Positions 1-64,000 of a stretch of 64,000 nucleotides of DNA are shown here, piece after piece; the first letter of the stretch is position 1; each line of letters begins with the position of its first letter. The DNA lies in NCBI GenBank assembly GCA_964572155.1, contig CAZNDZ010000001.1, positions 718,290 through 782,289 of the forward strand, read 5' to 3'. Made by a program: the position numbers and the translations under genes. The DNA comes from an uncultured Planctomycetales bacterium. Lineage in GTDB: Bacteria; Omnitrophota; Gorgyraeia; Zapsychrales; Fredricksoniimonadaceae. Below the pieces are notes generated by a model. That model had not been told where the DNA came from, made no database searches, and saw only the letters and a list, made by a program, of their open reading frames with translations.

Positions 1-1
1 C

Positions 2-679
2 ATGGGCATTGATGTCTGCATCATTGTCCCGTTTAATAAGAAGTTTGCTCATGTTTTACCAGAATCATTCATTAAGAAAACATTGGTTGATCAGTTGGAT
101 GTGAAAGCTTTATTTGTCGGCGATGATTTTCGTTTCGGCCGCAATCGCAGTGGTGATGTGGCGTTATTTACTCAATTAGCCAAGAAGTATTGCTATGAAA
201 TGCACGGCGTTAAAGCATTAAAACAAGGAGCGCAACCTATTAGCAGCACTCGCATTCGCCGTTATGTTACCGAGGGTGATTTGTCAGGATGTAGAAAATT
301 ATTGGGCCGCGACTTTGATGTGTTTGGCACGGTTGTCAAAGGCAAAGGACGCGGCAAAGGCTTAGGATTTCCAACCGCCAATGTGCAATACGACAACGGC
401 GTGATGCCCCCCAATGGTGTCTATGCCGTCCGTGTTTTCTACGACAAAAAACAATACCCAGCCGTCGCCAATCTTGGCATTCGCCCTTCATTTAAAGAAA
501 AAGAAAAAAAGCCATTATTAGAAGTCCACATCTTTGATTTCAACAAGGATTTATACGGCAAGAAAATAGATGTGGTATTTATCAAAAAAATCCGTGAAGA
601 AAAATCCTTCAGTAGTCTTGATGCATTAAAGTTGCAAATCGCAGCTGATGTCCAAAAAGCCCACATCATTTTAAAATAA
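2..679 (+). CDS. ribF: Bifunctional riboflavin kinase / FMN adenylyltransferase RibF, C-terminal ~225 aa. The N-terminus (HxGH region) lies upstream of the window.
   Basis: The translation shows the C-terminal part of an FAD-synthetase domain followed by a riboflavin-kinase domain. Supporting stretches are GTVVKGKGRGKGLGFPTANV and LLEVHIFDFNKDLYG. The ORF runs from the window edge. Confidence 0.8.
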   Translation: MGIDVCIIVPFNKKFAHVLPESFIKKTLVDQLDVKALFVGDDFRFGRNRSGDVALFTQLAKKYCYEMHGVKALKQGAQPISSTRIRRYVTEGDLSGCRKLLGRDFDVFGTVVKGKGRGKGLGFPTANVQYDNGVMPPNGVYAVRVFYDKKQYPAVANLGIRPSFKEKEKKPLLEVHIFDFNKDLYGKKIDVVFIKKIREEKSFSSLDALKLQIAADVQKAHIILK

Positions 680-719
680 TCAAATATTCACTAATTTAAA
701 TAAATTGCCATTTTGGGTG

Positions 720-748
720 TTGACAACCCATGGGGGTTTCTTTATACT
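720..748 (+). promoter_or_regulatory. Sigma70-type promoter for the dcw operon (Pmra): TTGACA-N17-TATACT.
   Basis: TTGACA lies at 720-725 and TATACT at 743-748, with exactly a 17-nt spacer. This is about 60 nt upstream of the mraZ ATG. Confidence 0.6.
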
Positions 749-755
749 CGTTTGT

Positions 756-784
756 AAGTGGAGCAAAGTGGTGGATTGTGGTGG
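756..784 (+). promoter_or_regulatory. Putative MraZ operator: three direct (A/T)GTGG repeats with 10-bp periodicity immediately downstream of the -10 box.
   Basis: AAGTGG lies at 756-761, AAGTGG at 766-771 and TTGTGG at 776-781, and a further GTGG sits at 781-784. In E. coli MraZ binds GTGGG direct repeats at 10-bp spacing that overlap Pmra. Confidence 0.5.
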
Positions 785-806
785 AGTTGTTTAATCAGGA
801 GATTTC

Positions 807-1247
807 ATGTTTTACGGTGAGTACGCCCATGGGATTGATACAAAGGGTCGTTTGATTTTGCCTGCTCGTATTCGGGATGTGGCGAAGGAGAATGGCATTG
901 AGAAGTTTTATGTCACCCGCGGGCTTGATAAATGTATTTTTATGTTTGCCGAGGCTGAATGGCATTTGCAGGAAAATAAATTTAAAGGCCTGTCGTTTAC
1001 AAAACAACAAGCGCGTCACTTTAATCGATTGTTCTTCTCGGGTGCTGTTGAGGTTCTTCCAGATCGTCAAGGGCGTTTTATTATCCCGAATTATTTAAAA
1101 GATTTTGCCGGCATTAAAAAAGATGCGGTTGTGATCGGTGTATCGAATCGCATTGAAATTTGGGACACCAAGACGTGGCAAGAATTCTTTAATAAACAGA
1201 GTGCAGATTTTGAAACCACAGCAGAAGGCATGCTGGATTTAAGCTAA
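807..1247 (+). CDS. mraZ: Transcriptional regulator MraZ.
   Basis: The N-terminus MFYGEYAHGIDTKGRLILPARIRD matches the MraZ signature (MF.G....D.KGR..P). The protein is 146 aa and is the first gene of the dcw cluster. Confidence 0.9.
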   Translation: MFYGEYAHGIDTKGRLILPARIRDVAKENGIEKFYVTRGLDKCIFMFAEAEWHLQENKFKGLSFTKQQARHFNRLFFSGAVEVLPDRQGRFIIPNYLKDFAGIKKDAVVIGVSNRIEIWDTKTWQEFFNKQSADFETTAEGMLDLS

Positions 1248-1252
1248 AGCCC

Positions 1253-2134
1253 ATGCATATTTCTGTCATGCCAGAAGAGGTCTTGGAATTACTTAAGGCC
1301 AAAGCCGGTGGCACTGTGGTGGATGGGACGTTGGGGTTGGCGGGTCATTCTTATTTGATTGCGCAGCAATTAGGTCCCAAGGGACATTTGATTGGCATTG
1401 ATCGCGATAGTTTCGCGATTGAATTGGCTAAGAAAAAACTTGAAGACTTACGGTTGCAAAAAGATTTCTGTCAAGGAAATTTTGCTGATTTAAATGTTCA
1501 TTTACAACAACTTAATGTAACGCATGTCGATGGTGTCTTACTTGATTTAGGAATATCAAGCTTTCAGTTAGACAATGCCGCACGCGGGTTTGCCTTTAGT
1601 AGTGACGGTCCACTAGATATGCGTATGGATCAAAGCCAGGGCGCCAGTGCAGCAGATCTAGTCAATACACTTTCAGAAGACAAGTTAGCGAAGATCATTG
1701 AGGAATTTGGTGAAGATCGTTTTGCTGGGCGCATTGCGAAAGCAATTTTATACAATCGCGCGAAGTTAAAGATTACGACCACTAAGCAGTTGGCGGATAT
1801 TGTGCTGCGTGCATTGCCTCACGGGTATACACGCGGTCGTATTCATCCAGCAACACGCACATTTCAAGCATTGCGCATTGAAGTTAATGATGAATTAGGT
1901 AGTTTGCAAAAAGCTTTGTCGACGTGTTTTGAAGCATTAAAACCGGGTGGGCGATTGGTTATCATCGCGTTTCATTCGCTAGAAGACAGATTAGTAAAGC
2001 AAACGTTTAAGCGGTTTGCGCAAGAAGGTTTAGGTACAATTTTAACGAAAAGGCCATTGGTGCCCACAGACGCTGAATGTGCGGTTAATCCGCGTAGCCG
2101 TTCAGCTAAATTACGAGGGATTGAAAAAATTTAA
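1253..2134 (+). CDS. rsmH: 16S rRNA m4C1402 methyltransferase RsmH (MraW).
   Basis: Conserved motifs GGTVVDGTLGLAGHS and LLDLGISSFQLD are present. It occupies the position after mraZ. Confidence 0.9.
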   Translation: MHISVMPEEVLELLKAKAGGTVVDGTLGLAGHSYLIAQQLGPKGHLIGIDRDSFAIELAKKKLEDLRLQKDFCQGNFADLNVHLQQLNVTHVDGVLLDLGISSFQLDNAARGFAFSSDGPLDMRMDQSQGASAADLVNTLSEDKLAKIIEEFGEDRFAGRIAKAILYNRAKLKITTTKQLADIVLRALPHGYTRGRIHPATRTFQALRIEVNDELGSLQKALSTCFEALKPGGRLVIIAFHSLEDRLVKQTFKRFAQEGLGTILTKRPLVPTDAECAVNPRSRSAKLRGIEKI

Positions 2135-2514
2135 TGAATTTAGCAAATGCATTTAAAATCATGGTTTTTACCACCATCACGGCGCTTATTTATACGCATA
2201 TGCAAATGCAAATTGTTGAGTATGCCTATAAATCTAAGGCAAAACAACGCCGTATCCATGAACTTCAAGATAGCAATGGCATTTTGACACATCAGATTCT
2301 AGTGTTAAAATCAGCGAAACATTTAGGCGAGCGCATGTTAAATAAGAATGATGCTTTGCAGTTTATAGGGCGCGATAAGGTGATGACGATCAACACACCT
2401 GCGCTTAGAATGCCAGCTCGTCCAACACCAAAGATTAAAGATACAACACAAAGCCCTTTGTGGAATTGGTTGTCATTTCTGTCAATACCAGAAGCTCGCG
2501 CTTTTGATAATTAA
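2134..2514 (+). CDS. ftsL: Cell division protein FtsL-like: a small bitopic membrane protein with a coiled coil.
   Basis: It is 126 aa with one N-terminal TM helix (VFTTITALIYTHM) followed by a heptad-like region. It sits between rsmH and ftsI, and its start overlaps the rsmH stop (TAATG). Confidence 0.55.
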   Translation: MNLANAFKIMVFTTITALIYTHMQMQIVEYAYKSKAKQRRIHELQDSNGILTHQILVLKSAKHLGERMLNKNDALQFIGRDKVMTINTPALRMPARPTPKIKDTTQSPLWNWLSFLSIPEARAFDN

Positions 2515-2535
2515 TTAAAGGAAATTGAGGCACCT

Positions 2536-4272
2536 TTGTACCTTCGCAAATATCCCTTTCGCTTTGCTGCAGTCTTTATATTTATACTCGCGGGTTTTTG
2601 TTATTCTATTTTTTTCCTTTTTTATATTCAGATCTTTCGCTCGTCGTACCTTTCTCATTTAGCCCAACGCCAGCATGAACATTTAAAGTCGATCGATCCA
2701 AAGCGGGGAACCATTTATGACCGTAATTTAAGGCCGTTGGCGATTAATTTACCTGTTTATTCCGTGTACGCAAATCCACGCATGTTGCGTAAATCACACA
2801 GCATGGATGAAATCATTACAGAGCTCGCCGCCATCTTAAAGATGGATCGTAGGGTTTTGGCTCAAAAAGTCAGCAAGGATAAATACTTTGTTTGGGTAAC
2901 GCGCATGTTGCCCCAGTCAACCTATGAAGCCATTAAGGCCAAACATTTTCCAGGCATTGGTTTTATTAAAGAGAGTAAACGTTTTTATCCTAATAAATAC
3001 TTAGCGTCGCATTTGGTTGGATTTGCAGGGATTGATAATACAGGTTTGGATGGTTTGGAACGTGATTATGATAAATATTTAAAGGGAACGGCCGGTAGCT
3101 CGATCACCTTGCGTGATGCCCGTCAGCGGGAATTAACCGAGCGGGATATTCGACCACCCGTCGATGGTTTTGATTTGGTGTTAACGATTGATGAGACCAT
3201 CCAGTATTTGGCAGAGCAAGCGTTGGATAAAATGTATCGTAAATACAATGCCAAGGGTGGCAGCATCATTGTTATGGACACAAAGACAGGTGAGATTTTA
3301 GCATTTGCAAATCGTCCGACGTATGATTTGGAGAAACCTGGCGCAAGTTCACCAGAAGCAAGGACCAATCGGGCGATTGTTTTTACCTATGAGCCTGGGT
3401 CTGTTTTTAAGATTGTGACGGCAGCAGGTGGTTTGCAGGAAAAGGTTGTTAAAGAAAATGATATTATTAATTGTGAGCATGGTGCATATAGGGTGGGGAA
3501 TCACATCTTACATGATCATGAACCTGCAGGGAACTTAACATTTAGACAAGTCATGGAGCAGTCGAGTAATATTGGGACGGTTAAAGTTGCGCAGCGCTTA
3601 GGACCACAACGTCTATATAATTATGCCCATCGTTTTCGATTTGGCATGAAGACAGGCATTGATTTACCAGGAGAAGCCCGTGGTTATTTAAAGTCCGTTA
3701 AGAATTGGTCTAAGACATCTATAGGTGCTATACCCATTGGCCAGGAAGTGACAGTTACTCCACTACAGATGGTCTCTGTCATGGCCGCCATCGCAAATAA
3801 TGGGGTGTATATGAGGCCTTTTGTGGTTAAGTACATTAAAGACAGCCAAGGACAAATTATTCAAGAACATAAGCCGCTGATTTTGGATAAAATCATGACA
3901 GACGACATTGCTAAACGATTACATTCTATTTTGCGAGGTGTAGTTGATAATGGGACGGCTAAGAAAGCGCAGATTGAAGGTGTTTCCGTTGCTGGTAAGA
4001 CAGGTACGGCTCAGAAAGTTGTTGGTGGGGCATACTCGCATTCGAATTTTTATGCAACCTTTGTTGGCTTTGCTCCTGTCGAAAATCCAAGGCTTGCCTG
4101 CGTGGTTGTTTTTGATGAGCCACATCCTGTTTATTATGGGGGTTTAGTTTCTGCACCTGTATTCAAAGAAGTTATAGAAAATAGTTTGCGGTATTTAAAT
4201 GCGCAAGAGACCAAAGAAATTTCCGACATGGATGATAATGCACCTGAAAATGAGCCGAGGTATAAGGATTAA
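2536..4272 (+). CDS. ftsI: Peptidoglycan D,D-transpeptidase FtsI (PBP3-type class B penicillin-binding protein). A TTG start is likely.
   Basis: It has an N-terminal TM helix and a PBP dimerisation region. The transpeptidase motifs are SVFK (SxxK), SSN (SxN) and KTGT. Confidence 0.9.
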   Translation: MYLRKYPFRFAAVFIFILAGFCYSIFFLFYIQIFRSSYLSHLAQRQHEHLKSIDPKRGTIYDRNLRPLAINLPVYSVYANPRMLRKSHSMDEIITELAAILKMDRRVLAQKVSKDKYFVWVTRMLPQSTYEAIKAKHFPGIGFIKESKRFYPNKYLASHLVGFAGIDNTGLDGLERDYDKYLKGTAGSSITLRDARQRELTERDIRPPVDGFDLVLTIDETIQYLAEQALDKMYRKYNAKGGSIIVMDTKTGEILAFANRPTYDLEKPGASSPEARTNRAIVFTYEPGSVFKIVTAAGGLQEKVVKENDIINCEHGAYRVGNHILHDHEPAGNLTFRQVMEQSSNIGTVKVAQRLGPQRLYNYAHRFRFGMKTGIDLPGEARGYLKSVKNWSKTSIGAIPIGQEVTVTPLQMVSVMAAIANNGVYMRPFVVKYIKDSQGQIIQEHKPLILDKIMTDDIAKRLHSILRGVVDNGTAKKAQIEGVSVAGKTGTAQKVVGGAYSHSNFYATFVGFAPVENPRLACVVVFDEPHPVYYGGLVSAPVFKEVIENSLRYLNAQETKEISDMDDNAPENEPRYKD

Positions 4273-4273
4273 C

Positions 4274-5713
4274 ATGACGCTAACCGCGCTGCTAGAAAAA
4301 TTATCAGGCATTCAGTGCGATGGAAAGATCGATGCTGTTGATGTTAAATCTATTAGCTGTGACTCACGCGAAGATCAGCGTGGCGCATTATTTGTTGCTT
4401 TAGGTGGTTTTAAATTTAAGGGCGCAAATTTTGTGTCAGATGTTATTGCCAAGGGCGCTGTGGCCATTGTTATTGCACACAACGAGATGTTAAGTCAAGT
4501 GCCAGCACACGTTGTGATCATACGCACACAAGATCCTAAAGCCATGCTGCGCACATTGGCACTACGATTTTATGGTAATCCCTCGCAATATGTTAAGACC
4601 GTTGGCATAACTGGTACCAATGGTAAAACAACATTTACGTATTTGTTAGAATCGATCATTCATGCCGCCAATCAAACCTGTGGGGTCATCGGCACCGTCA
4701 ATTATCGCATCGGCCAAGAAATTGTTCCGGCGAAGAATACAACCCCTGGCTTTATCGATATGCAGCGTTTCTTGGGTTTACTTAAAACGCGTCATGCTCA
4801 ATATTGTGTGATGGAGGTTTCATCACATGCGCTACATCAGGGTCGGGTGGATGGCATTGATTTCTCCGCCGCTGTTTTTTCGAACTTAACCCAAGATCAT
4901 CTAGATTACCATCAAACCATGGAAGCATATTTTCAGGCCAAGGCTTTATTATTTAAGCGACAAGTGCCTGCCGTTATCAATGTGGATGACCGATATGGCA
5001 AACGTTTGTGTCAGATGGCACAAGGTAAAGTTATCACGTATGGGATTGATAGTGACGCAGATATTAAAGCAGTTAACATTAAATATGATTTAAGCGGAAC
5101 CACCTTTGACATCAAAGATAAAGTGTCAATAAAGACGGCACTTATTGGTAAACATAATGTTTACAATATTTTGTCTGCGATCACCTGTGCGCATGTACTG
5201 GGGTTTGGTTTCGATGTGATAAAAAAAGGTGTCGAAGCGTTAACCAATGTCCCAGGCCGACTAGAAGCGGTGAGAACAGGGAAAGATTTTTATGTGTTTA
5301 TTGATTATGCACATACCGAAGATGGGTTGGTCAATGTGCTTAAGTCCTTGCGTACTGTAAGTCAAAATAAAATCATCACCGTCTTTGGTTGTGGTGGCGA
5401 TCGTGATAACACCAAGCGACCCAAGATGGGTGCAGCTGTTTGTGTACTATCAGATCATGCCATCATCACCTCAGATAATCCACGTAGTGAAGATCCCAGC
5501 GTTATCATTGATCAGATCGTCAAAGGTTTTACGAAAAAGAATTATGAAGTGTGCGTCGATCGCAAAGAAGCCATTGGTCGGGCGCTTAAACAAGCCAAGG
5601 CTGGAGCAATTGTTTTATTGGCAGGTAAAGGTCATGAAGATTATCAGATCTTAAAAGACCGCACCATTAAGTTTAATGAACACGCAATCGTCAAGGAGTT
5701 GATCGGTGTTTAG
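4274..5713 (+). CDS. murE: UDP-MurNAc-L-Ala-D-Glu:meso-diaminopimelate ligase MurE.
   Basis: It carries the Mur-ligase P-loop GITGTNGKTT and the DNPR motif typical of DAP-adding MurE. I chose the ATG at 4274, directly after the ftsI stop. The upstream in-frame extension to 4199 overlaps ftsI. Confidence 0.88.
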   Translation: MTLTALLEKLSGIQCDGKIDAVDVKSISCDSREDQRGALFVALGGFKFKGANFVSDVIAKGAVAIVIAHNEMLSQVPAHVVIIRTQDPKAMLRTLALRFYGNPSQYVKTVGITGTNGKTTFTYLLESIIHAANQTCGVIGTVNYRIGQEIVPAKNTTPGFIDMQRFLGLLKTRHAQYCVMEVSSHALHQGRVDGIDFSAAVFSNLTQDHLDYHQTMEAYFQAKALLFKRQVPAVINVDDRYGKRLCQMAQGKVITYGIDSDADIKAVNIKYDLSGTTFDIKDKVSIKTALIGKHNVYNILSAITCAHVLGFGFDVIKKGVEALTNVPGRLEAVRTGKDFYVFIDYAHTEDGLVNVLKSLRTVSQNKIITVFGCGGDRDNTKRPKMGAAVCVLSDHAIITSDNPRSEDPSVIIDQIVKGFTKKNYEVCVDRKEAIGRALKQAKAGAIVLLAGKGHEDYQILKDRTIKFNEHAIVKELIGV

Positions 5714-7088
5714 TATAAAAGAAATCATCGCCGCGACAAATGGGAAATTGCTCTCAGGAAAAGCTGAGGGTAAGGTCATGGGCGTTAGCATTGATTCACG
5801 CCAGGTTAAGGCCAATCAATTGTTTATTGCCGTTAAAGGTGAAATCTTTGACGGGCATGATTTTATTAAGGATGTTGTGTTGCGTGGCATCAAGGTGATT
5901 GTGGTGCATAAAGACGTTGCTGTTCCACAAGGCAATGTGAGTGTTATTCTAGTCAAAGATACAACCAAAGCTTTGGGAGATTTAGCTAGATTTTATCGCC
6001 TGCGTTTTAAAATCCCTGTCATTGCCATCACAGGTAGTGCAGGTAAAACAACCACTAAGGAAATGATCGCCGCTGTTCTTTCCCGCAAACACAAGGTATT
6101 AAAGAATGAAGGTACCCAGAATAATCATATCGGCGTGCCATTAACACTTTTTAAGTTAAAACCCTCGCATTCTATTGTGGTTATGGAATGCGGCACCAAT
6201 CAACCTGGTGATATCCCATGGTTATCGGATGTATTGCGTCCAACAGCGGCTGTGTTTACCAATATCGGGGAATCACATTTAGAAAAATTAGGCAGTCCGT
6301 CAGGTGTTCTAAAAGAAAAGTGGACTTTGACCCAATTTTTACCCAAGGGCTCACCGGTCATTATTAATGCCGATGATGTACTATTATCAAAGAAAGCAGC
6401 ACCATCTAAAAGAAAATACAAAGTTATCACGTATGGGATTTATAAGTCAGCCACACTACAAGCCAATACCATCATTGTGCATGGTGCGACGTCCATGACC
6501 TTTGCAGTTTCAGGAAAAAGCATTGAACTTCATTCTTGCGGGATTAATAATGTTTATAATAGTTTAGCAGCTTATGCCTGTGGCATCACCTTCGGTGTAA
6601 AGCCTGTGGATATTGTTGCGGCATTAGGCGCGTTTGAGTTTCCTCAAGGCCGTGGGCAAATATTAAAACTTGGTCGTGGTTGGTTACTGAATGATGCCTA
6701 TAATGCGAATCCTGTCTCGATGCGCAGCGCCTTACAAACATTAGAAGCCATGTCCGTTTCGGGTAAGAAAATTGTGGTTGCGGCAGATATGTTGGAATTA
6801 GGCAAGCAGTCCGCAACATTACATGCGTCGATTGGGGCTTTGATGGCGCGCTTGCACGTGGATGTGTTGATTACGGTGGGTGCGTTGGCGCGGCACATAG
6901 GTGTTGAAGCCCGTCGGAAGAATAAGCGCATGACGGTTGTGGCGTGCAAGGATGTGGAAGGCGCTAAAATGCATTTGGCTAAACTTTTTGAAAATGGGGA
7001 TGCGCTCTTGGTTAAAGGGTCGCGTCGGATGAAAATGGAAAACGTGGTGGAGTTTTTGTTAGAATCACCACAAGCTGTTTTACATTAA
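5706..7088 (+). CDS. murF: UDP-MurNAc-tripeptide:D-Ala-D-Ala ligase MurF.
   Basis: It carries the motif AITGSAGKTTTKEM and a Mur-ligase C-terminal domain. It has a GTG start and is in canonical dcw order. Confidence 0.88.
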   Translation: MFSIKEIIAATNGKLLSGKAEGKVMGVSIDSRQVKANQLFIAVKGEIFDGHDFIKDVVLRGIKVIVVHKDVAVPQGNVSVILVKDTTKALGDLARFYRLRFKIPVIAITGSAGKTTTKEMIAAVLSRKHKVLKNEGTQNNHIGVPLTLFKLKPSHSIVVMECGTNQPGDIPWLSDVLRPTAAVFTNIGESHLEKLGSPSGVLKEKWTLTQFLPKGSPVIINADDVLLSKKAAPSKRKYKVITYGIYKSATLQANTIIVHGATSMTFAVSGKSIELHSCGINNVYNSLAAYACGITFGVKPVDIVAALGAFEFPQGRGQILKLGRGWLLNDAYNANPVSMRSALQTLEAMSVSGKKIVVAADMLELGKQSATLHASIGALMARLHVDVLITVGALARHIGVEARRKNKRMTVVACKDVEGAKMHLAKLFENGDALLVKGSRRMKMENVVEFLLESPQAVLH

Positions 7089-7101
7089 TTAAGGGTTACG
7101 C

Positions 7102-8190
7102 ATGTTTTATTTCTTATCAAATTTCGCCGCAGATTTTTCGTTCTTAAATATTTTTCGCTACATCACGTTTCGCGCCGGCATGGCGGCGTTTACATCATTT
7201 GTCTTGTGTTTGATCTTTGGGCCCATTTTTATTCGTTTATTTAAAGAACACAAAATCAAAGAGATTAACAAACGCAAAGATGCTCCGTCGCTCGATAAGT
7301 TTCAGGAGAAAAAAGAAGGCACGCCAACCATGGGCGGGATTTTTATTATCGGCAGCATTGTCACCTCAGTATTGTTGTGGGCAAACTTATCCAATCATTT
7401 TATTTTAGTAACATTGTTTGTTTGCGTGTCGCTGAGTTTAGTTGGCGGGGCGGATGACTATATAAAGCTTAAAGGCATTGGTAAACATCGTGGCATTAAG
7501 TCGCGCACAAAGCTTGTGTGGCAGTTGCTCATTGCGTCGGTGGCAGCATTGTATGCGTATTTAAATCCTAGTGTCACCAGTGATTTAGATATCCCGTTCT
7601 TAAAATATTTGGTCATTGATCTTGGGGCTTTCTTTGTGTTTTGGGTCGTTGTGGTTGTGGTTGGTTCATCGAATGCTGTTAATCTAACCGATGGGCTTGA
7701 TGGTCTAGCCATTGGCACAACCTTGATGGTGGCTTTTACCTTGGGCATCTTAAGTTATGTGTCGGGTAACTTTGCCATGAGCGATTATTTGTGGGTGCCG
7801 TATGTTCCAGGAACAGGTGAACTGACGGTTTTTTGTGCTGCGATTGTCGGAGCTAGTTTAGGTTTCTTGTGGTTTAATTGTCATCCAGCAACGGTTTTTA
7901 TGGGCGATGTTGGTTCGCTTGCCTTAGGTGGTTGTATTGGGATCATTGCGGTCTTTATTAAGAAGGAAATTTGGTTAATCGTTTTAGGCGGCGTGTTTGT
8001 CATTGAAGCAGGGTCAGTGATTTTACAAGTTTTATCGTTTAAGTTAACAGGAAAACGGATTTTTAAGATGTCGCCTTTTCACCATCATTTGCAATTATCT
8101 GGATGGAATGAAAATAAAATCATCGTACGTTTTTGGATCATCGCTATTATCTTAGCGATGTTGACACTGACCATATTGAAGATTAGATAA
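7102..8190 (+). CDS. mraY: Phospho-MurNAc-pentapeptide translocase MraY.
   Basis: It is a polytopic membrane protein of 362 aa with the conserved MraY C-terminal HHH region (SPFHHHLQLSGW). Confidence 0.9.
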   Translation: MFYFLSNFAADFSFLNIFRYITFRAGMAAFTSFVLCLIFGPIFIRLFKEHKIKEINKRKDAPSLDKFQEKKEGTPTMGGIFIIGSIVTSVLLWANLSNHFILVTLFVCVSLSLVGGADDYIKLKGIGKHRGIKSRTKLVWQLLIASVAALYAYLNPSVTSDLDIPFLKYLVIDLGAFFVFWVVVVVVGSSNAVNLTDGLDGLAIGTTLMVAFTLGILSYVSGNFAMSDYLWVPYVPGTGELTVFCAAIVGASLGFLWFNCHPATVFMGDVGSLALGGCIGIIAVFIKKEIWLIVLGGVFVIEAGSVILQVLSFKLTGKRIFKMSPFHHHLQLSGWNENKIIVRFWIIAIILAMLTLTILKIR

Positions 8191-8192
8191 TC

Positions 8193-9452
8193 ATGTCATT
8201 TGAACTTAAAGGAAAGTTTGGAACAGTCATTGGTGCAGCACGCAGCGGCATTGCTGTTGCCAACACCATTGCTGCCAAGGGGGGTAAGGCGCAGGTTTCT
8301 GAATTTAAACAACGTGATGTTGTTGAAAAAGAATTGCAGGGGCTGTCTAAGGATGTAGCCATAGAATGTGGCGGACACACCAAAGATTTTATTTTAAGAA
8401 GTGATTTTGTGGTTTTGTCCCCAGGCGTGCGCATGGATATCCCGCCGGTCATTTGGGCTAAGGCTGCCGGCATCGAGGTGATGGGTGAGATTGAGTTTGC
8501 CTATCGTTTATGCCCGTGTCCAATTATCGCAGTGACGGGTAGCAATGGTAAGACAACCACGGTCACTTTGATAACGGAGGTCTTAAAGAAAACAGGACAT
8601 AATGCTATATTATGCGGCAATATTGGAAGTCCTTTCTCAAAGCATGTATTAACATTAACAGCGTCGGATATTGTTGTTCTAGAAATCAGCTCTTTTCAGT
8701 TAGAATCAACTCTAACCTTTAAACCTAAGGTTGCGCTCTGGCTTAATTTTTCTCAAAATCATTTAGATCGGCATAAGGATTTGCAGGAATATTTCGATGC
8801 GAAGAAGAAAATCTTAGCAAATCAAGATGGCAGTGACACCGCTGTCTTAAATGCAGCTCAGCCTGAGTTTTTGGAGTTGGCAAAATCACTGAAGTCGAAG
8901 GTGGTTTATTTTAATACAGCAGAACAGCAAAGCCTTCAACTTAACCCAAATCAATTGGCAGTCATGACCGTCGCTAAAGTCATGGGTGTTGCGTCCCAAG
9001 TATGCCAGAAAGTTTTTGCAGAATTTAAAGGAGTTGAGCATCGTCAAGAGTTTGTCAGGACCATCGACGGGGTTGACTATATTAATGATTCAAAATCAAC
9101 AACACCAGAAGCAGGTACATGGGCACTCAATCATTTGACCAAGCCGCTCATTATGATTTGCGGCGGGAGTGATAAGCATTTGGATTTTTCACCGCTCAAG
9201 GGTTTGGTTAAGTCTAAGGTTAAGAGAATGATTGTCATTGGGCAAACCAAGGAACAACTACGACAAACGTTTGCGGATGTTGTTCCTGTCAGTGTTAGCG
9301 ATACTTTGGAAAATGCTGTCTTGTTGGCGCGTAGGGAAGCATCGTCTGGGCAAATGGTTGTATTGTCGCCGATGTGTGCGAGTTTTGATATGTTTAACGA
9401 CTATGAACACCGTGGCCGCGTGTTCAAAGATATTGTGAGTAAAATAAAATGA
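8193..9452 (+). CDS. murD: UDP-MurNAc-L-Ala:D-Glu ligase MurD.
   Basis: It carries the motif AVTGSNGKTTTVTL and has the MurD architecture in the canonical position. Confidence 0.88.
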   Translation: MSFELKGKFGTVIGAARSGIAVANTIAAKGGKAQVSEFKQRDVVEKELQGLSKDVAIECGGHTKDFILRSDFVVLSPGVRMDIPPVIWAKAAGIEVMGEIEFAYRLCPCPIIAVTGSNGKTTTVTLITEVLKKTGHNAILCGNIGSPFSKHVLTLTASDIVVLEISSFQLESTLTFKPKVALWLNFSQNHLDRHKDLQEYFDAKKKILANQDGSDTAVLNAAQPEFLELAKSLKSKVVYFNTAEQQSLQLNPNQLAVMTVAKVMGVASQVCQKVFAEFKGVEHRQEFVRTIDGVDYINDSKSTTPEAGTWALNHLTKPLIMICGGSDKHLDFSPLKGLVKSKVKRMIVIGQTKEQLRQTFADVVPVSVSDTLENAVLLARREASSGQMVVLSPMCASFDMFNDYEHRGRVFKDIVSKIK

Positions 9453-10543
9453 GAGACTCCCGCGTTGCTTTAACGATTGTGACTATGATGCTCATTTGTG
9501 TTGGTATCGTGATGATATATTCCGCTAGCTGTGTCAATGCGATGGAAATATACAAAGACAGCATGTATTACCTTAAACGTCATTTGATATTCTTAGTCAT
9601 GGGATTGATAACAGCGTACGTTGTCATGTCCGTTGATTATCACCGCATCAAACCACATGCACGTACGATTTTGATGGTCAGCATTGTTTTATTAGCGTTG
9701 GTATTGATCCCACATATTGGTAAAGAAAGCTATGGTGCGAGACGCTGGTTTAAATTGGGGGCATTCCATTTTCAACCTTCAGAGTTAGCAAAACTTGCCA
9801 TGATTGTTTTTACGGCAGATTTTCTTGCACGTAAGCAAGAAATGATAAAAAATTTTTGGCGGGGGTTTATGCCAGTCCTTATTGTGATGGGCATTGTTTG
9901 TGCATTGACCGTTAAGCAGCCAGATCTTGGTACAACTGTTGAAACAGCATTTGTCGTTCTAGTAATGTTGTTCATCGCTGGTGCACGCAAACGTCATATG
10001 GCCATCATTGGTTTAGGGGGCATAGTTTTAGTGACATATTTAATCATCAAAGAACCGTATCGCATGGCGCGTATCATTGCGTTTTTAGACCCTTGGCAAG
10101 ATAGTCGAGGCATTGGTTTTCAATTAACCCAATCTCAGATTGCCTTGGGTTCCGGCGGTGTTTTTGGTGTAGGACTTGGACATAGCCAACAGAAGTTGTT
10201 TTATTTGCCCGCAGCGCATACGGATTTTATTTTATCGATCATTGGTGAAGAAATGGGGATGATTGGGGCATTTGCGGTGATTGGATTATTTGTAATGTTC
10301 ATCTGGTACGGCACACGCATTATCCGCCAGACGCATGATGCCTTTGGGTATTTCTTAGCAATTGGTATTGTCACCATGTTGGGGTTACAAGCCATGGTTA
10401 ATATTGGTGTTTCTATAGGCGCATTTCCAACCAAAGGTTTGCCGTTGCCTTTTATTAGCTATGGTGGTTCTGCGTTAATCTTCCATCTCATGGCTATTGG
10501 CATCTTGCTCAATGTTTCTAAGTCCGGAGACTATAAGATATGA
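9449..10543 (+). CDS. ftsW: SEDS-family peptidoglycan glycosyltransferase FtsW.
   Basis: It is a 10-TM SEDS protein (FtsW/RodA family) between murD and murG. Confidence 0.85.
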   Translation: MRDSRVALTIVTMMLICVGIVMIYSASCVNAMEIYKDSMYYLKRHLIFLVMGLITAYVVMSVDYHRIKPHARTILMVSIVLLALVLIPHIGKESYGARRWFKLGAFHFQPSELAKLAMIVFTADFLARKQEMIKNFWRGFMPVLIVMGIVCALTVKQPDLGTTVETAFVVLVMLFIAGARKRHMAIIGLGGIVLVTYLIIKEPYRMARIIAFLDPWQDSRGIGFQLTQSQIALGSGGVFGVGLGHSQQKLFYLPAAHTDFILSIIGEEMGMIGAFAVIGLFVMFIWYGTRIIRQTHDAFGYFLAIGIVTMLGLQAMVNIGVSIGAFPTKGLPLPFISYGGSALIFHLMAIGILLNVSKSGDYKI

Positions 10544-11607
10544 AGGTGTTAATTTCAACTGGGGGCAGCGGAGGGCATATCTTTCCCGCGTTGCAAACAG
10601 GGCTGGAATTAAAACGCCGTGGGCATGATGTTGTTTTTGCGGGTGCATTGGCCATGAGTTTAGATAAGATCCGTTCTCTTGGTTTTGAAGCCAATGTTAT
10701 TGATACACAAGGTTTAACCGATAAATCCCCCATGGGCCTCATGCGTTTTACATCAAAGACATTGTCTGCTTTAGTTCAAGCATCTAAAGGCATTGATCAA
10801 ATTAAACCCGATAAAGTCATTGGCTTTGGTGGTTATGGGTCATTTCCCATCATCATGGCTGCGTGCCTTAAGCGGTATCCGACGATGATACACGAACAAA
10901 ATGTTATCCCTGGAAAAGCCAATAAGATTTTAGCTAAATGCGTGAAGCGTGTTGCTGTTGCGTTTAAACAATCCATGCCTGTGTTTGGAGCGAAGTCCAT
11001 TTGGACAGGTTGTCCTTGCAATAACCAAGCGTTGACGACGTCGACGAAAGATATCAGATCGCGCTTAGGACTAAAGCCAGATTCAAAAGTTGTGGTGCTT
11101 TTAGGTGGGAGTCAGGGCAGTAAGTTTTTAAATGAGGCATTCTTTGAGGCTATGAAGACCTTGCTCAAAGAAGGAAATATAGAAGCTGTCCATGTGACGG
11201 GTAAAAATGAATGCGCTGTGTATCAAGAAAAATACAAGGCAGAACATTTGCCCGCGGTAGTATCAAGTTTTATTAGCCCCATCGAAGACATTTATGCAAT
11301 AGCCGATGTGATTGTCAGTCGATCTGGCGCCGCAACCGTGAGTGAATTGGGTTTCTATGGCGCGCCAAGTATTTTGGTGCCGTATCCTTTTGCACATGGT
11401 CATCAAGAACACAATGCACATGTTTTAGTGCAGGCGGGTAGCGCTGTTTTAATTAAACAAAAAGATTTAACCCATGAAGCTTTGCTTGATGCTATGCGTG
11501 CATATCTCAATGTCCCTGTATCCAAAGAAAACTTTCGTCGACAAAATGCGCCATTTTTTGTGAGTGATTCTGTTGTAAAGCTTGCAGATGCATTGGAGGC
11601 ATTATGA
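10540..11607 (+). CDS. murG: UDP-GlcNAc:lipid I GlcNAc transferase MurG.
   Basis: The N-terminal motif GGSGGHIFPAL and the C-terminal GT28 domain are present. Confidence 0.88.
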   Translation: MKVLISTGGSGGHIFPALQTGLELKRRGHDVVFAGALAMSLDKIRSLGFEANVIDTQGLTDKSPMGLMRFTSKTLSALVQASKGIDQIKPDKVIGFGGYGSFPIIMAACLKRYPTMIHEQNVIPGKANKILAKCVKRVAVAFKQSMPVFGAKSIWTGCPCNNQALTTSTKDIRSRLGLKPDSKVVVLLGGSQGSKFLNEAFFEAMKTLLKEGNIEAVHVTGKNECAVYQEKYKAEHLPAVVSSFISPIEDIYAIADVIVSRSGAATVSELGFYGAPSILVPYPFAHGHQEHNAHVLVQAGSAVLIKQKDLTHEALLDAMRAYLNVPVSKENFRRQNAPFFVSDSVVKLADALEAL

Positions 11608-12383
11608 AATATTTAATCTGTATTCTCTTTTTTTTGATGCTGTGGGTCAGTCCATGTTTTGCTGATAAAGAATGGAAGGAATACAAGACAGATAATTTTA
11701 AGATTTATGCGCGTCATGTGAACGAAGATTTTACAAATACTGTCATGATGGAGGCGCAAGAGACTCTAGAAACTGTTTTAGAGAATTTTGGTATTCGAAA
11801 GTCCCAAGTCTGGTCAAAAAAGAATCCAGTGTCGATTTATATTTATGAAAATGAGGAAGATTATGTGAAGAATGGTCAGCAGGCAGGCTGGTCACATGGC
11901 GCCGCGTTAATACAGTCTCGTTCTATTCGTACTTATCCTTCTGCTAGTGGTTTTTTTGACAGCATTTTGCCTCATGAATTGGGACATATTGTTTTACATG
12001 AGTATCTTGGGATACATGTCCCAGTGCCTTTGTGGTTTGATGAAGGGGTAGCCATGTATCAAGAAAAAGCCCGTCAATTAGGTGGGCATAAGGCGGCCGC
12101 CGAGGCTATTAAAAATGGCAAATTTATTCCTTTAACTGAATTGACGAATATGAGATTATATTCCGACACAGATCAGGAGACAGTTCGTTTGTTTTATGTC
12201 GAGTCTGCCAGTGTTGTAAATTTCATGATCACACAGTTGGGTGATTTTCACTTTCGAAAATTATGCCGTTTATTAAAAGAACATCGTAGTTTTCATAATG
12301 CCTTAACAGAGGCATATCCACGTATAAAGAATTTAGAAGACCTAAACAAACAATGGGTAAGGTATTTAACGGAAAATGACTAA
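11604..12383 (+). CDS. Secreted putative zinc metallopeptidase (HExxH, MA-clan-like) inserted between murG and murC.
   Basis: It has a signal peptide, MKYLICILFFLMLWVSPCFA. The motif HELGHIVLHE is an HExxH, and a candidate third ligand sits in FDEGVAMYQE. No match to any core dcw protein. Confidence 0.5.
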   Translation: MKYLICILFFLMLWVSPCFADKEWKEYKTDNFKIYARHVNEDFTNTVMMEAQETLETVLENFGIRKSQVWSKKNPVSIYIYENEEDYVKNGQQAGWSHGAALIQSRSIRTYPSASGFFDSILPHELGHIVLHEYLGIHVPVPLWFDEGVAMYQEKARQLGGHKAAAEAIKNGKFIPLTELTNMRLYSDTDQETVRLFYVESASVVNFMITQLGDFHFRKLCRLLKEHRSFHNALTEAYPRIKNLEDLNKQWVRYLTEND

Positions 12384-13740
12384 ACATTATCATTTGATTG
12401 GTATCGGCGGGATCGGCATGGGCACCATCGCATCCCTTTTATTATCTCAAGGTCAAAAGGTTAGCGGTTCAGATCTTAAAGATAATGATTTGATTGCACG
12501 TTTGCGTAAAGAAGGCGCTGTGATTTCGATTGGTCATGATGCCAGCAACGTTAAGAAGCCGGACGTGGTTGTCTATTCTTCCGCGGTGCGCATGAATAAT
12601 CCTGAGATGATTGAAGCAGAGAGTAAAAATATTCCTGTATTGCGTCGTGCAAAAGTTTTAGCAGAATTGGTTAATGAGAAAAAAGGCATCACCGTTGCAG
12701 GTGCGCATGGTAAGACCACCACAACATCCATGATTAGCTCCATCCTAATTGCTGCCAATTTAAATCCCACGACGGCTGTCGGGGGTATCTGTGCGCATCA
12801 TGCGAACTTAGGTGGCGGGGAACACTTTGTTGCTGAAGCAGATGAGAGTGATGGCACATTCTTATTTTTTAAACCACATATTTCTGTCATTACCAACATT
12901 GATTTTGAACATGTTGACCACTATAAGAATTGGGAAGGTATTTTAGCAGCCTATACACAATTTATTGGATGCACTGTTAAAGGTGGCGTTGTGATCGCCT
13001 GCGGGGAAGATGGCAGGTTGTCTTCCATCTTAGATAAAGCTGCTGTGCGCAATATACGTTATGGATTAAATCCCAATCTAGATGTGTATGCTACCAATGT
13101 AACCACCCAAGGTTTTCAGACGTCGTTTGATGTTTATTTTAATAGAAAAGCACTTGGTACGTTTAAATTAGGTGTTCCAGGGGCACATAATGTGTTAAAT
13201 GCCTTGGCTGCGATTGCTGTTGGTTTGGAATTAAATATCCCAGTTGACACCATGCAACGTGCACTATTAGCGTTTCATGGTGTGAAGCGTCGTTTTCAAC
13301 TTAAAGGGGAAGTCGACGGGATCATGGTTGTCGATGATTATGGGCATCATCCCGCGGAGATGGTGGCGACGATCAAAGCAGCCAGAAGTTTTGAACCAAA
13401 ACGCTTGGTCGTGGCTTTTCAACCACATCGCTATTCTCGTACAAAATTTCTTTTGAATGAATTTGTCGACGCCCTAAAGTTGGCGGATGAAGTTGTCATA
13501 ACCGATATTTATGCCGCCAGTGAGAAAGTCACAGAGGGTGTATCGACAGAAGTATTGTTTAAGAAAGTTCAAGAGCAATTAGGGCAACGCGTGATTTACT
13601 TAAAAAAAGATCATATCGTCGAGTTTTTGGCACAAAATACAAAGTCTGGTGACTTGGCATTATTTTTAGGTGCAGGCGATATTTATCAATTATCAGATAT
13701 GTTGGTTGCAAGATTACAGACAAAGAAAGTGGGCGTATGA
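12376..13740 (+). CDS. murC: UDP-MurNAc:L-alanine ligase MurC.
   Basis: It carries the motif VAGAHGKTTTTSM and has the MurC domain order. Confidence 0.88.
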   Translation: MTKHYHLIGIGGIGMGTIASLLLSQGQKVSGSDLKDNDLIARLRKEGAVISIGHDASNVKKPDVVVYSSAVRMNNPEMIEAESKNIPVLRRAKVLAELVNEKKGITVAGAHGKTTTTSMISSILIAANLNPTTAVGGICAHHANLGGGEHFVAEADESDGTFLFFKPHISVITNIDFEHVDHYKNWEGILAAYTQFIGCTVKGGVVIACGEDGRLSSILDKAAVRNIRYGLNPNLDVYATNVTTQGFQTSFDVYFNRKALGTFKLGVPGAHNVLNALAAIAVGLELNIPVDTMQRALLAFHGVKRRFQLKGEVDGIMVVDDYGHHPAEMVATIKAARSFEPKRLVVAFQPHRYSRTKFLLNEFVDALKLADEVVITDIYAASEKVTEGVSTEVLFKKVQEQLGQRVIYLKKDHIVEFLAQNTKSGDLALFLGAGDIYQLSDMLVARLQTKKVGV

Positions 13741-14690
13741 GCAGCGTTTCCGATTTTGGTAATATAGGTGTGCTGATGGGTGGATATTCTTCGGAACGCC
13801 AGATTTCATTAAAGTCAGGTCAAGGGGTTATTGATGCCTTAACACAAGCAGGTTACCCTGTAACACCCATTGACATCGTTGTTTCAGATAAGCATAAGAT
13901 CAAAGAACAGATTGCCGCTGCTCAAATTGACATTGCCTTTATTGCGTTGCATGGGCGTCTAGGGGAAGATGGCGAGATTCAAACCATTTTAGAAGAAATG
14001 GATATTCCCTATACAGGTTCTGGTGTTGATGCCAGTCAAAAAGCGTTTAATAAAACAGTTGCCCAGAAAATTTTTAAATCACATAATTTGCCAGTTCCAG
14101 AACATTTTTGTATCACCGACGGTCAACGTAAAGATTTTAAAGAAGCTTTTGCTGTCTTAAAAAAGTTACCCTTCGTGGTTAAAGCAGCATGTGAGGGATC
14201 AAGCATCGGTATTTTTATGGTGCGTCATCCATCACAATGGGACAGCACCATCAAAGATGCCTTAAATTTCGGACCATACTTGATCATTGAAAAATATATC
14301 AAGGGTCGTGAAATCACGGCGGGTATTTTCGAAAACGAAGCTTTGCCTTTGGTTGAAATACGCACCAAAACAGGCATGTTTGATTTTAATTCGAAATATC
14401 AAAAAGGATTAACGCAATACGATGTGCCAGCTGTTTTAAGTGAGACAGTCGCAACGCGCATTAAGAAGATTGCATTAGCAGCGCATGAAGCCATTGGCTG
14501 TGAAGGTTTTTCACGCGTGGATGTCCGTTTAGATGAAAAAGATAATCCATATATTCTAGAAATCAATACGATCCCAGGGTTTACACCAACGAGCTTGTTT
14601 CCAAAAGCTGCGGCGGTGGCGGGGTATAGTTTCCTTGATGTATGTACAAAATTGCTGACAATAGCCCATGGTAAAAAAGCCAAACATTAA
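13737..14690 (+). CDS. ddl: D-alanine--D-alanine ligase.
   Basis: It shows an ATP-grasp architecture. Supporting stretches are FIALHGRLGEDGEIQ and PYILEINTIPGFT. Confidence 0.88.
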   Translation: MSSVSDFGNIGVLMGGYSSERQISLKSGQGVIDALTQAGYPVTPIDIVVSDKHKIKEQIAAAQIDIAFIALHGRLGEDGEIQTILEEMDIPYTGSGVDASQKAFNKTVAQKIFKSHNLPVPEHFCITDGQRKDFKEAFAVLKKLPFVVKAACEGSSIGIFMVRHPSQWDSTIKDALNFGPYLIIEKYIKGREITAGIFENEALPLVEIRTKTGMFDFNSKYQKGLTQYDVPAVLSETVATRIKKIALAAHEAIGCEGFSRVDVRLDEKDNPYILEINTIPGFTPTSLFPKAAAVAGYSFLDVCTKLLTIAHGKKAKH

Positions 14691-15426
14691 TATCCCTGCC
14701 ATTGCAATCATTCGCGTGATTGTATTCTTATTCATCGGTTTAGTTGCTTTTGTCGGCTATACAAAAGCCCAAGACTTAGTGCTACGCAATGATTTATTTG
14801 CCGTACATGATGTCTATGTCGAGCGTTCGATTGAGTTTATCGATAAGAAGCAGTTGATCGATTTAAAGGGTAGAAATATTTTTACCGTTGATCTAGTTAA
14901 GATGCACCGACGTATTAAGAGTCAATACCCTCAGATTTCACAGTTACACATCGTTAAAGAATTACCCGACCACATCAAAATACTTGCCAAGAAACGCGAT
15001 CCCGCTTTTGCCTATGTTTTAAAGGGAAAATATCTCTTGGTTGATCGTGAAGGTGTGGCGATGTATTATGTAGATAAACAAGGTGATTTGCCAAGCGTCT
15101 TTGGTCCAGTAGGATCAAGTATGAAAGTTGTGTTGGGTACAACGATTGCCAATGATGCCATCAACGATGCCTTAAAAATCATCAATGCGTTTAAGGCTCG
15201 TCAGCAAATTTCTCGTTTGAAGATCGTTAGCCTTGATTTAAGCAATGTGTCACGCTATACAATTGTCTGTGTGGGTGGTTTTAAGGTGCTCTTAGATAAA
15301 GAAAAGTATTCTGAAAAATTAAACATGTTAGAAATGATGTTGGCACAACGCAAAATTGATTTTAATACCGCGAAGTATGTTGATTTAAGATTTAATGAAC
15401 CTGTTTTAGGGGAGAATGCTCCATGA
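14668..15426 (+). CDS. ftsQ: Cell division protein FtsQ/DivIB-like (POTRA plus beta domain).
   Basis: It is a bitopic protein with one TM helix (IIRVIVFLFIGLVAFVGY). Its size and its position before ftsA fit FtsQ. Confidence 0.65.
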   Translation: MVKKPNINIPAIAIIRVIVFLFIGLVAFVGYTKAQDLVLRNDLFAVHDVYVERSIEFIDKKQLIDLKGRNIFTVDLVKMHRRIKSQYPQISQLHIVKELPDHIKILAKKRDPAFAYVLKGKYLLVDREGVAMYYVDKQGDLPSVFGPVGSSMKVVLGTTIANDAINDALKIINAFKARQQISRLKIVSLDLSNVSRYTIVCVGGFKVLLDKEKYSEKLNMLEMMLAQRKIDFNTAKYVDLRFNEPVLGENAP

Positions 15427-16652
15427 TGTTTAAGAAAGTAACTAAACTCAAATATTTTTGCGGTGTGGATATTGGTGTCTCGTGCGTCAAGGCGGCCTTG
15501 GTTAAGGTGCAAGATGAGAAAAATTTAGATCTATTGGGTGTGGCTGAGATACCATCGTCGGGTTTCAAGGATGCGTCGGTGAGCGACTTAACTGAATTAG
15601 CCGAATGCATCACCCGTGCCGTTAAAACGGTAGCGTCGAAGAATAATGTTAATATTTCAACCATACATTTAGGGATGAGTGCAGAATATTTAACCGTGCG
15701 CCATTCATCCGCAGTTGTGCCCTTGATCGATACAGGCAGTAAGGTCATCAGCCGTGCTGATATTAAGAAAGTGGATAATCAAGCCCGATTACTTGGCACT
15801 GCCTTAGAAGAAGAAATTGTTCACGATTTCCCTCAAAGTTATAAGGTTGATGATGTCAATGTGGCAACCAATCCTTTAGGTCTATATGGCCGCAAGATTG
15901 AATCAAATTTATTATTGCTCCTGGTTAATGCCAATCGTATGCGCAATTTGATCAAAGCCGTGCATCAGGCAGGGTTCGAAGTCAGTGATGTGTCATTAAG
16001 TTCATACGCTGCATCCTTGGTTTCCGTCGAGGAAACATTGCGTAATCAAGGTTGTGTTTTAGTCGACATTGGATCAAATACCACGACGGCCTTATTCTTT
16101 AAAAATGGCATTCTAGGAGATATTCAATCCATCCCTTGGGGCGGGAATTATTTAACCCAAAGCTTAGCGGAACGTTTAGGGTTGGCTGCTGATTTAGCGG
16201 AAGATATCAAAAAGGTTCATGCTGTTGCCTCTGCCAATGCGGCCAAAGAAGAGGGTGAGATTTTGATCAAACGCGAACGTGGCTTCTTACCCATTCGCAA
16301 AGAAAAAGTTTGTGAAGCAGTTAATTGGGAAGTTGAAAATTTGCTAACACATTTGGAAGCCGTGATCAAAGGTTCGCCGCTATTTTATGAAATTAACAGC
16401 GGGGTGGTGATGATCGGTGGCGGTGCTTTAATGCCAGGCTTAATGGAACGTGTTGAAAATAGATTAAAGATGCCTGTGAGTTTGGGGAATACCAAGGGCT
16501 TAAATCATGCCGCACTTTTTGCTGGCGCCATTGGTCTAGCTCAAATGAGTTATTATAAGAATAAGAAGGAAGCGTTGGATTTGCGCATGCCTGTTGATAT
16601 GAAGAATAAAGTCTTCGAGCGTGTTAAAGAATTGTGTCAGGAATATTTTTAA
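15423..16652 (+). CDS. ftsA: Cell division protein FtsA (actin-like ATPase).
   Basis: The N-terminal actin-fold motif CGVDIGVSCVKAALV and a later GGGA motif, MIGGGALMPGL, are present. It is 409 aa. Confidence 0.85.
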   Translation: MMFKKVTKLKYFCGVDIGVSCVKAALVKVQDEKNLDLLGVAEIPSSGFKDASVSDLTELAECITRAVKTVASKNNVNISTIHLGMSAEYLTVRHSSAVVPLIDTGSKVISRADIKKVDNQARLLGTALEEEIVHDFPQSYKVDDVNVATNPLGLYGRKIESNLLLLLVNANRMRNLIKAVHQAGFEVSDVSLSSYAASLVSVEETLRNQGCVLVDIGSNTTTALFFKNGILGDIQSIPWGGNYLTQSLAERLGLAADLAEDIKKVHAVASANAAKEEGEILIKRERGFLPIRKEKVCEAVNWEVENLLTHLEAVIKGSPLFYEINSGVVMIGGGALMPGLMERVENRLKMPVSLGNTKGLNHAALFAGAIGLAQMSYYKNKKEALDLRMPVDMKNKVFERVKELCQEYF

Positions 16653-17020
16653 GAATCGTTGTTCTTGCGGTCGTTGCGTCGTTTGCCTAAATTAAAGTCG
16701 ATGTTTTTAAGCAAAGAACGTAAACGCAGTAAGCTGCTAAAGATATAGAGCATCCAGAAAGAATTAAATAATAGCAGGATAACGATGAGCAGGGTGTTGA
16801 TTGTTTGGGTGAACATGAGGCGTTCGATGATGGTGCCTTCACCACTCATGTGATGCATGTCCGCATTGACGTCAATAATTTTCAAGGTGTTGACGAAAAC
16901 AGCGACGAAGATGCCGACTAAGATGATCTCAAAGAAGAGCATATAGAAATGACGTATGAACCATTGGGAACTGCGATTGTCCCATTGACGTAAGGTATTG
17001 GTAAAGTCATTTAATCCCAT
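16649..17020 (-). CDS. Small integral membrane protein of unknown function, convergent with ftsA.
   Basis: It has three hydrophobic helices. I chose the start at minus-strand ATG 17018-17020, which is preceded by AGGAGA. The longer form to 17176 would overlap the neighbouring lipoprotein gene. Confidence 0.45.
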   Translation of the reverse strand: MGLNDFTNTLRQWDNRSSQWFIRHFYMLFFEIILVGIFVAVFVNTLKIIDVNADMHHMSGEGTIIERLMFTQTINTLLIVILLLFNSFWMLYIFSSLLRLRSLLKNIDFNLGKRRNDRKNNDS

Positions 17021-17072
17021 AGCATCTCCTAATCGTTGATTGTATATTAGCTTAAGAATGGAGATAAGCGAA

Positions 17073-17573
17073 ATGAATATCAAATTTTTTGTTTGTGCAT
17101 GCATGCTAACTGCCTTGACCGCGTGTGCAACACCCATTGCCCAAAAAGGTTCCTTAGGATATTCTGATAAACGCAATATTGTGGTGGTTGGGGAAAATGT
17201 TGAAGAATCAATCGCGGAATATTATCAAAAAAAATATGATGCGCTGGTCTGGTTTACCCCATATCAGGGCAGCGTAGCAAATTTCACAAATAATATCGTA
17301 GAATCAGGCATTGGTCCAAGCAAACCCATGCGATCATTGATTGTTCAGCTAAAGAGCATGAATCAAACCATGGGCCGTTGGCAAGTTTATATCCCAAAGA
17401 TCGCGGAATCATATTTTATCCGCACATTAAAGCATATGGAAAATGGGTCCTTGTCTAAAGCACGCGGATCGGTGATCCTCATTGATTCGAATCATGCCCC
17501 AGAAGTAGAAAAGGAAGTTAATCGTGTCAGCGACGGAAGTTTCTTCGTTGAGTTTGAATCAGGCAAGGAGTAG
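17073..17573 (+). CDS. Lipoprotein of unknown function.
   Basis: The signal MNIKFFVCACMLTALTAC contains a lipobox, L-T-A-C. GGAGA lies 7 nt upstream of the ATG at 17073. Confidence 0.55.
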   Translation: MNIKFFVCACMLTALTACATPIAQKGSLGYSDKRNIVVVGENVEESIAEYYQKKYDALVWFTPYQGSVANFTNNIVESGIGPSKPMRSLIVQLKSMNQTMGRWQVYIPKIAESYFIRTLKHMENGSLSKARGSVILIDSNHAPEVEKEVNRVSDGSFFVEFESGKE

Positions 17574-17577
17574 AAAA

Positions 17578-17651
17578 CGCGCCTCGAGGGACTCGAACCC
17601 CCAACCCTTTGTTCCGAAGACAAATGCTCTATCCAGTTGAGCTAGAGGCGC
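17578..17651 (-). tRNA. tRNA-Arg, anticodon TCG.
   Basis: The reverse complement folds as a cloverleaf. The acceptor stem is GCGCCTC/GAGGCGC. The D-arm is GCTC-AACTGGATA-GAGC. The anticodon stem TTTGT/ACAAA carries the loop CTTCGGA, with anticodon TCG. The T-arm is GGGGG-TTCGAGT-CCCTC. No CCA is encoded. Confidence 0.75.
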
Positions 17652-17667
17652 AATTCAAGGCTATAAT
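17637..17667 (+). promoter_or_regulatory. Possible promoter giving a leaderless transcript for the 17673 gene: TTGAGC-N19-TATAAT.
   Basis: A perfect TATAAT lies at 17662-17667, only 5 nt before the ATG at 17673. There is no room for a Shine-Dalgarno. The -35-like TTGAGC at 17637-17642 overlaps the tRNA on the other strand. Confidence 0.3.
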
Positions 17668-17672
17668 CTATC

Positions 17673-19676
17673 ATGCTTCTTACTTTCCTTAAAGAAAAAA
17701 CCTTTCTAGTCATATTTATAATATCATTGGCGATCGCAGCAGCGCTCACCGCAGCATGTTGGCACATGAATTTCTGGCCGTCGGATGCGGAAGTATATTA
17801 CATGCCTGCGGCCAAAGATTTATTCCATCATCCTTATCTGTCGTCCATGCATCAAGCCTTGGATGAAGAGCGCATCAAATGGCTGCATGGCAAAGAAATG
17901 CATGTGTTGGCGATCGCTGTCTTGCAACGCCTCATGCAGGATACCGAAACACTTCGTCCTTTACTTTTGCTTGGCGTTTTATCCATTTTCTTTTCCACCA
18001 TTTTTATTTTCTTAATAGCACGAAAACTTTGGGGCAAAACATCTGCGGTTGTGGTGTGGTTTTTATTTGCCTCATCTTTTTGGCCATACCTTTACGTATT
18101 ATTTACCAAGCATCAAACTCAAGGGTTAATGTTTTTCTTACTTAGTGCCTTGATCCTTGTTTTTGCTAACCGTGCGTGGGTTTATCTGATCGCAGGCATG
18201 GCCATGGCCACATCGATTTTCTCGTCGACGGTATCCATGCTGTATGTGCCGCTCGTTATCGCCATCTTTTGTTTGTATCAAAAGCAGGCTTTGCGTAACG
18301 TCATTATATTCGGCGTTGGTTTTATTGGCATAGTGGTCTTTGTTAATTGGCCGGATGTGATGGGGAATCTGAAAAGTTATGCGGCCTATGTGAAGATCAG
18401 CGGGGCCATGAATCATTTCTTCTATAATCAACGTGTTCTGGTGCAATGGCTGCCTACCTATGATTTAAAAGACACGCGCGCAGGATTTCAATGGGTGATC
18501 AAATATTTAATTCTAGTCATTCCCTTTATCCTCGCCATTTTTGCCTGGTGTTTAAATCAAAGTTTTAAACGTTATAAGCAAACGACGTTTTTGATGCTCG
18601 TCTTAAGCGTTTCTGGCATTGTCATGGCAGAGCTCAAAGGCGTTGCGCAATACGGGGCTAATTATTTTCCAGTCTTAATCGGCATGCTCATGTTCATTGG
18701 CTGGTCGCTAAAGCGCGTTACGATGAAGCGCTGGTGGGTTTATATCGCCGCTGTTATCTTTGTATGGAATGCGTATATCTTTGCCAATGAAATCTACCCA
18801 AGCCGCATGGTCACCACACAAATTTCTGATTATTTAAGTAAAAATAGTATCAAAACGATTTATACCTTCCGCCAACATGTCTTGAGGCCAAACATCTTAG
18901 ATCATTTAAATCCATCGACATTAAGTCAATTGAGCATTGTACCCATCGAAAGTGTTGTGCAAGTCAGCGATGGTTACATTTTATTGCCACCCATTAGTTC
19001 AGATTCCATTTATCGGGCATCGAATGGCGACTACAATGATTTTGATAGTGATTTAATGCTTAACAACATCGTGCGTCAAGGCAAGCTCAAAGATTATGCC
19101 GTCAAAGGGTTTAAAACGTTAGGTTCCAGTTTGATTTGGAGTCAAGAGGAAGAGATTTTTGCGTATCGCAACTTGGTGCGTCAGCAATTCAAAGACAGTG
19201 ATTTAAATAAAGCATGGATTTTGGATGCTGCGAAGATTGCAAAAGATAAAATGAAATTTATTCCATCTCAAGACGATTTGATGATGCAGCAACATAATAT
19301 CCGTAATATTGGATCGCTTACACGGCAAAATATGTTTACTAGCTACCAAGGGGGAGTGGCCAAAGATACTGCTCTTAAAGGACTAGCCGCCCGTATATAT
19401 AAGGTAGGCAACCCTACAGATAATTTAAGGGCCTTTGTCTTTAAGGTGGATGACAAGCAGCCCATGTGGATACCCTATGCACCAGCATTTATCTCTAAAC
19501 CATTACCAGCTAATAGGATAGGTTCTGATCTTCAAAGCGAACCTGCTGTTTTTACGTTTGACCCGCCCTTAAACCTTCAAGCAGGCGCATTTTCTGTGGT
19601 TATTTACCGCGATGGCAAGCCCTCTGACCAAGACTTTTACCGCATTTACGCCGATGTTTTAGGCCGCATCGAATAG
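17673..19676 (+). CDS. Polytopic membrane protein, probably a GT-C fold glycosyltransferase (ArnT/PMT-like).
   Basis: The N-terminal ~430 aa contain about 11 TM helices. An acidic motif, SDAE, sits in the first extracytoplasmic loop after TM1. A C-terminal ~230-aa soluble domain follows. This architecture is typical of GT-C (GT39/GT83) enzymes. Confidence 0.4.
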   Translation: MLLTFLKEKTFLVIFIISLAIAAALTAACWHMNFWPSDAEVYYMPAAKDLFHHPYLSSMHQALDEERIKWLHGKEMHVLAIAVLQRLMQDTETLRPLLLLGVLSIFFSTIFIFLIARKLWGKTSAVVVWFLFASSFWPYLYVLFTKHQTQGLMFFLLSALILVFANRAWVYLIAGMAMATSIFSSTVSMLYVPLVIAIFCLYQKQALRNVIIFGVGFIGIVVFVNWPDVMGNLKSYAAYVKISGAMNHFFYNQRVLVQWLPTYDLKDTRAGFQWVIKYLILVIPFILAIFAWCLNQSFKRYKQTTFLMLVLSVSGIVMAELKGVAQYGANYFPVLIGMLMFIGWSLKRVTMKRWWVYIAAVIFVWNAYIFANEIYPSRMVTTQISDYLSKNSIKTIYTFRQHVLRPNILDHLNPSTLSQLSIVPIESVVQVSDGYILLPPISSDSIYRASNGDYNDFDSDLMLNNIVRQGKLKDYAVKGFKTLGSSLIWSQEEEIFAYRNLVRQQFKDSDLNKAWILDAAKIAKDKMKFIPSQDDLMMQQHNIRNIGSLTRQNMFTSYQGGVAKDTALKGLAARIYKVGNPTDNLRAFVFKVDDKQPMWIPYAPAFISKPLPANRIGSDLQSEPAVFTFDPPLNLQAGAFSVVIYRDGKPSDQDFYRIYADVLGRIE

Positions 19677-19683
19677 CATAAAT

Positions 19684-19712
19684 TTGCATAAAGCGTTTCC
19701 CCATGCTACACT
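19684..19712 (+). promoter_or_regulatory. Candidate sigma70 promoter: TTGCAT-N17-TACACT.
   Basis: It lies about 50 nt upstream of the 1,513-aa secreted protein gene. A further CATAAT sits at 19716-19721. Confidence 0.3.
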
Positions 19713-19763
19713 TTCCATAATTTCGTTAGCGCCAAAATACCCTAAATATAAAGAGGTTACGTG

Positions 19764-22700
19764 ATGTTCAAGAAATCCCTTTGTTCTATCATTTCGATTA
19801 TATTTCTCTTCACAACCCTAACCCCAGTCCATAAAGCTCAAGCACAATCCTTACTTGGTCTTCCAGAACCAGGGACAATGGTCAGTTTAAGTGCCGCATA
19901 TCAGCCTGCCATCCTTAAAGGTATAACCGTTCATAAAGACAATCCGTTCATGTTTGATTTCTTAGTTGATGTTGGCCAAGACAATCTCACAGGCGATTCT
20001 TTAAAAAATGAAGGTGACAAGCTTATCAAGTATTTCATGGCAACCTTAGCTGTTCCTGAGAAAGATTTATGGGTTAACTTAAGTCCTTATGAAAAAGATC
20101 GCACCGTCCCTGAAGCCTTAGGTCAGACGGACATGGGCCGTGATCTTTTAGCTCAAGACTATATCTTAAAGCAATTAACCGCGAGTTTGATCTATCCTGA
20201 GAAAGAATTAGGCAAAAAGTTTTGGGACAATGTCTATCAAAAGACACAAGCCAAATACGGCAACGTCAATATTCCTGTAAATACATTCAATAAAGTCTGG
20301 ATCATGGCCGACCGAGCCGAAGTGTTCGAACGCAATCAAACCGCGTTTGTAACAGCGAGCCATTTGAAAGTGCTTTTAGAAACCGATTATTTGGCTTTAC
20401 AAAAGTCTGAGGATTCTAAAAGCATCCTGCGAAGCCCAACGCAAAAGCAATTGGGCGAAGCAGGATCATCACAAAATGAAATAGCAAAAAAAGTCATTCG
20501 TGAAATCATCCTTCCTGAACTTGAGCATGAAATCAACACCGGCAAAAACTTTGCAAATCTCCGTCAGATATTTAACTCCATCATCCTAGCCTCATGGTAC
20601 AAGAATAATTTAAAGCAATCCCTGCTTAACGAAACCTACTCAAATAAGAGCACTGTCAAAGGCATCGACATTGACGATAAAACGATTAAACAGCAAATTT
20701 ACGAACGTTACTTGCAAGCCTATAAGAAGGGCGTCTTTAACTATATTAAAGAAACCCCAGAAGGTGCGCCTAAGAAATATTTTTCGGGTGGGGTGTTGGG
20801 AAGTTTGAAAATTACTAAAGCAAATGAAGCCATGGCGGCGGCTGCATTTAATGAAAATAACAAGCTAGCAAATTTTCATGTAAAATTCGATGCTGCCATG
20901 TTGAATGTAGCAGAAATTAAAGCATTAACAAATGAGCTCCTCAGAGTAACAGTAAACAATAAGAATATAACTCTGTTAAATGGATTCAATTCTTTGGGTG
21001 GGAATGTGATGGTTTCTCCCGACAATGAAGGCGGTTTTTATATCATTTTAAGTGTTGATTGGGAGAAGAATGTTGTCAATCATGACGGCGCTGCAGCAAC
21101 AACGCCAAATCCTGCGTTTCATCCAGTCAACAGAGAAAAAATCGAGGCTGCAATTAATGTGTTCATAAAAAATTTTCTCAAGGATCATCGTGATACATAC
21201 TCTATTGAATCATTACGATTCATAAGTCCAGAGGTAAAACCAGGTCAACTAAGAATGGATATTCATCGCATCCACATCACATCACCTTTTGTGGAACCAT
21301 CGGATGCAGCCATGCAAGCAGATCACATAAAGAATGTTGTTGAGAAGCTTGGGGATCTTGTAGCAGAGCCTGGTGTTAATATTTTTGTGCGTCAAACATC
21401 AGAGGGTATAGAAGTGCATTTTCCAGCAGGTTCATTCGACGCCGCTCAAGTTTCCGAATTACAAGATTTAATAGCTAAAATGCAATCTATAAAGTTTAAG
21501 GTTAGCGAAGAAGGATATCATTTTATCGCGCCCGCCGCAAAATCGTTAGCGTTTATTGCTGTGATTACCGTATTAGTTTATAACATGTATCAGCAAACTA
21601 AAGCAGAAAATAAACGTGCACGTGAAGCATATGCTGCCAAATTAGCGGATCAAAAAAGAATTGCCGCAGAGCGAGAGGCGACTTTAAGAAAATCTGCTCA
21701 TGAGGCATTGATGATGTTAGCTTTGATCATCGAGGGTGCAGATTTTGATCAAGTAATGTTGCATGTTAAAGCGATCGCTAATTCATTTAAATCTAATCCC
21801 TATATTATTGAAGAGTTAGAGCGTCTCGATAAGGAAGTATTCTTAAATGATGGTGCGCATAGAGAGAAATGGAATCTGTTATATCATGCAATGATGGAGA
21901 TAATTTCACCATTGAGTGTAGGCGAAGTGCCATCTGAAGATTTTGTTGGGCTTAGAAATGAAATTGCTGCTTTCTTAAGAACTAGTGGGCACTCCAGTGA
22001 TGTGACAGTACAAAGAGTTCAAAGGCAATATAAGGCGCTCACTTCTTTGATGAAATTTGATGTAGGACCTTTCTGGAATCCTGGAGCGCCGGTGTTTTAT
22101 CGTTATGCTATTTCAATGAGTGAGATGGAGAATAATGGATTGTCTGACAAGAATAAGCCATACTTTTTAGAACTATTCAAAAAATTTGATCTAAAGGTGG
22201 TGACTTTGGGCGGGAAGGAATATTTAGTGCCACAACAATGGTATCGTTCCTTTGGATCTGAAACGCAAAGAATGATTTATTTGGACAAAAAGTTATTATT
22301 AGTTAGATTGTATCTTCGGAAGGTATTTAATAAGTTAAATGATTCTATTGAGAGTGGATCTAACAAAAGAATAAATTTAAAGAATATAGAACTCGACGCA
22401 GCCATGCAAGCATTGGATACCAATGTTTTATCAGGATCATCGGTGTTTAAGCGTTTTGATATCCTTGTTCAAATAAAGACTGCGGTAAACGCGGTGTTAA
22501 AAGGACAAAGGTATTTTTTAGATACGCAATATTCGAAAGATGATGTTGAGCAATTAATCAATGCATATAACGGACAAGCTTTAGATGTGAATAAGGTTGC
22601 GTTGTTATCGGAAGCAAGTGATTCACATAAGACAAATGTGTTGTATTTATCGTCCAGTAATGACGCATTAAGAAAATGGGTTGATCAAGAACTTAAAGAA

Positions 22701-24302
22701 ATCAGGATCAAATACATCGCCAACCGATTGAAGTCAAGAGATTTGCAGAATGTTGAAGATGCGCTGTTTGGTGTTGATGGGGTTGAGCAAGTTACAGAAC
22801 AAGCGGGATCGATTGTCGAAGATGCTAAGGAAAGATTCCTAAATATTGAAACTGGTGAGTTTCTAACAGCAGATCAAGTCTTAACACAATTGAAGAATTA
22901 TCGTTGGTTTGTTGTAGGTCTAGAAGGTGGTGAGATCTTAAATATTGTTGAGCCAAGGTTAGCGGCAATGAAGCCAGGCATTCAATCAATTCAAGATGCG
23001 TTGGGTGTTCAATTAAAAGTGCGCATGGGTGAAGGTTTTGTAAAGCTTACGGATGGATTGAAATCATTGGGAAAGGTTGATGTTATAAGTAAGCCAGAAG
23101 GGGGATTTTTAGTGACAATTGTTATGGATCATCGACCGTATGAAGATCCTTTGAAGTTCTATGCGGAAGCTGTTGCAGCTTTTATTGCACAATTTACATA
23201 TAATTTCAGGCAATATTACACGGCGGAAGTTAAATCATATGAAAGACGGGTATTGGCAAGAGATGGTTCGAAAAGAATGTATCAAATCGTTATCGATCCT
23301 GTAACAAGTAACGCTGATGCGGCGATGAAGAGTGTGATGGTTTCCAAAAGAGATTTTCAATCATTTCATGAATATTTGGACAAACTATTAAAGAAGGAAT
23401 TACAAGTTGAGAGTTATAAAATCGCTGGAGAAACCGTGGTAGTTATTCCTGTTAGTTTTATGCCTGATAATGTTCTTGAATATATGGAAGCTATTGCAGA
23501 TAAATTTAATGTTAGATTGCAGCGGCTTAATAATGCTTCCTATTATTTTGTTCCTAATAGATTGCGATATTTTCTTGGGACAACCAATGGCAATGCAGAA
23601 TACATGGGAAGAAAAATAGCTCCCCTGACAAAATATTTAAACGCATTAAACGCAGAGTTAACTGCAAATATCAACCATAAATTTAACCCTCCAATTGATT
23701 TAAACGGTATACACATTGATGCCGCGATGTCTCATTATGTTGATAGTCGTCAAGAATTATTGTTAAGAGGCGGGATTGCGAAAATTAGTAAAGCAGTTGG
23801 TTATGAAGTGCAGAGTACAACGCTCTCAGATGTAAAAAATGGCTATGTTTTATCAATAGCAACGCCGACCAGAGAAGAAAGCAAGGCGGTGTTAGATAAA
23901 CTTTTGGCTTACGCAACAAATGAAGATGTGAAGAATAATTATGTCATAGAACTTTTAAGAGTGCCTCAAGAGGTGGAGTTCATGGGTTCTAAATATTTTA
24001 ACGTGATGTTTAAGTTAACGTTAAAAACATCAGGCCCTGAGGCTGATAAAGATGACTCCAACGTCATAAGTTTTAATGCTAATAAGACGAAGGCTGACGC
24101 TGCCATGAACGGTGGTATTGATCTTAAGGATGCTGCGGCTAATACGAATGTTCGCAAAGAGGGGCAAGGGGTTGAGTTTGTTGTGGATCAGGCCTTGATT
24201 GAGCGGGTGCGTCGGGAGGGGATTAATAGTTTGACGCCGGTGATCTTGCGCATTGATTCATCCGTCAATATCTGGCCTTTGTTGGGATTGAAAAATCCTT
24301 GA
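19764..24302 (+). CDS. Large secreted protein of unknown family (~1,512 aa) with a recurrent (I/V/F)xDAAM motif.
   Basis: The signal peptide is MFKKSLCSIISIIFLFTTLTPVHKAQA. AAGAGG lies 8 nt upstream. DAAM occurs six times, at about aa 377, 513, 873, 1107, 1235 and 1440. One DAAQ variant occurs at about aa 563. A hydrophobic segment, SLAFIAVITVLVYNMY, sits near aa 595 and is followed by a charged coiled coil. Confidence 0.6.
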   Translation: MFKKSLCSIISIIFLFTTLTPVHKAQAQSLLGLPEPGTMVSLSAAYQPAILKGITVHKDNPFMFDFLVDVGQDNLTGDSLKNEGDKLIKYFMATLAVPEKDLWVNLSPYEKDRTVPEALGQTDMGRDLLAQDYILKQLTASLIYPEKELGKKFWDNVYQKTQAKYGNVNIPVNTFNKVWIMADRAEVFERNQTAFVTASHLKVLLETDYLALQKSEDSKSILRSPTQKQLGEAGSSQNEIAKKVIREIILPELEHEINTGKNFANLRQIFNSIILASWYKNNLKQSLLNETYSNKSTVKGIDIDDKTIKQQIYERYLQAYKKGVFNYIKETPEGAPKKYFSGGVLGSLKITKANEAMAAAAFNENNKLANFHVKFDAAMLNVAEIKALTNELLRVTVNNKNITLLNGFNSLGGNVMVSPDNEGGFYIILSVDWEKNVVNHDGAAATTPNPAFHPVNREKIEAAINVFIKNFLKDHRDTYSIESLRFISPEVKPGQLRMDIHRIHITSPFVEPSDAAMQADHIKNVVEKLGDLVAEPGVNIFVRQTSEGIEVHFPAGSFDAAQVSELQDLIAKMQSIKFKVSEEGYHFIAPAAKSLAFIAVITVLVYNMYQQTKAENKRAREAYAAKLADQKRIAAEREATLRKSAHEALMMLALIIEGADFDQVMLHVKAIANSFKSNPYIIEELERLDKEVFLNDGAHREKWNLLYHAMMEIISPLSVGEVPSEDFVGLRNEIAAFLRTSGHSSDVTVQRVQRQYKALTSLMKFDVGPFWNPGAPVFYRYAISMSEMENNGLSDKNKPYFLELFKKFDLKVVTLGGKEYLVPQQWYRSFGSETQRMIYLDKKLLLVRLYLRKVFNKLNDSIESGSNKRINLKNIELDAAMQALDTNVLSGSSVFKRFDILVQIKTAVNAVLKGQRYFLDTQYSKDDVEQLINAYNGQALDVNKVALLSEASDSHKTNVLYLSSSNDALRKWVDQELKEIRIKYIANRLKSRDLQNVEDALFGVDGVEQVTEQAGSIVEDAKERFLNIETGEFLTADQVLTQLKNYRWFVVGLEGGEILNIVEPRLAAMKPGIQSIQDALGVQLKVRMGEGFVKLTDGLKSLGKVDVISKPEGGFLVTIVMDHRPYEDPLKFYAEAVAAFIAQFTYNFRQYYTAEVKSYERRVLARDGSKRMYQIVIDPVTSNADAAMKSVMVSKRDFQSFHEYLDKLLKKELQVESYKIAGETVVVIPVSFMPDNVLEYMEAIADKFNVRLQRLNNASYYFVPNRLRYFLGTTNGNAEYMGRKIAPLTKYLNALNAELTANINHKFNPPIDLNGIHIDAAMSHYVDSRQELLLRGGIAKISKAVGYEVQSTTLSDVKNGYVLSIATPTREESKAVLDKLLAYATNEDVKNNYVIELLRVPQEVEFMGSKYFNVMFKLTLKTSGPEADKDDSNVISFNANKTKADAAMNGGIDLKDAAANTNVRKEGQGVEFVVDQALIERVRREGINSLTPVILRIDSSVNIWPLLGLKNP

Positions 24303-24335
24303 CTGTAGTCGAACATGTGAATATATTGAAGGTGT

Positions 24336-24551
24336 ATGAAATCCAATCTTAAACAACTTCGAATAAAGTCTGTTAATCAGTTGATTAAGCCGTTTCCAGG
24401 TCGTTGGGTTGCCTTATCATTTGACGATACCCATATTGTCAGTGTGCGTAAAAGTTTTGAGGCTGCATTAAATGAAGCGCACCGAAAAGGTGAATCATGC
24501 CCACATATAGTTAAAGTTCCCGATGGCTCATGGTCGGGGATTGTCTTTTGA
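24336..24551 (+). CDS. Small hypothetical protein (71 aa) immediately upstream of, and overlapping, the aspartic protease gene.
   Basis: The ORF has GAAGGTG upstream. No recognisable motif. Confidence 0.4.
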   Translation: MKSNLKQLRIKSVNQLIKPFPGRWVALSFDDTHIVSVRKSFEAALNEAHRKGESCPHIVKVPDGSWSGIVF

Positions 24552-24994
24552 GTAATATTACCATTTCATACCAGAAGATTCAAATTCCTGCCCAAGGCGA
24601 TGTTCCAGCCAAAACGATTTACGCCCCAGTTTTAAAAACTACTTTGTTTTACAAAAATGTTGAGCGATTGTTTTTAATTGATTGTATTGTTGATTCAGGT
24701 GCTGATTTTTGTGTGTTTCCTGCCAAAATGGGAAAAGCAATTGGGTTGGATATTTATGAAGGTGAGAATGTTATTACCAATGGGATTGGTGGTAAAGAAA
24801 TTTTATATTTTCATAAGTTAAAGGTAGAAGTTCTACTCAATGATGAACCTTGGGCTTTTGAGTGCAGAGCAGGGTTTTCTAGTAAATTGAACACTAAAGG
24901 CATTGGCTTCTTAGGTCGAGACGGATTTTTTGATCTTTTTCAAGAGGTTTCATTTAATCAAAAAGCTAAAATGTTCCGTCTTAAAGAATTTTGA
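24530..24994 (+). CDS. Retropepsin-like (clan AA) aspartic peptidase domain protein.
   Basis: The motif IDCIVDSGADFCVFP is the D-S-G-A active-site signature of retroviral-type aspartyl proteases. The protein is 154 aa. Confidence 0.6.
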   Translation: MVGDCLLSNITISYQKIQIPAQGDVPAKTIYAPVLKTTLFYKNVERLFLIDCIVDSGADFCVFPAKMGKAIGLDIYEGENVITNGIGGKEILYFHKLKVEVLLNDEPWAFECRAGFSSKLNTKGIGFLGRDGFFDLFQEVSFNQKAKMFRLKEF

Positions 24995-25053
24995 CAAACA
25001 GAGTAGAAAAATTCGCTTGATTTAAGTTTCTGATTTGATTAACATCATTTCTT

Positions 25054-26154
25054 ATGTCCACAGAAATATTGCTGCATAATACACCACTTTTAAATGAACA
25101 TGTTGCTCTTGGGGCCAAGATGGTTGGCTTTGGGGGATGGAATATGCCGCTGCAATATGCGGGGATTATCGCCGAGTGGGATGATAATCGTAAGACCTGT
25201 TCCATCTTTGATTGCTCACACATGGGCGAGTTCTTGATCAAGGGTGATGCGGTCAAATCTGGGCTTAATCGCATTGTCACGCAAGCAATTACGGATATGG
25301 CGATCGGTACGTGCCGTTATGGCACGATGCTAAATAACAATGGCGGCGTCATCGATGATTTGATTGTTTATCGCAAAGCCCCGGAAGAGTGGATGATTGT
25401 TGTTAACGCATCGAACATTGAAAAAGATGCGCGTCATTTCAAAGCTAATCTTACATCTGCGGCACAGTTTACCGACATTTCTTTTCAAACAGCAAAATTA
25501 GATCTACAGGGCCCTCTGTCCCGCGATGTCTTATCTGATTTATTAGGCCAAAAAATTTCTTTAGAATATTATACGTTTGCTGAGTTTAATTTGTTGGGCG
25601 AAAAATGCGTGATTAGCCGCACGGGTTATACCGGCGAGTTGGGGTATGAGATTTATTATCCATGGGGGCAAGCTGTTAAATTGTGGCAAGCTATCCTTAA
25701 AGATAAACGTGTTAAGCCAACGGGCCTCGGCGTACGTGATGTGCTGCGCATCGAAATGTGTTATAGCTTATACGGCCATGAATTGTCGGAAGATATTTCT
25801 GTCCTAGAATGCGGTGTTGAGAAATTTTTAGATTTTAATAAAGATTTTATTGGTAAAGACGCATGTGTGGCATATCAAACGCAAGGCGTCAAACGCACCA
25901 TCGCCTACATTCAAAGTGATTCACGTAAATCTCCTCGGGCTGATCATAAAGTTTATAACAGCAACGGCAAAGCAATTGGCACAGTTGTCAGTGGCACTTA
26001 TTCTGTTGGCGTCGGGGTTGGTATTGGGATTGCATTTATAGAAAAAGATGAAAAAAAAGTTGAAAACAAAATTATTTTTGGCGATGATAGGTCTAGGTCA
26101 GATGGTTTGATCGTCAAACGGCCTTTCTACAAAAAGGGATCTCTCAAAAATTAA
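25054..26154 (+). CDS. gcvT: Glycine cleavage system T protein (aminomethyltransferase).
   Basis: It has GcvT family architecture. A supporting stretch is FDCSHMGEF. It is the first gene of a gcv operon. Confidence 0.88.
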   Translation: MSTEILLHNTPLLNEHVALGAKMVGFGGWNMPLQYAGIIAEWDDNRKTCSIFDCSHMGEFLIKGDAVKSGLNRIVTQAITDMAIGTCRYGTMLNNNGGVIDDLIVYRKAPEEWMIVVNASNIEKDARHFKANLTSAAQFTDISFQTAKLDLQGPLSRDVLSDLLGQKISLEYYTFAEFNLLGEKCVISRTGYTGELGYEIYYPWGQAVKLWQAILKDKRVKPTGLGVRDVLRIEMCYSLYGHELSEDISVLECGVEKFLDFNKDFIGKDACVAYQTQGVKRTIAYIQSDSRKSPRADHKVYNSNGKAIGTVVSGTYSVGVGVGIGIAFIEKDEKKVENKIIFGDDRSRSDGLIVKRPFYKKGSLKN

Positions 26155-26182
26155 CGCATCACTGCAGTGTAAGGAAATCATT

Positions 26183-26581
26183 ATGAGTAGCAATTCTGAG
26201 ATCATCGAACATTTTTGGTACACCAAAGAACATGAATGGATTAATGTCGAGGACAATGTTGGCACCATGGGCATCACCGACCATGCGCAACATGCCTTAG
26301 GCGATGTCACCTACGTCGAGCTTCCTGATGAAGAATCAGAAGTCGATCAATTCGAACAGTTCGTTTCCGTCGAGTCTGTGAAAGCAGCGAGCGATATCTA
26401 CGCGCCGTTAGGTGGCCGTGTGATTGAAATCAACCGTGATTTAGAAGATAACCCAGCATTGATTAATAAAGATTGTTACGGCAAAGGATGGATTGCCAAG
26501 ATAGATATTCGTGATGTGGATGAGACCTCCAATTTGATGTCTGCCGACGAATACCGCAGTTATTTAGAATCTTTAGAGTAA
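26183..26581 (+). CDS. gcvH: Glycine cleavage system H protein (lipoyl carrier).
   Basis: It is 132 aa and has a lipoyl-lysine context, ESVKAASD. Confidence 0.88.
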   Translation: MSSNSEIIEHFWYTKEHEWINVEDNVGTMGITDHAQHALGDVTYVELPDEESEVDQFEQFVSVESVKAASDIYAPLGGRVIEINRDLEDNPALINKDCYGKGWIAKIDIRDVDETSNLMSADEYRSYLESLE

Positions 26582-26584
26582 TAG

Positions 26585-27922
26585 ATGAACCCATATATTA
26601 TCAATACAAAAGACGATGTGGCAGCTATGCTGTCGACGATCGGTGTTAAAAACATCGATGGTTTATTCTTGGACATTAAACCAGAACATCGCCCGAAGTC
26701 ATTTAATCTGCCCGCAGGTTTAAGCGAGTACGAGGTCATGCGTAAAGTCACGGCCATGTCGCTTAAGAACAATGTGGCGTTAGTGCCATTTATCGGCGGT
26801 GGATACTACGATCATTACATCCCAACGGCGGTGTCGTCGATCACGTCTCGAGGAGAATTCTACACCGCCTATACGCCCTATCAGCCCGAATGTGCCCAAG
26901 GAACCTTGCAGGCTTTGTTTGAATATCAAAGTTCCATGTGCGCGTTGACGGGTATGGAAGTATCAAATGCGTCGTTGTACGACGGTGGGACCGCGTTATA
27001 CGAAGCCATGATGATGGCCATTCGCATCACCGGCCGTGAGAAAATTGTCATGGATGGCGGGGTAAGCCCCATTTATCGCAAGATTTTAAAGACCTATACG
27101 CATCATTTGCATTATCAATTCTTGGAAACACCCGTCGTGCATGGCCAAAGTAGCCGTGAAGAAATTTTTAAGCTCTTAGACGATGGTGTTGCTGCGGTGA
27201 TTTTACAAACGCCAAATTTCTTTGGTGCCATTGACGATTTTACCGACATCATTAACAAAGCCCATGAAAAAGGTGCGCTTGCGATCGTGAGTGTTTATCC
27301 CATTTCTTTAGGTTTAGTTAAAACCCCAGGCAGCATGGGTGCGGATATTGTCGTCGGTGAAGGTCAATCCTTAGGGTTGCCACTCAATTTCGGCGGGCCT
27401 TATTTAGGGTTCATGACCGCACGTAAGAAATATGTGCGCAAGATGCCTGGGCGTTTGGTGGGTGAGACGGTTGATAAGCAAGGCCGACGCTGTTTTGTAA
27501 ATACCTTACAAGCCCGCGAACAGCATATCCGTCGAGAAAAAGCCACATCAAATATTTGTACCAATGTTTCCTTATGCGCCCTTCAAGCCGCTGTGTTTAT
27601 GTCCATGATCGGCAAGGGTGGCTTTAAAGAACTTGCGCAATTGAATTTAGATAAGGCTGAATATGCGAAAAGTGTTTTAAGTAAGATCAAAGGGGTTGAA
27701 GTCAAACGCAGCGCCCCAACATTTAATGAATTTACCGTGCTGTTGCCTAAGGATGCGTCGGTGGTTGCCGGTGATATGATTAAAAAAGGTTTTGCCGCAG
27801 GATTTCCATTGGGCCGATATTACCCAGGCATGGAGAAATATTTATTAGTCGCTGTCACCGAGAAACGCACCAAGACTGAGATTGATCAATTTGCCAATGC
27901 ATTAGCTGAGGTATTGAAATAA
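26585..27922 (+). CDS. gcvPA: Glycine dehydrogenase (decarboxylating) subunit 1.
   Basis: It is the N-terminal half of a split P protein, 445 aa. Confidence 0.85.
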   Translation: MNPYIINTKDDVAAMLSTIGVKNIDGLFLDIKPEHRPKSFNLPAGLSEYEVMRKVTAMSLKNNVALVPFIGGGYYDHYIPTAVSSITSRGEFYTAYTPYQPECAQGTLQALFEYQSSMCALTGMEVSNASLYDGGTALYEAMMMAIRITGREKIVMDGGVSPIYRKILKTYTHHLHYQFLETPVVHGQSSREEIFKLLDDGVAAVILQTPNFFGAIDDFTDIINKAHEKGALAIVSVYPISLGLVKTPGSMGADIVVGEGQSLGLPLNFGGPYLGFMTARKKYVRKMPGRLVGETVDKQGRRCFVNTLQAREQHIRREKATSNICTNVSLCALQAAVFMSMIGKGGFKELAQLNLDKAEYAKSVLSKIKGVEVKRSAPTFNEFTVLLPKDASVVAGDMIKKGFAAGFPLGRYYPGMEKYLLVAVTEKRTKTEIDQFANALAEVLK

Positions 27923-29388
27923 TGGAACTTATTTTTGAAAAAAGCATAAAAAATCGCCGGGGTTTTCGTTATCCTGACTCTGACGTTGGGGTCAAGGCAA
28001 GCATTCCTGCCAAATATGCCCGCAGCGAAGATGCGCCCTTAGCTGAAGTTTCTGAACTCGATGCTGTGCGTCACTATACCCATTTGTCACAAAAGAATTT
28101 TTCAATCGATACCCATTTTTATCCCTTGGGTTCTTGCACCATGAAATATAACCCTAAGTTCACCGAGGCTCTGGCGCGGTTGGCTGGGTTTAGTGATTTG
28201 CATCCATTATTACCGCAACTCGCCGGTGGTGAAACGTTAACACAAGGCGCATTAGAAGTTTTATATGAAATTGAACAATGGATGTGTGAGATGACAGGGT
28301 TTTCTAATTTCACATTGCAACCATTGGCTGGCGCGCATGGAGAATTAACCGGTATCATGCTCATGGCCGCATATCATAAAGCCAAAGGTAACACGAACAA
28401 GAAATATGTGATCATCCCTGATTCCGCGCATGGCACCAATCCCGCAAGTGCTGCGATTGCAGGTTATGAAACCATTGCTATCCCGTCGAATAAAGACGGT
28501 GGCATGGACATTGAAGCATTAAAGAAAGCCATCACACCTGATGTTGCGGGTTTGATGATGACGGTGCCTAGCACCTATGGTTTATTTGAATCAAATATCA
28601 CGGAAATTTCTAAGCTCATTCATTCCGTTGATGGCATCATGTATTATGACGGTGCCAATTTAAATGCCGTCTTAGGCAAATGTCGCCCAGGCGACGTAGG
28701 CTTTGATGTCATGCACATCAATACCCATAAAACATTCACAACCCCGCACGGCGGTGGCGGCCCAGGTTCTGGTCCAGTAGGTGTGAATGAAAAATTAGCC
28801 AAATTTTTACCTATCTCACGCGTCATTAAAAGAGCGGATGGAACATTTGCACTAAATTATGATTACCCAGATTCTATCGGCTACATTGCGAGCTTTTATG
28901 GCAACTTTGCCATTTTATTGCGTGCTTATGCCTATATGTTGATGTTGGGCCGTCAAGGTTTGATCGATACAACCGAACATGCAGTTTTAAATGCCAACTA
29001 TATTGCTGCCCGATTAAAGAATACCTACAAATTATGCTTTGATAGCGTGTGCATGCATGAAAGTGTGTTTTCCGCAGCCAATCAAGCCGCACGTGGCGTG
29101 CATGCCATTGATATTGCCAAATTCTTAATTGATCAGCAAATTCATCCACCAACGGTATATTTCCCGATTAGCGTGCCAGAAGCCATCATGATTGAGCCAA
29201 CAGAAACAGAATCCAAGCAAGTCATGGATGATTTCATTGATAAAATGCTCAAAGCCGATGAATTATCCAAAACAAACCCCGAAATCTTCAAAGATTTTCC
29301 AAAAACCATGCCGATCAGCCGTCCTGATGAAACCAAGGCTGCGCGGGATGTTAAAACCAGCTACTTTTTATCCACGGATGCAGCTTAA
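27922..29388 (+). CDS. gcvPB: Glycine dehydrogenase (decarboxylating) subunit 2.
   Basis: It is the PLP-binding half of the P protein. The motif HINTHKTFTTPHGGGGPG is present. Confidence 0.85.
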   Translation: MELIFEKSIKNRRGFRYPDSDVGVKASIPAKYARSEDAPLAEVSELDAVRHYTHLSQKNFSIDTHFYPLGSCTMKYNPKFTEALARLAGFSDLHPLLPQLAGGETLTQGALEVLYEIEQWMCEMTGFSNFTLQPLAGAHGELTGIMLMAAYHKAKGNTNKKYVIIPDSAHGTNPASAAIAGYETIAIPSNKDGGMDIEALKKAITPDVAGLMMTVPSTYGLFESNITEISKLIHSVDGIMYYDGANLNAVLGKCRPGDVGFDVMHINTHKTFTTPHGGGGPGSGPVGVNEKLAKFLPISRVIKRADGTFALNYDYPDSIGYIASFYGNFAILLRAYAYMLMLGRQGLIDTTEHAVLNANYIAARLKNTYKLCFDSVCMHESVFSAANQAARGVHAIDIAKFLIDQQIHPPTVYFPISVPEAIMIEPTETESKQVMDDFIDKMLKADELSKTNPEIFKDFPKTMPISRPDETKAARDVKTSYFLSTDAA

Positions 29389-30073
29389 AATCCATTCGTT
29401 CTCGACTTTAGCGCAAAATGTGCATTTTGATGATGTTTTGTTCCAGTTAGCTGTTAAACATGGTGCTGGAGAATATTTGCGCTTTTGGGAATCGCCAACC
29501 TATGGCGTTGTGCTTGGCCGCATTGGTAAAGTTGAAGATGATGTTGATTTAAGCGCAACCACTAAAGATAGCATTCCTGTTATACACCGCGCCTCAGGCG
29601 GCGGCACCGTCGTGCAAGGCCCAGGGTGTTTGAATTATTGCCTTATCCTTTCTAAACAAAAATACCCTGTTTTAAACGACTTACGTCAATCTTACCAGTG
29701 GATTAGTGAAAAAGTTTTGGGTGCGCTTAAACAACAAGGCATAGAAGCCGTGTTTTGCCCAATTTCTGATCTAGCGCTAGTATCCAATCAAAAGAAGTTT
29801 TCTGGCAATGCCCAACGCCGCACCAAAGATTATGTCTTACACCACGGCACAATTCTGTATCAATTTGATCTTAATATGATTTTTAAATACCTAAAAATGC
29901 CCAAAGATATGCCAGAATATCGTAACGCACGTGATCATAAGGACTTTGTCACCAATATATATATAATTGTACCCGCCTTCCAACAAGCATTAGCTGAAGC
30001 TTTTGGTGCCCCCCAAGTTGCGCAACCACTTACATCGCAAGAGATTTCATCTTTAGAAAAATATAATATTTGA
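29378..30073 (+). CDS. Lipoate-protein ligase / octanoyltransferase-like (BPL/LPL catalytic domain).
   Basis: LplA/LipM-like motifs are present: RASGGGTVVQGPG and KFSGNAQRR. I chose the ATG at 29378, which overlaps the gcvPB stop by 11 nt. The longer in-frame ORF from 29192 lies inside gcvPB. Confidence 0.65.
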   Translation: MQLKIHSFSTLAQNVHFDDVLFQLAVKHGAGEYLRFWESPTYGVVLGRIGKVEDDVDLSATTKDSIPVIHRASGGGTVVQGPGCLNYCLILSKQKYPVLNDLRQSYQWISEKVLGALKQQGIEAVFCPISDLALVSNQKKFSGNAQRRTKDYVLHHGTILYQFDLNMIFKYLKMPKDMPEYRNARDHKDFVTNIYIIVPAFQQALAEAFGAPQVAQPLTSQEISSLEKYNI

Positions 30074-30083
30074 TTTTATTATT

Positions 30084-31328
30084 TTGATTTTTTCTGGTAA
30101 CATGATTTTTATGTTGGTCAGATTAATCTTACTTTTATTGTTTTTTTCTATGACGCCCCAAGTATTTGCAAAAAATACCCCCAAAGATTATCAAGAATAC
30201 GTTAAATATTTCGAAAAAGTCTATCAAATCTTTGAAGATAATTATTATCAGGAACCAAACCCTAAGGCGTATAACGATTTTTTAGAAAAGTTCCGCACCA
30301 AGATATATGCGCAGCTCAAAGGGGAAGGTAAGAGCAATGATTATGTCAAATGGCGTTCTGCGTGGTTCTTAGTTGAAGATTTAAAAACCAATGAAGATCG
30401 TTTTTCCCAATTTTATCCTCCAAAGCCCGCAGAAAAGTTTCAGAAAGAGGCCTTGGGCCAGCGTGTGGACTTAGGGATTGAAGGTAAGAAGGTGGATGCA
30501 GGTTTCTTGGTGACCCAAATAGAACCACGGTCTGATGCATATGAAAAGGGTATGCGTGAAGATGATATTTTAGTTCAATTAGACCAAAAGAATTTAAAAG
30601 ATTTGCCTCAAGAAGAAATAGAAAAAGAATTATCTCCTTTGATCAATTCCAAAGTTAAGATTACGTATTTAACTGCAGCAGATAAACAAGCCAAGGACAT
30701 AGAGGTTGTTAGCAAAGAATATTTTAAACAAACTATTTTTCTAAGACCCGTTGAAGTACCAGGTGTTTTTTGTTTAGAAATTCCTAAATTCAATCGTACG
30801 TCTGGTGAAGATTTATATCGCTTCTTAAAACTCATTTCACAATATCAACCACGGGGTTTAGTGATAGATCTACGAGGTAATCCTGGAGGGCCACCATTAG
30901 CTGCGCGTGAAATGGCAGGGTTCTTCTTAAAAGGTGGCGAAGAATTTACACATTTTCAAAAACGTGGCATTCCGCCGGATGCGTTAGATGTTCCCGTTTA
31001 TGATGATGCGGTTAAATTTAATGCACCCATTGCTATTTTAGTCAATAAGGATAGTGGCAGTGCATCAGAATTATTTTCAGGTGTGATGCAATTTCGCAAA
31101 CGTGCGATTGTGATCGGAGAAAATACTGCCGGTCAAATGTTATTAAAGAGCATGTTCCCTATGGATGATGGTTCGATGATTGGTCTTGTCACGGCACCAG
31201 GGTATTTACCCGACGGAACACGCTTTAGTTTTAACGGTGTCACCCCAGATCAAGTGATCACAGATGCACCCAAAGAAGGTTTGATCAATTTAGCGGCAAC
31301 CATTTTAGTATTAAAAGGGAATAAGTAA
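30084..31328 (+). CDS. S41-family C-terminal processing peptidase (Ctp-like) with a signal peptide.
   Basis: The S41 motif VIDLRGNPGGP is present, with a PDZ-like region upstream. It has an N-terminal hydrophobic signal. Confidence 0.7.
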   Translation: MIFSGNMIFMLVRLILLLLFFSMTPQVFAKNTPKDYQEYVKYFEKVYQIFEDNYYQEPNPKAYNDFLEKFRTKIYAQLKGEGKSNDYVKWRSAWFLVEDLKTNEDRFSQFYPPKPAEKFQKEALGQRVDLGIEGKKVDAGFLVTQIEPRSDAYEKGMREDDILVQLDQKNLKDLPQEEIEKELSPLINSKVKITYLTAADKQAKDIEVVSKEYFKQTIFLRPVEVPGVFCLEIPKFNRTSGEDLYRFLKLISQYQPRGLVIDLRGNPGGPPLAAREMAGFFLKGGEEFTHFQKRGIPPDALDVPVYDDAVKFNAPIAILVNKDSGSASELFSGVMQFRKRAIVIGENTAGQMLLKSMFPMDDGSMIGLVTAPGYLPDGTRFSFNGVTPDQVITDAPKEGLINLAATILVLKGNK

Positions 31329-31331
31329 TCT

Positions 31332-31673
31332 ATGGGATTTGTCATCATCTTCATTGTGGTGCAGGTCATTGTTGCGGGCATCGTTGTTGTAGTTTTAAAC
31401 AATAAGCTTAAGAAAGAATTAATCGAAGCTGCATTAGAAAATCTGCATAGCAATATCACGTCGCAAACACAGGGAGAAATTCGGATCATCAGCGCGCATG
31501 AACTTGATCCACAATTGCAAGCACGCATTATTGGTATTGTAAAACGCAAAACATCTGCAGCGACGGTTGTTTTTTCTTTAGATCAGGGTATCAAAAGTGG
31601 CTTGATCATTCATGCAGATACGTTGGTGTTAGATTTTAGTTTGGCAAATCGTTTGAAAGCGTTAACGACATGA
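31332..31673 (+). CDS. Small membrane-anchored protein of unknown function.
   Basis: It has one N-terminal TM helix (VIIFIVVQVIVAGIVVVVL). It is 113 aa and is translationally coupled to the downstream GT2 gene. Confidence 0.4.
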   Translation: MGFVIIFIVVQVIVAGIVVVVLNNKLKKELIEAALENLHSNITSQTQGEIRIISAHELDPQLQARIIGIVKRKTSAATVVFSLDQGIKSGLIIHADTLVLDFSLANRLKALTT

Positions 31674-32386
31674 CAAAAATTTTGATCATTGTGCCTGCAT
31701 ATAATGAAGCAGGCAATGTGGGCAATGCGATTGACCAGATCCGCAAATCTTCTATTGCATGTGATGTTTTAGTCGTCGATGATGGCTCGATAGATACAAC
31801 AGCGCAAGAAGCTAAAGATCATGGGGCGATTGTATTAAGCCTTCCATTTAACTTAGGTATCGGTGGTGCGGTTCAAACTGGTTTTAAATATGCCCGCGCC
31901 CATGGCTATGATATTGCTGTTCAGATCGACGGAGATGGTCAACATGACCCTGCATATTTAGCAGCTTTGATCTTACCGATTGAAGAACATAAGGCAGACC
32001 TAGTCATAGGTAGTCGATTTTTAGTGCCTTCAGATGGATTTAAATCGACTTTTACGCGCCGCGTCGGGATTTCATTCTTTGTGTATTTGATCAATGTATT
32101 AACGGGTACGCGCATCACTGATCCCACGTCGGGATTCAGAGCACAAAACAAGAAAATGATCGATGCCTTCGCAACATATTATCCACATGATTTTCCAGAA
32201 CCTGAAGCAGTGGTCGTTGCACAACGTGCGCATGCGGTGATTCAAGAGATCCCAGTTGTGATGCGTGCGCGCCAAGGAGGCAGTAGTTCCATTGGAAGTT
32301 TGAAAAGTGTTTACTATATGTTAAAAGTCACGGTGGCAATTTTATTACACATGATTCGTCGACGTGATAATGCGGGGCAAATATGA
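31670..32386 (+). CDS. GT2 glycosyltransferase, polyprenyl-phosphate sugar synthase-like (Dpm1/GtrB/ArnC-like).
   Basis: The N-terminal GT-A motifs are ILIIVPAYNEAGNV and VLVVDDGSIDTT. It is 238 aa and soluble. Confidence 0.7.
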   Translation: MTKILIIVPAYNEAGNVGNAIDQIRKSSIACDVLVVDDGSIDTTAQEAKDHGAIVLSLPFNLGIGGAVQTGFKYARAHGYDIAVQIDGDGQHDPAYLAALILPIEEHKADLVIGSRFLVPSDGFKSTFTRRVGISFFVYLINVLTGTRITDPTSGFRAQNKKMIDAFATYYPHDFPEPEAVVVAQRAHAVIQEIPVVMRARQGGSSSIGSLKSVYYMLKVTVAILLHMIRRRDNAGQI

Positions 32387-32736
32387 GCATAAAACTCTTA
32401 GCGATTGCTATCTCATCTATTTTATTTTTATATGTATTGGATCTAGTCCGTCGACATAAGTTAACTTTTAAATATGCATTAGCATGGTTATTTGTTTCTG
32501 CAGCAGCAGTGGTGTTGGCCATCTTTCATAAATTTCTTTTTGCCGTCGCAGCATATTTAGGTTTTGAATTGCCCAGTAATTTTATTTTCTTCACGCTGAT
32601 GTGTGTGTTTGTTATTTTAAGTTTATTGCTGACTGTTTTTTTGTGTCAGCAGAATGAACGTAATAATTGCATGGCCCAAAAGATCGCCATCTTAGAATCT
32701 GAAATAGCGGATATTAAAAAGAAAAAATCACCGTGA
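32383..32736 (+). CDS. Small four-helix membrane protein, a partner commonly found next to Dpm1-like GT2s (DUF2304/GtrA-like).
   Basis: It is 117 aa with three or four TM helices. It sits between two GT2 genes with overlapping stop and start codons. Confidence 0.4.
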   Translation: MSIKLLAIAISSILFLYVLDLVRRHKLTFKYALAWLFVSAAAVVLAIFHKFLFAVAAYLGFELPSNFIFFTLMCVFVILSLLLTVFLCQQNERNNCMAQKIAILESEIADIKKKKSP

Positions 32737-33719
32737 TCGCAAGTGTTATCATCCCTGCATACAATGCCTCAGCCACCATTGATCAAACTTTACGTGCGCT
32801 AGGTGCCCAAGATTTTAAACAGCCTTTTGAAGTTATTGTTGTCAATGATGGTTCAACAGATCAAACAGCCCGCATTATCGCAAAACATCCTCACGTTACA
32901 TTGATCAACCAGAAAAACGCCGGGCCCGCATGTGCGCGTAATACAGGGGCAAGTCACGCTAAAGGCGAGTTTCTATGCTTTACGGACTCAGATTGTATCC
33001 CACATCCGGATTGGATATCGTTGCTCATCAATGGTTTTCGTGATGAATCTGTTGCTGCTGTCTGTGGCAGCTATGGTATTGCCAATAACAATAGCCTTTT
33101 AGCCCGTGGTATTCACGCAGAAATCATCTACCGACATAGCCATTTAGTGCCAGATTTTCCTAAAGTCTTTGGCAGTTATAACTTTTGTATCAGAAAGTCG
33201 GTTTTCGATCATTTGGGTGGTTTTGATACAAAGTACCGGAATGCCAGTGGGGAAGATAACGATTTAAGCTATCGCGTGAACCGCTTGGATAAGAAAATCT
33301 ACTTTGAACGCAAAGCCTTGGTAGATCACTATCATACAACGCAGGTTGTTAAATACCTTAAAGAGCAGTTTCGTCATGGCTTTTGGCGCACCGCCATGTA
33401 TGCCGATCATCCGCAAATGGTTAAGGGAGATAGTTATACGTTTTGGAAAGACATGGTGGAGGTGCCCATTAGCGCATTAGTTGTGTTGTGTTTAATGTTA
33501 GTCATTGTTGGCTTCATGACAATAAATTCTTTTATATATTTTTTAATCTTTCCGTTTTTGATTTTCGAAATAATATTTTCATTGATCATGATGAAAAATA
33601 AATTCGAAAGTTTTTATTACGGTTTTATTATTTTTTTTCGCGCCTTCGCGCGCACTTTTGGTTTGTCGACGGGGATTTTATATTTTTTCTGTACAAAAAT
33701 AAAAAAAAATTTTAAATAA
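32733..33719 (+). CDS. GT2 glycosyltransferase with a C-terminal membrane anchor.
   Basis: The motifs VIIPAYNASATIDQTL and VIVVNDGSTDQT are present. Two or three C-terminal TM helices follow. Confidence 0.7.
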   Translation: MIASVIIPAYNASATIDQTLRALGAQDFKQPFEVIVVNDGSTDQTARIIAKHPHVTLINQKNAGPACARNTGASHAKGEFLCFTDSDCIPHPDWISLLINGFRDESVAAVCGSYGIANNNSLLARGIHAEIIYRHSHLVPDFPKVFGSYNFCIRKSVFDHLGGFDTKYRNASGEDNDLSYRVNRLDKKIYFERKALVDHYHTTQVVKYLKEQFRHGFWRTAMYADHPQMVKGDSYTFWKDMVEVPISALVVLCLMLVIVGFMTINSFIYFLIFPFLIFEIIFSLIMMKNKFESFYYGFIIFFRAFARTFGLSTGILYFFCTKIKKNFK

Positions 33720-33722
33720 AGG

Positions 33723-33750
33723 TTGAAACACCTTTCATAAATGATATTAT
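33723..33750 (+). promoter_or_regulatory. Candidate promoter of the secretin operon: TTGAAA-N16-TATTAT.
   Basis: It lies in the 83-nt intergenic region before the 33803 gene. Confidence 0.3.
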
Positions 33751-33802
33751 GAGAATGTTATTTTAATTAAATTGTAACGAATTGTGTTTAATGAGGTTAA
33801 CT

Positions 33803-34399
33803 ATGGCCAAAGAATCCGCAGAAGAAAAGTTGCTAAAGATGATGCAGAAGTCAGGTGCTCCTGTTGCCGCTTCAACTGCGTCACCTGTTGCGGCAGCAAA
33901 AAAATCTGGGCCAAAGTTTGATTTCAATTTTACAATCGGACACTTAAATCAAATTTTATTTATTGGTATTGTTGCATGCATCATTGGTTTAGTTTATGAA
34001 ATGCGTAGTGGCATGCAATTGATTGGTACCAATGTTGATTTAGAGGGTGATGTTAAATTGTCTCGTTCTGTTATGGATATCGCAATGCCCACCAATAACG
34101 ATGTTAAGTTTTATACCGATAAAATTAATACCAGAAATATCTTTCGTCCTTACGAAGCGCCGACGGCTAAAGCGGCGGTTAAGTATAACTTAGCCAAGCG
34201 TTTGTCAAAATTCAAATTGGTTGGTGTAGCATGGCTTGATCTTCCAGAAACAGCGTCGATCATGATCGAAGATACAGCAAATAAAACAACGTTTTTCTTG
34301 AAACAAGGTGAACAATTAGAAGGCGTGACCGTCAAGACCATCTATACGGATAGAGTGGTTTTCGGTGACGAAAATGAGGAGACGACAATTAAGCTATGA
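33803..34399 (+). CDS. Bitopic inner-membrane protein upstream of the secretin, a candidate secretin-interacting component (GspC/PilP-like).
   Basis: The ATG at 33803 has GAGG 6 nt upstream. It has a cytoplasmic N-terminus, one TM helix (ILFIGIVACIIGLVY) and a ~130-aa periplasmic beta-rich domain. The functional call is positional only. Confidence 0.35.
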   Translation: MAKESAEEKLLKMMQKSGAPVAASTASPVAAAKKSGPKFDFNFTIGHLNQILFIGIVACIIGLVYEMRSGMQLIGTNVDLEGDVKLSRSVMDIAMPTNNDVKFYTDKINTRNIFRPYEAPTAKAAVKYNLAKRLSKFKLVGVAWLDLPETASIMIEDTANKTTFFLKQGEQLEGVTVKTIYTDRVVFGDENEETTIKL

Positions 34400-36036
34400 T
34401 TACCCACATCCTAAAACCCAAAGTCTTCTTTTTCATTCTGGCAGGGATGGTTTTGTCCGCGGTTGCCTTGGGCACCGTACGCGCTCAGAATGAACAAGAA
34501 TCAGTCGCCATCGCTGCCGATGATAATGCCGGCGCCGAGCTTCCAAAGCCAATCATTTTAACGGAACCCAAAGAACCGTTAGCCGAGCGTTTATTGCGCA
34601 AAATCACGCTTGATGTGCGCGACATGAATGTCGTCGATGTTATCAAGTTCTTGGCGCAAAAAGGGGAATTCAATGTGATTGTTTCCCCAACCGTTGATGG
34701 CCGCACCACGGTTTTATTACATGGCGTAGGCATCAAAGATGCGCTTGATATCGTTGTTATTTCCAATCGTTTGGCATATCACATTGAAAATGACATCATC
34801 CAAATTATGTCTGGTGCAGAATATGAAGCGATGTATGGTAAAGGGTTTGGCGATAAAACCGAAGTTGCGATCATTCACTTACAATATTCCAAACCAAGCT
34901 ATGTTTTAGCTGCGTTAGATAACATGAAAAGTAATATCGGTAAAATCATCATTGATGAAGATACCGGTTCTGTTGTTTTAGTAGATACGCCTTCTTCTAT
35001 AGCATTAATGAAGAAAGCTATTAGCCAAATCGAACAACCACTTGATACATTAGTTTACGATTTAAAATATGCTAAGGCAGATGTTGTTGCTGAAAAATTA
35101 CGTTCCCGTATTGATGCTAAAGCAGTTGGTTCAGTTACATCCGACGAGAGAACCAATCAAGTCTTAGTGCGCGTTTTTCCTGGACGTACAGATGAAGTTA
35201 AAAAATTAATCGATCAGCTAGATGAGCCTACCAAGGAAGTCTTGATTGAAGCGCGTGTTTTGCAAGTCATCTTGAAACCAAATTTTGATACTGGGATTGA
35301 TTGGACTGCGATCTTTAGCAAGAATGGAAAAGAAAAATTCAACATCAAGAGTATTTTAGAAAATTCAAATACTGATTCATCATTTGGTCAAATTGGTGTT
35401 GGCACAATTAATGCTGGAGATTTTGCAACTCAAATTAAGGCGTTGCAACAAGTCAGTGATACAAAAATCTTATCAACGCCTCAAATTTTAGTTACTAATA
35501 ATGATGAAGCCAATATCCATATTGGTGATACTGTTCCCTATATAGTATCAACAACCAATGGTACAGGTGACAATGCTATTAAAAGTGAAGACGTTCGTTT
35601 CATTGATGTAGGTTTGAAATTAAAAGTTATTCCTACCATCAATGACGATGGCATGGTGACCATGCGTCTAAAACCAGAAATCTCGTCGGTAGTTGCACGT
35701 GTTAGTTCGCAATCTGGCGGTATCCCACAAGTAAATAAAACAGAAGTTGAAACATCCGTTATGGTGCAAGATGGCATGACCATTGTCATGGCTGGTTTAC
35801 GCAAAGAAGATAAAACCCATACCAAAAAAGGTGTACCAGGCCTCATGAATGTTCCTTATTTAGGGAATTTATTTGGCAGCACGTCAGATTCAATCACCTC
35901 AACTGAAATTGTTATCTTAATTACGCCTCATATTGTCAAGGGAACGGATGATTTCAATAAGGTTAATGGCACTATTAAACCATCAAAGAAATACGATCCA
36001 AGTGTTCAAATGAAAGAACCGGCCGCGAAAAAATAA
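34396..36036 (+). CDS. Secretin (GspD/PilQ/RcpA superfamily outer-membrane channel).
   Basis: It has a signal peptide. An N0-like domain is present (ITLDVRDMNVVDVIKFLAQKGEFNVIV). The C-terminal secretin domain ends with the canonical VPGLMNVPYLGNLFGS...IVILITPHIV. Confidence 0.85.
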   Translation: MITHILKPKVFFFILAGMVLSAVALGTVRAQNEQESVAIAADDNAGAELPKPIILTEPKEPLAERLLRKITLDVRDMNVVDVIKFLAQKGEFNVIVSPTVDGRTTVLLHGVGIKDALDIVVISNRLAYHIENDIIQIMSGAEYEAMYGKGFGDKTEVAIIHLQYSKPSYVLAALDNMKSNIGKIIIDEDTGSVVLVDTPSSIALMKKAISQIEQPLDTLVYDLKYAKADVVAEKLRSRIDAKAVGSVTSDERTNQVLVRVFPGRTDEVKKLIDQLDEPTKEVLIEARVLQVILKPNFDTGIDWTAIFSKNGKEKFNIKSILENSNTDSSFGQIGVGTINAGDFATQIKALQQVSDTKILSTPQILVTNNDEANIHIGDTVPYIVSTTNGTGDNAIKSEDVRFIDVGLKLKVIPTINDDGMVTMRLKPEISSVVARVSSQSGGIPQVNKTEVETSVMVQDGMTIVMAGLRKEDKTHTKKGVPGLMNVPYLGNLFGSTSDSITSTEIVILITPHIVKGTDDFNKVNGTIKPSKKYDPSVQMKEPAAKK

Positions 36037-36048
36037 CGGCCTCAACGT

Positions 36049-36837
36049 ATGGAGAAAAGTATGGGCAAAAAAATAATGATTAATTTAACAAGTATGCTTC
36101 GCATGACCGTGCTCATGTTTGCGGTTTTTGCCTTATCGGCAAACGCTTCCGTGAATGCGGAAGACTTGCCAGATACCATGCCTCCATCGGAAGCGGAAGC
36201 GGCTGATCCTGCGGTTCAAGCAGCTCAAGAACGTGAACAATTTATTAAAGAAATCCGTCGTGTTGAGAATTTAAATCGTAAGTACACCGATCAAATCGAT
36301 GAGATCAAGGGCTTGCTCGCAGAAAAAGATGCAGATTTTCAAAAGCGCATGAAAGAATTGGAAGACAAAATGGCTTCCCAACAAAATGATGAAGGTAAAA
36401 AGAGTGTTGCTAAAGAACAAGAAACACAAATGTCTAAAGAATTAGAAAACAAAACTAATGAAATGTTGTCTAAGGGTGGTGATTTAGATCCAGAAGATCA
36501 ACAATTCAAAGAAGAATTAGCCAAAGCACATTACAACATGGGTAATATTTACTTTGAACGCGGTGAATATCAACGTGCTGTCGTCGAATATTACCAAGCA
36601 GTTGATTTAGTTCCTAATGATGCAGATACACATTACAATTTAGCTTTTATCAGTGGTGAATATTTAGGAGATCAAGAAACAGCGTTGAAGCATTATCAAT
36701 GGTACTTATATCTCAAACCAAACGCTGATGATAAAGATGCTATCAACGAAAAAGTTTTACAAGCAAAGATTCACTTAAGAGCAAAGATTGATTCACCGTT
36801 AGATAAAGATAATGGCAATTATAATTTGACCCGTTAA
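36049..36837 (+). CDS. Secreted TPR / coiled-coil protein, a possible secretin-associated (pilotin/PilF-like) factor.
   Basis: It has a signal peptide and a long charged coiled coil. TPR repeats are present (AHYNMGNIYFERGEYQRAVVEYYQAVDLVPNDADTHYNLAF). Its stop overlaps the next start. Confidence 0.5.
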   Translation: MEKSMGKKIMINLTSMLRMTVLMFAVFALSANASVNAEDLPDTMPPSEAEAADPAVQAAQEREQFIKEIRRVENLNRKYTDQIDEIKGLLAEKDADFQKRMKELEDKMASQQNDEGKKSVAKEQETQMSKELENKTNEMLSKGGDLDPEDQQFKEELAKAHYNMGNIYFERGEYQRAVVEYYQAVDLVPNDADTHYNLAFISGEYLGDQETALKHYQWYLYLKPNADDKDAINEKVLQAKIHLRAKIDSPLDKDNGNYNLTR

Positions 36838-38429
36838 TGAGAATTTTGATGCAAAAAATGTCTTATTCTATGCAAAAATTAATATTAACTGGTTTGTTGG
36901 TTTGCGGATTTATTCCGACGGCAATGGCCAATAATTTGACTGTCTCCAATGTGGCCTTAGGTTCACGTGACCCAGGCACCAAAACATTGGTGATTAATTT
37001 CAATGTGGCATGGGAAAATTCATGGCGCAATAAAATTAACCACGATGCTATTTGGTTGACTCTGCGCCTCAACAGCTCGACAACTTCTCCAGTATATAAG
37101 AAGCTTTGCCAAGTTTCAGCTAGTGGCATCAATCCAGAAGGTTCTTCTATTAGCAATAACAACAGCCTGGAATTATACGTCCCCGAAGATAGAAAAGGTT
37201 TATTCTTACGTCGAAATGCCTATAGCAACATTGGCAATATTGCTACCACCAATGTTTCTGTCACGGTTAAATATGATTCTTGCGGTTTTACTGATAGCGA
37301 TAAAGTTAACGCAAGTGTTTTAGGTTTAGAAATGGTCTTAGTTCCACAAGGATCATTCTTTGCAGGTGATAATGATACAAGCACTGCTTCATTAGATCGT
37401 GGAACTGGTGATGCGCGTCCTTGGTCTATTAATAGTGAAAATCAAATTAGCGTTAGCAATGCAGGTGCCAATGGATACCGTTATGTTTCAAATAATAATG
37501 CTGGTGAATATGCAACGGGAACAACATTCAATGTTCCTGCCACATATCCAAAAGGTTACAAAGCGTTTTACGCGATGAAATATGAAATCACCGAAGGTCA
37601 ATGGGTTGAATTTGTTAATTCGTTAGCGACAGATGCAATGCGCATTAATCATGATATCACTGACAATAATCATAAAAATACAGACAGTGTTGTCAATCGT
37701 AATACGATCGCATGTTCTGGTTCACCGTTAACATGTTCAACAACACGTGCAGAACGTGCTGTAACATTTTTATCTTGGTCAGATGTAGCGGCCTTCTTGG
37801 ATTGGGCTGCGTTGCGTCCAATAACAGAATTAGAATTTGAAAAAGTCGCACGTGGTCCAGTGCTTCCATTAAATGGTGAATATGCATGGGGTTCAGCCAA
37901 TATTAGTGCAGCAACAACAATCAGCGGCAATGAAGATGGTACAGAGACCATCACCAATGGTGGTAATGCCAATGTTGGATTATCAACATTATCAGGCGGC
38001 GATGCCAATGATGGCGTAGATTATCAAACAGGCGCGTTACGCACTGGTATATTTGCGACGGAGAATTCAACACGTGAAAGCTCAGGTGCAAGCTACTACG
38101 GTGCGATGGAAATTTCAGGTAACGTAAAAGAATATGTTGTCACCGTCGGAAATGCTGCGGGTTTAAGTTTCACTGGCGTACATGGCGATGGGTATTTAAC
38201 ATCAACATCAGGTTATGAAGGCAATGCCGATGTAAATGCTTGGCCAGGGTTAGATGCTGTTGCAGCGCGAGGTGTCACAGGTGCAAATGGTTCTGGTTTA
38301 CGTGGTGGATCATGGGCAGATAATGTACAAGCATTGCGTGTTTCAGATCGTTCTCAAGCAGCGTTAACGGTTCATACAGCAAGTAATGATGCCGGTGGCC
38401 GCGGGGCAAGGACATATGATGGTAACTAA
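36837..38429 (+). CDS. Secreted protein with a C-terminal FGE-sulfatase (SUMF1/GldJ/GldK-like) domain, paralog A.
   Basis: It has a signal peptide. The SUMF1-family motifs are WAALRPITELEFEKVARGP and LRGGSWADN. The N-terminal ~250 aa are an unknown beta-rich domain. Confidence 0.6.
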   Translation: MRILMQKMSYSMQKLILTGLLVCGFIPTAMANNLTVSNVALGSRDPGTKTLVINFNVAWENSWRNKINHDAIWLTLRLNSSTTSPVYKKLCQVSASGINPEGSSISNNNSLELYVPEDRKGLFLRRNAYSNIGNIATTNVSVTVKYDSCGFTDSDKVNASVLGLEMVLVPQGSFFAGDNDTSTASLDRGTGDARPWSINSENQISVSNAGANGYRYVSNNNAGEYATGTTFNVPATYPKGYKAFYAMKYEITEGQWVEFVNSLATDAMRINHDITDNNHKNTDSVVNRNTIACSGSPLTCSTTRAERAVTFLSWSDVAAFLDWAALRPITELEFEKVARGPVLPLNGEYAWGSANISAATTISGNEDGTETITNGGNANVGLSTLSGGDANDGVDYQTGALRTGIFATENSTRESSGASYYGAMEISGNVKEYVVTVGNAAGLSFTGVHGDGYLTSTSGYEGNADVNAWPGLDAVAARGVTGANGSGLRGGSWADNVQALRVSDRSQAALTVHTASNDAGGRGARTYDGN

Positions 38430-38430
38430 T

Positions 38431-40050
38431 ATGTTAAAGAAAATTATGATTTTTAGCATCCTCTTATGCGCTGCACCTTTGGTGTATGCAAATAACTTAA
38501 ATATTTCTAATTTAAACGTCTCAACTGTAGATACAGCGTCGGGAACAATTAGCTTTACGTGTGATGTTACCCAAGATAATAGCTGGCGCAATAATAATAA
38601 TTTTGATGCCGTTTGGATGTTTATGAAATATTCAACCGATGCTGGACAAACATGGAGCCATGCCAGTATGTTTGGTTATGGTACGAATCCTGCAGGTTTT
38701 TCTGCCGGCAACAATTTTGCATTAGTTGTACCTAATGATGGCAAAGGATTCTTTTTACAACGTACAGATTTTGGAGCAGGTTCTATTACAGTAAAAAATG
38801 TAAAGTTTGTTTGGAATTATGCTCAAGATGGCGTGCCTGCCAATATCGCAACCGCTGCAAACACCATTCACAAAGCATTTGGTATTGAAATGGTTTATGT
38901 TCCACAAGGTGCATTTTATGCTGGTGATGGCAACAGCTCGTCAGATTTTCGTTTCAAGTCAGGAAGCAGTGACAATAATCCTTGGTACATTCAAGGAGAA
39001 AATGCGATTAGCACAACAAATAGTGCATCTAATGGATATTTCTATCAAAGCACGGGAGCAACAGGTGAAAATAATAGTGGCGATGCATTTTTGGTACCAG
39101 CTTCATATCCAAAAGGCTATGCACCATTTTATTTAATGAAATATGAATTAACTGAAGGACAATGGGTGAGCTTCTTTAATACATTATCAACAGCAGCAAA
39201 ATTAAATCGTGATATTACGTCTGCTAATTTAGGTGGAAAAAATTCTGATGGCGTTGTAAAACGTAATACCATTGCATGGGATTCAACTAATCCAACATTA
39301 CCAGCGACAACATTGCGTCCATCACGTCCAGTAAGTTTTGTATCATGGCCAGATGTTGCAGCCTATGCTGCATGGGCAGGTCTTCGTCCTATCACAGAAT
39401 TAGAATTTGAAAAAGCAGCGCGTGGCAAAGACATTGGTGCTAACGCTGATGAATTTGCTTGGGGTTCATCAAGTTATACAGCGATAGGCACAACAGATAT
39501 CACACCAAATCAAGATGAAGTAGGAACGGAAACATTAAATAGTGCTGCAAATTTAAATCGCAATTCATTGGGATTTAGTACGGGTGATGGGCGTAGTGGT
39601 GGGATTGCATCTACACAAGCAGGTCCAGTGCGTGTCGGCATCTTCGCCGCTGGCGCATCTAATCGTATTAGTTCTGGTGCAGGATTTTATGGCAACATGG
39701 AATTATCGGGCAATTTGGCAGAACCAGTTGTAACCATTGGTCGTACTCAAGGTCGTCAGTTCTTAGCATCACATGGTACGGGTGCATTAACGAGCTTATC
39801 AGGCTATGAAGGAAATGCTGCTAACACGGATTGGCCAGGCTTGGATAATGTGAATGCAAGCCGTGGTATTACAGGTACCGTTGGCATTGGTTACCGTGGG
39901 GGAGATTTTAATTCATCAAATATTCGCACCTATCAATTGTCGTCAAGAACATATGCAGCGAAAGATCCTGATTCTTTAGGATTTTATCAACGTTCCGATG
40001 CAGGGTTTGGTGTTAATCAGGGCGGCCGTTTAGGTCGCAGTGCGCCGTAA
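38431..40050 (+). CDS. Secreted protein with a C-terminal FGE-sulfatase (SUMF1/GldJ/GldK-like) domain, paralog B.
   Basis: It is collinear with paralog A; compare ANNLNISNLNVS with ANNLTVSNVALGS, and ITELEFEKAARGK and YRGGDFN. The ATG at 38431 starts the signal peptide MLKKIMIFSILLCAAPLVYA. The 38386 extension overlaps gene A. Confidence 0.6.
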   Translation: MLKKIMIFSILLCAAPLVYANNLNISNLNVSTVDTASGTISFTCDVTQDNSWRNNNNFDAVWMFMKYSTDAGQTWSHASMFGYGTNPAGFSAGNNFALVVPNDGKGFFLQRTDFGAGSITVKNVKFVWNYAQDGVPANIATAANTIHKAFGIEMVYVPQGAFYAGDGNSSSDFRFKSGSSDNNPWYIQGENAISTTNSASNGYFYQSTGATGENNSGDAFLVPASYPKGYAPFYLMKYELTEGQWVSFFNTLSTAAKLNRDITSANLGGKNSDGVVKRNTIAWDSTNPTLPATTLRPSRPVSFVSWPDVAAYAAWAGLRPITELEFEKAARGKDIGANADEFAWGSSSYTAIGTTDITPNQDEVGTETLNSAANLNRNSLGFSTGDGRSGGIASTQAGPVRVGIFAAGASNRISSGAGFYGNMELSGNLAEPVVTIGRTQGRQFLASHGTGALTSLSGYEGNAANTDWPGLDNVNASRGITGTVGIGYRGGDFNSSNIRTYQLSSRTYAAKDPDSLGFYQRSDAGFGVNQGGRLGRSAP

Positions 40051-40104
40051 TTTTATAAAAATTGAGATTTTGATTTCGTGATCGAACAGAATAAAAAAGG
40101 GTTA

Positions 40105-43100
40105 ATGTTAAAAATTAAATTACAGTTAAAGAAACTGTGCGTCACAACGGTCATATTGATCGTCATGTCGATGGTTTCTTCCTCTGCATTTGCCCAATAC
40201 TCTGGCGGTTCACAAACTGGCAGCGGCGAAGCCACGATCGGTCAAGACATCTTCAAGGGTGGTCGCCAAGGTTCTTCCACCGTCGGAACTTCTAATGGTG
40301 GTTCTGCTTTATCTCATGGCGTAGCAACAAAGCTATATTTCGCTGTACAACCATCAGCGTCAAAACACAGTCACACCTTTGATCGTCAACCTGTAGTTGT
40401 TGTTCAAGATGCGAACGGAAATACAGTAACTGACGATAATACCACCCAAATCAAACTTGAAATCGGCAACAATCCAGGCAATGGGTATATCGAAGGTGTA
40501 ACCACGATTACAGTTGTTAATGGTGTTGCAACATTTTCAAATTTAAACATCAGCAAAGCTGGCCCACTATACACGTTAAAAGCTTCAGCAACAGGTCTTA
40601 CAACAGCATATTCAGAATCATTCGAGATTTATGCAGGTACTGGTCCAAAGGTTGCCGCAGTTTGGGATAATGCTGCAGGAAAATATCGCATTTATACTTG
40701 GGTTGAACAAGATAATCAAAGGCAAGATGTTGATAATACAGGTGATGATACCTGTGATACCCATACTATTTATGCATACGATGGTTCAACAGAAGCAACA
40801 TTAACAATGACAAAAGATGATGCAAATGATTATTGTTACACCGCTTCAGGAGATGCATGGACACCATCTAGTACAGCCAATTCCTATTTTCTTGATTTTC
40901 AGATTACGCTCGATGCTTCTTCTTATAGAACCTATGCTCCATTAGATTTAATTAAACCTGCTTTACAAGGCATTAGAGCGAAGACTGATTTAATTAATTG
41001 GACAAACGTTACAGATATTAAATCTAAAACAGACACGATTAACTGGACAGATGTCACGACCATTAATGCTCATACCAATAGCATCAATTGGCAAGATATT
41101 GGGGTCTTAAAATCAAACGTCAGCAGCATCAAATCAATAACAGACACCATTGATACATCAGTTAATTGGCAAGACATTGTTGTTCAAACGAAATCAGGTG
41201 TAAATTGGAAAGACATAGCTAGCACAACATTAAAGGGTATCAACTGGGATGATTTAAGCGTCTTAACAAATGTTGCGGTGAACTGGCGCGAACTTAATGT
41301 ATTAGGTAGAGCCGGTGTCAACTGGAACGACTTAAATACATTAACGCGCATTGGCGTCAATTGGCGTGATTTTGAAGTATTAGGTCGTGCACGTGTTAAT
41401 TGGTCTTCGATGGCTGAAATGGGTAAGGTTGGTATCAACTGGTATGACATGGCAGTCATGTCTGGTGCCCGTGTTACTTGGTCACAACAAATCAATTGGT
41501 ATAGCTTAGCTGATTTAACCACCGCTGGTGTTAATTGGTCGGATTTAAACGTTATGTCTGCAAAAAATATCAATTGGACCGACATCAATTCATTGAGTCG
41601 TGCAGGCGTTAATTGGAATAATTTCGGTTTATTAACCACAGTAGGTGTTAATTGGAATGATTTAACAGTCTTCTCAAGAACAATTATCAACTGGGATGAT
41701 TACGCCGTTCTTAGTCGTTCTGGAATCAATTGGGCGAACTTTGGTAATTTAACAACATCCAGCATTAACTGGAATGACATCAATGTTTTGTCGAGAAATG
41801 GCGTCAATTGGAACGACTTTGGTGTTCTCTCAAAAGCTGGCGTTAATTGGAACGATCTGCGTATCTTCACCAGAGCTGGTGTTAACTGGCAAGGCTTAAA
41901 TGTTTTTAGCAACACTTACGTTAATTGGGATGGGTTAAACCTTATGTCCACCAACGGCGTCAATTGGACAAATATTGGTTTACTCTCAACTGTAGGAGTT
42001 AATTGGGCAGATCTTAACGTAATGAGCCGCACTGGTGTAAACTGGGGCGATTTAAACCGCATGAGTGGTTTGGGTGTTAATTGGGCGGACTTAAATCGCT
42101 TAAGTGCCGTCGGTGTTAATTGGGCAGATTTAAATGTCTTAACAAAGTCTGGTATTAATTGGTATGACATGAACAGTTTCACAAAGGCGGGAATCAATTG
42201 GACAGACTTTGGTGTATTTAGTAAGACTGGCATCAATTGGAACAATATTAATATTTATGCAAGTGCCAATGTTAACTGGCAAGGGTTATATGTCTTAACA
42301 ACCAGTGGCATCAATTGGTCAAACATTGGAACCATGACAAGTACAGGTATTAATTGGAATGATTTTGCTGTCATGACTGTTAAGAGTTTGAATTGGGAAG
42401 ATTTTGGTATCCTGTCAAAGGTTGGCGTGAATTGGACAGATCTTGGAACATTTAGTAAAGCAGGTGTCAATTGGTATGATATTCAATCCATGGGTACTAA
42501 AGGAATTAACTGGAATGATTTTAATATATTAAGCAAAGCTTCAATTAATTGGACAGATTTTGGTTCTCTTGGCAAAGCAGGTATCAATTGGAACGATATT
42601 GGTGTTCTTTCTAAAAATGGCGTCAATTGGCAAGATTTAAATGTCATGTCTAAAGTAGGTATAAATTGGACTGATTTTAATCGTTTATCTGGTGTAGCGG
42701 TCAATTGGTCTGACATTGGTGTTTTATCAAAGATTGGAGTTAATTGGCAAGATTTCAACGTCATCAGCAAAGTTGGCGTTAATTGGAATGATTTTGGAGT
42801 TTTATCCAAAGCTGGTGTGAATTGGAGAGATTTAAATATCTTAAGCAGCACAGGTGTCAATTGGTATGACATGAATATTTTAAGCAATACTGGAACCAAT
42901 TGGTCTAATTTTGCTGTATTAAGTAAAGTTGGCGTTAATTGGAATGATTTTGGAGTTCTCTCAAAGGCAGGGATCAACTGGAATGATTTGACAGTGATGA
43001 GCCGCACCAATGTCAACTGGGGTGATTTAAATCGCATGAGCAGCCTCGGTGTAAATTGGGCAGATTTAAATCGCATGAGTGGACTTGGTGTCAATTGGCA

Positions 43101-46100
43101 AGATTTCACGGTTTTAACCAAGGCAGGCATCAACTGGACAGATTTTGGTGTGATTGGTAGAACGGGTATTAATTGGTATGACTTAAATGTATTTACAAAG
43201 TCAGGTATTAACTGGACAGATTTTGGGGTTTATACAAAGGTTAGTATCAATTGGGTTTCTTTAGCTTTGCAATCTACTAATGCTGTTAATTGGAACGACG
43301 TTGCCAAACTTTCTGCATCAAATGTTAACTGGAATTTCTTTTCTGCATTGTCTACGACCAATGTTAACTGGAATGACATTACCGTCTTAAGTAAGGCAGG
43401 CATCAATTGGAATGATATCGGTGTCTTAGCTGCCAATGGCGTCAATTGGAATGATCTTAATGTCTTAACTAAGGTTGGTGTTAACTGGAATGATTTTGCG
43501 GTCCTTGGCAAATCCGGTATCAATTGGAGAGATTTAGGCATATTAAGCACCGTTGCGATTAACTGGCAAGATTTTAATGTCATGTCAAAGACAGGTGTGA
43601 ATTGGGGCGATTTAAATCGCATGAGCAGCCTCGGCGTTAATTGGGCAGATTTAAATCGCATGAGTGCGTTAGGCGTTAATTGGGCAGATTTTAACGTATT
43701 AACGCGTTCTGGAATTAACTGGAATGATTTTGGTGTATTAAGCAAAACTGGTGTTAACTGGAATGACTTAGGCGTGTTAGCCAAGGCAGGCGTTAATTGG
43801 AATGATTTTGGAGTCTTAAGCAAGATAGGCATCAATTGGAACGATTTGAATGTTTTAAGTAAAGTTGGCACAAACTGGAGAGATTTTGCAGTATTAAGCA
43901 CTGTCGCTGTTAACTGGCAAGATATGAATGTGATTTCAAAGTCAGGAGTTAATTGGAATGACTTTGGTGTGTTATCAAAATCTGGTGTTAATTGGCAAGA
44001 TCTCAATGTCTTATCTAAAAATGGTATTAATTGGAATGAATTTGTCGTCTTAGGGCGCGCAGGTATTAATTGGCAAGATATCAATGTAATCAGCAAAGTA
44101 GGCGTTAACTGGTCAGATTTTAATGTATTATCCAGAAACGGTGTTAACTGGCAAGATTTGAATGTTTTATCAAAAGCAGGATTAAATTGGCAAGATTTCA
44201 ATGTTTTATCAAAATCAAGAGTCAACTGGCAAGACTTTACAGTTTTAAGTTCTGCAGCTATTAACTGGCAAGATATTAATGTTTTATCTAAGGCTGGTGC
44301 TAATTGGCAAGATCTAAATGTTTTAACTAAAGGTGGTGTCAATTGGCAAGATATTAATACCTTAACTAAAGCGGGTATCAACTGGCAAGATATGAACCAA
44401 TTGACCAGAACAGGTATTAATTGGCAAGATGTGAATGTATTAACAAAGACCGGCGTTAACTGGCAAAACTTTAATGTCTTAACTAGCTCAGGTATTAATT
44501 GGCAAGATTTAAATGTATTAAGCAAGACAGCAATTAATTGGAACGATTTTGGAGTTCTTGCGAAAGCTGGCGTTAATTGGAACGACTTAAATGTTCTTTC
44601 AAAATCTGGTGTTAATTGGAATGATTTTGGTGTCTTAAGTAAAAATGGTGTGAATTGGAACGACTTAAATGTTCTTACCCGCAGCGGCATTAACTGGAAT
44701 GATATGAATGCTCTTTCTAGAGCTGCAGTGAATTGGAATGATTTTAATGTTTTAACCCGCACATCTATCAACTGGCAAGATTTCACATCTTTGAGCAAAG
44801 CTGGCGTTAACTGGAATGATCTTAATGTTTTAAGTAAGACAGGTATTAATTGGCAAGATTTCAACGTGATAACAAGAACCAATGTTAACTGGCAAGATTT
44901 AAATGTTCTCTCAAAAGCTGGTGTTAATTGGAATGATTTCGGTGTATTAACAAACTCTAGCGTTAATTGGACAGGTCTCAATCTTTTAACAACAGCTGGA
45001 GTAAATTGGGCAAATCTAAACGTATTAAGTACAACAGGTGTTAATTGGGCTGATTTTGGTGTCTTAACAAAAATTGGTGTCAACTGGAGTGATTTGAATG
45101 TATTAACAAAATCTGGTGTGAACTGGCAAGATTTTGGCGTATTAAGTAAAGTGGGTGTTAATTGGCAAAATTTCAATGTATTAAGTAATGCAGGTATTAA
45201 TTGGAACGATATTGGTGTCTTAGCCAAAACAGGTATCAACTGGAATGACTTAAATGTCATGTCACGTACCGGCGTAAACTGGGGTGATTTAAATCGCATG
45301 AGCTCATTGGGTGTTAACTGGGCAGATTTAAATCGCATGAGCGGCTTAGGTGTGAATTGGGCAGATTTCACTGTCTTAACCAAGGCTGGCGTTAACTGGA
45401 ATGATTTTGGTGTCATGAGCCGCGTTGCAGCAAACTGGTATGATTTGAATGTCTTTACACGTGCAAGCATCAATTGGAATGATTTTGGTGTATTAGCGAA
45501 GGCAGGTATTAATTGGAATGACTTAAATGTTGTTACCAAAGCCAATGTTAATTGGAATGACTTTGCTGTCTTATCTAAGATTGGTGTTAACTGGCAAGAT
45601 ATGAATGTCTTGACCCGTAATGCTGTTAATTGGTCAGATTTTAGTGTCATGAGCCGTTCAAGTATTAATTGGCAAGGCTTAAATACATTAACAACCGCAG
45701 GCGTTAACTGGACAAACTTAAATGTTTTAAGTTCAACGGGTGTTAATTGGACAGATTTAGGCATTTTGACGACGACAGGTATTAATTGGCAAGATTTTAA
45801 TACTCTGAGTAAAGCTGGCGTCAATTGGAATGATTTAGGTGTTCTTTCTAAAACAAGCATAAATTGGCAAGATTTTACTGTACTTGGAAAAGCAGGAATT
45901 AATTGGAATAGCTTAGGCGTAATGTCTAAGGTTGGTGTCAATTGGAATGATTTCACTGTCATGAGCAGATCCAATGTCAATTGGGCCGATTTAAACAGCA
46001 TGAGCTCATTGGGTGTTAATTGGGCTGACTTAAATCGCATGAGCGGCCTAGGTGTGAACTGGCAAGATTTTACTGTATTAACTAAGGCTGGCGTTAACTG

Positions 46101-49100
46101 GAATGATTTTGGAGTAATGAGCCGTGTTGCAGTTAACTGGTCTGATTTTAACGTCTTAAGCAAGTCTGGTATCAACTGGTCAGACTTAGGTGTTTTAGGA
46201 AAAACAGGCATTAACTGGAATGACTTTAATGTATTGAGCAAGTCTTCTATTAATTGGAATGACTTAGGTGTTTTAGCAAAAGCCGGTGTCAATTGGAATG
46301 ACTTTAATGTATTAAGCAAGTCGGGTGTTAATTGGAACGACCTAAATGTTTTGAGCAAAGCAGGGGTAAATTGGAATGATATTAATGTCATCACAAGAGT
46401 TGGCGTAAATTGGAACGATTTTGTTGTCTTAGGTCGTGCTGGTGTTAACTGGAATGATTTTGGTGTGGTCAGTAAGACAGGTATCAATTGGAACGACTTT
46501 GGTGTTTTAGCCAAGGCTGGCATCAATTGGAACGACTTAAATGTCTTATCTAAAGTTGGCGTCAACTGGAATGATTTTGGAGTTCTTGGTAAAGCAGGGA
46601 TCAACTGGAATGATTTAAATGTCCTTTCACGTGCTGCAGTGAATTGGAGTGATATTAATGTCCTTTCCAAAATAGGTGTTAACTGGCAAGATTTGAATGT
46701 CTTAACTAAGACTGGTGTTAATTGGAGTGACATGGGCGCCTTAAGCAAGGCTGGCGTTAATTGGCAAAACATCGGCATCCTAAGCACTGTCGGTGTAAAT
46801 TGGCAAGATTTTAATACCTTAAGTAAGGCTGGTGTTAACTGGAATGACTTTGGCGTCTTATCAAAGGTTGGCGTCAATTGGAGTGATTTAAATGTCTTAA
46901 GTAAAACTGGTATCAATTGGAATGATTTTGGTGCTTTGTCAAAGATTGGTGTTAACTGGCAAGATTTAAATGTTTTAAGCAAGGCAGGTTTAAATTGGAA
47001 TGACATCGGTGTCTTAAGTAAAACTGGCATCAACTGGAATGACTTTGCTGTCTATTCTAAAGTTGGCATCAATTGGCAAGATTTTGGTGTGTTGTCAAAA
47101 GCTGGCCTAAACTGGACTGACTTTGGTGTCTTAAGTAAGACCGGTGTTAATTGGCAAGATTTAAATGTTCTTACCCGCAACGGCGTAAATTGGAACGATT
47201 TTGGTGTCTTAAGCAAAGCAGGAGTAAATTGGAATGATTTAAATGTATTATCAAAAATTGGTATTAATTGGTCAGATTTCAATGTCTTAACAAAATCCAG
47301 CATAAATTGGAATGACTTGAATGTCCTTTCAAAATCTGGCGTTAATTGGAATGATTTTGGAGTGCTTGCAAAAACAGGTGTTAATTGGCAAGATTTCAAT
47401 GTCTTAACAAGAACCGGAGTTAATTGGAACGATTTCGGAGTTATTTCTAAGGTAGGTGTTAATTGGCAAGACTTAAACACGTTAAGTAAGGTAGGCATTA
47501 ACTGGCAAGATTTTGCAGTCCTCGCAAAAACATCTATCAACTGGCAAGACTTTGCAGTCTTAGGCAAAGCCGGTGTTAACTGGAATGATTTTGGTGTCTT
47601 AAGTAAATCAGGTGTCAACTGGCAAGATTTGAATGTGATGAGCCGCAGCGCTGTAAATTGGGGCGACTTAAATCACATGAGCTCCGTTGGTGTTAATTGG
47701 GCAGATTTAAATCGCATGAGTGGTTTGGGTGTTAACTGGCAAGATTTCACCATCTTGACTAAGGCGGGCGTTAATTGGAATGACTTTGGTGTCATGAGCA
47801 AGGTTGGCGTCAACTGGAGCGATCTTAATGTGGTCAGCAAGATCGGTGTCAATTGGAGTGACTTTACTGTTCTTTCAAAGATTGGCGTGAATTGGCAAGA
47901 TTTGAACGTAATGTCTAAGGTTGCCGTTAACTGGGGTGACTTTGCCGTCTTAAGTAAGACCAGCATTAATTGGAACGACATGAATGTTCTTTCCCGTAAT
48001 AATATCAACTGGAATGATTTTGGTGTGATGAGCAAAGTTGGTGTTAATTGGAATGACATGAATGTTTTAAGCAAAGCCAACATCAATTGGTATGACATGA
48101 ATGTCTTAAGTAAAATTGGTGTTAATTGGCAAGATTTGAATGTTGTTAGCAAGACAGGTGTTAACTGGAATGATTTTGGTGTCATGTCTAAGGTTGGGGT
48201 TAATTGGAATGACTTAAATGTCTTAAGCAAGTCTGGTATCAATTGGCATGATTTCGGTGTGTTAACAAAGTCTGCTGTTAACTGGTCAGGGCTTAATTCC
48301 TTATCAACAGCAGGTGTCAACTGGTCTAACTTGAATTTATTAAGTTCTGCTAATGTCAACTGGACCGACTTAGGTATTTTAAGTAGCGCAGGTGTTAACT
48401 GGAATGACATGGCTCGTTTAACCACAACTGCGATCAATTGGAATGATATTAATGTCTTAACCCGCACTGGTATTAATTGGAATGATTTGAATGTCCTCTC
48501 TAGAATTGGCATGAACTGGGCAGATTATTCTGTTCAAACCCGCGCTGGTATCAATTGGTATGACTTAAATGTGATGAGCCGCACCGGTGTAAACTGGGGT
48601 GATTTAAATCTTATGAGCTCATTGGGTGTTAACTGGGCAGATTTAAATCGCATGAGTGGATTGGGTGTCAATTGGCAAGATTTCAATGTATTGACCAAGG
48701 CAGGCATTAATTGGAATGACTTTGGTGTGATGAGTAAAGTTGGCGCTAATTGGAACGACTTAAATGTTCTAACAAAAGTCGGCATCAACTGGATGGATGT
48801 AAGCGTTCTTGGAAAAACAGGTATTAACTGGCAAGATTTAAATACTTTAAGTAAGTCTGGAATTAATTGGAATGACTTTGGTGTGTTAAGCAAGATTGGT
48901 GTTAACTGGAACGACTTGAATGTCTTAAGCCGTACTGGTGTAAACTGGAATGATGTTGGCGTTCTGTCTAAGACCGGTGTCAATTGGCAAAACATGAATG
49001 TCTTAAGTAATGTAGGTATCAATTGGAACGATATCGGAGTGCTTTCCAAAAATGGTGTTAATTGGAACGACTTAAATGTGCTTACAAAATCTGGCATCAA

Positions 49101-52100
49101 TTGGAACGACATCGGCGTATTCTCTCGCGTAAATATTAACTGGCAAGATTTGAATGTCTTTAGCCGCACCGGCATTAATTGGAACGACTTTGGGGTTTTG
49201 TCAAAGATTGGTGTTAATTGGAGCGATTTGGGCGTCATGTCTAAGGTTGCTGTTAATTGGAGCGATTTTAGCGTGTTAAGCAAGACAGGTTTGAATTGGA
49301 ACGATTTGAATGTCTTGTCTCGCAATAATATCAATTGGAATGATTTTGGTGTGATTAGCAAAGTCGGAATCAATTGGAACGACATGAATGTCTTAAGCAA
49401 AGCAAATGTTAACTGGATTGATGTCGGTGTATTAAGCAAGACAGGTGTTAATTGGCAAGATTTGAATGTCTTAAGTAAGACAGCCATCAACTGGAATGAT
49501 TTCGGTGTGTTATCAAAGGTTGGGGTAAATTGGAATGATTTCAATGTGATTTCCAAGGTTGGTGTTAACTGGAATGACTTTGGTGTATTGAGTAAGATTG
49601 GCGTTAATTGGACAGATTTTGGCTCTTTAACCAAAGCTAATATTAATTGGAATGATCTTAATGTCATCGGACGCACCGGCATCAACTGGAATGATTTCGG
49701 AGTTCTATCTAAGGTTGGGGTGAACTGGAATGACATGAATGTTTTAACAAAGTCCGGGATCAATTGGTATGACTTCAACGTTTTAAGTAAAGCAGGTGTC
49801 AACTGGTATGACATGACGGTCATGACGAGAAACAGCGTCAACTGGGCTGGATTAAGTTCATTAAGTAACGCCGGTGTCAACTGGACAAACTTAGGTATCT
49901 TAACCAGCGCTAATGTTAACTGGTCTGATCTTGGAACCTTGAGTAAAGCGAGCATCAATTGGGTTGACATTGGTTTATTAGGTACCTCTGGTATTAATTG
50001 GTCTGATGTAAGTGTCTTAAGCCGTACAAGTGTTAATTGGAATGACTTAAATGTCTTAACTAAGTCAGGTGTCAATTGGAACGACTTTGGTGTGATGAGC
50101 AAGATCGGTGTTAACTGGTCTGATCTTAATGTCATCAGCCGCACCGGCGTTAACTGGAATGATTTTGGTGTATTAACAAAGACCGCTGTTAACTGGCAAG
50201 ATTTATCCGTCGCCAGCAGAATTGGCGTTAACTGGAATGACTTTGGTGTCTTAAGCAAGATTGGTGTTAATTGGCAAGACATGAATGTCTTAAGCAAGAA
50301 TGGCATCAACTGGTTAGACATGAATGTCTTAACCAAGGCTGGTGTCAACTGGTCTGATGCAGCTACCTTAAGTAAAGCCAGCATCAACTGGAATGATTTT
50401 GCCGTCCTCGGTAAAACAGGTATTAATTGGTACAACTTCAATGTATTAAGTCGCGTTGGTGTTAACTGGAATGATTTGGCTGTCATGAGCCGTAGCAGTG
50501 TGAATTGGTCTGACTTAAATAGCATGAGCTCCTTAGGTGTTAATTGGGCAGATCTAAACCGCATGAGCGGCCTTGGCGTTAACTGGTCAGATATTACCGT
50601 CCTTTCTAAATCAGGCATTAATTGGAACAATTTCGGGGTCCTAAGCACGGTTGGTATTAATTGGAACAGTTTAAGCGTGATGGGCAACGTTGGTGTTAAC
50701 TGGAATGATATTCAAGTCATCAGCAAGACAGGCATTAATTGGAACGACTTAAATGTATTAACCAAGACCGGCGTTAACTGGAATGATTTTGGTGTCATGA
50801 GCAAGGTTGGTGTTAACTGGAGTGATCTTAATGTCTTAAGCCGCACCAGCATCAACTGGAATGACATGAATGTCTTAACCAGAATTGGTGTCAACTGGCA
50901 AGATTTGAATGTGTTAAGCAAGACTGGCGTTAATTGGAATGATTTTGGTGTCATGAGCAAGATCGGTGTCAATTGGCAAGATTTCAATGTGTTAAGCAAG
51001 ACTGGCGTTAACTGGAATGATTTTGGCGTGATCAGTAAAACAGGCATTAATTGGTATGACTTAAATGTCTTAACAAAATCAGGTGTTAACTGGAATGATT
51101 TTGGTGTCTTAAGTAAGGTTGGCGTTAACTGGTATGACATGAATGTCATCACCCGCAATGGCATCAACTGGAATGATTTTGGAGTTCTATCGAAGGCGGG
51201 CGTTAATTGGAGCGACATGAATGTTATCACTCGCATTGGCATGAACTGGAGTGACATGAGTGTCTTGAGCAAGACAGGTTTAAATTGGAGCGATATTGGC
51301 GTCTTAAGCAAGACAGGTGTTAACTGGAATGACTTAAATGTCGTTAGCCGCACGGGCATTAACTGGAATGACTTTGGTGTCTTGTCAAAGATTGGCGTTA
51401 ATTGGAGCGACATGAACGTTTTATCTAAGACAGGTATCAATTGGTATGATTTTAATGTCTTAAGCCGTGCGGGCATCAATTGGCGCGATTTAAATATTTT
51501 GACGAAAACCAGCGTCAATTGGGTTGGTTTGAGTTCATTGAGTAATGCTGGTGTTAACTGGACAAACTTAGGCACATTAACCAGTTCAAGCGTGAATTGG
51601 TCAGATCTTGGTGCGCTAAGTAATGCGGGTGTTAATTGGAATGACTTTGGTGTCTTAAGCAAGACAGGAATTAACTGGCAAGATTTGAATGTCTTTACCC
51701 GTGCCAGCATTAATTGGAGCGATTTCGGTGTCCTATCTAAAACAGGCATTAATTGGTATGACTTAAATGTTGTAACAAAAGCTGGATTAAATTGGAATGA
51801 CATCGGTGTGCTTTCTAAGAATGGTATCAATTGGAATGATATCGGCGTCTTATCTAAGGTTGGTATTAATTGGAATGATATCAGCGTTGTTAGCAAAACA
51901 TCTGTCAACTGGTCTGACTTAAATGTGTTGACCAAGGCTGGTATTAATTGGAATGACTTCGGGGTTTATAGCAAGGCTGGTATCAACTGGTATGACATGA
52001 GCGTCTATAGCAAGGTTGGTATCAATTGGTATGACATGAATATTTTGACAAAGTCTGGTGTTAACTGGAATGACTTAAGCATCTTGAGTAAGACGGCTAT

Positions 52101-55100
52101 CAACTGGAGTGATTTCGGGGTCATGTCAAAGACAGGCGTTAACTGGTATGACTTAAATGTCTTATCAAGGGTTGGCGTTAATTGGTATGACATGAATGTA
52201 CTGACTCGTAATAGCATCAACTGGAACAGCATTGCATCCTTAAGCTTAAATGGCATCAATTGGTCTAACTTCACAGTGATGTCACGCGCAGGTGTTAACT
52301 GGGTAGATTTAGGTGTCTTGTCTACATCATCTGTCAATTGGACAGGGATGAATGTCCTGTCTAATGCCAGCGTCAACTGGATCGGTATCGCTGATTTATC
52401 TCATACCAATGTTAACTGGGCTGCGTTACAAGATATTTCTTCCGCAAATGTTAACTGGGAAGGTATCGGTGTCTTAAGTAATTCTGGCGTTAATTGGAGC
52501 GACATCACGGTCTTAAGTAAGAACGGCATTAACTGGAGCGACCTATCTGTATTAGGTAGAACGGGCATCAATTGGAATGATATTGGTGTTGTTTCTAAGA
52601 CAGGCATCAATTGGAACGATTTGAATATCTTAAGCAAGACAGGCATCAATTGGTATGACATGAATCGTCTTTCTAACACAGGCATTAACTGGAATGATAT
52701 CGGCGTGTTAAGTAAGAACGGCGTTAACTGGAATGATTTCAATGTCATTAGTAAAGTTGGTATCAATTGGAGCGATTTAGGTGTGTTAGGCAAGACAGGC
52801 ATCAATTGGTATGACATGAATGTCTTGTCTAAGACAAATATCAATTGGAGCGATTTAAATGTCTTAACCAAGACAGGTATCAATTGGTATGACATGAACA
52901 TCTTGAGCAAGACCGGCATCAATTGGTATGACATGAATGTCTTAAGCAAGACAGGCATCAATTGGAATGACTTTGGTGTGTTATCGAAGAATGGCATTAA
53001 TTGGAATGACATGGGCGTCTTAACTAAAGTTGGCATCAATTGGAGCGACTTCAATGTTCTCTCTAATTCAGGGGTCAATTGGTATGACATGAATGTCTTA
53101 ACCAAGTCAGGTGTTAATTGGTATGACTTAAATGTCTTATCTAAGAATGGCATTAACTGGAATGATTTTGGTGTCTTGTCAAAGGTTGGCATCAACTGGA
53201 ATGACTTTAACGTCTTAAGCAAGAGCAATATCAATTGGTATGATTTCAACGTCTTAAGCAAGGTCGGCGTTAATTGGAGAGACTTAGGGATCTTAACCAA
53301 GTCCTCAATCAATTGGCAAGGATTGAACGACTTATCAAATTCAGGTGTCAACTGGACAAACTTAAGCATCTTAAGTGCTGCGTCCGTTAACTGGAGCGAT
53401 TTTGGAACATTAAGTAAAGCTGGCGTTAACTGGAATGATTTAGGTGTCTTAAGTAGAACAGGTGTTAATTGGAGCGATTGGGGCGTTTTAACTAAGACTG
53501 GTATAAATTGGAGTGACTTAAATGTCTTAAGCCGTACAGGATTAAATTGGAATGACATCGGTGTCTTAAGTAAAGTTGGCGTGAATTGGAGTGATTTGAA
53601 TGTTGTCAGCCGCACAGGTGTCAACTGGAATGATTTTGGTGTGCTCTCAAAGACAGGCATTAACTGGGGCGATTTAGGTGTGTTATCTAAGACAGGTGTT
53701 AACTGGTATGACATTAATGTCTTAAGCAAAAATAATATCAACTGGAATGACATTGGCGTATTAGCCAAGGCTGGCATTAACTGGTATGACTTCAACATTT
53801 TAAGCAAAGCTGGCGTCAACTGGTATGACTTAAATGTCTTAGGCAAATCTGGCATCAATTGGTATGACATGAATGTTTTAACCAAGACAGGTATCAATTG
53901 GAACGATTTAGGTGTATTGGCAAAAGCTGGCATCAATTGGAGCGACATGAATGTCATGAGCCGCACCGGCGTAAACTGGGGCGATTTAAACCGCATGAGC
54001 AGCTTGGGCGTTAATTGGGCAGACTTAAATCGCATGAGCGGCATTGGTGTCAACTGGCAAGATATCTCGGTATTAAGTAAGAATGGCATCAACTGGAATG
54101 ACTTCGGTGTCTTAAGCAAGACAGGTATTAATTGGAATGACATTGGCGTGTTATCGAACACAAGCATCAATTGGTATGACTTTAACGTCTTAAGCAAGAC
54201 CGGCATCAACTGGAATGATTTAGGTGTGATTTCCAAGACCGGCATCAACTGGAGTGATATCGGTGTCTTAGCAAAGACGGGCATCAACTGGAATGATATT
54301 AATGTGGTCAGCCGCACCAATATCAACTGGAGTGATTTTACAGTCTTAAGCAAAACAGGTATTAATTGGAATGATATCAGCCGCTTATCTACCGTCGGTG
54401 TAAATTGGAACGATATTGGTGTGTTATCAAAGAATGGTATCAACTGGAACGACTTAAATGTCTTAAGTAAAACAGGCATCAACTGGAATGACTTTGGTGT
54501 GATGTCAAAGGTTGGCGTCAACTGGTACGACATGAATGTCTTAAGTCGCACCGGCATTAACTGGAATGACGTAAATACATTAACCCGCAACGGCATCAAC
54601 TGGAAAGATTTGAGTGTCTTTAGCAATGCCGCGATCAACTGGCAAGGTTTGAATGACTTGTCGAACTCTGGTGTTAACTGGACCAACTTAAGTATCTTGA
54701 GCTCAGCGTCGGTTAACTGGAGTGATTTAGGCGCATTAAGTAAAGCCGGCGTTAACTGGAATGACTTTGGTGTCTTAAGCAAAACAGGCGTCAACTGGAG
54801 CGATTTAGGTATCTTAAGCAAGACAGGCATCAATTGGTATGACATGAATGTCTTATCAAAGACTGGTATCAACTGGTATGACTTCAACGTCTTAAGCCGT
54901 GCCGGCGTCAATTGGGGTGACTTGAATGTTGTTAGCCGCACTGGCGTTAACTGGAATGACTTCGGAGTTCTCTCTAAGACGGGTATTAACTGGAATGATT
55001 TAGGTGTCTTGTCAAAGACAGGTGTCAATTGGTATGACTTCAATGTCTTAAGCCGTGCTGGTGTTAATTGGGGCGATATGAATGTGATCAGTCGCACCGG

Positions 55101-58100
55101 CATCAACTGGAATGACTTTGGCGTCTTATCAAAGGCTGGCGTTAACTGGCAAGATTTCAATGTGGTCAGCCGCGCAAACATTAATTGGTATGATTACAAT
55201 GTCTTAAGCAAAGCTGGTATCAACTGGAATGATTTCAATGTCCTTTCTAAGGCTGGCGTCAACTGGTATGACTTAAATGTGTTGGGCAAGTCTGGCATCA
55301 ATTGGTATGACATGAATGTTTTAACCAAGACAGGTATCAATTGGAACGATTTAGGTGTATTGGCAAAAGCTGGCATCAATTGGAGCGACATGAATGTCAT
55401 GAGCCGCACCGGCGTAAACTGGGGCGATTTAAACCGCATGAGCAGCTTGGGCGTTAATTGGGCAGACTTAAATCGCATGAGCGGCATTGGTGTCAACTGG
55501 CAAGATATCTCGGTATTAAGTAAGAATGGCATCAACTGGAATGACTTCGGTGTCTTAAGCAAGACCGGTATTAACTGGAATGACATTGGTGTCTTAGCCA
55601 AGACAGGTATTAATTGGTATGACTTCAACGTCTTAAGCAAGACCGGCATCAACTGGAATGATTTAGGTGTGGTCTCCAAGACGGGCATCAATTGGAGCGA
55701 TATCGGTGTCTTAGCAAAGACAGGCATCAACTGGAATGACATTAATGTGGTAAGCCGTGCAAATATCAACTGGTATGACTTTAACGTCTTAAGCAAGACA
55801 GGCATCAATTGGAATGACATGAGCCGCTTGTCAACAGTTGGTATCAACTGGAATGACATTGGTGTGTTGTCGAAGAATGGCATCAACTGGAACGACTTAA
55901 ATGTCTTAAGCAAAACAGGCATCAACTGGTATGACTTCAATCGTCTCTCTAATACAGGCATCAATTGGAGCGACATGAATGTCTTGAGCCGCACAGGTAT
56001 CAATTGGAATGATTTCAATGTCTTAAGCAAGACAGGTGTTAACTGGAGAGATTTGAGCGTCTTTAGTAATGCCGCGATCAACTGGCAAGGTTTGAATGAC
56101 TTATCAAATTCTGGTGTTAACTGGACTAATTTAAGTATCTTGAGTGCAGCGTCTGTCAACTGGAGTGACTTAGGTGCATTAAGTAAAGCAGGCGTTAACT
56201 GGAATGACTTTGGTGTCTTAAGCAAAACAGGCATCAACTGGAGCGATTTAGGTATCTTAAGCAAGACAGGCATCAATTGGTATGACATGAATGTCTTATC
56301 AAAGACTGGTATCAACTGGTATGACTTCAACGTCTTAAGCCGTGCCGGCGTCAATTGGGGTGACTTGAATGTTGTTAGCCGCACTGGCGTTAACTGGAAT
56401 GACTTCGGAGTTCTCTCTAAGACGGGTATTAACTGGAATGATTTAGGTGTCTTGTCAAAGACAGGTGTCAATTGGTATGACTTCAATGTCTTAAGCCGTG
56501 CTGGTGTTAATTGGGGCGATATGAATGTGATCAGTCGCACCGGCATCAACTGGAATGACTTTGGCGTCTTATCAAAGGCTGGCGTTAACTGGCAAGATTT
56601 CAATGTGGTCAGCCGCGCAAACATTAATTGGTATGATTACAATGTCTTAAGCAAAGCTGGTATCAACTGGAATGATTTCAATGTCCTTTCTAAGGCTGGC
56701 GTCAACTGGTATGACTTAAATGTGTTGGGCAAGTCTGGCATCAATTGGTATGACATGAATGTTTTAACCAAGACAGGTATCAATTGGAACGATTTAGGTG
56801 TATTGGCAAAAGCTGGCATCAATTGGAGCGACATGAATGTCATGAGCCGCACCGGCGTAAACTGGGGCGATTTAAACCGCATGAGCAGCTTGGGCGTTAA
56901 TTGGGCAGACTTAAATCGCATGAGCGGCATTGGTGTCAACTGGCAAGATATCTCGGTATTAAGTAAGAATGGCATCAACTGGAATGACTTCGGTGTCTTA
57001 AGCAAGACCGGTATTAACTGGAATGACATTGGTGTCTTAGCCAAGACAGGTATTAATTGGTATGACTTCAACGTCTTAAGCAAGACCGGCATCAACTGGA
57101 ATGATTTAGGTGTGGTCTCCAAGACGGGCATCAATTGGAGCGATATCGGTGTCTTAGCAAAGACAGGCATCAACTGGAATGACATTAATGTGGTAAGCCG
57201 TGCAAATATCAACTGGTATGACTTTAACGTCTTAAGCAAGACAGGCATCAACTGGAATGACATGAGCCGCTTGTCAACGGTTGGCATCAACTGGAATGAT
57301 ATCGGTGTCTTAGCCAAGACTGGTATTAATTGGAACGACTTAAATGTCTTAACCAAGACAGGCATCAATTGGAATGACTTTGGTGTGTTGTCAAAGGTTG
57401 GCGTTAATTGGAATGACTTAAATGTCTTAAGCCGCACTGGCATCAATTGGAATGACGTTAATACGTTAACACGCAATGGTATTAACTGGAGAGATTTGAG
57501 CGTCTTTAGTAATGCCGCGATCAACTGGCAAGGTTTGAATGACTTATCAAATTCTGGTGTTAACTGGACTAATTTAAGTATCTTGAGTGCAGCGTCTGTC
57601 AACTGGAGTGACTTAGGTGCATTAAGTAAAGCAGGCGTTAACTGGAATGACTTTGGTGTCTTAAGCAAAACAGGCATCAACTGGAGCGATTTAGGTATCT
57701 TAAGCAAGACAGGCATCAATTGGTATGACATGAATGTCTTATCAAAGACTGGTATCAACTGGTATGACTTCAACGTCTTAAGCCGTGCCGGCGTCAATTG
57801 GGGTGACTTGAATGTTGTTAGCCGCACTGGCGTTAACTGGAATGACTTCGGAGTTCTCTCTAAGACGGGCATTAACTGGAATGACTTAGGTGTGTTAAGT
57901 AAGAATGGTGTCAATTGGTATGATTTCAATGTCTTAAGCAAGTCTGGCATCAATTGGAACGATATGAATGTCTTAACCAAGACTGGTATCAACTGGTATG
58001 ACATGAATGTCTTGAGCAAATCTGGCGTTAACTGGTCTGACCTAAATGTATTAACCAAGACAGGCATCAATTGGTATGATTTCAATGTCCTAAGCAAGGC

Positions 58101-61100
58101 TGGCATCAATTGGAATGATTTTGGTACATTGACCAAGACGGGTATCAATTGGTATGACTTTAACATCTTAAGTAAGACAGGCATTAACTGGAATAACTTT
58201 GGTGTCTTAAGTAAGGTTGGTATTAATTGGAATGACATGTCGGTGATGAGCCGTGCTAGCGTCAACTGGGCTGATTTAAATAGCATGAGCAGCTTGGGCG
58301 TCAATTGGGCTGATCTTAATCGCATGAGCTCAATCGGTGTTAATTGGAATGACATCGGTGTCTTAAGCAAGACAGGTATCAACTGGAATGATTTTGGAGT
58401 CATCTCTAAGACAGGTATTAACTGGAATGACTTTGGTGTGTTGACCAAGGTTGGTGTTAACTGGAACGATTTAGGCGTGCTTGCCAAGACAGGTATCAAT
58501 TGGAGCGATTTCAATGTCTTAACCAAGACAGGTATTAATTGGAGTGATTTAGGTGTCTTAGCCAAAACAGGTGTCAATTGGAACGATATTGGCGTCTTAG
58601 CCAAGACAGGTATTAATTGGAATGACTTAAATGTCTTAAGCCGTACTAATATTAACTGGAGTGATTTCGGGGTCTTAAGCAAGAATGGCATTAACTGGTA
58701 TGACATGAATGTCTTATCTCGTGCAGGTATCAACTGGAATGACATTGGTGTGTTGGCCAAGACAGGTGTCAATTGGAATGACTTTGGTGTCTTAAGCAAG
58801 ACAGGCATCAACTGGAATGATTTAGGTGTCTTAGCTAAGGCAAGCATTAATTGGAGCGACATCGGCGTCTTAAGTAAGACAGGTGTTAACTGGAATGACT
58901 TAAATGTCATTAGCCGCACAGGTGTCAATTGGAATGACTTTGGTGTCTTGTCAAAGGTCGGCGTCAATTGGAATGACTTAAATGTCTTAAGCCAATCCAG
59001 TATTAACTGGCAAGATTTCAATGTCTTAAGCAAGACAGGCGTTAATTGGAGAGATTTAGGCGTACTAACCAAGTCTTCTATTAACTGGCAAGGTTTAAAT
59101 GACTTAACCAACTCTGGTGTAAACTGGACTAACTTAAGTATCTTAAGTGCAGCGTCGGTAAACTGGAGCGACCTAGGTGCATTAAGTAAGGCTGGCGTAA
59201 ACTGGAATGACTTTGGTGTTCTTTCAAAGAATGGCATCAATTGGAACGACATGAATGTCATGAGCCGCACCGGTGTAAACTGGTCAGATTTAAATCGCAT
59301 GAGCAGCTTGGGTGTCAATTGGGCAGATTTGAACAAGATGAGTTCCATCGGTGTCAATTGGCAAGACATTGGCGTCTTGAGCACAACGGGCATTAATTGG
59401 CATGACTTTGGTGTCTTAAGTAAGACTGGTATTAATTGGAATGATTTTGGAGTCATCGGTAAGATGGGTATCAATTGGTCAGATTTTACGGTGCTCTCCA
59501 AGGTTGGTATTAATTGGAACGACATGAGCGTATTAAGCAAGAACGGCATTAACTGGAATGATATTGGTGTCTTAGCAAAAACAGGCATCAACTGGAATGA
59601 CCTCAATGTGATTAGCCGCACCAATGTTAATTGGAGCGATATCGGCGTCTTAAGTAAGACTGGTTTAAATTGGAATGACTTAAATGTCTTAACCCGTACA
59701 GGTATCAATTGGAGTGACTTTGGGGTGTTAGCTAAGACAGGCGTCAACTGGAATGACTTAGGTGTCTTGAGCAAAACGGGTGTTAATTGGAACGACATCG
59801 GTGTCTTAGCAAAGACAGGCATCAACTGGAATGACTTTGGTGTCTTAAGCAAGACAGGTATTAATTGGAATGATTTCGGTGTGTTGGCCAAGTCAGGCAT
59901 CAACTGGAATGATTTTGGTGTGATGACAAAAACAGGTTTAAATTGGAATGACTTAAATGTCCTAACTAGAACTGGCATTAATTGGTATGACATGAATCGT
60001 CTCTCTAATACAGGCATCAACTGGAATGATATGGCACGCTTGTCAACGGTTGGCATCAACTGGAATGATATCGGTGTCTTGGCAAAGACAGGTATCAACT
60101 GGAATGACTTAAATGTCTTAAGCAAGACAGCGATCAACTGGAATGATATCGGTGTCTTAAGCAAGAATGGTATCAATTGGAGCGACATGAATGTCTTAAG
60201 TCGCACAGGTATTAATTGGAATGATTTCAATGTCTTAAGTCGCGTTGCTGTCAACTGGAGAGATATGAGTGTATTAAGCAATGCATCCATTAACTGGAGA
60301 GGCTTAAATGACTTATCAAATTCAGGTGTTAATTGGACTAACTTAAGCATCTTAAGTGCTGCCGCTGTTAACTGGAGTGATTTTGGTGCCTTAAGTAAAG
60401 CTGGTGTCAACTGGAATAACTTAGGTGTAATGAGCACCGTTGGTATTAATTGGAATGATTTTAGCAAGTTGTCTCAGACGGGTATTAATTGGAATGACTT
60501 AAATGTTTTGTCTAAGTCTGGTATCAACTGGTCTGGTATTGATGTGTTATCTAGTGCTGGTGTTAACTGGCAAAACTTTGGGGTATTAACCAATGCTGGC
60601 GTCAATTGGACCAATATGAGTTTATTGTCAGCCTCGGCGATCAATTGGACGGATTTAGGTGTCATGACCACCATTGGCGTCAATTGGAATGATATTCAAG
60701 CGTTGACGACAAAGGGCGTGAATTGGAATGATTTCGGTGTCTTAAGTAAGGTTGGTATTAATTGGAACGACATGAGCGTCTTGGCTCGCACAGGTATCAA
60801 CTGGAACGATTTCAATGTCTTAAGCCGTAACGGCATCAATTGGTACGACATGAATCGTCTTTCTAATACAGGTATCAACTGGAATGATATTAGCGTGTTG
60901 GCTCGCACGGGCATCAACTGGAATGACCTAGGTGTGGTTTCCAAGACGGGCATTAATTGGAATGACTTTGGTGTCTTAAGCAAGAACGGCATCAACTGGA
61001 ATGATTTAGGGGTCTTGTCAAAGACAGGTCTTAACTGGAGTGATTTCGCGGTGATGGGTAAGACAGGTATTAATTGGAATGATTTGGGCGTATTATCTAA

Positions 61101-64000
61101 AACGGGTGTTAATTGGAACGACATCAATTTGATCACCAGACTTGGCATCAACTGGAATGACTTAAATGCACTTAGCCGCACAGGTATTAATTGGAGTGAT
61201 TTTGCAGTATTGGCTAAGACGGGCATTAATTGGAATGATCTTGGTCGCTTGAGCACTGTTGGCATCAATTGGAATGATTTCAATGTCTTAAGCAAGACAG
61301 GTATCAACTGGAATGATTTAGGTGTCTTAAGCAAGACGGGTATCAATTGGAATGATATGAACCAAATGACACGCATCGGAGTCAATTGGAACGATATTGG
61401 CGTATTAAGCAAGACAGGTATTAATTGGAATGACTTTGGTGTATTAGCTAAGACGGGTATTAATTGGAATGATCTTGGTGTATTATCAAAGGCTTCAATT
61501 AATTGGGCTGGTATGAATACATTGAGTAATGCTGGTGTAAACTGGGCAAATTTAGGCATCTTAAGTAACGCGCAAGTTAATTGGTCTGATTTTGGAACTT
61601 TATCTAAGGCTGGCATTAACTGGAATGATTTAGGCATTATGAGCGAAATTGGCATCAACTGGCAAGACTTCAATCGTTTAAGCAGCACGGGCATTAATTG
61701 GAATAACATGAGCGTTATGAGCCGTGTCGCAATCAATTGGAATGACTTTGCAACGTTAAGTAATACAGGTATCAATTGGAACGATTTAGGTGTGGTCAGT
61801 AAGACGGGTGTCAATTGGAATGACTTTGGTGTCTTAAGCAAGACAGGTATCAATTGGTCAGACATTGGAGTTTTAGCGCGTACAGGTATTAATTGGAGTG
61901 ATTTCAATGTCTTAAGCAAGACAGGTATCAACTGGAATGACTTTGGTGTGTTGTCTAAAGTTGGGGTAAATTGGAATGACTTTGGTGTCTTAAGTAAGAC
62001 AGGTATTAACTGGAATGATTTAGGTGTATTAGGCAAGGTTGGCATTAACTGGAATGACTTTGGTGTATTAACTAAAACAGGCATCAATTGGAGCACCTTT
62101 GATGTGATTAGCAAAACAAATATTAATTGGAACGACTTTGGAGTTATGAGTAAGACTGGCATCAATTGGGGTGATTTAGGCGTCTTATCACGATCATCGA
62201 TTAATTGGGCTGGCATTACGTCACTCGCAAGTTCAGGCGTTAATTGGGAAAACTTCGGGGTCTTAACGAGCGCCGGTGTTAACTGGACCAACTTAAGTCA
62301 ATTAGCTGGCTCATCAATCAACTGGTCAGATTTAGGTGTGATGAGTACCACGGGTGTGAATTGGAGCGATCTTAATACCTTAAGCCGTACGGGTGTCAAT
62401 TGGAATGACTTTGGCGTCTTAGCTAAGGCTGGTATTAACTGGAATGACATGGGCGTATTAAGCCGCACCAGCATTAACTGGAGTGATTTCAGAGCGCTTA
62501 GCACCACAGGTATTAATTGGAATGATTTCAATATTCTGTCTAAGACGGGCATCAATTGGAGTAGCTTAGGTGTATTAAGCTCCTCTGGTATCAATTGGAC
62601 TGACTTCCAACGCTTAAGTACGACAGCAATCAATTGGGAAGATTTTGGAAGATTATCCACAGTCGGTATTAATTGGAATAACTTTGGTGTGATGAGCACG
62701 GTTGGTGTTAATTGGAATGATATCAACACATTGTCTAAGGCTGGTATTAACTGGAATGACTTAGGTGTTTGGAGCAAGGCAGGTATCAACTGGTCCAACT
62801 TTGACCTATTGACTAGAACAGATATCAACTGGAGTGATTTCTCATCCTTAACAAGAAATGGCATCAACTGGTCCAGCTTAGGTCAAATGAGTCAAGCAGG
62901 TGTTAATTGGAATGACTTTGCTGAGCTTGGTAGAATTGGCGTCAATTGGGAAGATTTCAATATCTTAACCCGCACAGGCATCAATTGGTCCAACTTTGGT
63001 GATATGACAACCAAGGGCGTCAACTGGATGGATATGAATCGTTTAACCATGGCTGGTGTGAATTGGAATGACATGAATGTGTTGACCAAGGCGGGCGTTA
63101 ATTGGGCTGGTATGTCTAACTTAACCAACAGCGGTGTAAATTGGGAAAGCATTGGTGGTTTATCTCGTACAACAATTAACTGGTTAGCGTTGGAAACAAT
63201 TTCTAGCGCAGGCGTCAACTGGGAAGGTATTGGTGTCATGAGCGACGCTGGTGTTAACTGGGCTGATTTTGCGAACCTCAGTACCCGTGGCGTCAATTGG
63301 GATGAAATTAGAAAAGTCACTGAAACAGGTATCAATTGGCAAGACTTAAACAGCCTTACAAACTCTGGTATTAACTGGAATAGCATCGGTTCCTTAACAA
63401 CATCGAACATTAATTGGACAGGCATTGATGTGATCTCTAGAACAACAATTAACTGGAATGATATTGGCAGATTATCAACTGTCGGTATCAACTGGACTGA
63501 TGTGTCTAAACAACATTCTGTTGGCATCAACTGGTACGACTTTGCCTTACAAACTGGTGCAGGTATTAATTGGGAAAATGTTTCGAGCGGTCAGTCTGGC
63601 GTCAACTGGGCAGGTATCAACTTCTTGATCAGCGGTGCTAGCGCGTTAAATAGAATTGGTGCAGCAACCGACTCAGCTAGCGCATCATCTACCACCTTGT
63701 TTGGAAAGCTTGGCTATGTGTCAGATCAGGTTACAAATTTAGGAACTACAACCGGATCTGCTGTTGATACTGTACTAACAACCGTGAATACAATTTCAGA
63801 TACATTGGGTTCTTCAACAGACACATCAGCATCAAACACGATCTTTGGTGATATCAAGAATGTTGAAGCCTACATTGGTACCAACACAACTGGTCAAAGC
63901 ATCTTTACAAACTTAGCGAATATTTCAACAGCCGCCACCAAGGGCAAGAGCAGTGCGGATGCTGCCTTAGGTTATACTCAAGAAATCATTGCGGCTATCG
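40105..64000 (+). CDS. Giant secreted tridecapeptide-repeat protein, 3' end truncated by the window. At least 7,965 aa lie inside the window.
   Basis: The ATG is at 40105, after AAAAAGGG. The signal peptide is MLKIKLQLKKLCVTTVILIVMSMVSSSAFA|QY. Frame 1 is open wherever checked: 40105 to about 43600, then 47041, 50461, 52381, 56641, 60481 and 63541-63999. The array begins at about 40981. The ORF track has no + entry only because no stop occurs before the window end. Confidence 0.85.
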   Translation, partial: MLKIKLQLKKLCVTTVILIVMSMVSSSAFAQYSGGSQTGSGEATIGQDIFKGGRQGSSTVGTSNGGSALSHGVATKLYFAVQPSASKHSHTFDRQPVVVVQDANGNTVTDDNTTQIKLEIGNNPGNGYIEGVTTITVVNGVATFSNLNISKAGPLYTLKASATGLTTAYSESFEIYAGTGPKVAAVWDNAAGKYRIYTWVEQDNQRQDVDNTGDDTCDTHTIYAYDGSTEATLTMTKDDANDYCYTASGDAWTPSSTANSYFLDFQITLDASSYRTYAPLDLIKPALQGIRAKTDLINWTNVTDIKSKTDTINWTDVTTINAHTNSINWQDIGVLKSNVSSIKSITDTIDTSVNWQDIVVQTKSGVNWKDIASTTLKGINWDDLSVLTNVAVNWRELNVLGRAGVNWNDLNTLTRIGVNWRDFEVLGRARVNWSSMAEMGKVGINWYDMAVMSGARVTWSQQINWYSLADLTTAGVNWSDLNVMSAKNINWTDINSLSRAGVNWNNFGLLTTVGVNWNDLTVFSRTIINWDDYAVLSRSGINWANFGNLTTSSINWNDINVLSRNGVNWNDFGVLSKAGVNWNDLRIFTRAGVNWQGLNVFSNTYVNWDGLNLMSTNGVNWTNIGLLSTVGVNWADLNVMSRTGVNWGDLNRMSGLGVNWADLNRLSAVGVNWADLNVLTKSGINWYDMNSFTKAGINWTDFGVFSKTGINWNNINIYASANVNWQGLYVLTTSGINWSNIGTMTSTGINWNDFAVMTVKSLNWEDFGILSKVGVNWTDLGTFSKAGVNWYDIQSMGTKGINWNDFNILSKASINWTDFGSLGKAGINWNDIGVLSKNGVNWQDLNVMSKVGINWTDFNRLSGVAVNWSDIGVLSKIGVNWQDFNVISKVGVNWNDFGVLSKAGVNWRDLNILSSTGVNWYDMNILSNTGTNWSNFAVLSKVGVNWNDFGVLSKAGINWNDLTVMSRTNVNWGDLNRMSSLGVNWADLNRMSGLGVNWQDFTVLTKAGINWTDFGVIGRTGINWYDLNVFTKSGINWTDFGVYTKVSINWVSLALQSTNAVNWNDVAKLSASNVNWNFFSALSTTNVNWNDITVLSKAGINWNDIGVLAANGVNWNDLNVLTKVGVNWNDFAVLGKSGINWRDLGILSTVAINWQDFNVMSKTGVNWGDLNRMSSLGVNWADLNRMSALGVNWADFNVLTRSGINWNDFGVLSKTGVNWNDLGVLAKAGVNWNDFGVLSKIGINWNDLNVLSKVGTNWRDFAVLSTVAVNWQDMNVISKSGVNWNDFGVLSKSGVNWQDLNVLSKNGINWNEFVVLGRAGINWQDINVISKVGVNWSDFNVLSRNGVNWQDLNVLSKAGLNWQDFNVLSKSRVNWQDFTVLSSAAINWQDINVLSKAGANWQDLNVLTKGGVNWQDINTLTKAGINWQDMNQLTRTGINWQDVNVLTKTGVNWQNFNVLTSSGINWQDLNVLSKTAINWNDFGVLAKAGVNWNDLNVLSKSGVNWNDFGVLSKNGVNWNDLNVLTRSGINWNDMNALSRAAVNWNDFNVLTRTSINWQDFTSLSKAGVNWNDLNVLSKTGINWQDFNVITRTNVNWQDLNVLSKAGVNWNDFGVLTNSSVNWTGLNLLTTAGVNWANLNVLSTTGVNWADFGVLTKIGVNWSDLNVLTKSGVNWQDFGVLSKVGVNWQNFNVLSNAGINWNDIGVLAKTGINWNDLNVMSRTGVNWGDLNRMSSLGVNWADLNRMSGLGVNWADFTVLTKAGVNWNDFGVMSRVAANWYDLNVFTRASINWNDFGVLAKAGINWNDLNVVTKANVNWNDFAVLSKIGVNWQDMNVLTRNAVNWSDFSVMSRSSINWQGLNTLTTAGVNWTNLNVLSSTGVNWTDLGILTTTGINWQDFNTLSKAGVNWNDLGVLSKTSINWQDFTVLGKAGINWNSLGVMSKVGVNWNDFTVMSRSNVNWADLNSMSSLGVNWADLNRMSGLGVNWQDFTVLTKAGVNWNDFGVMSRVAVNWSDFNVLSKSGINWSDLGVLGKTGINWNDFNVLSKSSINWNDLGVLAKAGVNWNDFNVLSKSGVNWNDLNVLSKAGVNWNDINVITRVGVNWNDFVVLGRAGVNWNDFGVVSKTGINWNDFGVLAKAGINWNDLNVLSKVGVNWNDFGVLGKAGINWNDLNVLSRAAVNWSDINVLSKIGVNWQDLNVLTKTGVNWSDMGALSKAGVNWQNIGILSTVGVNWQDFNTLSKAGVNWNDFGVLSKVGVNWSDLNVLSKTGINWNDFGALSKIGVNWQDLNVLSKAGLNWNDIGVLSKTGINWNDFAVYSKVGINWQDFGVLSKAGLNWTDFGVLSKTGVNWQDLNVLTRNGVNWNDFGVLSKAGVNWNDLNVLSKIGINWSDFNVLTKSSINWNDLNVLSKSGVNWNDFGVLAKTGVNWQDFNVLTRTGVNWNDFGVISKVGVNWQDLNTLSKVGINWQDFAVLAKTSINWQDFAVLGKAGVNWNDFGVLSKSGVNWQDLNVMSRSAVNWGDLNHMSSVGVNWADLNRMSGLGVNWQDFTILTKAGVNWNDFGVMSKVGVNWSDLNVVSKIGVNWSDFTVLSKIGVNWQDLNVMSKVAVNWGDFAVLSKTSINWNDMNVLSRNNINWNDFGVMSKVGVNWNDMNVLSKANINWYDMNVLSKIGVNWQDLNVVSKTGVNWNDFGVMSKVGVNWNDLNVLSKSGINWHDFGVLTKSAVNWSGLNSLSTAGVNWSNLNLLSSANVNWTDLGILSSAGVNWNDMARLTTTAINWNDINVLTRTGINWNDLNVLSRIGMNWADYSVQTRAGINWYDLNVMSRTGVNWGDLNLMSSLGVNWADLNRMSGLGVNWQDFNVLTKAGINWNDFGVMSKVGANWNDLNVLTKVGINWMDVSVLGKTGINWQDLNTLSKSGINWNDFGVLSKIGVNWNDLNVLSRTGVNWNDVGVLSKTGVNWQNMNVLSNVGINWNDIGVLSKNGVNWNDLNVLTKSGINWNDIGVFSRVNINWQDLNVFSRTGINWNDFGVLSKIGVNWSDLGVMSKVAVNWSDFSVLSKTGLNWNDLNVLSRNNINWNDFGVISKVGINWNDMNVLSKANVNWIDVGVLSKTGVNWQDLNVLSKTAINWNDFGVLSKVGVNWNDFNVISKVGVNWNDFGVLSKIGVNWTDFGSLTKANINWNDLNVIGRTGINWNDFGVLSKVGVNWNDMNVLTKSGINWYDFNVLSKAGVNWYDMTVMTRNSVNWAGLSSLSNAGVNWTNLGILTSANVNWSDLGTLSKASINWVDIGLLGTSGINWSDVSVLSRTSVNWNDLNVLTKSGVNWNDFGVMSKIGVNWSDLNVISRTGVNWNDFGVLTKTAVNWQDLSVASRIGVNWNDFGVLSKIGVNWQDMNVLSKNGINWLDMNVLTKAGVNWSDAATLSKASINWNDFAVLGKTGINWYNFNVLSRVGVNWNDLAVMSRSSVNWSDLNSMSSLGVNWADLNRMSGLGVNWSDITVLSKSGINWNNFGVLSTVGINWNSLSVMGNVGVNWNDIQVISKTGINWNDLNVLTKTGVNWNDFGVMSKVGVNWSDLNVLSRTSINWNDMNVLTRIGVNWQDLNVLSKTGVNWNDFGVMSKIGVNWQDFNVLSKTGVNWNDFGVISKTGINWYDLNVLTKSGVNWNDFGVLSKVGVNWYDMNVITRNGINWNDFGVLSKAGVNWSDMNVITRIGMNWSDMSVLSKTGLNWSDIGVLSKTGVNWNDLNVVSRTGINWNDFGVLSKIGVNWSDMNVLSKTGINWYDFNVLSRAGINWRDLNILTKTSVNWVGLSSLSNAGVNWTNLGTLTSSSVNWSDLGALSNAGVNWNDFGVLSKTGINWQDLNVFTRASINWSDFGVLSKTGINWYDLNVVTKAGLNWNDIGVLSKNGINWNDIGVLSKVGINWNDISVVSKTSVNWSDLNVLTKAGINWNDFGVYSKAGINWYDMSVYSKVGINWYDMNILTKSGVNWNDLSILSKTAINWSDFGVMSKTGVNWYDLNVLSRVGVNWYDMNVLTRNSINWNSIASLSLNGINWSNFTVMSRAGVNWVDLGVLSTSSVNWTGMNVLSNASVNWIGIADLSHTNVNWAALQDISSANVNWEGIGVLSNSGVNWSDITVLSKNGINWSDLSVLGRTGINWNDIGVVSKTGINWNDLNILSKTGINWYDMNRLSNTGINWNDIGVLSKNGVNWNDFNVISKVGINWSDLGVLGKTGINWYDMNVLSKTNINWSDLNVLTKTGINWYDMNILSKTGINWYDMNVLSKTGINWNDFGVLSKNGINWNDMGVLTKVGINWSDFNVLSNSGVNWYDMNVLTKSGVNWYDLNVLSKNGINWNDFGVLSKVGINWNDFNVLSKSNINWYDFNVLSKVGVNWRDLGILTKSSINWQGLNDLSNSGVNWTNLSILSAASVNWSDFGTLSKAGVNWNDLGVLSRTGVNWSDWGVLTKTGINWSDLNVLSRTGLNWNDIGVLSKVGVNWSDLNVVSRTGVNWNDFGVLSKTGINWGDLGVLSKTGVNWYDINVLSKNNINWNDIGVLAKAGINWYDFNILSKAGVNWYDLNVLGKSGINWYDMNVLTKTGINWNDLGVLAKAGINWSDMNVMSRTGVNWGDLNRMSSLGVNWADLNRMSGIGVNWQDISVLSKNGINWNDFGVLSKTGINWNDIGVLSNTSINWYDFNVLSKTGINWNDLGVISKTGINWSDIGVLAKTGINWNDINVVSRTNINWSDFTVLSKTGINWNDISRLSTVGVNWNDIGVLSKNGINWNDLNVLSKTGINWNDFGVMSKVGVNWYDMNVLSRTGINWNDVNTLTRNGINWKDLSVFSNAAINWQGLNDLSNSGVNWTNLSILSSASVNWSDLGALSKAGVNWNDFGVLSKTGVNWSDLGILSKTGINWYDMNVLSKTGINWYDFNVLSRAGVNWGDLNVVSRTGVNWNDFGVLSKTGINWNDLGVLSKTGVNWYDFNVLSRAGVNWGDMNVISRTGINWNDFGVLSKAGVNWQDFNVVSRANINWYDYNVLSKAGINWNDFNVLSKAGVNWYDLNVLGKSGINWYDMNVLTKTGINWNDLGVLAKAGINWSDMNVMSRTGVNWGDLNRMSSLGVNWADLNRMSGIGVNWQDISVLSKNGINWNDFGVLSKTGINWNDIGVLAKTGINWYDFNVLSKTGINWNDLGVVSKTGINWSDIGVLAKTGINWNDINVVSRANINWYDFNVLSKTGINWNDMSRLSTVGINWNDIGVLSKNGINWNDLNVLSKTGINWYDFNRLSNTGINWSDMNVLSRTGINWNDFNVLSKTGVNWRDLSVFSNAAINWQGLNDLSNSGVNWTNLSILSAASVNWSDLGALSKAGVNWNDFGVLSKTGINWSDLGILSKTGINWYDMNVLSKTGINWYDFNVLSRAGVNWGDLNVVSRTGVNWNDFGVLSKTGINWNDLGVLSKTGVNWYDFNVLSRAGVNWGDMNVISRTGINWNDFGVLSKAGVNWQDFNVVSRANINWYDYNVLSKAGINWNDFNVLSKAGVNWYDLNVLGKSGINWYDMNVLTKTGINWNDLGVLAKAGINWSDMNVMSRTGVNWGDLNRMSSLGVNWADLNRMSGIGVNWQDISVLSKNGINWNDFGVLSKTGINWNDIGVLAKTGINWYDFNVLSKTGINWNDLGVVSKTGINWSDIGVLAKTGINWNDINVVSRANINWYDFNVLSKTGINWNDMSRLSTVGINWNDIGVLAKTGINWNDLNVLTKTGINWNDFGVLSKVGVNWNDLNVLSRTGINWNDVNTLTRNGINWRDLSVFSNAAINWQGLNDLSNSGVNWTNLSILSAASVNWSDLGALSKAGVNWNDFGVLSKTGINWSDLGILSKTGINWYDMNVLSKTGINWYDFNVLSRAGVNWGDLNVVSRTGVNWNDFGVLSKTGINWNDLGVLSKNGVNWYDFNVLSKSGINWNDMNVLTKTGINWYDMNVLSKSGVNWSDLNVLTKTGINWYDFNVLSKAGINWNDFGTLTKTGINWYDFNILSKTGINWNNFGVLSKVGINWNDMSVMSRASVNWADLNSMSSLGVNWADLNRMSSIGVNWNDIGVLSKTGINWNDFGVISKTGINWNDFGVLTKVGVNWNDLGVLAKTGINWSDFNVLTKTGINWSDLGVLAKTGVNWNDIGVLAKTGINWNDLNVLSRTNINWSDFGVLSKNGINWYDMNVLSRAGINWNDIGVLAKTGVNWNDFGVLSKTGINWNDLGVLAKASINWSDIGVLSKTGVNWNDLNVISRTGVNWNDFGVLSKVGVNWNDLNVLSQSSINWQDFNVLSKTGVNWRDLGVLTKSSINWQGLNDLTNSGVNWTNLSILSAASVNWSDLGALSKAGVNWNDFGVLSKNGINWNDMNVMSRTGVNWSDLNRMSSLGVNWADLNKMSSIGVNWQDIGVLSTTGINWHDFGVLSKTGINWNDFGVIGKMGINWSDFTVLSKVGINWNDMSVLSKNGINWNDIGVLAKTGINWNDLNVISRTNVNWSDIGVLSKTGLNWNDLNVLTRTGINWSDFGVLAKTGVNWNDLGVLSKTGVNWNDIGVLAKTGINWNDFGVLSKTGINWNDFGVLAKSGINWNDFGVMTKTGLNWNDLNVLTRTGINWYDMNRLSNTGINWNDMARLSTVGINWNDIGVLAKTGINWNDLNVLSKTAINWNDIGVLSKNGINWSDMNVLSRTGINWNDFNVLSRVAVNWRDMSVLSNASINWRGLNDLSNSGVNWTNLSILSAAAVNWSDFGALSKAGVNWNNLGVMSTVGINWNDFSKLSQTGINWNDLNVLSKSGINWSGIDVLSSAGVNWQNFGVLTNAGVNWTNMSLLSASAINWTDLGVMTTIGVNWNDIQALTTKGVNWNDFGVLSKVGINWNDMSVLARTGINWNDFNVLSRNGINWYDMNRLSNTGINWNDISVLARTGINWNDLGVVSKTGINWNDFGVLSKNGINWNDLGVLSKTGLNWSDFAVMGKTGINWNDLGVLSKTGVNWNDINLITRLGINWNDLNALSRTGINWSDFAVLAKTGINWNDLGRLSTVGINWNDFNVLSKTGINWNDLGVLSKTGINWNDMNQMTRIGVNWNDIGVLSKTGINWNDFGVLAKTGINWNDLGVLSKASINWAGMNTLSNAGVNWANLGILSNAQVNWSDFGTLSKAGINWNDLGIMSEIGINWQDFNRLSSTGINWNNMSVMSRVAINWNDFATLSNTGINWNDLGVVSKTGVNWNDFGVLSKTGINWSDIGVLARTGINWSDFNVLSKTGINWNDFGVLSKVGVNWNDFGVLSKTGINWNDLGVLGKVGINWNDFGVLTKTGINWSTFDVISKTNINWNDFGVMSKTGINWGDLGVLSRSSINWAGITSLASSGVNWENFGVLTSAGVNWTNLSQLAGSSINWSDLGVMSTTGVNWSDLNTLSRTGVNWNDFGVLAKAGINWNDMGVLSRTSINWSDFRALSTTGINWNDFNILSKTGINWSSLGVLSSSGINWTDFQRLSTTAINWEDFGRLSTVGINWNNFGVMSTVGVNWNDINTLSKAGINWNDLGVWSKAGINWSNFDLLTRTDINWSDFSSLTRNGINWSSLGQMSQAGVNWNDFAELGRIGVNWEDFNILTRTGINWSNFGDMTTKGVNWMDMNRLTMAGVNWNDMNVLTKAGVNWAGMSNLTNSGVNWESIGGLSRTTINWLALETISSAGVNWEGIGVMSDAGVNWADFANLSTRGVNWDEIRKVTETGINWQDLNSLTNSGINWNSIGSLTTSNINWTGIDVISRTTINWNDIGRLSTVGINWTDVSKQHSVGINWYDFALQTGAGINWENVSSGQSGVNWAGINFLISGASALNRIGAATDSASASSTTLFGKLGYVSDQVTNLGTTTGSAVDTVLTTVNTISDTLGSSTDTSASNTIFGDIKNVEAYIGTNTTGQSIFTNLANISTAATKGKSSADAALGYTQEIIAAI
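40981..63610 (+). repeat. Coding tandem array of about 580 copies of a 39-bp (13-aa) unit, consensus (V/I)LSK(T/A)G(V/I)NW(N/x)D(F/L)(G/N), inside the giant gene.
   Basis: An invariant TGG (Trp) codon recurs every 39 nt. The first few units are 15 aa (TDLINWTNVTDIKSK), and the array settles to 13 aa by about 41160. Units differ mostly at synonymous sites, such as ggt/ggc/gga and aat/aac. Confidence 0.9.
53881..57890 (+). repeat. Three near-identical tandem copies of a 1,443-bp higher-order unit (37 x 39 bp) inside the array.
   Basis: The sequence from 53881 is repeated from 55324 and again from 56767, an offset of 1,443 bp each time. Long stretches are nucleotide-identical, for example 54841.. 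with 56284.., and 56030.. with 57470... Copy 3 diverges between about 57300 and 57470. Confidence 0.85.

Follow-up and report, generated by a model that had tools for sequence, protein, structure and literature searches.

Concerted evolution by gene conversion or unequal exchange is known from the higher-order repeats of alpha-satellite DNA and, in bacteria, from the tufA/tufB and rrn copies. Repetition of another kind is found in the Periscope proteins, which are bacterial surface proteins of variable length whose tandem repeats are highly identical (Whelan et al. 2021, PMC8201768). Each Periscope repeat is a whole folded domain, near-identity extends across the array, and strains have been observed to differ in repeat number (PMC8201768). 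Giant or long proteins have also been described in Omnitrophota (West-Roberts et al. 2023, bioRxiv 10.1101/2023.11.21.568195; Nielsen & Lui 2026, bioRxiv 10.64898/2026.06.07.730766).

The locus analysed here lies in a 64,000-nucleotide stretch of DNA (the window) and shares features with each of these systems. As in higher-order-repeat concerted evolution, diverged 39-bp units of ~60% identity are organised in a longer period of 37 units whose copies are far more alike; identical tracts end at sharp boundaries, and paralogs are more alike within the genome than orthologs between genomes. In contrast to the alpha-satellite, tufA/tufB and rrn cases, the repeat is coding, in frame, under purifying selection (omega 0.03-0.13) and present in three copies only, and in the one comparison available the two species agree in copy number and total length. 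The gene resembles those of the Periscope proteins in encoding a predicted secreted repetitive protein with N-terminal Ig-like domains, with a high DNA identity that would permit intragenic recombination. However, its units are 13 aa long, most of the array is ~60% identical with only three 481-aa blocks partly identical, and the single cross-species comparison reveals a conserved rather than a variable length. Similarly to the Omnitrophota giants, the protein is very long, repeat-rich and predicted to be secreted, its relatives are found in Omnitrophota MAGs and a secretin gene lies just upstream. It fits the class of tandem-repeat scaffolds without Pfam annotation, although at ~8,000 aa it is far from the Archaeovorin and Dockerin-type giants of at least 30,000 aa; the identity recorded here, moreover, involves ~4 kb of a ~24-kb gene and probably reflects homogenisation, not expansion.

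A giant gene built on a 13-residue repeat

The giant coding sequence is one open frame that extends on the plus strand from 40066 to the end of the window (63999), the likely start being an ATG with AAGGG just before it (Table 1). It comprises 7,965 codons within the window (>24-kb ORF) and probably ends ~115 codons beyond it, as judged from the tail of the ortholog in the one sufficiently close relative. The 3' part of that ortholog, from MAG CAZFNI01, is referred to as L002 and the 5' half of the same relative's gene as L015. The product is a putative secreted Omnitrophota protein of about 8,000 aa, the gene-level features that may bear on secretion or surface exposure being a signal-peptide-like N-terminus, Ig-like domains and the upstream secretin gene. 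In the AF2 model of the N-terminus, residues 2-22 form a single helix followed by a disordered linker, and the two Ig-like domains have pLDDT values mostly of 88-98. Foldseek matches of these domains are generic tandem Ig/FN3 modules (titin Z1Z2, NCAM FN3, Sap S-layer domains and Bap), and the Pfam scan returned no match to them. The ortholog's C-terminal tail comprises ~245 aa, and its only Pfam matches, to coiled-coil-type families, are below threshold. Dockerin, TSP3, HEAT and SecA-DEAD gave no Pfam match in the N-terminal, repeat and C-terminal parts scanned, and no transmembrane helix was apparent by eye in the translated parts. L015 likewise has both FGE-domain genes immediately upstream of the ortholog.

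The N and W of the repeat consensus are invariant. The giant ORF contains 579 NW motifs, which are exactly 13 aa apart in 573 of 578 intervals. Random in-register segments of 1,443 nt are 60.5 +/- 1.7% identical, with a maximum of 67.2%, and these values define the array background. Searches of the array against Pfam and NCBIfam found no family, the matches being repeat-inflated (Ntox33, Lysostaphin_N, RimP) with 0 stretches passing alone, and a PDB profile search gave nothing meaningful. An AF2 run on 24 units, with an alignment of 81 in-register paralogous segments, displays a short helix and a loop per unit in a model too weak to use (pLDDT 55, pTM 0.18). The gene is a member of a rare and as yet undescribed family of predicted secreted Omnitrophota proteins with a 13-residue repeat. 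It is among the longest family members found here, the longest match in a representative-protein search being 4,701 aa. Further family members, including a relative on a 1.29-Mb contig, carry tracts of high identity at other higher-order periods.

Table 1 Features of the giant gene, its repeat copies and its upstream neighbours (window coordinates)
Feature	Position	Strand	Basis or remark
Secretin, conserved upstream neighbour	34396-36036	+	profile match; neighbour block 34396..40050
TPR protein, conserved upstream neighbour	36049-36837	+	profile match
Two FGE-sulfatase-domain proteins, conserved upstream neighbours	36837-38429 and 38386-40050	+	profile match
Giant CDS	40105..63999, open at window end	+	open frame, ATG, orthologous C-terminal tail in L002, dN/dS well below 1
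Predicted Sec signal peptide (MLKIKLQLKKLCVTTVILIVMSMVSSSAFA, then Q)	40105..40194	+	translation read by eye
Two tandem Ig-like beta-sandwich domains, residues ~76-280	40330..40944	+	AF2 model, Foldseek
Repeat array, ~580 units of 39 bp / 13 aa, consensus xVLSKxG[IV]NWxDx	40972..63610	+	NW motif spacing
Higher-order repeat copy A, 37 units	53833..55275	+	self-comparison
Higher-order repeat copy B, 37 units	55276..56718	+	self-comparison
Higher-order repeat copy C, 37 units	56719..58161	+	homogenised to 57869
Tract same in A, B and C (275 bp), holds the NRMS landmark doublet	53848..54122 = 55291-55565 = 56734-57008	+	exact match
1,018-bp tract, tail of one copy into head of next	54791..55808 = 56234-57251	+	exact match
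388-bp tract	56039..56426 = 57482-57869	+	exact match
Copy A middle, differing from B and C chiefly at third codon positions	54123..54790	+	alignment, dS
Copy B unconverted patch, 53 differences from C, all three copies differ	55809..56038	+	alignment, dS
Non-repeat C-terminal tail, start	63611..63999, runs past window	+	ortholog comparison

Three copies and their mosaic identity

Self-matches were scanned along the whole gene at all offsets of 1-23,900, in 117-nt windows at a threshold of at least 90% identity. Substantial signal is confined to offsets 1,443 (37 units) and 2,886, at 53,797-57,940, two further offsets contributing 2-5 windows each. The higher-order repeat is thus 37 x 39 bp = 1,443 bp = 481 aa, and its copies lie head to tail and in frame, 37 units apart, as the preliminary description had proposed, with the frame open throughout. 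High identity spans ~2.8 copies; the last 292 nt of copy C, an old unconverted tail, are 73% identical to B. Copies A and B are 92.9% identical over 1,443 nt, B and C 95.4% over 1,150 nt, and A and C 92.3% over 1,150 nt. These values are far above the maximum of the array background, and chance is excluded.

The long identical stretches that had been reported at the 1,443-bp offset are exact runs of 275, 1,018 and 388 bp, and the positions cited as examples (53881, 55324 and 56767) all fall within the tract that is identical in all three copies. At offset 2,886 exact runs cover 53848-54122 and 54791-54983. All exact runs are located within 53,848-57,869, and the affected stretch amounts to ~4 kb of the ~24-kb gene. 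With zero differences over the three tracts, homologous recombination between copies must have been very recent, and this part of the earlier claim is upheld. Of the two sites taken for older flanking copies, 53310 is the landmark motif of the preceding older super-repeat and 54640 lies inside copy A.

Substantial divergence between the copies had been named as grounds for rejecting the triplication, and the alignment returns both patterns: the identical tracts are separated by tracts of 76-92% nucleotide identity. The site patterns fall in spatial blocks along the repeat, with all copies identical at index 0-289, A differing at 290-580, all three differing at 581-765, A differing again at 766-957, all identical at 958-1150 and A equal to B at 1151-1442. 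The boundaries between identical and diverged parts are sharp, and the longest mismatch-free runs were reached in 0 of 20,000 permutations. The identical tracts have a dS of 0. In contrast, the diverged tracts have dS values of 0.46-1.6 with omega of 0.03-0.13 and are under strong purifying selection. The middle of copy A differs from B with dS of 0.87 (index 288-579) and 0.46 (index 765-957), at omega 0.03-0.05, while dS in the middle patch reaches 1.05-1.6. Variants specific to single copies lie in 54123-54790, 55809-56038 and 57252-57481.

The patch in copy B is read as probably retained old sequence, although it could have been imported from another strain. A recent internal conversion was rejected as its source, because no segment elsewhere in the array is more than 78% identical to it. 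Mutagenesis of the DGR type, by a template/variable pair, was also rejected, since no adenine bias is found; the substitution spectrum is ordinary, with transitions exceeding transversions (30:23 and 63:37).

Comparison with the relative and the history of the block

The relative's flanking FGE-domain proteins are 72% and 77.5% identical to those of the window (neighbours overall 72-78%), and synonymous sites between the window and L002 are saturated (pS 0.71-0.84). A unit-level alignment is collinear, window 51727-59916 corresponding to L002 466-8655 with 69-78% identity per segment. Its long segments are 71-74% identical against a background of 59% (59-61%); outside the landmarks, positional orthology rests on this difference between segment identity and background. 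The gaps are of single units only and cancel, both ends falling on one diagonal, and anchors flanking both sides lie on the same diagonal (z = 6.0 and 5.1). The arrays are collinear over ~12.8 kb with a net difference of 3 units. L015 aligns with the window only locally (47.6-50.2 kb), and its contig ends without overlap to L002.

Each genome has three NRMS doublets and three QGL motifs, and L002 landmarks shifted by 51,261 land exactly on window positions 53974, 56080, 56860, 57523 and 59083. The distance from first to third doublet is 74 units in both, made up of 37+37 in the window and 40+34 in L002; this equality could be partly coincidental. The internal spacings differ (26+14 and 14+20 units in L002, 17+20 and 17+20 in the window), and thus the history also includes unit-level rearrangements. 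Within the head blocks (index 0-580), identity is 88-100% among the window copies and ~74-80% between them and any L002 copy. The L002 copies share species-specific residues of their own, as do those of the window, and L002 too contains, at an offset of 1,443 bp, a 283-bp tract of its own with at least 97% identity. Of the L002 copies, copy c is the best match for each of the three window copies. In the middle patch, the window copy most similar to a given L002 copy is the one at the matching position, a weak but consistent signal (B with L2b, 0.674 against 0.571 and 0.598). More distant relatives show no recognisable landmark motifs, and the three-copy block is therefore dated no deeper than this comparison.

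The mosaic, the ages of its tracts and the three-copy architecture common to both genomes probably record a 37-unit higher-order repeat of ancient origin. Its copies would have been made alike recently, through intragenic gene conversion or unequal recombination, and their number would not have risen on balance. The three-copy layout would predate the split from the nearest available relative. Copies lying out of register would then recombine, and long tracts of one would be overwritten by the sequence of another, either by non-reciprocal gene conversion or by unequal exchanges that restore the same length. The outcome would be the observed 275-1,018 bp of perfect identity beside tracts that keep their old divergence, and the whole process would amount to concerted evolution of a higher-order repeat with copy number unchanged on balance. 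Such recombination is ordinary and well known. Gene conversion is most likely the route, in preference to compensating unequal crossovers. Conversion and duplication with a compensating deletion are indistinguishable here. The relative's third copy is the closest one to A, B and C alike, which suggests that sequence of the C type was carried into B and A. As in other cases of concerted evolution, the mosaic is sharp beyond chance, paralogs are closer within the genome than orthologs, and copy number and positions are conserved with the one relative.

The preliminary description had instead proposed a recent triplication, in which unequal recombination would have added two 1,443-bp copies in frame and copy number would vary to this day. 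Such an event would leave in-frame stretches without mismatch, like those of 275-1,018 bp at the offsets of 1,443 and 2,886. Differences between B and C are also confined to a 230-bp patch, and the affinity of all copies to the relative's copy c is expected if A and B derived from C. However, a single event predicts uniform near-identity, whereas dS values of 0.46-1.6 are found over 30-45% of the 37-unit block. Moreover, the comparison of copy number in relatives, which had been recommended, yields three copies in L002 as in the window, at the same coordinates across saturated divergence, with no 2,886-bp length difference between the flanking anchors. Head-to-tail, in-frame order is thus present, while uniform near-identity and an excess of copies or length over relatives are absent, and the proposed expansion is unlikely. 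Searches for a same-species assembly of the region were negative: a 51-mer taken from the shared tract had no exact match in metagenome contigs, a search of those contigs anchored on the C-terminal tail found only relatives of 35-46% identity, a protein search with copy B returned nothing above 61% identity, and a scan of genome contigs nothing above 77%.

It is also conceivable that the identical tracts or the third copy result from consensus, polishing or strain chimerism, the true copies being uniformly diverged or fewer. The sequence is evidently metagenome-derived, the assembly is known from the contig alone, and such repeats are known to cause mis-assembly. The expectation that short-read assembly would fail here is sound, as identical tracts that long defeat it and a Logan short-read contig of the locus breaks off after 2.7 kb of the gene; the upstream contig is carried by SRR10036063 and two other samples. 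The public homologs found are all fragments or lie on contigs cut within the repeat array, and repeat-driven fragmentation has been noted (West-Roberts et al. 2023, bioRxiv 10.1101/2023.11.21.568195). Against an artefact, no break interrupts the 24-kb frame in this region, the tracts end abruptly, and substitutions in the diverged parts follow a normal, selection-filtered pattern. The independently assembled relative has the same three-copy layout with its own near-identical tract at the same offset, and the further relative on the 1.29-Mb contig has similar tracts. An artefact seems unlikely.

A further alternative is that one ancestral 37-unit block was triplicated in parallel, and independently, in the two lineages. 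Paralogs closer within each genome than between genomes are predicted by such duplications just as by concerted evolution. Parallel triplication is nevertheless very improbable: the same total length and five landmarks on identical coordinates would have to arise by chance, the relative's copies (75-86% identical in the head blocks, 40 and 34 units long) fit old copies and not a simple 37-unit duplication, and the copies in the unconverted patch of the window follow those at matching positions in the relative.

Repeat dating and array length in Omnitrophota

Tandem blocks of a giant repeat gene can be perfectly identical without recording a new expansion; here the identity probably marks gene conversion within an old architecture of conserved length. 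This bears on the dating of repeat expansion in Omnitrophota long genes by strict identical tandems. The 4-kb stretch is also flagged as needing long-read support.

Omnitrophota are thought to live attached to other cells. Between the landmarks the same number of units is found in two synonymously saturated lineages despite shuffling and homogenising, and on this ground array length may tentatively be considered as under selection. The protein would then be a fixed-length fibre, acting as a spacer or ruler with an undescribed 13-residue NW repeat fold, with which ultra-small Omnitrophota might reach or hold a partner cell. This reading is speculative and rather doubtful. Of all the features described, only the array length, which appears to be conserved, merits follow-up.

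Organisation of the giant gene

The features of the giant gene are listed in the table below. Its open frame reaches the end of the window, and the L002 ortholog (the 3' part of the gene in a related MAG, contig CAZFNI010000004.1) carries a non-repeat C-terminal tail of ~245 aa, which places the probable end of the gene ~115 codons beyond the window. The signal-peptide-like segment is followed by a linker that AF2 predicts to be disordered and by two Ig-like β-sandwich domains, modelled confidently (pLDDT mostly 88–98), whose Foldseek matches are generic tandem Ig/FN3 modules. The array that follows is built on the 13-aa consensus xVLSKxG[IV]NWxDx and contains 579 NW motifs, spaced by 13 aa in 573 of 578 cases; the Asn and Trp never vary among the 24-unit segments that were aligned. 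AF2 models the repeat with low confidence (pLDDT 55), as a short helix and a loop per unit. Neither Pfam nor NCBIfam holds a family describing the repeat and no PDB relative was found. The repeat is rare, as a profile search of 1.84 billion representative proteins recovered only 439 clusters. Named homologs of the giant protein are Omnitrophota MAG proteins, almost all cut at contig ends. Given its signal peptide and Ig-like domains, the neighbouring secretin and the attached lifestyle reported for the phylum, we infer that the protein is a secreted surface or adhesion fibre, probably of extended shape. The array is also crossed by long antisense ORFs, the largest encoding 1,276 aa (43230–47033, 48534–50687, 52401–55181 and 56637–60467, among others, − strand); these are by-products of the periodic + strand coding sequence and not genes.

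Features of the giant gene and its three 1,443-bp copies A, B and C (window coordinates; index, nt position within each copy)
Feature	Position	Strand	Remarks
Open frame	40066–63999	+	no stop; reaches window end
Likely start ATG	40105	+	AAGGG just before ATG
N-terminal segment MLKIKLQLKKLCVTTVILIVMSMVSSSAFA|Q			signal-peptide-like; read from translation
39-bp/13-aa unit array	~40,972 to ~63,610	+	about 580 units
Non-repeat tail	from ~63,611	+	
Copy A	53833–55275		
Copy B	55276–56718		
Copy C	56719–58161		
275-bp exact run	53848–54122 = 55291–55565 = 56734–57008		
1,018-bp exact run	54791–55808 = 56234–57251		
388-bp exact run	56039–56426 = 57482–57869		
Block	index 0–289		A, B, C identical
Block	index 290–580		A differs; B = C
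Block	index 581–765		all differ; B the outlier
Block	index 766–957		A differs; B = C
Block	index 958–1150		A, B, C identical
Block	index 1151–1442		A = B; C only 73% identical to A/B

Upstream of the giant gene lie genes for a secretin, a TPR protein and two FGE-sulfatase-domain proteins. The latter are paralogs directly 5' of the giant gene (36837–40050), about 41–43% identical and with a 44-nt overlap; the pair also precedes the ortholog in the relative (5–3104 of L015, the 5' part of the ortholog in the same MAG), where the encoded proteins share 72% and 77.5% identity with their window counterparts. They could act as modifying enzymes for the repeat protein. The glycosyltransferase-secretin-FGE-giant gene cluster is preceded by a short OSCP-domain gene (ATP synthase delta subunit-like, ~31332–31673), and downstream of the relative's giant gene a single hypothetical gene separates it from an ATP synthase alpha gene (L002 14677–16212). 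Thus, the ~33-kb cluster appears to sit within an atp operon. Another large uncharacterised secreted protein is suggested by a 1,513-aa ORF (19761–24302) whose start resembles a signal peptide and which has no match in Pfam. The same locus (~28386–42798) was recovered in a short-read assembly, as Logan SRR10036063 contig L001, present in three samples; its upstream protein is identical, and it breaks off 2.7 kb inside the giant gene, long before the A/B/C block is reached.

Mosaic structure of the 1,443-bp copies

A scan of all offsets across the gene revealed sustained windows of at least 90% identity only at 1,443 bp (37 units) and 2,886 bp, confined to about 53.8–57.9 kb. Copy-to-copy identity is 92–95%, compared with 60.5 ± 1.7% for random in-register 1,443-nt array segments. 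This is far beyond chance and, together with the exact runs, confirms the long identical stretches at a 1,443-bp offset reported in the preliminary description. That description had attributed them to a recent triplication, an interpretation that is upheld in part: the recombination was recent, but the triplication was not. A single triplication predicts copies that are near-identical throughout, whereas the variable sites are grouped in spatial blocks and the mismatch-free runs were reproduced in none of 20,000 permutations with uniformly placed mismatches. Differences fall mostly at third codon positions. By the Nei-Gojobori method, dS between A and B reaches 0.87 and 0.46 in blocks 290–580 and 766–957, and 1.05–1.6 among copies in the middle patch; ω is 0.03–0.13 in diverged tracts, and dS is 0 in identical ones. 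A search of the whole array for a donor of the odd patch in copy B yielded nothing above 78% identity. A diversity-generating retroelement was ruled out by an ordinary substitution spectrum, dominated by transitions and without adenine bias.

Age and probable homogenisation of the block

The three-copy layout is already present in L002, the closest sequence found (best segment, 77% aa identity), although synonymous sites between the two giant genes are saturated (pS 0.71–0.84). Ungapped comparison gives 51,261 and 51,144 as the best two diagonals, only 3 units apart over 12.8 kb. Unit-level alignment pairs window 51727–59916 with L002 466–8655 at 69–78% identity per segment (long segments 71–74%) against a background of 59%; its gaps are single-unit and cancelling, and both ends share one diagonal. 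The flanks of the A/B/C block uniquely choose this same diagonal (z = 6.0 upstream, z = 5.1 downstream). Most telling are two landmarks that punctuate the array, the GVNWGDLNRMSSL-GVNWADLNRMSG doublet and the INWQGLNDLSxSGVNWxNLSILS (QGL) motif. Each occurs three times in the equivalent L002 region, and L002 landmarks shifted by 51,261 fall exactly at window 53974, 56080, 56860, 57523 and 59083. The first and third doublets are 74 units apart in both genomes (window, 37+37; L002, 40+34). Thus, the three-copy block is older than the split of the two lineages.

Outside the middle patch, the window copies are 86–100% identical to one another block by block, against about 74–80% to any L002 copy in the head blocks (index 0–580), where the L002 copies are 75–86% identical among themselves, with one b–c tract at 98%. 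L002 also has a 283-bp tract of at least 97% identity at the same 1,443-bp offset. Paralogs within each genome have species-specific residues in common (for example, window FSNAA...SNS...TNL...SDLGA; L002 FSNAH...SSS...ANL...ADFGT). The third L002 copy is the best match of all three window copies, which also share its 17-unit distance between doublet and QGL motif, suggesting that B and A acquired C-type sequence. Within the unconverted middle patch, the window copy nearest to each L002 copy is its positional counterpart, a weak but consistent signal (copy B against L2b 0.674, compared with 0.571 and 0.598). The best reading is therefore an old higher-order repeat recently homogenised rather than a recent gain of copies: a 37-unit repeat existed in three copies before the lineages split, and gene conversion, or unequal exchanges restoring length, would recently have homogenised them. 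An assembly or polishing artefact is unlikely to have produced the pattern, as the frame is intact, tract boundaries are sharp, diverged tracts appear selection-filtered and the independently assembled relative has the same layout.

Recombination and length in the repeat family

In all, the array contains some dozen older super-repeats, marked by these landmarks (NRMS doublets and QGL/TNL motifs), which recur every 15–116 units (mostly 30–50) over 44965–60292. A/B/C is simply where homogenisation was most recent. Other homologous loci also contain high-identity tracts, each at periods of its own: L004 (462–3660) repeats every 43 units, with about 1.5 kb at 97% identity or more, and L033 (8764–9849) every 12 units. 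A relative's 1.29-Mb contig (CAVYLG010000003.1) has tracts at many offsets (39, 78, 156, 858 and 1,248 bp, among others), with a ~2.9-kb stretch in L020 (8393–11266) at periods of 39, 78 and 156 bp. Inter-repeat recombination is thus characteristic of the family as a whole. The expansion first proposed corresponds to the concept of Periscope proteins, defined by whole-domain repeats that are near-identical across the array and by length variation observed between strains; in contrast, the giant gene falls outside this definition, as its units are of 13 aa and only three blocks of its array are partly identical. The A/B/C identity stems from homogenisation, not expansion. A higher-order repeat evolving in concert is a phenomenon of a known kind, here in a gene family that is undescribed. 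The length of the array seems to be conserved between window 51.3–64.0 kb and L002 1–12852, with a net difference of 3 units over 12.8 kb in lineages saturated at synonymous sites, which hints at selection on fibre length. This apparent conservation is the most interesting loose end.
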